The notes beneath the pieces were generated by a model. That model was not told the DNA's origin. It was given only the letters and a program-made list of their open reading frames with translations, and did not search any database. This document shows, one piece after another, positions 1 to 38,011 of a stretch of 38,011 bases of DNA. Made by a program: the position numbers and the translations under genes. This stretch comes from a virus (lineage: Duplodnaviria; Heunggongvirae; Uroviricota; Caudoviricetes), in IMG/VR virus record IMGVR_UViG_2585427747_000001, positions 1-38,011 of that record, one strand, 5' to 3'. Position 1 is the first letter of the stretch. Each line of letters begins with the position of its first letter.

Positions 1-22
1 TGATAAATGGTGTCCCCTGCAG
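1..22. repeat. attL core: direct repeat tgataaatggtgtcccctgcag; positions 8-22 are the reverse complement of a tRNA 3' end (acceptor stem + CCA), i.e. the displaced tRNA fragment
   Basis: Identical 22-mer at ~37990-38011; the match is limited by the window edge, so the true repeat may be longer. Confidence 0.8.
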
Positions 23-81
23 ACATCTACTTGAAGCAGCAGGGGATTGATTGGAATGGTGTTTTTTAGATGTGAGAAATA

Positions 82-101
82 TTTTACCCGCTATTTTACC
101 C
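82..101. promoter_or_regulatory. Two TTTTACCC motifs at the attL arm (candidate integrase arm-type or RDF binding sites)
   Basis: attttacccgctattttaccc; the same octamer occurs three times around the intS start at ~37836-37881. Confidence 0.4.
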
Positions 102-296
102 ATTGGCGCGGCTTAAGAGCTTATTTTTGAATTCACAATGGTCACGATATAACCATCTTGCTCGCCCGTGGATAACTTTGGCTTTTGGCAGGTCGCCTGA
201 CTTAATCCGGTCATAGATGAAGGTTTTACCAAAGCCAGTATCAGCCATGATGAATTTCAAATCAACCAGTGAATCAGGCTGTAGTTCGTGTTGCAT
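96..296 (-). CDS. torI: Recombination directionality factor / excisionase (AlpA-like winged-helix); matches TorI of KplE1
   Basis: 66-aa ORF next to attL; sequence MQHELQPDSLVDLKFIMADTGFGKTFIYDRIKSGDLPKAKVIHGRARWLY has the AlpA/Xis-type DNA-binding signature; synteny with intS and a tRNA-Arg site. Identity to TorI is from memory, not a search. Confidence 0.75.
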   Translation of the reverse strand: MQHELQPDSLVDLKFIMADTGFGKTFIYDRIKSGDLPKAKVIHGRARWLYRDHCEFKNKLLSRANG

Positions 297-427
297 GAGT
301 GCTATCTCCGAATAGGGAATCGAACCTGCAAATCAGGTAATAAAAATACGCTCTATGACGGCGATGGTAGATCAGGATATTTTAAGAAACTGACAGGCCT
401 CATCGAGTGTGAGGCTGTATGGCTCCA

Positions 428-772
428 TTATTTCACCTCTTGCTGTGACATTGTTGAAAAACGGATACCAGCTCGTTGCTGCCAGACGATCCAACCGAGA
501 GTCATATCCCATGCCATGTATTCGTTATCGCCGTTTTTTGCTCTCCGACGATCGACTGTTTTACCGAAACGCTTTTCCATAAATAATTCATAGGCTGCGC
601 GTTCATCTGGCTCAACTTCCAGAGATGCCAGTGCAATCCGTGCCAGTTCTAAATCATTTTCAAGCTCAGCGCGAATCTCAGCGAATGCACTCTGTGTTAA
701 GGCGAACTCAATGCTCTGCACTTTATTCCGTGCGCGCTCAAGCAGTGCATGGTAGTTAATTTCGGTTGTCAT
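428..772 (-). CDS. Hypothetical early-left-operon phage protein
   Basis: 114-aa ORF, start abuts the stop of the upstream PAPS-reductase-like gene; protein-like composition; no recognisable motif. Confidence 0.55.
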   Translation of the reverse strand: MTTEINYHALLERARNKVQSIEFALTQSAFAEIRAELENDLELARIALASLEVEPDERAAYELFMEKRFGKTVDRRRAKNGDNEYMAWDMTLGWIVWQQRAGIRFSTMSQQEVK

Positions 773-1647
773 ACCCCTACCTCTTCGAATTCCAATTCCA
801 ATTGATCACCCCAGATTTCACATGACTCTGAACACGAACCGGTATCGAATCGCCTGGCCTGTACCATCGCCTGATACAAATTTCTGTAGTCGCTGTTGGC
901 AGACATTCTGGCAATTCCGTCAAGCGTCAGGTGACCACGGTACATAATGTCTTTACCTGTTCTGCGATGACCATCCCTGACGTGTTTGCCTGTAACCAGC
1001 TCATTAAAAACTCGCATCAGACCTGGTTCGTCTTTACATGCAAGCTCCAGCTTTTGCGTTGACTTTTTGATGCAGAAAACACAGTTCCCGAGATGCTCCG
1101 GGATTTGCAAATCAAAAGGTTGTTTTCGCCACCACCGGATAACATCCGACTTATCAAAATCTGACAGCTCGGCAAGATACCGGACGCCCGATTTCGGTTT
1201 CAGCCTACGGGGTTCGTCTGCACGAATACCCAGCCATGTGATGTAATTACCTCGCCCGAAATGGTTATCGCAGTATTTCGTGAAAGGGATGAGTTTTAGC
1301 CTGTCAGTACAGAACGCGCCGCCGATGTATGGCGTGCCGTACTTTTTAACCATGTCCATAAACGGTTTAAGCACCGGCATTCGTGTCTGAATATCCTTTG
1401 GCTCCCATTCTGTATAACCATTTGGCTGCCCAAGCTCAGGATTTATATCGACTTGTAACACAGTTAGTGGTATGTCCCAGAACTTTACAACCTCCCGGAT
1501 AAAGCGGTATGTCAGCGGATGTTCGCAACCGGTATCCATAAAGATGTAGCAGACGTTATTGCCAGCCTTTCTTTGTTCTTCCATCAGGTGAACAAGATAT
1601 GCGGATGTTCTCCCGCCAGAAAAACTAACTACATGAGTTATGCACAT
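769..1647 (-). CDS. Phosphoadenosine-phosphosulfate (PAPS) reductase family / PP-loop ATP pyrophosphatase-like protein
   Basis: PP-loop motif SFSGGRTSA near the N-terminus; start trimmed to the internal Met (MCITHVVSFSGG…), which gives a 10-bp overlap with the upstream gene instead of a 127-bp overlap. Confidence 0.7.
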   Translation of the reverse strand: MCITHVVSFSGGRTSAYLVHLMEEQRKAGNNVCYIFMDTGCEHPLTYRFIREVVKFWDIPLTVLQVDINPELGQPNGYTEWEPKDIQTRMPVLKPFMDMVKKYGTPYIGGAFCTDRLKLIPFTKYCDNHFGRGNYITWLGIRADEPRRLKPKSGVRYLAELSDFDKSDVIRWWRKQPFDLQIPEHLGNCVFCIKKSTQKLELACKDEPGLMRVFNELVTGKHVRDGHRRTGKDIMYRGHLTLDGIARMSANSDYRNLYQAMVQARRFDTGSCSESCEIWGDQLELEFEEVGV

Positions 1648-2174
1648 TTGCGTAATTCCGATAACTCGTTGAAGCGTTCCATAAACATCCCGTAGGCATG
1701 GCCCGGTGCCAGTGGAATAACTTTGAACATCTCTGTTGCCGGGATACCTTCCAGTACAGGCCATAAAGAGCCATCATCAAGCCCGAGATCACGGCGTTCG
1801 GTTGCCAGCATAATGAGATCGGCATATTTCACTGGCGTGCTCATAACAGGAGGTAACCCGTATTTCTCACGGATTACTGCATCTATTTTTTCTTCCATCC
1901 GTTTATAGTCAGGAAGAAGGCGTTTCAGTGGTGCGGGGATGTCCTGGCAATACGCTTCTGTTGCATCATGCATTAACGCTTCAAAAGCAAATTCCTGCGG
2001 CACCAGCTGGCTGCAAAGCACCGCATGTTGGGCGACACTGTAGAAGTGAGAAAGATGACCGGCAAAGCGACAGATATTTGAAAGGGAAACCGCGATATCG
2101 TTAATCACGATGTCGTCTTTATTTATCTTGTCATAATAAAAATGCTTCCCGGAAAAAGTTTTAATAAATGACAT
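1638..2174 (-). CDS. HD-domain metal-dependent phosphohydrolase
   Basis: H…HD motif (…HAVLCS…LMHDATEAY…); start moved to the internal ATG (MSFIKT…) preceded by GGAGA. Confidence 0.7.
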   Translation of the reverse strand: MSFIKTFSGKHFYYDKINKDDIVINDIAVSLSNICRFAGHLSHFYSVAQHAVLCSQLVPQEFAFEALMHDATEAYCQDIPAPLKRLLPDYKRMEEKIDAVIREKYGLPPVMSTPVKYADLIMLATERRDLGLDDGSLWPVLEGIPATEMFKVIPLAPGHAYGMFMERFNELSELRKCA

Positions 2175-2301
2175 TTTGTTCTCCACGTATATGCGCTGCA
2201 CCGCGCTGAGTTTGGGTAAAAGGAAGCCCTCACCATCCGGTGATTATTGAGTTAATTACGTTTCCATAAATGCCCCCGCAGGGGCATTTGCAGTAATGAA
2301 A

Positions 2302-3126
2302 TCAGGCGGTGAAAGTACCAATAAAGGTTTCTACTTTGCTGTCTTTGAATTTCTCAACAAGCAGATCACGAAATTCGTTAGCCATATCTTCCTGCACCGC
2401 TTCCAGCTGAATAATGCGCAGAACCAGTACAGGACGATCGCCAGTGATAATGCTGAGGCGTAATTTAAACGGACGTTCTTTCAGACCTTCAAACGGAACG
2501 CATTTAAATTCAAATGCCACTGGCATAATGTCTTTGGTCTTCGCTTCGACAGATTCCATCAGGGAGCGTTTGCCGCTGAAGTCATTATCTTCAAAATCAG
2601 CGGTCTGGTTTGCTTCAATCGTGATTTTACGGATTGCCGCAGCCGCTTTTGTTGCCTGAATGGCGTCACCATTAGCATCAAAGCCCACAAGGTAGTCGGC
2701 CCAGTCTTCAATCCATTCTGCCAGTGATTTCTGGGAGTTACGCTCGCCGTTAACAGACAACAGGGCAGAGAACGGTGCTGTCTTTTTCAGTTTGAGAGTG
2801 GCGGTGTTATCTGCGTGACCTGGTTCATCAATAGTACCCAGGTTAAGCACACTGACGGCACGCATATTATCAGCATCGATAAAGCAGCGGGTGCCTTCAT
2901 CTGCAAGATCTTTAGAATAACGGGTAAAGTCATCGATGCTGGCAGTGGAAAGCGCACCACGGAAACGGAAGCGATTTAAATTAAATTTTTCCAGATCATG
3001 AATGCGGAAATTCTCAGGCAATGCCACAGCATCGGCACCAATCTTACTGATAATTTCATTAACACCCTGAGCAGAAATAAGGGCATGGATTTGATTAATT
3101 GCGGTTGCGTCTAAGTTCTGAGACAT
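2302..3126 (-). CDS. DUF2303 (YfdQ-like) prophage protein
   Basis: 274-aa ORF in the leftward early operon; resembles the YfdQ family of CPS-53/KplE1 by recollection; function unknown. Confidence 0.6.
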
Positions 3127-3191
3127 AATAAGTCCTCACTATATAAAGATATTCAGTGATGAGATAAATAATCAGTTAATTAAAAACGATA

Positions 3192-3554
3192 TTAACGACC
3201 TGCTGCGCGGAGTTTTCCGTCAGGTTCACCGGCAAGAGTCAGTAACTGTCCCTGGTCTTCCTGCAGAATAGTCAGGCGACCACCGCGATTGACATACATC
3301 GGCGTTTCGGTGGTGTCTTCTTCGGAAATTTTCCCGCGGTTAGTCGGGCGAACATATGAGAGTTTGTGTTTGATTTTCACACGGTTCTCATCAAATGGTT
3401 CGATTTCCAGGTTGAGTGAGACCTTACCTTTGGTTTTCGTGTTCATCACACCGGAAGCGACTTCACTGAGAACTGCGCCGATTTTGGTTTCAAATACGCC
3501 GCCGTCCAGCTCCCCGATAAATGCCTGCACATCAGTACTGCGTTCGCTAGCCAT
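3192..3554 (-). CDS. Hypothetical prophage protein (120 aa)
   Basis: The ORF track gives 226 aa, but the 5' extension runs through a GC-rich structured region; an internal ATG (MASERSTDVQAF…) is preceded by GAGGAG and gives a compact 120-aa product. Confidence 0.55.
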   Translation of the reverse strand: MASERSTDVQAFIGELDGGVFETKIGAVLSEVASGVMNTKTKGKVSLNLEIEPFDENRVKIKHKLSYVRPTNRGKISEEDTTETPMYVNRGGRLTILQEDQGQLLTLAGEPDGKLRAAGR

Positions 3555-3602
3555 TTTGCTGCTCCTCATCATATCGACCCTGCAAGGCCGATTAGTTTCT
3601 CC

Positions 3603-3691
3603 ACAAAACAGAGAAGAACACCTGCGGTGGCAGCCGCCCGGATGGATTGGGTTATGAGCCCGTCGTCCGGTGATGCTCTTCTCTGTTTTGT
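3603..3691. other. Long inverted repeat (15-bp arms acaaaacagagaaga / tcttctctgttttgt, ~59-nt spacer with further internal pairing) in a GC-rich non-coding stretch
   Basis: Read directly from the sequence; lies in a 470-bp region (3555-4022) covered only by overlapping ORFs on both strands without protein-like character. Confidence 0.6.
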
Positions 3692-3957
3692 AAAAAGGAC
3701 GGTACCAGCCGGAAGCAAGGGTACAAACTGGTACCGCCGGGACTACACACAGCATAAAGTTGTGGTGCCGGGTGCCTCCCGGTGCCTGGCGAAGGTTGCA
3801 CACCAGACGGGTGGGTATCCACAGAAGGTCGACTGTCAGCCTCAACCTTAACCCGCGTGCGCTGAGCCGCATTCACCACAACGCTAAGGATTCTCTCTGG
3901 TTAAAAATACTTAGCTGTTATGTGCCTGCTTTTAGCCACATCAGGCGAGGTGGACCT

Positions 3958-4007
3958 GGTTATTCCCCAACAACAAGGATTCGGTTAATCTGGTTATCCC
4001 CAACAAC
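3958..4007 (+). promoter_or_regulatory. Two direct repeats GGTTAT(T)CCCCAACAAC (~3958-3974 and ~3992-4007) immediately upstream of the 4023 start codon; candidate regulator-binding or 5'-UTR element
   Basis: Near-identical 16/17-mers 34 bp apart; the second ends 16 nt before the ATG; a purine-rich RBS (aaaggaaaag) lies between. Confidence 0.45.
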
Positions 4008-4022
4008 GCAAAAGGAAAAGAA

Positions 4023-4457
4023 ATGTCCGGTAATATCTACACGCTGTACAAATCCCACTGTGAAAATGTTGGAAAGTATCGGGGCATTGAAATCAGTGGG
4101 GTAGTGTCATCAGTCGAAATAAGCAAAGTGGAATCAAGGGCAACATTACTTACTCTTCTGGACCTTGTCTTACATGAGCACCGGAAGAAATTCGGCACTC
4201 CCTATAATCAGTTGAATGGGAAAAAGGCTCTGGTTCACCTTATTCTGATGAAGCATCACTGGATGCCAAAACAGATTAATGAGATGAAATTTGATGAACT
4301 TCTTCTTTCAATTCAGGATGAACTCACACTTGATAAAATAAGCGTAACCGCCCAGAAATTTTTAGATTATCGAGACTGGAGATCACAAATTCATCACTTT
4401 GATGATTTTGACGAAAATGAATGGGATCCTAATTTGTCTGCACAATATCTAAAGTAA
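4023..4457 (+). CDS. Hypothetical AT-rich accessory protein (144 aa), antisense to the leftward early operon
   Basis: Clean ORF with RBS; visibly lower GC than the flanking phage genes; no recognisable motifs; 3' end overlaps the convergent small gene by ~29 bp. Confidence 0.6.
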   Translation: MSGNIYTLYKSHCENVGKYRGIEISGVVSSVEISKVESRATLLTLLDLVLHEHRKKFGTPYNQLNGKKALVHLILMKHHWMPKQINEMKFDELLLSIQDELTLDKISVTAQKFLDYRDWRSQIHHFDDFDENEWDPNLSAQYLK

Positions 4458-4635
4458 CATCCTGTGATAAAACCGTGATTTCCTGATCCAGTTTTTTTAA
4501 GGAGTCTATTGTTTCCTGTCGATAAGACAGCACTTCACGAAGCTGGTTTATAGCTGCCAGCTTCTTTGCCATCCACTCGTAAATTTCCTCATTTGTGTAT
4601 CCGGGCGCGACGATTTTGGGTTCTGTTTTGTGCAT
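4429..4635 (-). CDS. Small hypothetical protein (68 aa, predicted coiled-coil), first gene downstream of the putative pL
   Basis: Start trimmed to MHKTEPK…, preceded by GAGGAGG; convergent with and overlapping the 3' end of 4023-4457. Confidence 0.5.
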   Translation of the reverse strand: MHKTEPKIVAPGYTNEEIYEWMAKKLAAINQLREVLSYRQETIDSLKKLDQEITVLSQDVTLDIVQTN

Positions 4636-4883
4636 TTCACACCTCCTCAAGTTATCAGTTACTTGTTGATGGGGACCAGATTGTTAAAGAGCTAAGCGTC
4701 CTGTAGGGCGCTTTTTTGTTGCTAACGAATCACCCTAGACTTCATATGCCCCAGGCGGCTACTTCGTGGGCGTCCTGCCTGTTCGTTTTTGACATTTACT
4801 GACTGCTTACGACACATGCACCGTGTTGCAACCAGATTTTGTTGTAATCCTGTAGTTGGTCTGGAACAAAAGATAAAATTAAA

Positions 4884-4920
4884 TTGCGAGATATGCAAGT
4901 GATATTTGCGAGATATGCAA
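4884..4920. promoter_or_regulatory. Putative OL: two tandem 15-bp operator-like sites TTGCGAGATATGCAA (22-bp period), probably overlapping the leftward early promoter
   Basis: Exact direct repeat; the same TTGCG-N6-GCAA pattern recurs between the repressor and cro genes; on the minus strand each site contains a TTGCAT hexamer that could serve as a -35. Confidence 0.55.
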
Positions 4921-4932
4921 CTTTATAGGTAA

Positions 4933-4955
4933 TAAAAAGCCACCTTTCGGTGGCC
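4933..4955 (-). terminator. Rho-independent terminator downstream of the repressor gene
   Basis: GC stem gccacc/ggtggc with a tttc loop; on the minus strand it is followed by a T-run. Confidence 0.55.
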
Positions 4956-4974
4956 GATGGATGGGATATTGAGG

Positions 4975-5667
4975 TTAATTATGTCTCTTAAGGGTTTGCG
5001 ACTGACTGATTAAGACCTTTCCAAAGACCATGAATCGGTGTTCGTTTTCGCTAGTAATTCCCCATTCACGGTAAATCTGGTTATCAGAAATCACCAGCAG
5101 TTTGTCAGGAATCATTTGAAGTCTTTTAACGTATATTTTGTCATCAAAACCAAAGACATATATACCATCACCATCAAACTGATTGATGCTGACATCAACG
5201 AAGATGAGATCTCCTGGCTCAATGGTTGGACACATACTGTCCCCACGAACGTTGATAACTTTGATGTGATTGGCTGGTCGTCCGCCGAACATTGATACAG
5301 CATTATCAGTTCTGTATTCGATGGCATGAATCACATCAATGACATCACCGCCCTGGATAAGGCCATTTCCCGCACTGGCACTGATATCCAGCATTTCAAT
5401 ACGGAACACATCCTTCACCTGCGCAACATCCTCATTATTACTGTTTTTATATACAGTATTACTTTTGTGGGCAGAGGTAAAGAGATCAGCAATATCAACA
5501 CCTAAGCTCTTGGCAATATTACTCAGTGTTTGTTCGGTAAATTGTTTTTGCTTACCCGTTTCTAAGCGCGAGATGTTCGCCGCATCTACTCCTATTGCTT
5601 CAGCGAGATCGGCGATTTTCATGTTCTTCGCTTGGCGAAGTTGTCTGACTCGGTTTCCTATGTTCAT
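4975..5667 (-). CDS. CI-like prophage repressor (N-terminal HTH, C-terminal S24 LexA-type peptidase domain)
   Basis: N-terminal HTH (RVRQLRQAKNMKIADLAEAIGVDAANISRLETGKQ); 230 aa; divergent from a cro-like gene with operators between. Confidence 0.8.
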   Translation of the reverse strand: MNIGNRVRQLRQAKNMKIADLAEAIGVDAANISRLETGKQKQFTEQTLSNIAKSLGVDIADLFTSAHKSNTVYKNSNNEDVAQVKDVFRIEMLDISASAGNGLIQGGDVIDVIHAIEYRTDNAVSMFGGRPANHIKVINVRGDSMCPTIEPGDLIFVDVSINQFDGDGIYVFGFDDKIYVKRLQMIPDKLLVISDNQIYREWGITSENEHRFMVFGKVLISQSQTLKRHN

Positions 5668-5687
5668 GCGTTTATTACATTTCTTTA

Positions 5688-5748
5688 TTGCGTGATAAGC
5701 AAATCAACTTGCGCAAAATAATTGCGTGAAATAACATGCATAACGCGC
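5688..5748. promoter_or_regulatory. Putative OR/PR/PRM region: operator-like sites TTGCGTGATAAGCAA (~5688-5702), the palindrome TTGCGCAA (~5709-5716) and ATGCATAACGCGCAA (~5734-5748) between the divergent repressor and cro genes
   Basis: Shares the TTGCG-N6-GCAA half-site pattern with the tandem sites at 4884-4920; 97-bp divergent intergenic region. Confidence 0.5.
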
Positions 5749-5764
5749 AATATTTGGAGGACAT

Positions 5765-6025
5765 ATGCAATCACCATTACGAAATGTGCGTAAGGCGCAT
5801 GGTTTCACTTTGCAGCATGTTGCTGCGGGTGTTCAAGTCAATCCAGCGACGTTGAGTCGTATTGAGAGGCTGGAGCAGATTCCATCTATCGAGCTTGCAG
5901 AACGTTTAGCCAATTTTTTTAAGGGTGAAGTCAGCGAAATGCAGATTCTTTATCCGGCACGTTTTCAATCTAGCCAAAACCAGAATGGGTTTAAACCACA
6001 GGAACAGGAGGTGAACCGTGGGTAA
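5765..6025 (+). CDS. Cro-like HTH transcriptional regulator (XRE family)
   Basis: HTH (HGFTLQHVAAGVQVNPATLSRIE) at the N-terminus; divergent from the repressor; RBS GGAGG upstream. Confidence 0.75.
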   Translation: MQSPLRNVRKAHGFTLQHVAAGVQVNPATLSRIERLEQIPSIELAERLANFFKGEVSEMQILYPARFQSSQNQNGFKPQEQEVNRG

Positions 6026-6569
6026 GCATCACTGGAAAGTAGAAAAACAGCCTGAGTGGTACGTGAAAGCTGTCAGAAAAACTATCGCAGCGTTGCCGGG
6101 GGGGTACGCTGAAGCTGCTGACTGGCTGGATGTAACAGAGAACGCATTATTTAACCGCCTTCGTGCCGATGGCGATCAGATTTTCCCGCTGGGATGGGCA
6201 ATGATTTTGCAACGTGCTGGTGGAACTCACTTCATTGCTGACGCTGTGGCCCAGTCTGCAAATGGCGTCTTTGTGTCTCTTCCTGATGTCGAGGATGTGG
6301 ACAACGCCGATATCAACCAACGCCTGCTGGAGGTCATTGAACAGATCGGCAGTTATTCAAAACAGATTCGTTCAGCAATTGAAGACGGTGTAGTGGAACC
6401 GCATGAGAAGACAGCAATTAACGACGAGCTGTACCTCTCAATTTCGAAGCTGCAGGAGCATGCAGCACTGGTCTACAAAATTTTTTGCATTTCAGAAAGT
6501 AATGACGCCCGCGAGTGTGCAGCTCCGGGCGCCGTGGCGTGTCGTGACTGTGGAGAAACTAACGCATGA
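6018..6569 (+). CDS. CII-like phage regulatory protein (CP76 family)
   Basis: Position immediately after cro; 183 aa; family assignment from overall resemblance, not a search. Confidence 0.55.
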
Positions 6570-6904
6570 ATAGTTTAACAACACACTACCGTCGCTCGCA
6601 ACTGATTGCGCTTCCTGTACCGGGTGGAAAAGCGAAGGTGGAGTATTGCTATGCAGTGAATGTACCAGGTGGCAGGGTAATTGTAACCCACAGCTTTGCA
6701 GAGTGGGCTGTGGGTGATTTTAACCGGCAAAAGGAGACAGTCCTTTGCGACAAGTTAACCGCTGGTTCAAAGATCACTACGGAGTACCCGTCAGAGTCAT
6801 TCGTTGGGAGCCGGAAACACAACGGGTTATCTACCTCCGCGAAGGCTATGAGCATGAATGCTTCAGTCCGCTCGAACAGTTTCGTCGTAAATTCAGGGAA
6901 ATAG
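6566..6904 (+). CDS. Hypothetical protein; the C-terminal half is Ser-rich and not protein-like, so the true gene may be shorter or frameshifted
   Basis: 112-aa ORF; start overlaps the upstream stop (ATGA); see the alternative overlapping frame at 6745-6924. Confidence 0.4.
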
Positions 6905-6924
6905 AGGTCGGTCATGAGCACTAA
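6745..6924 (+). CDS. Candidate small protein (~59 aa) with a TTG start in the alternative frame (…[58 protein letters not shown])
   Basis: AGGAGA RBS 7 nt upstream of the TTG; far more protein-like than the overlapping frame; its stop overlaps the start of the replication gene (ATGAGCACTAA), suggesting translational coupling. Confidence 0.4.
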
Positions 6925-7855
6925 ATTAACCGGCTATGTATGGGATGGTTGCGCAGCGTCAGGCATGAAATTATCCAGCGTGGCAATTATGGCACGCCTG
7001 GCTGATTTCAGTAATGACGAAGGTGTGTGCTGGCCATCAATTGAAACCATTGCCCGCCAGATTGGCGCGGGGATGAGTACCGTCAGAACGGCTATCGCAC
7101 GGCTGGAAGCAGAAGGCTGGTTAACGCGTAAGGCGCGTCGCCAGGGTAACCGCAATGCGTCGAATGTTTATCAGCTTAACGTTGCGAAGCTTCAGGCTGC
7201 GGCTTTTTCTCAACTGTCAGATTCTGACCCGTCAAAATCTGACGCATCAAAATCTGACCCGTCAAAATTTGATGCGTCGAAATCTGGCAAAAAAGCGGGT
7301 TTTCACCCGTCAGAATCTGGCGGGGATCCGTCAGTAAAATCAAAACATGATCCGTCAGATAAAAAAACTTCTCGTCCGGACGCTTCGCAACCGGACACGC
7401 AGAAGGCTGAACAGGATTTTTTAACTCGCCATCCTGATGCGGTTGTATTCAGCCCTAAAAAGCGCCAGTGGGGGACGCAGGATGATTTGACCTGCGCACA
7501 GTGGCTCTGGAAAAAAATCATCGCCCTGTACGAGCTGGCTGCCGAATGTGACGGCGAGGTGGTTCGTCCCAAAGAACCGAACTGGACAGCCTGGGCAAAC
7601 GAAATTCGCCTGATGTGTGTGCAGGATGGTCGTACTCACAAACAAATCTGCGAGATGTACAGCCGCGTCAGCCGCGATCCGTTCTGGTGCCGTAACGTGC
7701 TCAGCCCGTCGAAGCTGCGGGAAAAATGGGATGAGCTTTCCCTGCGCTTATCGCCGTCCGTAAGCACGTACACCGAAAAACGCGAAGACCCGTACTTCAA
7801 ATCCAGTTACGACAACGTGGACTACAGCCAGATCCCGGCAGGATTCAGGGGGTGA
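6914..7855 (+). CDS. Replication initiation protein (lambda O-like HTH N-terminus with an internal repeat/linker region)
   Basis: N-terminal winged-helix (VCWPSIETIARQIGAGMSTVRTAIARLEAEGWL); internal DSDPSKSDASKSDPSKFDASKSG repeats encoded by DNA iterons; position after the cII-like gene. Confidence 0.7.
   Translation: MSTKLTGYVWDGCAASGMKLSSVAIMARLADFSNDEGVCWPSIETIARQIGAGMSTVRTAIARLEAEGWLTRKARRQGNRNASNVYQLNVAKLQAAAFSQLSDSDPSKSDASKSDPSKFDASKSGKKAGFHPSESGGDPSVKSKHDPSDKKTSRPDASQPDTQKAEQDFLTRHPDAVVFSPKKRQWGTQDDLTCAQWLWKKIIALYELAAECDGEVVRPKEPNWTAWANEIRLMCVQDGRTHKQICEMYSRVSRDPFWCRNVLSPSKLREKWDELSLRLSPSVSTYTEKREDPYFKSSYDNVDYSQIPAGFRG
7219..7365. repeat. Iteron-like array of ~7 copies of (C)CGTCARAATCTGA, ~15-bp period, inside the replication initiator gene; candidate origin of replication
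   Basis: Read directly: cccgtcaaaatctga / cgcatcaaaatctga / cccgtcaaaatttga / gcgtcgaaatctgg / cccgtcagaatctgg / tccgtcagtaaaatc / tccgtcagataaaaa. Confidence 0.55.
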
Positions 7856-8346
7856 TCATGAGTCTGTTAAATGACGTTCAGAAATTCATTGAAGCCCATC
7901 CGGGGTGTACTTCCGGAGACATTGCGGATGCTTTTGCAGGTTACTCACGGCAGCGCGTTCTGCAGTCAGCAAGCAAGTTACGTCAGAGTGGGCGTGTGGC
8001 TCACCGTTGTGAAGGGGATACACGCAGACATTTCCCGCGCCTGACTGAGAGAGCGCAGGAGCCGGAACCACAACCAGTTCGTGAAACCAGACCTGTGCGC
8101 AATTTCTATGTCGGCACTAACGATCACCGGGTGATTTTGTGCCTGACCCGCCAGGCTGAAGAACTGGAGTCAAGGGGCTTATACCGTCGTGCTGCAACCG
8201 TGTGGATGGCGGCATTCCGTGAAAGCCACTCCCAGCCAGAACGAAACAATTTTCTGGCGCGTCGTGAGCGGTGCTTACGGAAAATCAGCAAGCGCGCTGC
8301 ATCGGGTGAAGAGTGGTATCTGTCAGGGAATTACGTGGGGGCTTAA
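7852..8346 (+). CDS. PerC-like transcriptional regulator (tentative)
   Basis: C-terminal LYRRAATVWMAAFRES resembles the PerC-family signature as recalled; the CDS is well supported but the function is weakly supported. Confidence 0.5.
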   Translation: MIMSLLNDVQKFIEAHPGCTSGDIADAFAGYSRQRVLQSASKLRQSGRVAHRCEGDTRRHFPRLTERAQEPEPQPVRETRPVRNFYVGTNDHRVILCLTRQAEELESRGLYRRAATVWMAAFRESHSQPERNNFLARRERCLRKISKRAASGEEWYLSGNYVGA

Positions 8347-8999
8347 TGAGTAATAAATATTGTCAGGCGCTGGTGGAACTGCGGAACAAACCAGCCCATG
8401 AACTGAAGGAAGTGGGCGATCAGTGGCGCACGCCGGATAACATTTTCTGGGGAATTAACACCCTGTTTGGTCCGTTTGTTCTGGATCTGTTCACTGACGG
8501 TGATAACGCCAAATGTGCTGCGTATTACACGGCGGAAGACAACGCGCTGGCGCATGACTGGTCAGAACGTCTTGCGGAGCTTAAAGGTGCTGCCTTTGGT
8601 AATCCCCCATACAGCCGCGCCAGTCAGCATGAGGGGCAATACATCACCGGCATGCGTTACATCATGAAACATGCCAGTGCTATGCGTGATAAAGGCGGGC
8701 GCTATGTTTTCCTGATCAAAGCTGCCACCAGCGAAGTTTGGTGGCCGGAAGATGCAGACCATATTGCTTTTATTCGCGGGCGTATTGGTTTTGAACTGCC
8801 TGCCTGGTTTATCCCGAAGGATGAGAAGCAGGTGCCGACAGGAGCGTTCTTCGCTGGTGCTATTGCTGTTTTCGACAAGACCTGGAAGGGACCGGCAATC
8901 AGCTACATCGGGCGCGATGAACTTGAGGCATGTGGTGAGGCGTTTCTGGCGCAGGTTCGCCAGCAGGCGGAAAAACTGGTCAGGGAGATGGCGGCATGA
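8346..8999 (+). CDS. Phage DNA N6-adenine methyltransferase
   Basis: Catalytic NPPYS motif (FGNPPYSRA); start trimmed to MSNKYCQ…, whose ATG overlaps the upstream stop (TAATG). Confidence 0.75.
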   Translation: MSNKYCQALVELRNKPAHELKEVGDQWRTPDNIFWGINTLFGPFVLDLFTDGDNAKCAAYYTAEDNALAHDWSERLAELKGAAFGNPPYSRASQHEGQYITGMRYIMKHASAMRDKGGRYVFLIKAATSEVWWPEDADHIAFIRGRIGFELPAWFIPKDEKQVPTGAFFAGAIAVFDKTWKGPAISYIGRDELEACGEAFLAQVRQQAEKLVREMAA

Positions 9000-9322
9000 C
9001 GACGTTAACTCAATGCCAGCAGCAGGTGCTGGATATGCTGATTTCTTACCAGAAAGAACGGGGCTTCCCGCCAACCAATCAGGAGGTGGCAACCATGCTG
9101 GGATATCGTTCGGTGAATGCAGCGGTAGAGCATCTTCGCGCACTGGAGAAAAAAGGCGTCATCACGATAAAGCGTGGCGTGGCCCGGGGGATAACGCTTC
9201 ATACCGCGGTCAAGGACGACGACAGCGAGGCGGTCGGGATTATCCGCGCACTGCTTGCCGGTGAGGAAAACGCCAGGCTGCGTGCGACCCACTGGTTACA
9301 TGAGAGGGGCATGAAAGTATGA
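8996..9322 (+). CDS. Stand-alone LexA N-terminal DNA-binding-domain protein (no peptidase domain)
   Basis: LTQCQQQVLDMLISYQKERGFPPTNQEVATMLGYRSVNAAVEHLRALEKKGVI closely follows the LexA winged-HTH pattern; only 108 aa, so no S24 domain. Confidence 0.65.
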   Translation: MTTLTQCQQQVLDMLISYQKERGFPPTNQEVATMLGYRSVNAAVEHLRALEKKGVITIKRGVARGITLHTAVKDDDSEAVGIIRALLAGEENARLRATHWLHERGMKV

Positions 9323-9708
9323 AGCTGATTCTGCCTTTTCCGCCCAGCGTGAACACGTACTGGCGACACCCCAACAAAGGGGCGTTTGCAGGTAAAAGCC
9401 TGATAAGCGAGGCGGGGCGAAAATTCCAGAGCGCGGCGTGCGCAGCAATAGTTGAGCAGTTACGTCGTCTGCCGAAACCAACGTCGGCACCTGCTTCAGT
9501 GGAGATCGTGTTGTTTCCTCCAGATAACCGGATCCGCGATCTGGACAACTATAACAAGGCTCTGTTTGACGCCCTGACCCACGCGGGTGTGTGGGAAGAC
9601 GACAGTCAGGTGAAAAGAATGCTGGTGGAGTGGGGACCGGTTATCCCGGAAGGGAAGGTCGAGATCACTATCAGTAAGTACGAGAAAACGGCGGGTGCAG
9701 CCGCCTGA
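9319..9708 (+). CDS. rusA: RusA-family Holliday junction resolvase
   Basis: Conserved RusA pattern (PPSVNTYWRH…, …RDLDNYNKALFDALTHAGVWEDDSQV…); 129 aa. Confidence 0.8.
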   Translation: MKLILPFPPSVNTYWRHPNKGAFAGKSLISEAGRKFQSAACAAIVEQLRRLPKPTSAPASVEIVLFPPDNRIRDLDNYNKALFDALTHAGVWEDDSQVKRMLVEWGPVIPEGKVEITISKYEKTAGAAA

Positions 9709-9727
9709 TTAAGAGGAGAAACGAAGT

Positions 9728-10525
9728 ATGAATAATCTGATGGTCATTGATGGTATTGAAGTTCGTCGTGATGCTTATGGTCGTTACAGCCTGAACGATC
9801 TGCACAGGGCTGCCGGTTCTCTGGATAAGCATAAGCCTGCATTCTGGCTCCGCAATGAGCAAACTGAACGTTTAATAAGCGAGTTGCAGATTTGCAACTC
9901 GGTCAATATAGAGCCAGTTAACGTTATTCGTGGCGGAAATAACCAGGGGACGTATGTCTGCAAAGAACTGGTGTATGCCTATGCAATGTGGATCAGCCCG
10001 TCATTCCATCTGAAGGTGATCCGTACTTTCGACATGGTAACCAGCGCACCTGAAAAATTATCCGGACAGGCTGCTGACAAGATGCAGGCTGGCGTGATTC
10101 TGCTGGACTTTATGCGCCGGGAATTAAACCTGTCTAACTCATCAGTGCTTGGTGCCTGTCAGAAACTCCAGGAGGCTGTTGGCTTACCGAATCTGGCACC
10201 GCGCTATGCCATTGATGCTCCTGCTGACGCGCCTGATGGCTCAAGTCGCCCCACGCTGTCGCTGAGTGCACTGCTGAAACAGTATGGTATCCGCCTGACG
10301 GCTAATCAGGCATATCACCAGATGGTGAAGCTGGGGATCGTCGAGCAGCGCGAACGATACAGCCGTACCGCGATTAACAACATCAAAAAATTCTGGTCGC
10401 TGACAGCGAAAGGCTGCATGTTCGGCAAGAACATCACCAGTCCCGCAAATCCGCGCGAGACGCAGCCGCATTTCTTCGAATCCCGATTCCCTGAGCTGTT
10501 AAAGCTGCTCGATACCGTTCATTGA
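9728..10525 (+). CDS. KilA-N domain protein (antirepressor-like)
   Basis: N-terminal KilA-N-like region (IDGIEVRRDAYGRYSLNDLHRAAG…AFWLRNEQTERLISEL). Confidence 0.65.
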   Translation: MNNLMVIDGIEVRRDAYGRYSLNDLHRAAGSLDKHKPAFWLRNEQTERLISELQICNSVNIEPVNVIRGGNNQGTYVCKELVYAYAMWISPSFHLKVIRTFDMVTSAPEKLSGQAADKMQAGVILLDFMRRELNLSNSSVLGACQKLQEAVGLPNLAPRYAIDAPADAPDGSSRPTLSLSALLKQYGIRLTANQAYHQMVKLGIVEQRERYSRTAINNIKKFWSLTAKGCMFGKNITSPANPRETQPHFFESRFPELLKLLDTVH

Positions 10526-10526
10526 G

Positions 10527-11522
10527 GTGACCGTGAGAGCACTACTGACTCCTGAAATTGCCCCGCGTATGGGGATCGTATTGTTCAGGCCAGGTTCAGA
10601 GCTGATGCCCCTGTTTATGCAGGGGCGTGTCCTGCTGGAGCCTGAGCCGGAACGTTATTCATCTTTTGCCAGTGGTGCCGTTCCGGCGGTATCACAACCG
10701 CTGGCGGATGATCCTGCCGTTCGGGGCGTGTTCCGCAATGAGGCAGTGATCCGTCGTGCTGGTGGCGTGGAATGTCTTGAAAGCTGGTTACTTCGTGAAA
10801 AGGGCTGTCAGTGGCCTCATTCCGACTGGCACAGCGAGAACATGACCACAATGCGGCACGCGCCGGGCGCAATCCGTCTGTGCTGGCACTGCGATAACCA
10901 GTTGCGCGATCAGTTCACGGAACGGCTGGAATCAATGGCAACGGATAACTGTGCCCGCTGGGTATTGTCTGTTGTGCGTCGGGATCTCGGTTTTGATGAC
11001 AGTCACGTTGTGACAATGCCGGAACTGTGCTGGTGGCTGGTTCGTAATGACCTGGCGGATGCCTTACCGGAAAGTGCAGCCCGTAAGGCACTGAGATTAC
11101 CGAAGCCTGTTGTGCCGTCTGTCACCCGGGAAAGTGACCTTGTGCCTTCGGTTCCTGCCACCAGCATCATCCAGGATAAGGCGAAAAAGGTGCTGGCGCT
11201 GAAAGTGGATCCGGAGTCGCCGGAGTCTTTTATGTTACGCCCAAAACGTCGCCGCTGGGTTAATGAAAAGTACACGCGCTGGGTTAAGACACAGCCGTGT
11301 GCATGTTGTGGAAAGCCTGCTGATGATCCCCACCACCTGATAGGCCACGGTCAGGGTGGGATGGGTACAAAAGCGCATGACCTCTTTGTGTTGCCTTTGT
11401 GCAGAAAGCATCACGACGAGCTGCATGCGGATACCGTGGCATTTGAAGAGAAGTATGGCTCCCAGCTGGAGCTGATATTTCGTTTTATCGATCGTGCGCT
11501 GGCAATTGGCGTGCTGGCCTGA
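10527..11522 (+). CDS. DUF968-family prophage protein with a C-terminal Cys/His (HNH-like) cluster
   Basis: C-terminus CACCGKPADDPHHLIGHGQGG…LPLCRKHHDELH; typical position before Q in lambdoid prophages. Confidence 0.6.
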   Translation: MTVRALLTPEIAPRMGIVLFRPGSELMPLFMQGRVLLEPEPERYSSFASGAVPAVSQPLADDPAVRGVFRNEAVIRRAGGVECLESWLLREKGCQWPHSDWHSENMTTMRHAPGAIRLCWHCDNQLRDQFTERLESMATDNCARWVLSVVRRDLGFDDSHVVTMPELCWWLVRNDLADALPESAARKALRLPKPVVPSVTRESDLVPSVPATSIIQDKAKKVLALKVDPESPESFMLRPKRRRWVNEKYTRWVKTQPCACCGKPADDPHHLIGHGQGGMGTKAHDLFVLPLCRKHHDELHADTVAFEEKYGSQLELIFRFIDRALAIGVLA

Positions 11523-11539
11523 TTTTGTGGAGAAAGTTG

Positions 11540-11890
11540 ATGCGTGATATGTATGAAGTATTGGACCGCTGGGGAGCATGGGCTGCAGCAGATAACAGTG
11601 GCGTGGACTGGCAGCCGATAGCAGCAGGCTTCAAGGGGCTTTTACCTCATGGCAAAAAGTCACGGATTCAGTGTGATGATGACGAAGGCATTATGATAGA
11701 CAGTTGTGTGGCTCGGTTGAGAAGGTATAAACCAGAGGAATATGAGCTCATCATAGCCCACTTTGTTATTGGTATCTCATTACGCACTATTGCCAAAAAG
11801 AGAAGGTGTTCAGATGGCACGATTAGAAAGGAATTGCAAACTGCAATTGGTTTTGTAGAGGGTATTACGAGCGTTATTGCATGTAAATAA
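11540..11890 (+). CDS. Late-gene antiterminator Q (QuuD-type)
   Basis: MRDMYEVLDRWGAWAAADNSGVDWQPIAAGFKGLL… closely parallels QuuD-type Q proteins; start trimmed to the internal Met. Confidence 0.75.
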   Translation: MRDMYEVLDRWGAWAAADNSGVDWQPIAAGFKGLLPHGKKSRIQCDDDEGIMIDSCVARLRRYKPEEYELIIAHFVIGISLRTIAKKRRCSDGTIRKELQTAIGFVEGITSVIACK

Positions 11891-11892
11891 AA

Positions 11893-11925
11893 GTTAAAAG
11901 CCACCGTAGTGGCTTTTAACTTTTT
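11893..11925. terminator. Strong hairpin (12-bp stem gttaaaagccac/gtggcttttaac, cgta loop) plus T-run just after the Q stop; candidate bidirectional terminator
   Basis: Read directly from the sequence. Confidence 0.65.
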
Positions 11926-12096
11926 AGGATTGTGCAGGTAATGTTTTGTTCAATTTAGTAAAGAAGTTAGATTGGCTTGTTACAGTACGTCGACTCTTTC
12001 CAGAAGTACTCAACTGAAAGAAATCATTGATGCTTTTGGGTTGAGTTCTTTCATAGGCTTGCTTAAGTGACATGTGTTCCCCTTGTCTATTTGTTG

Positions 12097-13380
12097 CTAT
12101 GACCGTGAAAAGTAGTGATGGTTCAGTTCTTTTGCAAAATAGTGCTTACGTTTAACCCAGATAAAACCATCAGCTTTAGAAATGATTGCAACATCTATGG
12201 GGCCTCCCACTGTTTCAGTATCATCGGAGACCTTGCGCTTGAAAGCGGTTAAATTTACTAATGATTCAGCCATATAAGCTAAATCTTGCTTGGGTAAAAA
12301 CTCGATCATATTTACGACTTTGTCAACATAGTTTTCTCGGACAAAGCTATCAATACGCCCCTTGCAATCGGAAACAGTCCTGCGCACTACATCAACTATA
12401 GCATCCTTGGCTCCTTCGATATCTGAAGTGGGCACCAAATCTGTGATTACTGAATCAATACCATCAAGTAAATCGCCGATAGAACGTTGATACTCAGCAT
12501 GAAGATTTTGGATAAGATGTGAACTAGCTCCTTGCATGAAAGCAGAAACTTCATCCTCTTGCGCAAAGGGAGTCACTCCGCAATTAGGAGTGATGCAGCA
12601 CTTGTCAGCATCTGTGGTTTTCCTGATTTTATCATTAAAGAAGCCACAAACTTCATATGATAATACTTTAGGGTAATAGTCTTTATCGCCATAACCTGCA
12701 ATCACAATCCCAGAGACGGAACCAATATCACTTTGCTTGCATATCATAGCTGCCAATACATCACTAACTGCTTTTGTCAACTGTGGAGTTATGGATATTG
12801 AATCAAAGTCACTAAACTTTTGAGCAATGATGCGTTGGGTAACTGATGAAGCATAGGTTTGGGCTGCTTGTTCATCATCCGGAGTAAAACCATCAAAGTA
12901 ATTAATATCAGATAATTTTGTAAGGAGATCGTTGCAATAATTCGTGAGGTCTGTAACAAATTGATTCTTATCGAAGTTAACGAAATATGTTGGTTCGAGA
13001 CCTTCAGAAAAAGCATCAACAAGCATGCTGAATACAATCTCGCTCAGGAAGTGATAAAGATGAGCCTCACGCATACCTGGTGTGATGATTGATTTAGCCG
13101 ACTGTAGATAATTGAAGAAATCCTCAGCATATTCCTCCAAAGAGTCAAAACATTTAGAGCCTAAATCCTTTCTATAAGCCTTAATGATAAGCTCCCATGG
13201 AGCTGTGCAGAGATCACCAGTTCCATATACCATCAAACCTACAGGATGATGTTTAGTTAGAGCGAAAAGCTTTTCAGCGCCATTATAGATTTTATGTTTG
13301 CCGCCTCCAGAAATCGTTACAGCTGAATCTGCGGCTAAAGCTACTGCGGTCTTGTTAAATACGGCTATTTCTGCTGTCAT
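12097..13380 (-). CDS. Proteasome/HslV-like Ntn-hydrolase-domain protein (427 aa); AT-rich accessory gene in the Q-to-lysis slot
   Basis: N-terminus MTAEIAVFNKTAVALAADSAVTIS…VGLMVYGTGD mirrors HslV (Thr after the initiator Met, Asp at mature position 17, downstream Lys); C-terminal GGPIDVAIISKADGFIWV resembles the proteasome beta C-terminal strand; opposite strand to its neighbours; visibly low GC. Confidence 0.6.
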   Translation of the reverse strand: MTAEIAVFNKTAVALAADSAVTISGGGKHKIYNGAEKLFALTKHHPVGLMVYGTGDLCTAPWELIIKAYRKDLGSKCFDSLEEYAEDFFNYLQSAKSIITPGMREAHLYHFLSEIVFSMLVDAFSEGLEPTYFVNFDKNQFVTDLTNYCNDLLTKLSDINYFDGFTPDDEQAAQTYASSVTQRIIAQKFSDFDSISITPQLTKAVSDVLAAMICKQSDIGSVSGIVIAGYGDKDYYPKVLSYEVCGFFNDKIRKTTDADKCCITPNCGVTPFAQEDEVSAFMQGASSHLIQNLHAEYQRSIGDLLDGIDSVITDLVPTSDIEGAKDAIVDVVRRTVSDCKGRIDSFVRENYVDKVVNMIEFLPKQDLAYMAESLVNLTAFKRKVSDDTETVGGPIDVAIISKADGFIWVKRKHYFAKELNHHYFSRS

Positions 13381-13488
13381 TTTTTACATAGGGTTTATAT
13401 GTTGTGTAATGAGAAAAATACAAAAAAATTAACGCGTACGCAAAAATTCTTGTAATCTGTTAAGAGTGGTTACTTCGCCACACAGCTT

Positions 13489-13519
13489 AAACCCGTCTTC
13501 GAGCGGGTTTTGTCGTTTC
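13489..13519 (+). terminator. Hairpin aaacccg…cgggttt followed by a T-rich tract upstream of the lysis genes; candidate tR'-like terminator/antitermination target
   Basis: Read directly; lies between the accessory gene start and the holin. Confidence 0.4.
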
Positions 13520-13662
13520 TGGCCCCGGCTATTCGTTGGGCCTGACCTATCCCGCAGTTATCCATTGGTTCGGCTTCTTTGACGTTTCCGCTTCTGATTT
13601 GCGGTACATGATGTTCCCTCAATTTGCACCTGCTGTATCAGCGAGGTGAGAGATAACTACAA

Positions 13663-13989
13663 ATGCCTCATAACCCAAATACCTGGCTGGAGTTGGTCCA
13701 GAGCTGGTGGCGTGGAGACACACCGCTGGGCGCAGTGATTATGTCGATCGTTATGGCTGGCTTGCGCATTGCCTATTTTGGCGGTGGTGGTGGCTGGAAA
13801 CGAAAAACGCTCGAGATTTTGCTCTGTGGTGCTCTGACGCTGACTTTTGCATCCGCTCTTGAGTATGTCGGATGGCCTAAATCTCTTTCTGTTGCCATTG
13901 GTGGCGGCGTTGGGCTGATCGGTGTCGATGCTATTCGTGGGGCTGCAATGCGAGTAATCGGTAACAAATTTGGTAGCTCGAAGGAGTAA
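13663..13989 (+). CDS. Holin (lambda S-like class I)
   Basis: 108 aa with hydrophobic segments and a charged C-terminus; directly upstream of the R-like endolysin. Confidence 0.75.
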   Translation: MPHNPNTWLELVQSWWRGDTPLGAVIMSIVMAGLRIAYFGGGGGWKRKTLEILLCGALTLTFASALEYVGWPKSLSVAIGGGVGLIGVDAIRGAAMRVIGNKFGSSKE

Positions 13990-13992
13990 TTT

Positions 13993-14469
13993 ATGCAGGC
14001 ACTAAATTCCCAGCGTAAAGCTTTCTTGGATATGGTTGCATGGTCAGAAGGAACGGATAACGGGCGACAACCGACACGTAACCACGGTTATGATGTCATT
14101 GTCGGTGGTGAACTGTTTACTGATTACTCCGATCATCCTCGCAAACTTGTCACGCTAAACCCGAAACTCAAATCAACAGCAGCCGGACGTTACCAGCTTC
14201 TTTCACGCTGGTGGGATGCTTACCGTAAACAGCTTGGCCTGAAAGATTTTTCTCCAGAAAGCCAGGACGCTGTAGCTCTGCAGCAGATTAAAGAGCGTGG
14301 CGCTTTACCGATGATTGACTGCGGCAATATTCGTCAGGCAATCGACCGTTGCAGCAATATCTGGGCGTCGTTACCTGGTGCAGGTTACGGTCAGTATGAA
14401 CATAAAATCGGCGACCTGATTGCCCGATTTAAAGAGGCTGGTGGGGAAGTAAATGAAGCTGAGATATAA
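13993..14469 (+). CDS. R: Endolysin, lambda R-type lytic transglycosylase
   Basis: Near-identity over long stretches to lambda R as recalled (NSQRKAFLDMVAWSEGTDNGRQPTRNHGYDVIVGGELFTDYSDHPRKLVTLNPKLKST…). Confidence 0.9.
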   Translation: MQALNSQRKAFLDMVAWSEGTDNGRQPTRNHGYDVIVGGELFTDYSDHPRKLVTLNPKLKSTAAGRYQLLSRWWDAYRKQLGLKDFSPESQDAVALQQIKERGALPMIDCGNIRQAIDRCSNIWASLPGAGYGQYEHKIGDLIARFKEAGGEVNEAEI

Positions 14470-14845
14470 GCTGGTTATTGTTGCCTTCTTTGTTACCGTT
14501 ATTGGTTCCTTCATCTGGTCTACCGGGCATTACTACAGCAAATATCAACACGAAAAGGAGCGTGCTGATGAGGCTGTACGAAATGCTGAATCAGCAACTG
14601 CCATTACCCGTAACGTTCTGCAATCACTGCAAATCATCAATACAGTTATAGAGGCTAACCAACATGCAAAACAGCAGATCGCACTGGAGTCACAGAGAAC
14701 CCAGGAAGATATCAAAGTGGCTGTTGCGGATGATGATTGTGCTGCACGTCCTGTGCCTGCTGCCGCTGCTGACCGGTTGCGGAAGTACGCGGACGGTTTA
14801 CGTGAGCGATCCGGTGGCACCGCTGCCAGCCAGCCTGACTTCTGA
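14453..14845 (+). CDS. Rz-like inner-membrane spanin
   Basis: N-terminal TM segment, then coiled-coil; follows the endolysin; contains the embedded Rz1 frame. Confidence 0.7.
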   Translation: MKLRYKLVIVAFFVTVIGSFIWSTGHYYSKYQHEKERADEAVRNAESATAITRNVLQSLQIINTVIEANQHAKQQIALESQRTQEDIKVAVADDDCAARPVPAAAADRLRKYADGLRERSGGTAASQPDF

Positions 14846-15002
14846 TACTCCAGTACCGTTTATACCCAATCCGCTGACGTATGGTACCAGTCTGGAGTTG
14901 AATGTTGCTCTATTGTCAGCCTTGGGACAATGTAATTTTGATAAAACTGGAATCAGAAATATTGAATCACGGCGCGCTATTTTGCATTCGAAAAATAAAT
15001 AG
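14730..15002 (+). CDS. Rz1-like outer-membrane lipoprotein spanin, embedded in the +1 frame of Rz
   Basis: Lipobox LLTGC after a hydrophobic signal (MMIVLHVLCLLPLLTGCGS); Pro-rich mature region; start at the internal Met of the 14664 ORF. Confidence 0.6.
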   Translation: MMIVLHVLCLLPLLTGCGSTRTVYVSDPVAPLPASLTSDTPVPFIPNPLTYGTSLELNVALLSALGQCNFDKTGIRNIESRRAILHSKNK

Positions 15003-15370
15003 CTCGAGTTATATTTTTCATTATCGTTGCGAATGCTCCTAATAAAGCTGTGTATTATGGTAATTTTATAAAGCCTATGGGTTTAAGTTCAGATGCTAGC
15101 GTTTTTATAGCGTAATGTAGCAGCTTACATAAAATATGCATCGTGATTAACTATTAGGCCAACCTTTTGGACCAATATGAAAGTGGAAGTTTATACAAAT
15201 CGTTTGTCGATGATTAAACATGTGTCTAGTAGCGCTAGTCATGAACAGGTTTATTACGTATCATTTTGTGTAGATTATCGAGAGTACAACTAGTAGAGCA
15301 GCTAATCTTTAGATAGTGCCAGTGATGTTCACTTGCGATAAACTAACCTTTTCATTCAGTGGAGGTTATT

Positions 15371-15805
15371 ATGTGGCATACATTACTTAACTGGCCTTGG
15401 GGAACTGTGTGGTCAGCTGTATCGGCTTTAGGTTCAATTGTAACTGTTACATTAGGTTTTTGGGCAATGAATGTTTGGCGGCGACAGGAGGCTCTGAAGG
15501 CCAAAATGGCTCTGAAAATGGCAGTGGCTGATTATTCAAATGCATTATCACAACTACCTTTATCTCTTAGTCGTAATGTTCGTATTGAAAAAAGGGCCGA
15601 GCTACGAGAGTTAAATCATAAATTAAATGCTGTTAATAATGCTTTTTTGATATGCGAACATATGTTGGAAAAATACCCGCGTGTAAACAGCGGTTGTCGT
15701 TCTTTATCTGTTGCCCACAAAGAATATATTAGAATGAGAGATAATAGTATTCAGGCGAAATATATTTGTCATAATATCCTTTCAGAACAGTTTGTATTCA
15801 AATGA
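15371..15805 (+). CDS. Hypothetical membrane protein in an AT-rich island after the lysis cassette
   Basis: N-terminal TM helix (LLNWPWGTVWSAVSALGSIVTVTLGFWAM); GGAGG RBS 5 nt upstream of the ATG; low-GC 930-bp island 15003-15930. Confidence 0.55.
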   Translation: MWHTLLNWPWGTVWSAVSALGSIVTVTLGFWAMNVWRRQEALKAKMALKMAVADYSNALSQLPLSLSRNVRIEKRAELRELNHKLNAVNNAFLICEHMLEKYPRVNSGCRSLSVAHKEYIRMRDNSIQAKYICHNILSEQFVFK

Positions 15806-15932
15806 AAATGAACGATTGGTATTTACTTGCCGTTTATTCATTGGATTGAAAAGTCTATTTAACAAACCGTGTTAAAGCGGTTTCTGATTGCAGTTATGGT
15901 TAGATATTTAACGAAAACTACAGGGGTAATAG

Positions 15933-16283
15933 ATGCCTCCACGAACCCCAAAAGCCTGCCGCGTTCGCGGCTGCCGCCATACCACAACTGACCAGTCAGG
16001 CTATTGCGAAAGCCACAAAAGCGAAGGCTGGAAGCAATACAAACCTGGACAATCTCGTCATCAGCGCGGTTATGGTTCGAAGTGGGACGCTATCCGCGCG
16101 CGTGTGCTGAAGCGTGACAAAGGTTTATGTCAGTTATGTCTGCGTGCCGGTGTGGTGCGTGAGGCGAAAACCGTTGACCACATCATCCCTAAAGCGCATG
16201 GCGGCACTGATGCCGACTGTAATCTGCAGAGTCTGTGTTGGCCGTGTCATAAGGCGAAGACGGCCCGTGAACGGTTAAAGTGA
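15933..16283 (+). CDS. HNH endonuclease (packaging-associated)
   Basis: HNH motifs (DHIIPKAHGG…NLQSLCWPCH) and an N-terminal Cys cluster; directly upstream of the terminase genes. Confidence 0.8.
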   Translation: MPPRTPKACRVRGCRHTTTDQSGYCESHKSEGWKQYKPGQSRHQRGYGSKWDAIRARVLKRDKGLCQLCLRAGVVREAKTVDHIIPKAHGGTDADCNLQSLCWPCHKAKTARERLK

Positions 16284-16307
16284 TAATAACTCTCAACTGT
16301 CTGAGGG

Positions 16308-16370
16308 GAGGGGCGGGTCACATCCCTGTGACCTGACGTCTTCCGGACTGCCCGCCCCATCGTTTTTTTA
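16308..16370 (+). terminator. GC-rich stem (gggcggg…cccgccc) with a nested hairpin, followed by TTTTTTT; terminator/structured element between HNH and the small terminase gene
   Basis: Read directly; could alternatively be part of a cos region. Confidence 0.5.
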
Positions 16371-16408
16371 TACCCGCGAAAAATGAAATTTAACCAGGAG
16401 TGCCGCAT

Positions 16409-16903
16409 ATGGCTGGAACGGCGGGGCGTTCCGGGCGTCGCCCCAAGCCAACGGCGCGCAAGGCGCTGGCCGGAAACCCCGGCAAGCGAGCCCTGAATAA
16501 AGATGAACCTGTTTTTACGCCTATCAAAGGTGTTGAGCCACCGGAGTGGTTCGCTGAAGAAGATCTCCCTCTCGCTACGATCATGTGGCAACTGACAACT
16601 AAAGAACTCTGCGGTCAGGGCCTGCTGTGCGTGACTGACCTCGCGGTGCTTGAGCGGTGGTGCGTGGCCTACGAGTTCTGGCGACGTGCCGTGAAAAATA
16701 TTGCCAGACAGGGCAACACCATCACCGGTGCAATGGGCGGTATGGTCAAAAATCCGGAGCTGACCGCCAAAAAAGAACAGGAGTCCGAGATGAGCAGTAC
16801 GGGGGCAATGCTCGGACTCGACCCCAGCAGCCGCCAGCGTCTGATTGGCCTGGCGGGGCAGAAGAAAGCCACTAACCCGTTTCTGAAAATTATCGAATCA
16901 TGA
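16409..16903 (+). CDS. Terminase small subunit (P27 family)
   Basis: N-terminus [14 protein letters not shown] typical of P27-type small terminases; start moved to the ATG. Confidence 0.75.
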
Positions 16904-18633
16904 GCCGGAAATCTTACCCCAACGTAAATGCAGCCAATCAGTATGCCCGTGATGTCGTGCGCGGAAAGATTGTGGCCTGCCAGTTTGTGATTCAGGCCTG
17001 CCAGCGCCATCTTGATGACCTGATGGCGGAAAAAAGTAAGTCGTTTCGTTACCGCTTCGACAAGGACCAGGCTGAACGGGCCGCGAAATTTATTCAGCTG
17101 TTGCCGCACACCAAGGGTGAGTGGGCATTCAAACGGATGCCCATCACGCTGGAGCCGTGGCAGCTCTTTGTGATCTGCTGCGCGTTTGGCTGGGTCAATA
17201 AAGGCTCCCGGCTGCGCCGCTTCCGGGAGGTGTATACCGAAATCCCCCGTAAGAACGGCAAATCGGCAATCTCTGCCGGTGTTGCCCTGTATTGTTTTGC
17301 CTGTGATAACGAGTTCGGCGCGGAAGTGTATTCCGGTGCCACGACGGAGAAACAGGCATGGGAAGTCTTTCGTCCGGCACGACTGATGTGTAAACGCACA
17401 CCCATGCTGACGGAAGCGTTCGGGATTGAGGTTAACGCCTCAAACATGAACCGTCCGGAGGATGGCGCGCGGTTTGAACCGCTGATCGGTAACCCCGGTG
17501 ATGGATCATCACCCCACTGTGCGGTGGTGGATGAATATCACGAGCACGCCACCGATGCGCTTTACACCACGATGCTTACCGGGATGGGGGCGCGACGTCA
17601 GCCACTGATGTGGGCCATTACTACTGCCGGGTACAACATTGAGGGGCCGTGCTACGACAAACGGCGGGAAGTTATCGAGATGCTCAACGGTTCGGTACCC
17701 AACGATGAACTGTTCGGGATCATCTATACCGTTGACGAAGGTGACGACTGGACCAACCCACAGGTGCTGGAAAAAGCCAACCCGAATATCGGGGTGTCGG
17801 TTTACCGTGAGTTTTTGTTAAGTCAGCAACAGCGTGCGAAAAATAACGCCCGTCTGGCAAACGTCTTTAAAACAAAACACCTCAATATCTGGGTGTCGGC
17901 GCGTTCGGCGTATTTCAACCTGGTGAGCTGGCAGAGCTGCGAGGATAAATCACTGACTCTTGAGCAATTCGAGGGGCAGCCGTGCATTCTGGCCTTTGAC
18001 CTGGCGCGTAAACTGGATATGAACAGCATGGCGCGACTTTATACCCGCGAGATTGACGGTAAAACGCATTACTACAGTGTGGCCCCGCGTTTCTGGGTAC
18101 CGTATGACACGGTGTACAGCGTCGAGAAAAATGAAGATCGCCGGACAGCCGAACGCTTTCAGAAATGGGTGGAAATGGGCGTCCTGACCGTTACCGATGG
18201 TGCAGAGGTGGATTATCGCTACATCCTCGAAGAGGCCAAAGCGGCGAACAAAATCAGCCCGGTCAGCGAGTCACCCATCGACCCCTTCGGGGCGACCGGG
18301 CTGTCACATGACCTTGCTGATGAAGACCTGAATCCCGTCACTATCGTCCAGAACTTCACCAATATGTCCGATCCGATGAAAGAGCTGGAAGCAGCGATTG
18401 AATCGGGACGTTTTCATCATGACGGCAATCCCATCATGACCTGGTGTATCGGCAACGTGGTCGGCAAAAACATGCCGGGTAACGATGATGTGGTGAAACC
18501 CGTCAAAGAGCAGGCGGAAAACAAAATTGACGGTGCAGTTGCGCTGATTATGGCGGTTGGCAGAGCCATGCTGTACGAGAAAGAAGACACGCTATCTGAT
18601 CACATTGAGTCCTACGGGATCCGCTCGCTTTAA
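16900..18633 (+). CDS. Terminase large subunit
   Basis: 577 aa; position and size; ATPase/nuclease-domain-like composition; overlaps the small-subunit stop. Confidence 0.8.
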
Positions 18634-18644
18634 CTGAGGTAATT

Positions 18645-18827
18645 ATGATCATGCTGATTTTAGCGCCTCTGGTGGGCGTGCTGGGTGCGCTTTTGCTGGC
18701 GTATGGTGCCTGGCTGATTTATCCCCCGGCGGGTTTTGTTGTTGCCGGGGCGCTGTGCCTGTTCTGGTCGTGGCTGGTGGCGCGATATCTCGACCGTACA
18801 CAGTCGTCTGTCGGCGGAGGTAAATAG
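18645..18827 (+). CDS. Small hypothetical membrane protein
   Basis: 60 aa, two hydrophobic segments; tightly packed between the large terminase and portal genes. Confidence 0.4.
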
Positions 18828-20068
18828 TGTTCTTTTCGGGATTATTTCAACGAAAAAGTGACGCGCCGGTGACGACGCCAGCAGAGCTGGCAGACGCTAT
18901 CGGGCTGTCCTACGACACCTATACCGGAAAGCAGATCAGCAGTCAGCGGGCCATGCGACTGACGGCGGTTTTTTCCTGCGTCAGGGTGCTGGCAGAGTCG
19001 GTCGGGATGTTGCCCTGCAACCTGTATCACCTGAACGGCAACCTGAAACAGAGAGCCACCGGCGAACGTCTGCATAAGCTGATTTCCACGCATCCCAATG
19101 GCTATATGACGCCGCAGGAGTTTTGGGAGCTGGTGGTCACCTGTCTGTGCCTGCGGGGAAACTTTTACGCCTACAAAGTGAAAGCATTTGGCGAAGTGGC
19201 TGAACTGCTACCCGTCGATCCCGGCTGTGTGGTACCGAAGCTTAACAGTAGCTGGGAGCCGGTCTATCAGGTCACATTCCCGGACGGCTCCACGGATGTG
19301 CTGAGCCAGGAAGATATCTGGCATGTGCGCACGCTGACGCTGGACGGACTGGTGGGGCTGAATCCCATCGCCTATGCCCGCGAGGCAATATCGCTGGCGG
19401 CAGCGACCGAAGAGCACGGGGCCAGACTGTTCAGCAATGGTGCGGTGACGTCGGGTGTGTTGCGTACAGAGCAGACGCTGTCAGATCAGGCTTACGAGCG
19501 TCTGAAGAAAGATTTTGAGGAGCGTCACACCGGGCTTGGCAATGCTCACCGCCCGATGATCCTTGAGATGGGGCTGGACTGGAAGTCGATGGCGCTGAAC
19601 GCTGAGGACAGCCAGTTCCTGGAAACCCGCAAGTTTCAGCTTGAAGAAATCTGTCGTCTGTTCCGTGTGCCATTGCACATGGTGCAGAACACTGATCGCG
19701 CCACCTTCAACAATATCGAAGAGCTGGGGCTGGGATTTATCAACTATTCACTGGTGCCGTATCTGACCCGCATTGAGCAGCGGATCAACACCGGACTGGT
19801 ACGAAAAAGTAAGCAGGGCGTTTATTACGCCAAATTTAACGCCGGGGCGTTACTGCGCGGGGATATGAAGTCCCGTTTTGAAGCCTACGCTACCGGGATC
19901 AACTGGGGAATTTACTCTCCCAATGACTGCCGCGACCTGGAAGATATGAATCCGCGTCCCGGTGGGGATGTCTATCTCACACCGATGAACATGACCACGA
20001 AACCCTCCGATGGCAGTAAAGCCGGTAAGCAGAAGGATAACGCCAATGCAGACGAAACAACGTCTTGA
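18827..20068 (+). CDS. Portal protein (HK97 family)
   Basis: 413 aa; position after the terminase; HK97-portal-like sequence. Confidence 0.8.
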   Translation: MFFSGLFQRKSDAPVTTPAELADAIGLSYDTYTGKQISSQRAMRLTAVFSCVRVLAESVGMLPCNLYHLNGNLKQRATGERLHKLISTHPNGYMTPQEFWELVVTCLCLRGNFYAYKVKAFGEVAELLPVDPGCVVPKLNSSWEPVYQVTFPDGSTDVLSQEDIWHVRTLTLDGLVGLNPIAYAREAISLAAATEEHGARLFSNGAVTSGVLRTEQTLSDQAYERLKKDFEERHTGLGNAHRPMILEMGLDWKSMALNAEDSQFLETRKFQLEEICRLFRVPLHMVQNTDRATFNNIEELGLGFINYSLVPYLTRIEQRINTGLVRKSKQGVYYAKFNAGALLRGDMKSRFEAYATGINWGIYSPNDCRDLEDMNPRPGGDVYLTPMNMTTKPSDGSKAGKQKDNANADETTS

Positions 20069-20696
20069 TGTACCGCTGAGTCTGAAATCTGTCAGTGACT
20101 CCGGTGAGTTTGAAGGGTATGGCTCCGTCTTTGGTGTAAAGGACAGCCACGATGATGTGGTGATGTCCGGGGCATTTGCTGCTTCCCTGCGGGCGTGGAG
20201 TGACAGAAAAGCGTTACCTGCGCTGCTCTGGCAGCACCGCATGGATGAGCCCATCGGTGTTTACACCGAAATGAAGGAAGACGATGTCGGGCTTTACGTC
20301 AGGGGGCGGTTGCTCATTGATGATGATCCCCTCGCAAAACGCGCACATGCACACATGAAGGCCGGTTCGTTAACCGGCCTTTCTATTGGGTACGTCCTGA
20401 AAGACTGGGAATACGACCGGAGCAAAGAAGCCTTTCTGCTGAAAGAAATCGACCTCTGGGAAGTCAGCCTGGTGACGTTCCCGTCTAACGACGAGGCGCG
20501 GATCAGCGACGTCAAGAACGCACTGGCCCGCGGGGAAATCCCCGAACAGAAAAAAATCGAAAGAGTCCTGCGTGATGTCGGACTCTCCCGTACCCAGGCC
20601 AAAGCATTCATGGCCGGGGGCTATGGCGCACTGTCCCTGCGCGACGCTGAGGATGTGGGCTCTGCACTGAATGCACTGAAAAATCTGAACTTCTAA
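20046..20696 (+). CDS. Prohead protease (HK97 family, S78)
   Basis: FEGYGSVFGVKDSHDDVVMSGAF motif typical of HK97 prohead proteases; start trimmed to an internal Met. Confidence 0.75.
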   Translation: MQTKQRLDVPLSLKSVSDSGEFEGYGSVFGVKDSHDDVVMSGAFAASLRAWSDRKALPALLWQHRMDEPIGVYTEMKEDDVGLYVRGRLLIDDDPLAKRAHAHMKAGSLTGLSIGYVLKDWEYDRSKEAFLLKEIDLWEVSLVTFPSNDEARISDVKNALARGEIPEQKKIERVLRDVGLSRTQAKAFMAGGYGALSLRDAEDVGSALNALKNLNF

Positions 20697-20710
20697 TCAG
20701 GAGAAATACG

Positions 20711-21916
20711 ATGGCGGTTGATATTAAAGATGTCGAACAGGTCGCGCAGGAGCTGCAGCAGAAGTTTGACGACTTCAAAGCAAAGAACGACAAGCGCGTG
20801 GATGCGATTGAGCAGGAAAAAGGCAAACTTGCCGGGCAGGTGGAAACCCTGAACGAGAAACTCAGCGAGCTGGAAAACCTCAAAAGCGATCTTGAAAAAG
20901 AGCTGCTTGAGCTGAAACGTCCGGCAGGTGGTGCGCAAAATAAACTGGCCACCGAGCATAAAGAAGCGTTTGTGGGTTTCCTGCGTAAAGGCCGTGAAGA
21001 TGGTCTGCGCGATCTGGAGCGCAAGGCATTACAGGTGGGCACCGATGAAGACGGCGGCTATGCCGTGCCGGAAGCACTGGATCGCAACATTCTCACCCTG
21101 CTGAAAGATGAAGTGGTGATGCGCCAGGAAGCCACGGTGATCACCGTTGGTGGTTCCGACTACAAAAAACTGGTGAATCTGGGCGGCACGGCTTCTGGAT
21201 GGGTTGGCGAGACTGACGCGCGCTCCCAGACTGCCACCTCAAAACTGGGCCTGATTGAACCTTTCATGGGGGAAATCTACGGTAACCCGCAGGCCACCCA
21301 GAAAATGCTGGATGATGCCTTTTTCAACGTGGAAGCATGGATCAACAGCGAGCTGGCAACCGAATTTGCCGAACAGGAAGAAATTGCCTTTACCACCGGC
21401 GATGGTACCAAGAAGCCGAAAGGGTTCCTGGCGTATGAATCCACCGATGAAACCGATAAGGTCCGGGCGTTCGGCAAACTTCAGCATATTGTATCCGGCG
21501 ACGCGACTGCGGTGACCGCAGACGCCATTATCAAACTGATTTACACGCTGCGAAAGGCACACCGCACTGGCGCGAAGTTCATGATGAACAACAACAGCCT
21601 GTTTGCCATCCGTCTGCTGAAAGACACCGAGGGTAACTATCTGTGGCGTCCGGGGCTGGAACTGGGGCAGCCGTCCTCTCTGGCGGGTTACGGTATCGCT
21701 GAAAACGAACAGATGCCGGATATCGCCGCTGATGCGAAAGCCATTGCATTTGGTAACTTCAAACGGGGTTACACCATCGTTGACCGTATCGGCACCCGCA
21801 TTCTGCGTGATCCGTACACCAATAAACCGTTTGTCGGTTTTTATACCACCAAGCGCACCGGCGGGATGCTGGTCGATTCGCAGGCCATCAAACTGCTGAA
21901 GATTGCAGCGGCGTAA
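20711..21916 (+). CDS. Major capsid protein (HK97 fold) with N-terminal coiled-coil delta domain
   Basis: 401 aa; coiled-coil N-terminus; position after the protease. Confidence 0.8.
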   Translation: MAVDIKDVEQVAQELQQKFDDFKAKNDKRVDAIEQEKGKLAGQVETLNEKLSELENLKSDLEKELLELKRPAGGAQNKLATEHKEAFVGFLRKGREDGLRDLERKALQVGTDEDGGYAVPEALDRNILTLLKDEVVMRQEATVITVGGSDYKKLVNLGGTASGWVGETDARSQTATSKLGLIEPFMGEIYGNPQATQKMLDDAFFNVEAWINSELATEFAEQEEIAFTTGDGTKKPKGFLAYESTDETDKVRAFGKLQHIVSGDATAVTADAIIKLIYTLRKAHRTGAKFMMNNNSLFAIRLLKDTEGNYLWRPGLELGQPSSLAGYGIAENEQMPDIAADAKAIAFGNFKRGYTIVDRIGTRILRDPYTNKPFVGFYTTKRTGGMLVDSQAIKLLKIAAA

Positions 21917-21922
21917 TCATTC

Positions 21923-21945
21923 AGGGGCGCGGAACCGCGCCCCCT
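21923..21945 (+). terminator. GC hairpin (aggggcgcgg…ccgcgcccct) immediately after the capsid gene; probable attenuator
   Basis: Read directly from the sequence. Confidence 0.5.
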
Positions 21946-21965
21946 GTTCTGACGGGCGAAGAATC

Positions 21966-22166
21966 ATGATCCTGAAACAAGATCTGAAATGGTCACCGGA
22001 CGGTATGCGTGTTGAGGTCATTCGGGCCGGTGAGTATGACGACGGGGCGCTTCCTGCCCGGGTGCAGGAGATTGCACTTCAGGCCGGGTTAGCTGAGCGC
22101 GGAACCAGTGCAAAAAGCAGTAAAGCGGCAAAAGAGAAAAAAGCCACGACCAGTAAAGAGAGCTGA
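21966..22166 (+). CDS. Small hypothetical head-associated protein
   Basis: Internal-Met start of the 21903 ORF, chosen to avoid overlap with the hairpin; Lys/Ala-rich C-terminus. Confidence 0.4.
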   Translation: MILKQDLKWSPDGMRVEVIRAGEYDDGALPARVQEIALQAGLAERGTSAKSSKAAKEKKATTSKES

Positions 22167-22168
22167 GT

Positions 22169-22492
22169 ATGCTTCTGACAATGGAAGAGATTAAAGCCCA
22201 ACTCCGGCTGGATGAGGATTTCGATGCTGATGACCGCCATCTGCAACTGCTGGCCTGTGCGGCGCAAAAGCGGACGGAAACGTATCTGAACCGGAAGCTC
22301 TATGCACCGGATGAATCCATTCCGGACAGCGATCCGGACGGGCTGCACCTGCCGGATGATATTCGTCTGGGGATGCTGATGCTTATCAGCCATTTTTACG
22401 AAAACCGCTCGTCGGTTACGGAAGTGGAGAAACTCGACATGCCGCAGAGTTTTGGCTGGCTTGTCGGCCCGTACAGGTACTTTCCGCAATGA
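22169..22492 (+). CDS. Head-tail connector / DNA-packaging gp6-like protein
   Basis: Size, position and general resemblance. Confidence 0.6.
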   Translation: MLLTMEEIKAQLRLDEDFDADDRHLQLLACAAQKRTETYLNRKLYAPDESIPDSDPDGLHLPDDIRLGMLMLISHFYENRSSVTEVEKLDMPQSFGWLVGPYRYFPQ

Positions 22493-22899
22493 AAATTCGT
22501 CAGGCGCAGACCAGCGCAACCTACATTCTGCCGGACCCCGGTGAACTGAATAAACGCGTCCTGATCCGCCTGCGGGTGGATATGCCCGCGGATAACTTTG
22601 GCGTGGAGCCTCAATACCCGGTTACGTTCCGGACATGGGCGAAGGTTATCCAGACCAGTGCCACCACCTGGCAGGAAACCGCGCAGACAGGGGACGCCAT
22701 CACCCATTACATCACCATTCGTTATCGCCGGGGGATCACCGCTGATTATGAGGTGGTCTGCGGTGACAGTGTGTACCGGGTGAAACGTCAGCGCGATCTG
22801 AACGGGGCGCGGCGCTTTCTGCTGCTGGAGTGTACGGAGCTGGGCGAATGTAGGCAGAGTCACGGAGGCAACAATGACGACTTCCTTTTTGCACGTTGA
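22489..22899 (+). CDS. Head closure / head-tail joining protein
   Basis: Size and position; overlaps neighbouring genes in the usual way. Confidence 0.55.
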   Translation: MKIRQAQTSATYILPDPGELNKRVLIRLRVDMPADNFGVEPQYPVTFRTWAKVIQTSATTWQETAQTGDAITHYITIRYRRGITADYEVVCGDSVYRVKRQRDLNGARRFLLLECTELGECRQSHGGNNDDFLFAR

Positions 22900-23380
22900 T
22901 TTTCAGCAGCCCGCGGAGATGCGCTTTAACCGCGCCCGTGTCCGGCGGGCGTTTGTCACGATTGGTCAGCGTCATATGCGTGATGCCCGTCGGCTGGTGA
23001 TGCGCCGTGCGCGGTCGGCACCGGGTGAAAACCCCGGTTATCAGACCGGACGCCTGGCTCGTTCGATTGGTTACATGGTACCCAGAGCCAGTAAACATCG
23101 CCCTGGTTTTATGGCACGTATAGCCCCTAACCAGCGTAATGGAGAGGGAAACCGCCGTATCACCGGTGATTTTTATCCGGCTTTTTTGTTCTATGGCGTG
23201 AGGCGAGGGGCAAAGCGTCGTCGCAGCCATCATCGTGGTGCATCCGGTGGCAGCGGCTGGCGACTGGCTCCACGTAATAACTTCATGGTGGAAACGCTTG
23301 AAAAGAACCGCAGCTGGACACGCTATTTTCTGGCGCGGGAATTGCGTAAATCACTGAAGCCGGAGCGACGACACAGATGA
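22874..23380 (+). CDS. HK97 gp10-like tail-completion/neck protein
   Basis: Size and position; Arg-rich sequence. Confidence 0.55.
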   Translation: MTTSFLHVDFQQPAEMRFNRARVRRAFVTIGQRHMRDARRLVMRRARSAPGENPGYQTGRLARSIGYMVPRASKHRPGFMARIAPNQRNGEGNRRITGDFYPAFLFYGVRRGAKRRRSHHRGASGGSGWRLAPRNNFMVETLEKNRSWTRYFLARELRKSLKPERRHR

Positions 23381-23937
23381 AACTGACGCCTGTTATTGCT
23401 GCACTGCGTGCCCGCTGTCCGTATTTTGAAAACCGGGTTGCAGGCGCGGCCCAGTTCAAAAATCTGCCGGAGGTCGGAAAGCTGAAACTCCCGGCGGCAT
23501 ATGTTGTACCGGGTGATGATTCTCCGGGAGAAAACAAAAGCCAGACCGACTACTGGCAGGAGCTGAAAGAGGGTTTCTCCGTGGTTGTCATACTGAGTAA
23601 CGGGCGTGATGAGCGCGGTCAGTTTGCCTCGTATGATGTGGTGGACGATGTCCGGCAGATGCTCTTTAAGGCTCTGCTGGGCTGGAACCCGGAGGCGTGC
23701 GGTAACCCGATTACCTATGACGGCGGCACGCTGCTGGATCTGAATCGTCATGAGCTGATTTATCAGTTCGATTTTTCGGTCATCAGCGAGCTGACTGAAG
23801 ACGATACCCGCCAGCAGGATGATCTGAACAGTCTGGATGAACTGCAAACGCTGGCGATTGATGTTGATTATCTCGAGCCCGGTAACGGGCCTGACGGCGA
23901 TATCGAACATCACACCGAAATAACCCTTCCTTCCTGA
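23377..23937 (+). CDS. Tail/neck protein preceding the sheath (function uncertain)
   Basis: 186 aa; translationally coupled to its neighbours. Confidence 0.5.
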   Translation: MKLTPVIAALRARCPYFENRVAGAAQFKNLPEVGKLKLPAAYVVPGDDSPGENKSQTDYWQELKEGFSVVVILSNGRDERGQFASYDVVDDVRQMLFKALLGWNPEACGNPITYDGGTLLDLNRHELIYQFDFSVISELTEDDTRQQDDLNSLDELQTLAIDVDYLEPGNGPDGDIEHHTEITLPS

Positions 23938-23945
23938 GGATCCTC

Positions 23946-24116
23946 ATGTTTGTCAAACCTGTTAAAGGGCGGTCAGTTCCTGACCCTGCCCGCGGCGACC
24001 TTTTGCCCGCCGAAGGGCGAAATGTTGACGAGAACAACTACTGGCTGCGCCGTGAAGCAGCGGGTGATATCCGGCGCGTGAATAAAAAGGTGAATACCGA
24101 TGACGATAAGCTTTAA
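23946..24116 (+). CDS. Small protein (~57 aa) immediately upstream of the tail sheath gene
   Basis: ORF below the 60-aa cutoff of the track (MFVKPVKGRSVPDPARGDLLPAEGRNVDENNYWLRREAAGDIRRVNKKVNTDDDKL); GAGGA RBS upstream; coordinates ±2. Confidence 0.4.
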   Translation: MFVKPVKGRSVPDPARGDLLPAEGRNVDENNYWLRREAAGDIRRVNKKVNTDDDKL

Positions 24117-25596
24117 CACCATTCCGTCGAATACGCTGGTTCCGTTGTTTTATGCGGAAATGGATAACCAGGCGGCGAATACTGCACAGGACAGCGGGGC
24201 ATCGTTGCTGATTGGTCACGCCAATAACGGTGCAGAGATTGTTGCCAACAGTCTGGTGCTGATGCCGTCGGCAGACTATGCACGCCAGATTTGTGGTGCG
24301 GGAAGTCAGCTGGCGCGTATGGTTGAGGCTTATCGCCAGACCGACCCGTTTGGTGAGCTGTATGTGATTGCCGTTCCTGAATCCACGGGCGCGGCGGCAA
24401 CAGTTACGCTGACGGTGACCGGGGCGGCAACCGAAACCGGCACGGTGAATGTTTATGTGGGACGTACCCGCGTGCAGGCACCGGTGACCAACGGCGATAA
24501 CGTCACGACGATTGCCAGCAGTATCAAAGATGCCATCAATGCAGTTCCGGCCCTGCCGTTTACGGCCTCATCTTCGGCTGGCGTGGTCACACTGACCGCG
24601 CGTCATAAGGGGCTTTGCGGGAATGAAATTCCTGTCAGCCTCAATTACTACGGCTTTGGTGGGGGCGAAGTGCTGCCTGCGGGCGTACAGATTGCCGTGG
24701 CGACGGGGACCGCCGGAACGGGCTCTCCTGTTCTCACCGGCGCGGTGGCTGCAATGGCGGATGAGCCGTTTGATTATATCGGCCTGCCGTTCAACGACAC
24801 GGCCTCCGTTAACACGCTGGTGACCGAGATGAACGATACCAGCGGTCGCTGGAGCTATGCGCGTCAGCTGTATGGTCATGTGTATACGGCAAAGATCGGC
24901 ACGCTGTCAGAACTGGTGACCGCTGGTGACCAGTTTAACCAGCAGCACATTACCCTGGCGGGGTACGAAAAAGAGACCCAGACGCCTGCTGACGAGCTGG
25001 CGGCAAGCCGTACCGCCCGCGCAGCGGTGTTTATTCGCAACGATCCGGCACGTCCCACGCAGACCGGTGAGCTGGTGGGTATGCTGCCTGCGCCGAAGGG
25101 GAAACGGTTCACGATGACCGAACAACAGACCCTGCTGTCTCATGGCGTGGCAACGGCGTATGTCGAAAGCGGGGTACTGCGCATTCAGCGTGATGTCACC
25201 ACGTACAGGAAAAACGCTTACGGGGTTGCGGATAACAGCTACCTCGACAGTGAGACACTGCATACCAGCGCGTATGTACTGCGCAAACTGAAATCCGTCA
25301 TTACCAGTAAGTACGGGCGTCACAAGCTTGCCAGTGACGGTACCCGCTTTGGTCCCGGTCAGGCGATTGTCACCCCGGCGGTGATCAAAGGGGAACTGCT
25401 GGCAACCTACCGTCAGCTTGAGCGTGCGGGCATCGTGGAAAACTACGAACTGTTTAAGCAGTACCTGGTTGTGGAGCGTGATGCCAGCGATCCGAACCGC
25501 CTGAACACGCTGTTCCCGCCTGACTATGTTAACCAGTTGCGTGTCTTTGCCGTGGTTAACCAGTTCCGTCTTCAGTATTCAGAGGAGTCCGCATAA
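24100..25596 (+). CDS. Contractile tail sheath protein
   Basis: 498 aa; followed by tube, chaperone and tape-measure genes. Confidence 0.8.
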   Translation: MTISFNTIPSNTLVPLFYAEMDNQAANTAQDSGASLLIGHANNGAEIVANSLVLMPSADYARQICGAGSQLARMVEAYRQTDPFGELYVIAVPESTGAAATVTLTVTGAATETGTVNVYVGRTRVQAPVTNGDNVTTIASSIKDAINAVPALPFTASSSAGVVTLTARHKGLCGNEIPVSLNYYGFGGGEVLPAGVQIAVATGTAGTGSPVLTGAVAAMADEPFDYIGLPFNDTASVNTLVTEMNDTSGRWSYARQLYGHVYTAKIGTLSELVTAGDQFNQQHITLAGYEKETQTPADELAASRTARAAVFIRNDPARPTQTGELVGMLPAPKGKRFTMTEQQTLLSHGVATAYVESGVLRIQRDVTTYRKNAYGVADNSYLDSETLHTSAYVLRKLKSVITSKYGRHKLASDGTRFGPGQAIVTPAVIKGELLATYRQLERAGIVENYELFKQYLVVERDASDPNRLNTLFPPDYVNQLRVFAVVNQFRLQYSEESA

Positions 25597-25952
25597 TGGC
25601 CCGTATCGGGGGAACCTGTTATTTCAAAATTGACGGTCAGCAGCTATCGCTGACCGGCGGCATTGAGGTGCCCATGAACAGGACGGTCAATGATGACATC
25701 ATCGGCCTGGACGGTTCAGTGGACCGCAAGGAAACTCACCGTGCGCCTTATGTTAAAGGGACCTTCAAGGTGCCGAAGAATTTTCCGGTGAGCAAAATCA
25801 CCTCGTCTGATGAGATGACCATCACTGCCGAGCTGGCGAACGGTCAGGTCTATGTACTGTCGTCTGCCTGGCTGCACGGCGAAGCAAACCAGAATGCCGA
25901 AGAAGGGACGGTTGATCTTGAGTTCCACGGTGAAGAAGGGGATTACCAGTAA
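25596..25952 (+). CDS. Tail tube protein
   Basis: 118 aa; start overlaps the sheath stop (TAATG). Confidence 0.7.
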   Translation: MARIGGTCYFKIDGQQLSLTGGIEVPMNRTVNDDIIGLDGSVDRKETHRAPYVKGTFKVPKNFPVSKITSSDEMTITAELANGQVYVLSSAWLHGEANQNAEEGTVDLEFHGEEGDYQ

Positions 25953-26371
25953 TGAAAGAGCTTGAGTTAAAGAAACCGATTACCGCTCATGGTGAGACAC
26001 TCTCCGTACTGGAGTTTGATGAGCCCACCGGGAAAGATGTCCGCGAGCTGGGGTATCCCTACCAGATGAATCAGGATGAGTCCGTCAGACTTCTGGCGCA
26101 TGTGGTATCGAAATACATTGTGCGGCTGGCGAAAGTGCCGCAAAGCTCTGTCGACCAGATGTCTCCGGCAGACCTGAATGCAGCGGCGTGGCTTGTGGCT
26201 GGGTTTTTTCCTCCAGGCCTGACGGCTGAATACCTCACTGATCGCTTCTTTGACTGCGCCAGTTACTGGCGCATTAATCCTTTCGAATTGCTGAATATGC
26301 CGATCAGTGAAATTCCCTTACTGGTCAGTCAGGCAAACAGGATAGAGCAGGAGAAACGCACACATGGCTGA
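25952..26371 (+). CDS. Tail assembly chaperone
   Basis: Position between the tube and tape-measure genes; 139 aa. Confidence 0.6.
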   Translation: MKELELKKPITAHGETLSVLEFDEPTGKDVRELGYPYQMNQDESVRLLAHVVSKYIVRLAKVPQSSVDQMSPADLNAAAWLVAGFFPPGLTAEYLTDRFFDCASYWRINPFELLNMPISEIPLLVSQANRIEQEKRTHG

Positions 26372-28196
26372 ATTTGAGCTTAAGGCGTTGATCACCGGTG
26401 TCGACAGGCTTTCTCCCGCGCTGTCGAAAATGCAAAAGAAAATCCGGGGATTTAAACGCCAGGCGGAAGAAGCGTCACAGGGTGGGCTGGCGCTTGGTGG
26501 CGGACTGGCAGCGGGTCTGACGCTTTCCCTGAAATCTTATGCCGATCAGGAAAACGCCGCCACCGGGCTGAAAGTCGCTATGATGGATGCGAACGGCGAG
26601 GTTGGAAAGCGCTTTCAGGACATCAATAAACTGGCTATTGGCCTGGGTAACCAGCTACCCGGTACAACGGCTGATTTCCAGAACATGATGCAGATGCTGG
26701 TGCGTCAGGGGATCCCGGCAGAAAACATTCTGAGTGGTGTGGGTAAAGCGACAGCTTATCTTGCGGTACAACTGAAAAAAACACCGGAAGCGGCTGCTGA
26801 GTTTGCTGCAAAGATGCAGGATGCTACCGGAACGGCGTCAGAAGACATGATGGGGCTGTTCGACACTATCCAGAAGGCGTTTTATCTGGGCGTGGACGAT
26901 ACCAACATGTTGTCCTTCTTCACTAAAACCAGCTCTGTTCTGAAGATGGTGAACAAGGACGGTCTTCAGGCTGCACAGAGCCTTGCCCCCATCAGCGTCA
27001 TGATGGATCAGATGGGGATGAACGGGGAGTCGGCAGGTAACGCCCTGCGAAAAGTTATCCAGTCCGGATTAAGCGTTAAGAAAATCAGGGACGTCAATAA
27101 AATCATGGCCCGCCAGAAACTCGGGGTACAGCTCGATTTTACTGACGGCAAAGGGAGTTTTGGCGGTCTTGATAACATGTTCAGGCAACTGGCAAAGCTG
27201 CGAAAACTGACCGACGTTAAACGAACTGGTGTACTTAAGGCAATATTTGGTGATGATGCCGAAACCCTTCAGGTGGTCAATGCACTAATCGATAAAGGAA
27301 AGGATGGCTACGATCAGATCCAGCAGAAGATGAATAAACAGGCCAGCCTGAATAAACGTGTTCAGGCCCAGCTTGGTACGCTGTCCAACCTGTGGGAGGC
27401 AATGACAGGGACCGCAACTAACGGCCTTGCGGCTATTGGCGGCGCATTTTCTGGTGACGCTAAAAATATCACGCAATGGCTGGGGGAGTTGGGGGAGAAA
27501 TTCACGAAGTTTGCGGATGAAAATCCCCGGGTTATTCGCGGCGTCGTCGGGCTTGCTGCCGGTCTTGCGATTCTGAAACTGGGATTGATGGGCGTTGGCG
27601 GTGCCATCAGTATTGTCAGCAGGATCATGTCGATGACGCCGATTGGCATGATTGCGACGGCGATAGCCCTGGCTGCGGGATTAATTATCACTAACTGGGA
27701 TGTTGTCGGACCTTATTTTAAGAAACTCTGGGAAACCATTGGTCCTTATTTTGAGGCTGGCTGGGAACTCCTTAAGAAAGTTTTTGCCTGGTCGCCGCTG
27801 GGGATGGTGATCAATAACTGGGGGCCGGTTGTTAAGTGGTTTCAGGATATGTGGGACAAGCTGAAGCCAATTATTGAGTGGTTTACCGACAGTTCCGGTG
27901 ACACGGTCGATGCCATTAACTCTGCGCAGTGGGGCGCGGGTGCTTATGATGCTTATGGGACGGGAATACCGGCGCGGGGATACACACCTTATCCGGCGGT
28001 AGATCCGGCTCAGTCAAACAACGCCTCCGATGCCACAGGCCCGAATCCCTTCATGATTAACAAAGCTATCGCGCCAAAAGTTGATGGCGAGATCAAGGTT
28101 TCATTTATGAATATGCCACTAGGTATGCGGGTTACGGAAACACGTTCCAGTGGCATTGATATTAATCACGATGTTGGGTACACCAGATTTAGGTAA
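26364..28196 (+). CDS. Tail tape measure protein
   Basis: 610 aa; Ala/Gly-rich helical regions and hydrophobic segments typical of tape measures. Confidence 0.8.
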   Translation: MAEFELKALITGVDRLSPALSKMQKKIRGFKRQAEEASQGGLALGGGLAAGLTLSLKSYADQENAATGLKVAMMDANGEVGKRFQDINKLAIGLGNQLPGTTADFQNMMQMLVRQGIPAENILSGVGKATAYLAVQLKKTPEAAAEFAAKMQDATGTASEDMMGLFDTIQKAFYLGVDDTNMLSFFTKTSSVLKMVNKDGLQAAQSLAPISVMMDQMGMNGESAGNALRKVIQSGLSVKKIRDVNKIMARQKLGVQLDFTDGKGSFGGLDNMFRQLAKLRKLTDVKRTGVLKAIFGDDAETLQVVNALIDKGKDGYDQIQQKMNKQASLNKRVQAQLGTLSNLWEAMTGTATNGLAAIGGAFSGDAKNITQWLGELGEKFTKFADENPRVIRGVVGLAAGLAILKLGLMGVGGAISIVSRIMSMTPIGMIATAIALAAGLIITNWDVVGPYFKKLWETIGPYFEAGWELLKKVFAWSPLGMVINNWGPVVKWFQDMWDKLKPIIEWFTDSSGDTVDAINSAQWGAGAYDAYGTGIPARGYTPYPAVDPAQSNNASDATGPNPFMINKAIAPKVDGEIKVSFMNMPLGMRVTETRSSGIDINHDVGYTRFR

Positions 28197-28203
28197 AGAC
28201 GAA

Positions 28204-28225
28204 CAGGGAGGGCCGCCCCTCCCTG
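28204..28225. terminator. GC-rich hairpin (cagggaggg / ccctccctg) between the convergent tape-measure gene and the minus-strand accessory gene
   Basis: Read directly from the sequence. Confidence 0.55.
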
Positions 28226-28228
28226 AAC

Positions 28229-28675
28229 TTACTGTGCGAACACGCAATTTCGGCCTGATGGGGAGCCGACAATTCTGGACATTTTTTCGCAAATAACAGT
28301 TACTTGTTCTCCTTTTTTAAGAGCAGCAGCTGTTGATTTTTCAGAGTCTTGCATCTCCATTCTTGCTGGCATGAATTCATTTTCAGTTCTGAATTTAATA
28401 ATTATAGAGTCAGTAAAGTCCTTATCAATGGATTGTACGATACCTCTAACGGCGATTAATTTACCTTTTAACTGTTCATCGGTAGCGACTTCATTTTCTT
28501 CATACTCTTTAAACAGCTGTCGAGCAGTAGTGTTGTAGATTTCTTTTTGCGGTGCCGCAGCTTCCGTATCGGATGAGTATGAAGAATTAGAGCCTTTATC
28601 GTTATTGCCTGCAAAATATCCAATAATCACCAACCCGATGAAAATATATAAAATCCATTTTAATAATTTCTTCAT
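28229..28675 (-). CDS. Membrane-anchored/secreted OB-fold-like protein; AT-rich accessory gene inside the tail module
   Basis: N-terminal signal/TM (MKKLLKWILYIFIGLVIIGYFAG), no lipobox Cys; the mature region resembles small periplasmic OB-fold proteins; opposite strand to all neighbours; AT-rich. Confidence 0.55.
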   Translation of the reverse strand: MKKLLKWILYIFIGLVIIGYFAGNNDKGSNSSYSSDTEAAAPQKEIYNTTARQLFKEYEENEVATDEQLKGKLIAVRGIVQSIDKDFTDSIIIKFRTENEFMPARMEMQDSEKSTAAALKKGEQVTVICEKMSRIVGSPSGRNCVFAQ

Positions 28676-28737
28676 GTTATCACCTTAATGCTAATAATTT
28701 ATATAGTTACAAATGGTAATGGCTACCACTACAAATT

Positions 28738-30114
28738 ATGGCATTACCAGTAAATATTACTACTGATAATAAATATGGGACTTATATGACGTGGAAAGAC
28801 AGGCTTCAGGATGCGTCATTTCGCAGCGTGCCGTTTAAGGTTGAAGAAGAAAGTGCGGGAACCGGTCGTCGTGTGGAAACACATGAATACCCGAACCGCG
28901 ACAAACCCTATACCGAAGACCTGGGGAAAATCACTTTCCGCCCGTCCATCACGGCTTATGTGGTGGGAGATGACTGCTTTGACCAGCGTGATCGCCTGAT
29001 TGAAGCGCTGAATAAACCCGGTCCCGGCACGCTTGTCCACCCGACATACGGTGAGTTGAAAGTCTGTGTTGACGGGGAAGTTCGGGTCAGCACATCGAAG
29101 AGTGAAGGGCGTATTGTCCGCTTTGACCTGAAGTTTGTCGAAGCGGGAGAACTCTCTTACCCCACTTCAGGTGCGGCGACGGCGCAGACGCTGATGTCAT
29201 CCTGTTCTGCACTGGATGACTGCATCAGTGACAGCTTCAGTGGTTTCAGTATCGATGGCGTGGCAGATTTTGTGCAGAACGACGTCGTCGGTAATGCCAG
29301 CACAATGCTTGGGTATGTTTCTGATGCGATGAAAGTGGTGGATTCTGCCGTATCGGATGCCGCCAGACTGTTGCAGGGGGATATCTCGGTACTTCTGCCG
29401 CCGCCATCGTCAGGCAAAAATTTCGTTGAGCAGGTGCAGAAAATGTGGCGTACCGGGAAACGCCTTTATGGTAACGCCAGCGACCTGGTCACCATGATCA
29501 AAACGCTTTCCGGTGTCAGCCTCGGCAGCGATCTGCAACCGCGCGGCGTCTGGAAAACGGACAGTAAAACCACCGCCACGGCGACGCAGCAGCGTAATGT
29601 GGTTGCCAGCACCCTTCGTACGACCGCAATCAGCGAAGCGGCGTATGCCGTCACACGATTGCCTGCGCCCACAACTTCCGCGGTGATGCAGAATGCCGCA
29701 GTGGGGCAGGCAACAACACCCGCGCAGAGCACCGGCTGGCCTTCTGTCACGCATCCGGCACTGAACAATGCACCGGCGGTGAAAAACACGGTTGACCTGC
29801 CAACGTGGGAAGAACTGACCGACATTCGCGACACACTGAATACGGCAATTGATAAGGAGTTGTCCCGTACAACCAGTGATGCGCTGTTTCTGGCGCTGCG
29901 CCGGGTGAAAGCAGATCTGAATGCGGATATCAACACGCGCCTTGAACAGTCTGCACGGATCATTCAGCGCACGCCGGATGAGGTTTTACCCGCGCTGGTG
30001 CTGGCGGCGACCTGGTTTGATAACGCGGCGCGTGACGCGGACATTATCCGGCGTAATGCCATTACGCATCCCGGCTTTGTGCCGGTGATCCCTCTGAAGG
30101 TGCCAGTGCAATGA
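28738..30114 (+). CDS. Mu N-like DNA circularization protein
   Basis: 458 aa; position after the tape measure. Confidence 0.65.
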   Translation: MALPVNITTDNKYGTYMTWKDRLQDASFRSVPFKVEEESAGTGRRVETHEYPNRDKPYTEDLGKITFRPSITAYVVGDDCFDQRDRLIEALNKPGPGTLVHPTYGELKVCVDGEVRVSTSKSEGRIVRFDLKFVEAGELSYPTSGAATAQTLMSSCSALDDCISDSFSGFSIDGVADFVQNDVVGNASTMLGYVSDAMKVVDSAVSDAARLLQGDISVLLPPPSSGKNFVEQVQKMWRTGKRLYGNASDLVTMIKTLSGVSLGSDLQPRGVWKTDSKTTATATQQRNVVASTLRTTAISEAAYAVTRLPAPTTSAVMQNAAVGQATTPAQSTGWPSVTHPALNNAPAVKNTVDLPTWEELTDIRDTLNTAIDKELSRTTSDALFLALRRVKADLNADINTRLEQSARIIQRTPDEVLPALVLAATWFDNAARDADIIRRNAITHPGFVPVIPLKVPVQ

Positions 30115-31190
30115 ACGACAATGTCACGCTACGGGTAGATGGCCGGGAGTGGAATGGCTGGACATCGGTGCGCATCGGTGCCGGTATTGAACGGCTGGCG
30201 CGGGATTTCAGTGTGGAGATCACTCGCCAGTGGCCGGGAGATGAGGGTATCACCACGCTTCAGCCGCGCATTAAAAACGGTTCAAAAGTGGAAGTGCTGA
30301 TTGGTGATGAGCTGGTGATCACCGGCTGGGTGGAGGCGACTCCCGTTCGTTACGATGCCCGTTCGGTCAGCACCGGTATTGCCGGACGTAGTCTGACGGC
30401 TGACCTGATTGACTGTGCAGCCGAACCGACACAGTTTAACGGACGCTCGCTGGTGCAGATTGCGCAGGCGCTTGCTGCGCCTTTCGGCATTGAGGTGGTG
30501 AACAGCGGTGCGCCGTCGGGTGTTATTCCTGATGTTCAGCCTGATCACGGTGAAACGGTGATTGAGGTAATCAACAAAATACTCGGTCAGCAGCAGGCGC
30601 TGGCTTACGACGACCCGCACGGCAGGCTGGTGATTGGCGGTATTGGCTCAACGCGGGCACATACCGCGCTGGTACTTGGGGAAAACATCCTTTCCTGTGA
30701 TACGGAGAAGAGTATCCGGGAGCGGTTTTCTGTTTACCAGGTGGCGGGGCAGCGTGCCGGAAACGACGATGATTTCGGTGAGGCCACCACCACCGCGCTG
30801 CGGGCCCGCACAGAGGACGCATTTATTGCCCGTTACCGTCCGATGTATATCAGGCAGACAGGGCAGGCCACGGGGGCAGGCTGTATTGCGCGTGCTGACT
30901 TTGAAGCCCGAAAACGGGCGGCGCGGACGGATGAAACCACCTATGTGGTGCAGGGCTGGCGACAGGGTAACGGTACGCTGTGGCAGCCCAACCAGCGGGT
31001 GATTGTCTTCGATCCGGTCTGTGGTTTCGACAATACCGAACTGCTTGTCTCGGAAGTCACGTTTACTCAGGACCAGAACGGCACCCTGACGGAAATCCGT
31101 GTCGGCCCGCCTGATGCTTATCTGCCTGAACCCGAAGCCCCCGGCTCGCGGAAAAAGAAAAAAGCCAGAGTACAGGAGGACCCGTTCTGA
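30111..31190 (+). CDS. Mu P-like (gp44) baseplate hub protein
   Basis: 359 aa; position; overlaps the upstream stop. Confidence 0.65.
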   Translation: MNDNVTLRVDGREWNGWTSVRIGAGIERLARDFSVEITRQWPGDEGITTLQPRIKNGSKVEVLIGDELVITGWVEATPVRYDARSVSTGIAGRSLTADLIDCAAEPTQFNGRSLVQIAQALAAPFGIEVVNSGAPSGVIPDVQPDHGETVIEVINKILGQQQALAYDDPHGRLVIGGIGSTRAHTALVLGENILSCDTEKSIRERFSVYQVAGQRAGNDDDFGEATTTALRARTEDAFIARYRPMYIRQTGQATGAGCIARADFEARKRAARTDETTYVVQGWRQGNGTLWQPNQRVIVFDPVCGFDNTELLVSEVTFTQDQNGTLTEIRVGPPDAYLPEPEAPGSRKKKKARVQEDPF

Positions 31191-31738
31191 TGAGGACGAT
31201 TGAAGCCATGCAGCGACAACTTCTCGGCCTGATTGGGCGGGCCGTGGTGAAAAGCATCAGTGCCGCCACGAAATGTCAGACCGTGGATGTGTCCCTGATT
31301 GCCGGTGAACCCAAAGCCGGGGTTGAACATCTTGAACCCTACGGTTTTACCGCAAGGGCAAACAGCGGTGCGGAAGCGGTGGTGTTGTTTCCGGATGGCG
31401 ACCGTTCTCATGCGGTGGTTGTTACGGTGTCGGACCGGCGCTACCGCCTGAAAGGGCTGCAGACGGGTGAGGTGGCTGTCTATGACGATCAGGGGCAGTC
31501 TGTGACGCTGACCCGGGAGGGGATCGTGGTGGACGGTGCAGGGAAAACGATCACGTTTCGCAATGCACCTGAAGCACGTTTTGAAATGGATCTGGAAGTG
31601 ACCGGACAGGTGAAAGACCTGTGCGACTCCGGCGGCACCACCATGTCAGCGATGCGGCTTGCCTATAACGGGCATCGTCACAGAGAGAACGGTCAGGGCA
31701 GTAACACCGACAAACCTGATAAAGCGATGGAGGCATGA
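31190..31738 (+). CDS. Baseplate assembly protein V / spike (gp45-like)
   Basis: 182 aa; position in the Mu-like baseplate gene order. Confidence 0.6.
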   Translation: MRTIEAMQRQLLGLIGRAVVKSISAATKCQTVDVSLIAGEPKAGVEHLEPYGFTARANSGAEAVVLFPDGDRSHAVVVTVSDRRYRLKGLQTGEVAVYDDQGQSVTLTREGIVVDGAGKTITFRNAPEARFEMDLEVTGQVKDLCDSGGTTMSAMRLAYNGHRHRENGQGSNTDKPDKAMEA

Positions 31739-32163
31739 TGGAACTGTGGCTGACGGTGAACGGTAAACGCACCTGTGCCAGCGCACCGCTGGATCCGCTG
31801 ACCCGCGCCGTGGTGATTTCCCTGTTTACCTGGCGGCGGGCGGAGCCTGATGACAACGCCGACGTCCCGATGGGATGGTGGGGGGATACCTGGCCTGCGG
31901 TACAGAATGACCGTTACGGCTCCCGACTGTGGCTGCTTCAGCGCAGCAAACTGACCAATCAGCTGGTGCAGACGGTAAGGGGGTATATCCGCGAATGCCT
32001 GCAATGGATGATTGATGACGGCGTGGTGTCCCGTATTGATCTGGATATCCGCCGCACCGGGATTAATGAACTGGGTAACAGTATCACTCTCTGGCGTCGT
32101 GACGGACCGGTAATGATTTCTTTTGATGATCTGTGGAGTGCGATAACGCATGGCGGACAGTGA
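31735..32163 (+). CDS. GP46-family baseplate protein
   Basis: 142 aa; position in the baseplate cluster. Confidence 0.6.
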   Translation: MMELWLTVNGKRTCASAPLDPLTRAVVISLFTWRRAEPDDNADVPMGWWGDTWPAVQNDRYGSRLWLLQRSKLTNQLVQTVRGYIRECLQWMIDDGVVSRIDLDIRRTGINELGNSITLWRRDGPVMISFDDLWSAITHGGQ

Positions 32164-33208
32164 ATTTCAGCGCCCGACGCTGGCAGAAAATATCAGTATG
32201 CTCCGTAACGATTTATTCGCCAGGCTGGACGTCAGCGACACGCTCCGGCGCATGGATGAAGACGTGCGGGCAAAGGTGTATGCGGCGGCGCTGCATACGG
32301 TTTACGGGTACATCGATTATCTGGCAATGAATATGCTGCCTGACCTGTGCGATGAGTCCTGGCTGGCGCGACATGCTGCGATGAAACGGTGTCCGCGCAA
32401 GGGGGCCACGGCTGCCAGCGGGTATATGCGCTGGGAAGGTGTCAGCGATGGCCTGAAGGTGACTGCCGGGAGCGTGATTCAGCGCGATGACCTGGTTCAG
32501 TACACGGCAACTGCCGATGCAACCAGCTCCGGTGGTGTCCTACGTGTGCCGATCACTTGCTCAACTACAGGCGCGGTCGGTAACGCTGACGACGGTACGT
32601 CATTAATCCTGGTCACGCCGGTGAATGGTCTGCCGTCTTCCGGTGTTGCAGATACCCTGACTGGCGGATTCGATACTGAAGATCTGGAAACGTGGCGCGC
32701 CCGCGTCATTGAGCGGTATTACTGGACGCCGCAGGGCGGGGCTGACGGGGACTATGTCGTCTGGGCTAAAGAAGTGCCCGGCATTACCCGCGCATGGACA
32801 TACCGTCACTGGATGGGAACGGGAACTGTCGGTGTGATGATTGCCAGCAGTGACCTGATTAATCCCATTCCGGAAGAATCAACGGAAACGGCGGCAAGAC
32901 AACATATCGGGCCACTGGCCCCGGTGGCAGGCTCTGATTTGTATGTGTTCAGGCCGGTGGCACATACGGTGGATTTTCATATCCGCGTGACGCCGGACAC
33001 ACCGGAAATACGGGCTGCCATCACCGCGGAGTTGCGTTCGTTCCTGCTGCGTGATGGTTATCCGCAGGGAGAACTGAAGGTATCGCGTATCAGTGAGGCG
33101 ATTTCCGGTGCGAACGGGGAATACAGCCATCAGTTGCTTGCACCGGCAGACAATATCTCCATTGCAAAAAATGAACTGGCGGTTCTGGGGACGATTTCAT
33201 GGACGTGA
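32150..33208 (+). CDS. Baseplate J-like protein (gp47)
   Basis: 352 aa; position in the baseplate cluster. Confidence 0.65.
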
Positions 33209-33783
33209 CAAACGATGATTACATCCGTCTGTTGTCGGCACTGTTGCCCCCCGGTCCGGCGTGGTCAGCCAGCGATCCGGCGATTGCCGGTGCGGCACCG
33301 TCATTAACCCGCGTTCATCAGCGTGCGGATGCCCTGATGCGGGAGCTGGATCCGCGCACCACCACTGAACTGATAAACCGCTGGGAGCGTCTGTGCGGCC
33401 TGCCGGATGAATGTATTCCGGCGGGAACGCAGACCCTTCGTCAGCGTCAGCAACGGCTGGATGCGAAGGTTAATCTGGCGGGCGGCATCAATGAGGATTT
33501 TTACCTTGCACAGCTTGCTGCCCTGGGCAGACCAGACGCCACCATCACGCGATACGACAAAAGCACGTTCACCTGCTCATCGGCCTGTACTGACGCAGTG
33601 AATGCGCCGGAATGGCGGTATTACTGGCAGGTCAACATGCCAGCCGCCACCAACACCACCTGGATGACATGTGGCGATCCCTGTGATTCCGCACTGCGTA
33701 TCTGGGGCGACACCGTTGTCGAGTGCGTGCTTAACAAACTCTGCCCTTCGCATACCTATGTAATTTTTAAATATCCGGAGTAA
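33199..33783 (+). CDS. Mu gp48 / YmfQ-like tail protein (DUF2313)
   Basis: 194 aa; Cys-containing C-terminus; precedes the tail fibre. Confidence 0.55.
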
Positions 33784-33786
33784 TCC

Positions 33787-34719
33787 ATGCATCGTATAGA
33801 CACGAAAACCGCGCAGAAGGATAAGTTCGGCGCGGGTAAGAACGGTTTTACCCGTGGTAACCCCCAGACCGGCACACCTGCCACCGATCTGGATGATGAC
33901 TACTTTGACATGTTGCAGGAAGAACTTTGTAGCGTGGTGGAGGCCTCCGGTGCCAGCCTGGAGAAGGAGCGGCACGACCAGTTGCTTACCGCGCTTCGTG
34001 CGCTGCTGTTAAGCCGCAAGAATCCGTTTGGTGATATCAAATCGGATGGCACGGTGAAAACGGCTCTCGAAAACCTTGGTTTGGGAGATGGCTCGGGGCG
34101 TTACTGCAAAACTGTCGTTTTTTCATCGTCGGGTTCATATACGTGGCCAGCTGACGTAAAACGAATTGACGTTATTCTGACTGCGGCTGGCGGCGGTGGC
34201 GGTGGATGTAACGCGGAGAACGCAAATCAGACATTTTCAGGGGCTGGCGGAGGAGCCGGAGGTACTGTTTTTGCCACTATTTATGCGACAGACAACGATG
34301 CCGGGCCAGGAACCTATACAGTGACAATTGGCAGCGGTGGTAGTGGTGCCAATGGGGCAGGGTCTGGAAATAATGGCGGTAATAGTTCGTTCATGACATT
34401 AACTGCGCTCGGTGGCCAGGGTGGGCAATGGGGCGGCGCTACAAATACCGCTGGCGGGCGCGGTGGCTCAGGCTCTGGCGGTTATAAAACTGAACAAGGC
34501 GGAGACGGTTCAGACGGACAGGCGGGCCAGGCGCTATTAGTAGGCAATGGGGCATCGAGCTATTGGGGTGGCGGCGGCCGCGCTGGGCAACTGAGCGGTA
34601 ATCCTGGAGTTTGCTCTGGCTCCGGCGGCGGGGGTGCATACGATAATAGCTATTCACACACGTCAGGACGTGGCGGGCACGGAGCTAATGGCGTGCTGGT
34701 AATTCGGGAGTACATGTAA
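33787..34719 (+). CDS. Tail fibre protein with Gly-rich C-terminal repeats
   Basis: Conserved tail-fibre-like N-terminus ([47 protein letters not shown]); long Gly-rich low-complexity region; followed by a tail fibre assembly gene. Confidence 0.7.
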
Positions 34720-35124
34720 ATGAATGATATCTATGCAGTTGTTGATAATAACGTTGTTATTAATGTCATTATCTGGGACGGAATTTCTGAATGGAAACCA
34801 GAGGCTGGTAATTTAGTTCCGTTAAACGGCGATGCTGGCATCGGTTGGTCATATTCAGACGGAGTATTTACCGCGCCACCTCCCCCAGAACGCTCTCACA
34901 ACGCGTTAGTTGCGGAGGCTGAGCTGCAGAAATCAGCACTACTGACCGTAGCAAATAACACAATAGCACCGCTGCAGGATGCCGTTGATTTGGAAATGGC
35001 GACAGACGATGAACAGGCGTTACTGCTGGCGTGGAAAAAATACAGGGTACTGCTGAACCGTGTTGATACCTCAGCGGCACCCGAAATAGAGTGGCCTACG
35101 CAACCGGGGGAGCGGGCCAGTTGA
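34720..35124 (+). CDS. Tail fibre assembly protein (Tfa)
   Basis: C-terminal region (…[33 protein letters not shown]) typical of Tfa chaperones. Confidence 0.7.
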
Positions 35125-35290
35125 TATCAGGCGCAGCGTCAGCATCAACTGCTGTCACTGCGTCGATGTAGTCGAGTACCGCATTCAGCCGCGTTTTTTC
35201 ATCATCAGTCAGTTTGCGGCCTGCACTTCTCCGTTGACATCTTTGTTATATGGTACAACTGCGCAGAGGCCTGTCTCTTCAATTGTGCCA
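35095..35290 (-). pseudogene. Inverted remnant of a second tail fibre assembly gene (C-terminal fragment only)
   Basis: Minus-strand translation …[37 protein letters not shown]… parallels the C-terminus of the adjacent plus-strand Tfa (TDDE…AAPEIEWP); no upstream partner gene; coordinates approximate. Confidence 0.4.
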
Positions 35291-35382
35291 GTTGAATACT
35301 ACGATACAACGCTCGGCCTTCCTGTTTGGTGGAACATAACCACATCCACATGGAAAAGAGCTGATGGTGTAGATGTATAAAC

Positions 35383-35412
35383 TTAAAAAAGGCGCTTTTT
35401 AGCGCCTTTAAA
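35383..35412. terminator. Bidirectional rho-independent terminator (aaaaaaggcgc ttttt agcgccttt)
   Basis: Perfect GC stem flanked by A-run and T-run; sits between the convergent tail fibre genes and the acyltransferase gene. Confidence 0.7.
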
Positions 35413-36537
35413 TTAAGATATTCTTTTAGCTATAGAATGACCTATATTTATAAACGGTTTTTCTATTACGTTATATATCAAGTAAGATAGGCTTATAGAA
35501 ATTATGAGCGATGATATATAAATGGCAAACGATCTATGTTCAGTGCTAACACCAATGCTGGAACCGTAAAACTCAATAAACTGTATAACAGGAACATGAA
35601 TCAGATAAAGTGAATATGATATTCCACCAAGAGCAACAAGTGATTTATTGAATGAAATAACTTTATTATTTTCTAGAATAATAACACATAAAACAATCAG
35701 AAATGCAATATATGCAGATCGCGTCAAACCATGTCCTTCAGACACCCCATTAAGCCAAAAAACAAACATCATTCCTAGAATGAAAACGCATAAACTATTT
35801 ATAATAGCATTATTCATTCTTTTATGCCTAAGTAAAGGCATTGTCTCTGATATAATCATCCCTAAAATGAAATCATATACTATAGGGTTGCCTATGAATC
35901 CTATATGAGAAAACACTCCTGTTTTTGCAATATTGAATGATTGGGCGTCAATTACTACCGAGTGGTTAAAGTAAAGAGAAATAATTGTACTTACAGCAAC
36001 TAGAAAACATGATGTGATTAATACCCTGTATTTTATACTTAATGACATGGATATTGCGAAAATAAAATAAAAATATATCTCGTACCCAAGTGACCATGAA
36101 ACAATTAGTGTTCCCCACCCATAATATGGCGGTAGAGTTGAGCCATCTAAAGGGATGAGAAGAAATGATTTTATAATATTATTTATAGAAAAAACACCAC
36201 CCCATGATACGCCTGTGTAAATATTGTGGTAAAAAAGAAAAACATAAACGCTTAATACTATTGCGTAAACAGGATAAATTCTAAAAAATCTCTTTACAAG
36301 AAATGAAGCGGTATTTCTTAAAGATGTTTTCGCTAAGTTTTTAGTTGAGTATGATATTATAAATCCGCTTATTATAAAAAACAATTCAACTCCAAATATA
36401 GCATTCGCGGTTATCCTGTCCATGAAAGAACCAGGATCTACTTGCCCGAAAAGACCTCTATTATGACCAATAGCTACAGCAAGAGCTGCAATTCCACGAA
36501 GCGCTTCTATTCCGTATAATTTATCTGTTTTCATCAA
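35413..36537 (-). CDS. Acyltransferase family 3 integral membrane protein (O-antigen acetylase-like lysogenic conversion gene)
   Basis: 374 aa, ~10 predicted TM segments; N-terminal YGIEALRGIAALAVAIGH motif typical of the OafA/Oac acyltransferase-3 family; very AT-rich; next to the integrase at attR. Confidence 0.75.
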   Translation of the reverse strand: MMKTDKLYGIEALRGIAALAVAIGHNRGLFGQVDPGSFMDRITANAIFGVELFFIISGFIISYSTKNLAKTSLRNTASFLVKRFFRIYPVYAIVLSVYVFLFYHNIYTGVSWGGVFSINNIIKSFLLIPLDGSTLPPYYGWGTLIVSWSLGYEIYFYFIFAISMSLSIKYRVLITSCFLVAVSTIISLYFNHSVVIDAQSFNIAKTGVFSHIGFIGNPIVYDFILGMIISETMPLLRHKRMNNAIINSLCVFILGMMFVFWLNGVSEGHGLTRSAYIAFLIVLCVIILENNKVISFNKSLVALGGISYSLYLIHVPVIQFIEFYGSSIGVSTEHRSFAIYISSLIISISLSYLIYNVIEKPFINIGHSIAKRIS

Positions 36538-36677
36538 GTAATATAGTTAGTAGTTGATAAAATTGTTGCTGGAGTCTACCACCAAGAGCTTGGATGATCG
36601 ACCAGTTAGCATCTCAAGCTGTATGCGTGAGACAAAAACGAGACACACAAAGCTTTGCAAGTCTTTGCGCTGTTTAC

Positions 36678-37835
36678 CTATGATACCTTCTCCTCAAGCC
36701 AGTCCGCCCACCACTGCATCATTTCTCTGCGCTTATCGAGATACTGAGCATGGTTGTAAATACCGCGCACAGATCCGCCGTTGGCATGTGCCAGCTGCAC
36801 TTCAATAGCGTCAGCAGGCCATTCGTGCTCGTTCATAATCGTGCTGAATTCATGCCTGAATCCGTGACCGCTTTCCAGACCTTCATAGCCGATTTGTTTG
36901 ATCACAAGCAATACCGCGTTCTCGCAGATTGGCTTCTTCTTATCGTTGCGCCCGGCAAAAACAAACTCTGAGACTGGTTTGGTGATTGAGCTTAGCGTAG
37001 TGAGAAGTTCAACCACCTGGTCTGACATCGGGACCACATGAATTTTGCGTCCCTTCATCACACTGGCGTCGATGGTGATAATCCTGTTTTCAAAATCGAC
37101 GTTCTTCCATAGCATGGAACGAAGCTCTTTCGTTCTTAGGGCTGTATAACGTAAAACTTTTGTCGCAATGAGCGATACGATACTTCCTGAAAATGTTGCC
37201 AGTGCTTTGTTGAATGCAGGCATCTGGTCTGCTGGAAGGAACGGGAAGTTCTTCTTGCGGTATCCTTTCATGGCGTCTGCAAGGTCAGGTGCCGGGTTAT
37301 ATTTAGCCCTTCCGGTGACAATAGCGTAACGAAAAACCTCGCCGCATCTTCTGCGGGCTTTGTTGGCTCGCTCCATTGCACCGCGATCTTCAAATCTGCG
37401 GATTACTTCCAGCAGTTGCATCGGCTCAATATCCTGAATCTCAAGACCGCCGATGATGGGTAAAATGTCGTCATCAAACATTTTGGCAAGTTCAGTTGCA
37501 TAGCCTACTGACCAGACTTGCTTCTTGTGCTCGTACCATTCCTTGTAAATCGCACTAAATGAATTGTTGTTAGACGAAGCCTTTTTCGCCTTTACCGGAT
37601 CGATGCCAACCGAGATGTCTTTCCTCGCAGTCCATGCCTTATCCCTTGCTTCCTGCAAAGTCATAAGCGGATATTTTCCGACAGTCAGGATTTTCTCCTT
37701 ACCGTCAATCTTGTAGCGAAGCTGCCATACCTTTTTCCCTGATACAGGGACATAAAGGTACAGGCCATTACCATCGAGTAGGCGGTATGGTTTTTCTTTC
37801 GGCTTTGCTGCTTCAATCTGCTTAACGGTGAGCAT
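36678..37835 (-). CDS. intS: Tyrosine integrase (P4-type), IntS-like
   Basis: Start trimmed to MLTVKQIEAAKPKEK…; C-terminal catalytic region (…HGFRHEF…LAHANGGSVRGIYNH…Y); adjacent to attR and the tRNA 3' end. Confidence 0.85.
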   Translation of the reverse strand: MLTVKQIEAAKPKEKPYRLLDGNGLYLYVPVSGKKVWQLRYKIDGKEKILTVGKYPLMTLQEARDKAWTARKDISVGIDPVKAKKASSNNNSFSAIYKEWYEHKKQVWSVGYATELAKMFDDDILPIIGGLEIQDIEPMQLLEVIRRFEDRGAMERANKARRRCGEVFRYAIVTGRAKYNPAPDLADAMKGYRKKNFPFLPADQMPAFNKALATFSGSIVSLIATKVLRYTALRTKELRSMLWKNVDFENRIITIDASVMKGRKIHVVPMSDQVVELLTTLSSITKPVSEFVFAGRNDKKKPICENAVLLVIKQIGYEGLESGHGFRHEFSTIMNEHEWPADAIEVQLAHANGGSVRGIYNHAQYLDKRREMMQWWADWLEEKVS

Positions 37836-37881
37836 GGGTAAAAATCCGGTGGGTAAAATTATTTTATCCACTTTTTACCCG
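37836..37881. promoter_or_regulatory. Three TTTTACCC motifs (two on the minus strand, one on the plus strand) over the intS start/promoter in the attR arm
   Basis: gggtaaaa at ~37836-37843 and ~37851-37858, ttttaccc at ~37873-37880; shared with the attL arm. Confidence 0.4.
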
Positions 37882-37989
37882 TCATGGAGTGCGGCTGTCA
37901 ACGATCTGACGCGAACCATGACGAACCGTGAATATACGGAAGGCTTGATATTCAGGGGATTTTGCGGACTGGTACGGATGGGAGCGAAC

Positions 37990-38011
37990 TGATAAATGGT
38001 GTCCCCTGCAG
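37990..38011. repeat. attR core: second copy of the 22-bp direct repeat; its last ~14 nt are the 3' end of a minus-strand tRNA-Arg gene whose body lies beyond the window
   Basis: Exact repeat of positions 1-22; minus-strand reading gives …CTGCAGGGGACACCA (T-stem 3' strand, acceptor stem, discriminator, CCA); integrase start ~155 bp away. Confidence 0.75.

Follow-up and report, generated by a model that had tools for sequence, protein, structure and literature searches.

The window, by which we mean the whole stretch of DNA analyzed here (38,011 nucleotides), contains a contractile-tailed E. coli prophage that encodes a sheath, a tape-measure protein, a baseplate of the Mu gp46/gp47/gp48 type, a large terminase, and a CI-like repressor, and belongs to the SfV/CPS-53 (KplE1)/e14 type. 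Near its right-hand end lies the gene for an IntS-type tyrosine integrase (36678..37871, minus strand; Pfam Phage_integrase, E 7e-39), and the context in a near-identical record (L001) places the prophage at tRNA-Arg (argW), beside yfdC. The tail module includes a reversed gene (28229-28675, minus strand), flanked by those for the tape measure and DNA circularization, whose 148 amino acid product matches the Pfam family tRNA_anti-like, an OB fold (E 3e-19), and a PHROG annotated as 'superinfection exclusion Sie-like' (E 1.5e-49), with no PADLOC match; this gene is probably a moron. Another minus-strand open reading frame (ORF), of 427 amino acids (12097-13380), has no Pfam or PADLOC match and aligns end to end with PHROG 5990, a family of unknown function (E 1e-236).

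The segment that concerns us begins with a baseplate gene of the YmfQ/Mu Gp48 family (33199..33783, plus strand; Pfam Phage_Mu_Gp48, E 9e-27), located directly upstream of the tail-fiber gene as it is in e14. The fiber gene (33787..34719, plus strand) appears in the ORF listing as an intact reading frame of 310 codons and consists of a StfP-like constant N-terminus, extending to about position 34063, joined at a crossover site to a variable glycine-rich C-terminal domain (residues 114-307; Pfam Gly_rich_2, PF21722, E 1.4e-18). The protein is 80% identical to StfP over residues 1-128 and 95% identical to SfIV_20 over residues 1-105; StfP, SfIV_20, YfdL, and the window fiber have a common N-terminus through ...ALENLGLG and diverge immediately after it. 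A tblastn search with the glycine-rich tip returned no match, probably owing to the low-complexity filter. RefSeq/PGAP divides the fiber gene (4001-4933 in L001) into an 'stfP partial pseudogene' and a 'glycine-rich domain-containing protein'; this split looks like an annotation artefact, the window showing one uninterrupted 310 amino acid chimera. The fiber gene is followed by an intact tail-fiber assembly gene, tfa, which encodes 134 amino acids (34720..35124, plus strand; Pfam Caudo_TAP, E 4.6e-33).

The junction between the constant and variable parts of the fiber gene coincides with a Pin/Gin-type crossover site of 26 bp, CTCTCGAAAACCTTGGTTTGGGAGAT (34064..34089), which shares 25 of its 26 bases with the left-hand site of the P segment in e14. 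Inversion in e14 has been demonstrated experimentally, with TTGGTTTGGGAGAAGG and its complement as the repeats used (PMC12529663), and window positions 34076-34091 agree with this published repeat in 15 of 16 bases. The site is the sole match in the window and the single survivor of its kind: 100 shuffled sequences yielded none, and the window contains neither a second site at up to three mismatches nor an inverted-repeat partner.

Past tfa, the opposite strand carries the remnant of another gene of the same family, denoted tfa' here (35096..35233, minus strand), that is, the last 45 codons and the stop codon (35098-35096) of an inverted TfaE-like tail-fiber assembly gene. The minus-strand peptide quoted in an earlier note on this DNA is reproduced exactly on translation, and the similarity to Tfa proteins that had been set beforehand as the test of its identity is readily detected. 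The 45 residues encoded at 35233-35099 match the Pfam domain Caudo_TAP (PF02413; E 6.1e-11) with 43 bits, above the curated cut-off of 22.1 bits, as well as the tail-fiber-assembly families of PHROGs (E 1e-14 to 7e-7), and are 66.7% identical to residues 156-200 of e14 TfaE (tblastn, E 9e-9). The proposed parallel with the C-terminus of the plus-strand Tfa was likewise borne out, at 46% identity across 35 amino acids, as was the convergence of the two genes, which meet tail to tail with an overlap of 29 nt (35096-35124).

What remains of tfa' falls well short of a complete gene. The open frame comprises 49 codons (35245-35099), with a further stop directly upstream; according to the ORF listing, no ATG, GTG, or TTG start in this frame gives an ORF of at least 30 amino acids, and the sole option, a CTG, would give one of 38. 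The Caudo_TAP match spans only positions 94-130 of the 131 in the profile, the last third of the domain, and the N-terminal part, the start codon, and the full domain are all absent. PGAP labels the remnant 'tail fiber assembly protein, incomplete, missing N-terminus' in an E. coli record of 99.5% identity, and E. coli 042 carries the same partial-pseudogene annotation. Across about 60-70 complete E. coli genomes, tfa' is 91-100% conserved. Its closest proteins in a large database are all fragments of 24-60 amino acids, word-indexed protein searches with tfa' and with the adjoining stub described below returned only fragments of 24-63 amino acids and no full-length close relative, and megablast of 34700-35450 against a phage collection gave no match. 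A sequence of 45 amino acids is short, which speaks for a chance antisense resemblance of non-coding DNA; against this stand the Pfam and PHROGs scores and an identity of 67-83% to intact inverted tfa genes that occupy the same position and have the same 29-nt overlap, and we assign this explanation a negligible probability. Judged by these alignments, the similarity is not fortuitous, and tfa' is very probably a non-functional relic, a pseudogene, of the second, inverted tail-fiber assembly gene of a Pin/Gin-type segment.

The earlier note had extended the minus-strand fragment over 35095-35412. Homology to Tfa is real at 35099-35233 only; on the minus strand, 35234-35412 is the reverse of a plus-strand remnant, stub X, and of a terminator hairpin. 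Stub X (35234..35380, plus strand) was recognized by a PDB match and by tblastn as the last ~44 codons and the stop codon of a tailspike gene, with the C-terminal module GTTAQRP...YYDTTLGLPVWW...; the plus strand from 35234 encodes LTSLLYGTTAQRPVSSIVPVEYYDTTLGLPVWWNITTSTWKRADGVDV*, ending at 35380 (48 codons, 147 nt), and the window's own allele ends in ...WWNITTSTWKRADGVDV. It matches residues 584-627 of the 627 residues of CBA120 TSP3 (PDB 6NW9/5W6F; E 8.9e-12), its tblastn matches lie where annotated tailspike genes end, and it is 59.5% identical to the C-ends of tailspikes in P22-like E. coli prophages, which X alleles match at 89% identity across 74 nt. Altogether, 215 representative clusters match stub X, and many of the best matches are at the extreme C-terminus of long proteins. 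The beta-helix body of a tailspike is absent, the upstream DNA being tfa' on the other strand. In its 3' third, the stub exists as several alleles that keep the reading frame, each associated with one cargo, and one allele is frameshifted; a search of complete E. coli genomes yielded no tailspike that ends in the allele carried by the window. We considered and rejected identity of stub X with the small toxic protein YodE of K-12, the sequences being unrelated despite the equal size (48 amino acids) and the position in CPS-53, where yodE (L013, 5498-5644) fills the slot between tfaS and gtrS. Kagunavirus and CBA120 were rejected as donors of stub X, these being lytic phages with neither cargo nor an integrase beside the tailspike.

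The two stubs, about 45 codons each and on opposite strands, meet at about 35234-35245, where similarity to both source genes ends: DNA similarity to e14 stops at 35237 and protein similarity to TfaE at 35233, and similarity to tailspikes starts from residue 2-7 of the ORF that opens at 35234. Beyond stub X lies a GC-rich hairpin flanked by runs of A and T (35388..35409), which was scored as the terminator of the minus-strand cargo gene and may act on both strands. Relatives with other cargo cease to be similar at position 35380, short of the hairpin, which we therefore assign to the cargo. The cargo gene itself (35413..36537, minus strand) encodes an acyltransferase-3 family membrane protein (Pfam Acyl_transf_3, E 9.5e-29; about 30% GC), presumed to be an O-antigen acetylase, and GC content falls to 0.28-0.36 across about 35300-36500. 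Among 5426 complete E. coli genomes, five carry this gene, always in the same context, and it fills the slot that gtrA-gtrB-gtrC occupies in sister prophages, between the tail genes and int/attP. The sequence between the start of the acyltransferase gene and the integrase gene (36555-36668) is 91-93% identical to the ends of E. coli prophages without the acyltransferase and is probably where the cargo slot ends on the right.

The earlier note suggested that the insertion of the acyltransferase gene and its terminator had truncated the invertible segment. The low-GC cargo block is indeed only ~150 nt beyond tfa', and the invertase, which comes next in e14, is missing. However, the broken end of tfa' adjoins stub X, not the cargo, from which it is separated by these 147 nt of tailspike sequence, and the joint is shared far more widely than the cargo. 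It is conserved base for base in sister prophages, where it adjoins either the acyltransferase or gtrA-gtrB together with one of four different gtrC-type genes, at argW or at bioA/ybhB; similarity of the prophages with other cargo to the window ends only at 35322-35380; and the pair of stubs occurs in more than 60 of the 5426 genomes, compared with five for the acyltransferase. Because an identical joint is found beside different cargos at two attachment sites, it must be older than, and independent of, the acyltransferase, and truncation by this cargo is highly unlikely.

Whether tfa' has been kept for a function, either as the 38 amino acid peptide translated from CTG or as an antisense or 3'-end element of the tfa transcript, is a question that its conservation naturally raises, all the more as 29 of its nucleotides double as tfa coding sequence. 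Such conservation also fits recent common descent, and a functional role sits poorly with the lack of a conventional start, the restriction to the last third of the domain, and the fact that SfV does without the remnant. In E. coli 042, all five substitutions in tfa' change the amino acid, a weak argument given that the intact tfa has the same pattern; a synonymous/non-synonymous count on the stubs met too few differences, again with the same pattern in the intact tfa. Retention for function appears to us highly unlikely, and both stubs presumably lack a present-day role.

The relic reading of tfa' draws its main support from comparison with e14, in which ymfQ-stfP-tfaP is followed by tfaE-stfE' in inverted orientation and finally by pinE. 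Identity between the window and e14 is 96.4% over 33000-34091, a region that covers the baseplate gene and the constant fiber N-terminus, and the similarity then ends at the crossover site; e14 has both sites, the right-hand partner being inverted and located inside stfE'. The e14 P segment and the window share the upstream baseplate gene, the fiber N-terminus, the position of the site, and the convergent tfa/tfa' pair with its 29-nt overlap. Unlike e14, the window has no second fiber tip, right-hand site, or pin gene, retains only 45 codons of tfa', and carries a variable cassette (the glycine-rich tip with its own tfa) that resembles neither e14 cassette. Compared with inversion systems of the Din family (Gin/Cin/Pin/Hin), it possesses a crossover site within the fiber gene at the constant/variable junction, and lacks an adjoining serine invertase, a pair of inverted sites, and two convergent fiber-tip-plus-chaperone cassettes, its complement being one complete cassette (fiber tip and tfa) and a 45-codon chaperone stub.

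The absence of a partner fiber gene and of an invertase, both claimed in the earlier note, holds throughout the window: there is no inverted fiber tip, and tblastn with PinE finds nothing at E <= 0.1. In place of pin, the window has the tailspike stub and the genes for the acyltransferase and the tyrosine integrase. Because there is one site only, no second fiber cassette, and no invertase, the fiber is predicted to be locked in one state, incapable of switching; a single site gives no reason to expect inversion.

Intact relatives add to the case. In L008, a phage-plasmid of approximately 90 kb, fiber and tfa genes are followed by an inverted tfa with two fiber-tip cassettes and then by an invertase; this invertase is 83% identical to PinE, and the inverted tfa matches the window tfa' at 83% identity over 42 amino acids. 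The search suggested in the earlier note, for an intact inverted fiber/Tfa pair with an invertase, thus succeeded in e14 and L008. It failed for the same tfa' allele, of which no full-length copy accompanied by an inverted fiber cassette and an invertase was found among the relatives, L008 being the best intact one, and for this reason the invertible ancestry of the window lineage rests on comparison. Given the synteny with e14, the left crossover site placed where e14 similarity ends, and these intact relatives, descent from a host-range switching segment appears well supported; as the cause of its truncation did not hold up, the interpretation offered in the earlier note is, as a whole, partly supported.

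Two short relatives were rejected as intermediates. A 57 amino acid plasmid relative belongs to a P1-like C segment that is in fragments and carries a resolvase, and a 60 amino acid Citrobacter relative is probably a frameshifted same-strand tfa beside an acyltransferase gene. The latter locus (L019, Citrobacter youngae, 4765-6431) has a pair of Caudo_TAP ORFs, of 101 and 60 amino acids, that overlap on one strand and lie beside an inverted Acyl_transf_3 gene in a non-prophage neighborhood. The 60 amino acid ORF is 75% identical to the window tfa', and the pair is probably one frameshifted tfa of the same allele type in what looks like a heavily decayed prophage end.

The origin of stub X is illuminated by P22-like E. 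coli prophages, which were reached by searching with one stub X allele and which encode a tail needle knob, ejection proteins, and a head-binding tailspike. In these prophages (L014-L016), which lie at bioA/ybhB, inverted gtrC-gtrB-gtrA comes after a full-length tailspike gene. L012, a sister of the window prophage with the same tfa'/X joint, is 97.6% identical to the P22-like prophages over 5031 nt, an identity that begins inside stub X, at the equivalent of about 35297 in the window, and continues through the gtr cargo into bioA. The podoviruses Sf6 and HK620 and the CPS-53/KplE1 prophage have been reported to have a common argW attP (bioRxiv 10.1101/2021.04.09.439263).

These observations suggest the following history, whose order of events we infer. 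The ancestor would have encoded a serine invertase that recombined two inverted crossover sites, so as to place either of two cassettes, each a variable fiber C-terminus with its matching chaperone, behind one constant N-terminus. The lineage retains the constant part, the left site, one full cassette (the glycine-rich tip and tfa), and 45 codons of the other chaperone gene; the rest of tfa' is gone, as are the invertase, the right-hand site, and the second fiber tip. In podovirus prophages, the 3' end of the tailspike gene comes immediately before the cargo for O-antigen modification, with the attachment site and the integrase gene beyond it. Most likely, a single illegitimate recombination event joined the myovirus tail module, broken in tfa', to such a 'tailspike end-cargo-attP-int' module, and the cargo would have been swapped later by homologous exchange inside the tailspike stub. 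We regard this explanation, combining the relic with the history of a fossil joint, as highly probable. A further step is more tentative, and we put its prospects somewhat below even: that the pair of stubs, as the fossil joint of two morphotypes, would still provide in stub X a homologous-recombination entry point through which prophages of the SfV/e14 type and P22-like prophages exchange cargo, attachment sites, and integrases, at the price of the host-range switch.

An inversion system with several segments, similar to Min of p15B or to a shufflon, could in principle have given rise to both stubs, with stub X being a third fiber tip left on the plus strand by inversion of a sub-segment before an internal deletion. 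The two fiber-tip cassettes behind the inverted tfa of L008 indicate that multi-cassette systems exist in this family, and the X module is widespread at the C-termini of fibers as well as tailspikes. Yet no relic of a crossover site was found near stub X, the X alleles match the ends of P22-like tailspikes across the 74 nt noted above, and the match between L012 and the podovirus prophages extends without interruption into their cargo and attachment region, as a podovirus origin predicts. We consider a multi-segment origin of stub X unlikely, and a podovirus tailspike remains the preferred source.

In the practice of annotation, the locus signifies a prophage that would make one fixed fiber type, with no host-range switching. 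As a discovery, it carries little weight: remnants of Pin/Gin-type fiber switches are already catalogued, K-12 tfaS being one, and RefSeq already treats tfa' itself as a partial pseudogene. The tailspike stub and the exchange of cargo across morphotypes are modest extras, in that they exemplify how serotype-converting cargo might move between podovirus-type and myovirus-type prophages via a stub of the tailspike end.

Among known systems, the G segment of Mu (S-U/U'-S', with Gin) and the C segment of P1 (Cin) follow the logic of the e14-type ancestor of the window: a constant fiber N-terminus, two inverted fiber-tip-plus-chaperone cassettes, and a serine invertase downstream, as seen in a P1-like locus (L020). 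The comparison with Mu drawn in the earlier note is apt at this level and fails in the matter of overlap, since U and U' of Mu converge with a gap of 28 nt, in contrast to the 29-nt overlap in the window; furthermore, the Mu fiber and chaperones are only distant relatives, and the window system is dead.

The closest parallels are tfaS of CPS-53/KplE1 and orf22 of SfIV, each an inverted TfaE-like remnant located after tfa in an SfV-type prophage with O-antigen cargo; both prophages share with the window an IntS integrase at argW, the 29-nt overlap, a single crossover site, and the lack of an invertase. In the last ~65 residues of TfaE, tfaS (100 codons) and orf22 (174) are 94-97% identical to it, compared with 67% over 45 residues for the window tfa'. 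The break points also differ, with ISEhe3 in SfIV and another spacer in K-12, and neither prophage has a tailspike stub. The SfIV paper calls orf22 an 'additional' tfa and makes no mention of inversion.

Taken together, prophages of the SfV/CPS-53 type display graded decay of the fiber switch. The inverted tfa encodes 200 amino acids in e14, where the second fiber tip and the invertase are present, and 174 in SfIV (orf22, SfIV_22), where it is cut by ISEhe3; it is a pseudogene of 100 codons in K-12 CPS-53 (tfaS), amounts to 45 codons adjoining the tailspike stub in the window, and is gone from SfV, in which a terminator and gtrV directly follow tfa. All five have kept the crossover site in the fiber gene, and the 29-nt tfa/tfa' overlap is identical wherever the remnant exists, that is, in e14, CPS-53, SfIV, the phage-plasmid L008, and the window.

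On the other side of the joint, the comparison is with the P22-like converting podoviruses (Sf6, HK620, Kapi1, and L014-L016), in which the last ~44 residues of the tailspike match stub X and the tailspike end is oriented and placed, with respect to the cargo, as in the window. They differ in that the window prophage has a contractile tail, with a sheath and a Mu-like baseplate, and its tailspike is reduced to the last 48 codons.

Follow-up and report, generated by a model that had tools for sequence, protein, structure and literature searches.

What does the acyltransferase gene beside the integrase of this prophage modify, and does its position help to identify the target? The window, i.e., the whole stretch of 38,011 nucleotides that was analysed, is a complete att-to-att prophage bounded by a 22-bp direct repeat, TGATAAATGGTGTCCCCTGCAG, at 1–22 (left att core) and 37990–38011 (right att core), the latter being the 3′ end of the tRNA-Arg gene argW and coinciding with the tRNA-Arg 3′ end in Escherichia coli C4. 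The initial annotation described a very AT-rich gene near the right end for a 374-aa polytopic acyltransferase-3 (AT3) protein and proposed that it was an "Oac-type" acetylase acting on the host surface polysaccharide.

The composition is as described: the GC content of the gene is 31.6% (GC3 23%) against 50.6% for the whole window, and the flanking tail genes have 53–58%. The open reading frame at 35413–36537 on the minus strand gives 374 aa when it is read from a TTG one codon 5′ of an ATG. The true start is likely the ATG at 36534, because this start is annotated by PGAP in E. coli C4, where the locus is 99.7% identical (WP_000845327.1, "acyltransferase family protein"), and because the ATG is kept in a Salmonella copy of the gene; the coding sequence then occupies 35413–36534 (minus strand) and the protein has 373 aa. 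The family and the membrane topology stand; the length should probably be corrected. The Pfam domain Acyl_transf_3 (PF01757/IPR002656) covers residues 8–355 with an E value of 9.5e-29 and 100.9 bits (cut-off 31), taking in profile positions 2–325 of 326, and PHROG 3333, "O-acetyltransferase", is matched with an E value of 1e-86. Ten membrane helices are given by both hydropathy and the AlphaFold model (pLDDT 92.3, pTM 0.92), and no second Pfam domain and no fused SGNH or periplasmic domain is found, which makes the architecture AT3-only.

Three motifs common to characterised AT3 carbohydrate acetyltransferases, R/K-X10-H, FFXISG, and RXXR (Pearson et al. 2020), are present as R13-X10-H24 in TMH1, FFIISG at residues 52–57 in TMH2, and R82-F-F-R85 at TMH3. 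In the family alignment of 62 relatives H24, F52, F53, S56, G57, R82, and R85 are invariant and R13 is conserved in at least 90%. Between the window gene and the Salmonella copy, which is 90% identical, dN/dS is 0.10 and dS is 0.53; this indicates purifying selection and hence a functional gene and no relic. The best fold matches in PDB (Foldseek) were to human HGSNAT, a transmembrane acetyltransferase using acetyl-CoA, and were weak (probability 1.0, TM 0.44); the sequence search of solved structures gave no match, and PADLOC returned no defence-system match.

The vehicle of this gene is a temperate SfII/SfV-like myovirus integrated at argW; across its morphogenesis genes it shares about 97% identity with SfII, SfI, SfIV, and SfV, myoviruses that convert the serotype of Shigella. 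Its IntS-type tyrosine integrase of the argW-specific family (36678–37835, minus strand), in which Pfam recognises Phage_integrase, Phage_int_M, and Arm-DNA-bind_3, shares 99% identity with Sf6 Int, and in C4 intS is annotated beside tRNA-Arg. On the other side lie the tail fibre gene (33787–34719, plus strand; tail-fibre PHROGs), whose product serves the vehicle phage as receptor-binding protein and has a glycine-rich domain at its C-terminus (Pfam Gly_rich_2), and which is 97.8% identical to that of the E. coli 042 prophage, and the gene for a tail-fibre assembly protein (34720–35124, plus strand; Pfam Caudo_TAP, E 4.6e-33). A relic C-terminus of a second, inverted assembly gene at 35105–35210 (minus strand), recognised by tblastn with 46% identity to residues 95–129 of the assembly protein and annotated by PGAP as a pseudogene in C4 and 042, marks the left edge of the cargo slot. 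The AT3 gene is therefore located, as first claimed, between the tail genes (33787–35124, plus strand) and the integrase (36678–37835, minus strand).

The right end of the prophage is a three-part mosaic, in which the cargo segment at 35381–36684 is enclosed by two joints and the flanking arms match different elements. The left arm, which reaches to 35380, has its counterpart in the prophage of E. coli 042 (O44:H18), with 97.8% identity. For the right arm, 36685–38011, the counterpart is the int-att region of Sf6 and of K-12 CPS-53 (96.5–96.7% identity), and the middle, 35358–36582, matches a locus of Salmonella enterica at 86.6% DNA identity. The tail fibre gene, the assembly gene, and the inverted relic recur in the 042 prophage, where gtrA-gtrB-gtrC follows them at the end that adjoins ybhB, and this prophage is credited with the glucose side-branch of O44 (PMC7685785, PMC10304059). 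In CPS-53 the slot, with intS on one side and the assembly genes on the other, is filled by yfdGHI (gtrABS), and that of Sf6 contains oac, while in SfII oacD lies directly 3′ of the tail-fibre assembly gene and is followed by gtrII. The AT3 gene exactly replaces gtrABC of 042, and likewise gtrABS of CPS-53 and oac of Sf6. With gtr, oac, or oacD in the slot of the relatives, the positional argument made at the outset, by analogy with serotype-converting phages, is correct in detail: the AT3 cargo occupies the position of a serotype-converting module, which is replaceable by other O-antigen modification genes and lies between the receptor-binding genes and int/att. The likeness to the gtr modules of 042 and CPS-53 includes an identical slot bounded by the inverted assembly-gene relic and homologous leader and promoter regions; unlike these modules, which comprise three genes and add glucose, the window cargo is a single gene predicted to add an acyl group.

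The resemblance to the characterised acetylases is one of architecture and position. Like Oac (OacA) of Sf6, the protein is AT3-only with about 10 TM helices and the three motifs R/K-X10-H, FFXISG, and RXXR, and like Sf6 oac the gene lies on the integrase strand between a receptor-binding gene and the 99%-identical IntS-type integrase, although Sf6 is a podovirus and the window phage is a myovirus. SfII and the window phage are close kin as vehicles, with 97% identity across the morphogenesis genes, and oacD (SfII_25), a minus-strand gene that has a terminator of its own, likewise comes immediately 3′ of the tail-fibre assembly gene; unlike the window gene, oacD is accompanied by gtrII, and the two have no significant sequence similarity. 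OacD acetylates GlcNAc at O-6 (PMC9558356). Orthology to Oac, OacB, and OacD was rejected for want of full-length similarity: the alignment with Oac is confined to the first 80 residues (31% identity, E 3e-7), and neither OacB (E 0.022 over 67 residues) nor OacD (E 0.16) is significant. No characterised protein is a near homologue, and the likeness of those that come closest does not go beyond the motifs. The label "Oac-type" is thus justified by the AT3-only architecture and the motifs but fails as a statement of orthology. OafA and OafB (family II GtrC) of Salmonella also use an AT3 domain for O-antigen acetylation, which is the role predicted here, but both are fusions of AT3 with SGNH that possess an additional, 11th helix and a periplasmic domain (Pearson 2020), whereas the window protein has no SGNH domain.

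The transferred group is most likely acetyl, judging from the phage-borne AT3 modifiers of the O-antigen that have been characterised, all of which are O-acetyltransferases (review PMC9558356). Transfer of a succinyl group, as by OpgC, or of a longer acyl chain is very improbable. The AT3 family does include transferases of succinyl and other acyl groups, and the closest NCBIfam profile is that of SucT; this is a mycobacterial protein described as an acetyltransferase, the match reaches only 17 bits against a cut-off of 1275, and OpgC itself does not match the AT3 family profile, on which the scores were 68 bits for OacB, 51 for Oac, 37 for WecH, −4 for OpgC, and −15 for OacD.

The second similarity to gtr operons lies in the control region. 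The 143-bp spacer from the integrase stop to the AT3 start (36535–36677, minus strand) is a gtr-type leader homologous to those of P22 gtrA, K-12 yfdG, and 042 gtrA, in which the conserved upstream block and the promoter part are kept and the Dam/OxyR switch segment is absent. In the Salmonella copy the leader contains four GATC sites spaced 13/51/13 and three boxes resembling OxyR half-sites, the central one being a perfect ATAGnTnnnAnCTAT, and its GATC/OxyR geometry is identical to that of the P22 gtrA leader. Such a layout is the Dam/OxyR phase-variation signature of gtr operons (Davies 2013) and occurs also upstream of oafB (PMC9558356), so that the Salmonella AT3 copy shares with oafB a switch which the window copy does not have. 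A 69-bp segment with GATC sites 1–3 and two OxyR boxes is missing from the window leader, which has one GATC and no OxyR box and consequently lacks the layout of four GATC sites and three half-sites. The sole GATC falls inside the putative −35 element, and the gtr −35 has been placed over GATC-4 (Davies 2013). By homology to the gtr leaders the predicted promoter of the AT3 gene is at 36573–36601 (minus strand), with −35 TCGATC at 36601–36596, a 17-nt spacer, and −10 TAGACT at 36578–36573, and this part aligns with the P22 and Salmonella leaders; transcription would then start near 36566. A scan of the spacer with the strict sigma-70 consensus detected no promoter.

The leaders of K-12 yfdG and 042 gtrA have the same reduced layout as that of the window. 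Since the Dam/OxyR switch is lost and a gtr operon keeping only −35 and −10 showed no phase variation (Davies et al. 2013), expression of the AT3 gene in the lysogen is predicted to be non-phase-variable. The two alleles, with a phase-variable leader layout in Salmonella and a locked leader in E. coli, form a predicted pair. The gene runs antiparallel to the late operon and has its own terminator, an intrinsic hairpin at 35388–35409 (minus strand) followed by a T-run directly 3′ of the stop codon, which is the sole terminator-like site within 35000–36800 and is kept in the 90% Salmonella copy. Loss of the OxyR activating sites, together with a gtr-type promoter whose −35 matches the consensus at 3 of 6 positions and with no obvious Shine-Dalgarno sequence, could be taken to mean that the cargo is silent or decaying and gives the lysogen no phenotype. 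This is scarcely credible, in view of an open reading frame that is intact in all E. coli carriers (99–99.7% DNA identity over the query spanning the gene), the low dN/dS, the intact catalytic motifs, and the same reduced leader in front of the K-12 and 042 gtr operons.

AT3 phylogeny is a poor predictor of substrate. All ten relatives inspected (32–90% identity) have as their neighbour a gtr operon or a gene for a tail fibre or tailspike, the latter in at least four phage types. The 90% copy lies at the end of a lambdoid siphovirus-type prophage of Salmonella, 3′ of the tail fibre gene; a 67% relative, in a podovirus-like prophage of Enterobacter hormaechei, adjoins a gene for a putative tail protein of 664 aa; and the 50% relative in E. 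coli, whose clade (P0010) does not occur in any of the complete E. coli genomes, is arranged as argW-int-AT3-assembly gene. The 47% relatives, in Salmonella and in isolated P22-like phages, have the order argW-int-AT3-tailspike. Two E. coli clusters at 36% show tailspike-AT3-int-argW, one location being at another chromosomal site. A more distant clade of 36% identity (P0033-type) occurs in 8 chicken E. coli genomes, one of these hosts being O123/O186; another 36% relative, in Salmonella Millesi, is 3′ of a P22-like tailspike gene. In Proteus mirabilis (34%) the gene is 3′ of a tailspike with a SASA esterase domain, and in Cronobacter (32–33%) it adjoins gtrA-gtrB-gtrC. Closest homologues with non-surface substrates, which would speak against the initial annotation, were not seen, all ten contexts being receptor-binding genes or a gtr operon.

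Among sequenced phage isolates the closest relatives are the AT3 genes of the P22-like Salmonella phages SI8, Si3, SF6, SI5, SF10, and S.Inf 5-2, which are 46.5–47.1% identical over the full length and lie between integrase and tailspike at argW. Unlike the window phage, these vehicles are podoviruses, and their hosts belong to serogroup C1 (Infantis, Montevideo, Braenderup). Their AT3 genes are annotated merely as "exopolysaccharide production protein". Searched at the DNA level, the phage collection had no match to the AT3 gene region, and no comparable AT3 gene was found in Kapi1, an argW phage that modifies the O-antigen.

The probable acceptor is indicated by the distribution of the gene among hosts. 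It was found in 5 of 5426 complete E. coli genomes, always in the same arrangement at argW, and all five carriers have, by wzy/wzx, the O-antigen cluster of the O17/O44/O73/O77/O106 group (the "O77" group), the wzy of which is present in 94 of the 5426 genomes, 042 included (1.7% background). Counting P0121 alone, the protein occurs on 590 contigs. The Fisher test gives p = 1.4e-9 if the carriers are taken as independent and about 3e-4 if they are counted as two lineages; the flanking alleles of carrier strain 2018-05-2CC are clearly different, and four of the five carriers may be related lineages. The O77-group backbone is →6)-α-Man-(1→2)-α-Man-(1→2)-β-Man-(1→3)-α-GlcNAc-(1→, and its serogroups are held to differ solely by prophage-encoded glucose branches (PMC7685785, PMC10304059). 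It has no rhamnose (PMC7685785), unlike the S. flexneri O-antigen, in which Oac acetylates rhamnose I (PMC9558356). The host of the 042 gtrABC module has the same O-antigen group as the carriers. The 90% Salmonella copy, in a different, lambdoid prophage, belongs to a cluster named from the serovars Carrau, with the formula 6,14,[24], and Beaudesert, a member of Salmonella group H in the Kauffmann-White scheme. The O:6,14 O-antigen of Salmonella reportedly has the O77 backbone.

This distribution bears on the nature of the glycan that is modified. Sequence by itself does not give the substrate, the E. coli AT3-only proteins WecH and OpgC act on other envelope glycans, and the family profile still detects WecH with 37 bits; an enzyme acylating enterobacterial common antigen (ECA) as WecH does, colanic acid, capsule, or osmoregulated periplasmic glucans as OpgC does might thus be considered. 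It is, nevertheless, improbable, since those glycans are present in nearly all E. coli and the gene is confined to the O77 group (5/5 against 1.7%). The location in a gtr slot behind a gtr-type leader, the association of the relatives with genes for receptor-binding proteins, and the negative score of OpgC point in the same direction; on the family profile the O-antigen acetylases OacB and Oac outscore WecH and OpgC.

The same association could also be a by-product of the host range of the vehicle phage, with an enzyme of broad or different specificity for the O-antigen, or one that is inactive on the O77 backbone. The tail genes share 97.8% identity with a prophage of 042, another O77-group strain, so that O77-group hosts may be the only ones open to this phage family; the five carriers, moreover, represent few lineages. 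Such an explanation seems quite unlikely, because it has to contend with the 90% copy in an unrelated lambdoid prophage of another genus, in named serovars of O:6,14, and with strong purifying selection on the AT3 gene. It also has to contend with the distant clades, named from the serovar Cerro in one case and from Montevideo, Infantis, and Braenderup in another, serovars that have other mannose-rich O-antigens.

According to these data the gene is interpreted, with a probability of roughly three in four, as encoding a lysogenic-conversion O-acetyltransferase for the O-antigen of the O77 group. [quoted passage not shown] At the periplasmic face the acetyl group would be placed on a hydroxyl of the undecaprenyl-linked, Wzx/Wzy-made O-antigen before its ligation to lipid A-core. 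The host distribution suggests the Man/GlcNAc backbone of the O77 group and of Salmonella O:6,14 as the acceptor. Transcription in the lysogen would proceed from the gtr-type promoter without the Dam/OxyR switch and end at the gene's own terminator. The resulting change of the O-antigen epitope may make it less accessible to O-antigen-binding phages and to serotype-specific antibodies, and the AT3 gene may in this way alter the receptor of its own phage. Acetylation would then be the counterpart of the glucosylation that sets O17, O44, O73, and O106 apart from O77. The reviews on O77-group O-antigens mention no O-acetyl group (PMC7685785, PMC10304059), and literature searches found no report of this AT3 protein and none of O-acetylation in the O77 group.

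A wider proposal, and an unlikely one, is that the AT3 clade together with the 47–50% relatives comprises the genes behind those minor, phage-linked O factors of mannose-rich O-antigens to which no gene has been assigned, in which case the window gene would define an unrecognised O-acetylated sub-serotype of O77. The candidate factors may be O:24 or O:25 in Salmonella group H (Carrau versus Madelia) and O:14 in groups C1 and K. The formulae of Beaudesert, Cerro, Montevideo, Infantis, and Braenderup presumably all carry O:14 in the Kauffmann-White scheme. In S. Infantis, O:14 was found not to arise from the gtr operons (Davies 2013).

In summary, the AT3 gene is a previously uncharacterised example of ordinary phage cargo with an unusually clear predicted target. 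Three features lift it above the routine: a specific acceptor prediction in a clinically relevant serogroup complex; the position of an AT3-only gene directly behind a gtr-type control region, with alleles predicted to be phase-variable and locked; and a possible explanation of the minor O factors O:14, O:24, and O:25. The O17/O44/O73/O77/O106 group is the E. coli counterpart of Shigella flexneri: from one O-antigen cluster, serogroups arise through prophage-borne side-chain genes, so far by glucosylation only (PMC7685785), and an undescribed O-acetylated variant of the group is predicted here. Among its members are uropathogens of ST69, the clone of the 2025 HUS outbreak in France, and the enteroaggregative strain 042, and the group cannot be subdivided by wzx/wzy typing (PMC13188871). 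If the interpretation as an O77-backbone-specific prophage acetylase is true, the gene would reveal an unrecognised antigenic variant, could provide a genetic marker for sub-typing of the O77 group, and could be a candidate cause of differences in phage resistance and antibody escape among its strains. As an AT3-only enzyme encoded by one gene and acting on a defined acceptor of the mannan type, its product would also be tractable for study, and the two natural alleles, phase-variable in Salmonella and locked in E. coli, would form a pair.

The window is mosaic in structure, with an early region (1-16000) distinct from the late region and ~96.5% identical to prophages of many E. coli genomes; annotations in these early-region-like prophages include yfdQ, DUF968, PAPS-reductase-domain, and TIR-domain proteins. 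Among complete E. coli genomes and sequenced phages, coverage of either window half by one genome reached at most about 78%. Just upstream of the terminase region there is a low-GC stretch (about 38%; 15359-16283, plus strand), which carries an HNH endonuclease (15933-16283, plus strand) and an ORF of 148 aa (PHROG 6169, plus strand) whose function is unknown.

The interval between antiterminator Q and holin is a classic moron slot, in which the toxin genes of Stx phages sit. In the window the slot is bordered by antiterminator Q (11525-11890) and holin (13663-13989), and the position corresponding to that of the toxin genes is occupied by a 427-aa ORF (12097-13380, minus strand) of ~39% GC, for which Pfam and PADLOC searches gave no match, the sole match being PHROG 5990 of unknown function. 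Another low-GC ORF, of 148 aa (28229-28675, minus strand), runs antisense to the tail operon, flanked by the tape-measure and DNA-circularisation genes; its product contains an OB-fold domain of the tRNA_anti-like type, and its PHROG match is 8545, annotated as "superinfection exclusion Sie-like". In the E. coli 042 prophage the corresponding site is occupied by an ORF annotated as "OB-fold protein".

At the border of the cargo slot the C-terminal end of a second tail-fibre assembly gene, in inverted orientation, survives as a relic (35105-35210, minus strand; 46% identity to residues 95-129 of the tail-fibre assembly protein), and the gtr cargo of the E. coli 042 prophage is bordered by this relic too. 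The relic suggests a former invertible host-range segment, similar to the arrangement of Mu, P1, and e14, whose invertase side has since been replaced by cargo.

In a Proteus mirabilis prophage a relative of the acyltransferase with 34% identity directly adjoins a tailspike that carries a SASA domain (sialate O-acetylesterase/SGNH-like), the two genes spanning 9118-11091 and 8001-9074 of that locus; here a putative acetyl-adding cargo is paired with a receptor-binding protein that possibly removes acetyl. In the Cronobacter turicensis chromosome a relative with 32-33% identity adjoins a gtrA-gtrB-gtrC operon with no recognisable prophage around them, and this locus (8001-12167) is a small O-antigen modification islet.

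The leader of the AT3-only gene differs between hosts. In the Salmonella locus L003 the region directly upstream of the gene (7860-7930) contains four GATC sites together with three OxyR half-site boxes, a layout that represents the complete gtr-type Dam/OxyR phase-variation signature, whereas the E. coli allele of the window has lost this Dam/OxyR layout by a clean 69-bp deletion at about 36600. The Salmonella and E. coli copies form a naturally occurring pair, the former allele being putatively switchable and the latter locked.
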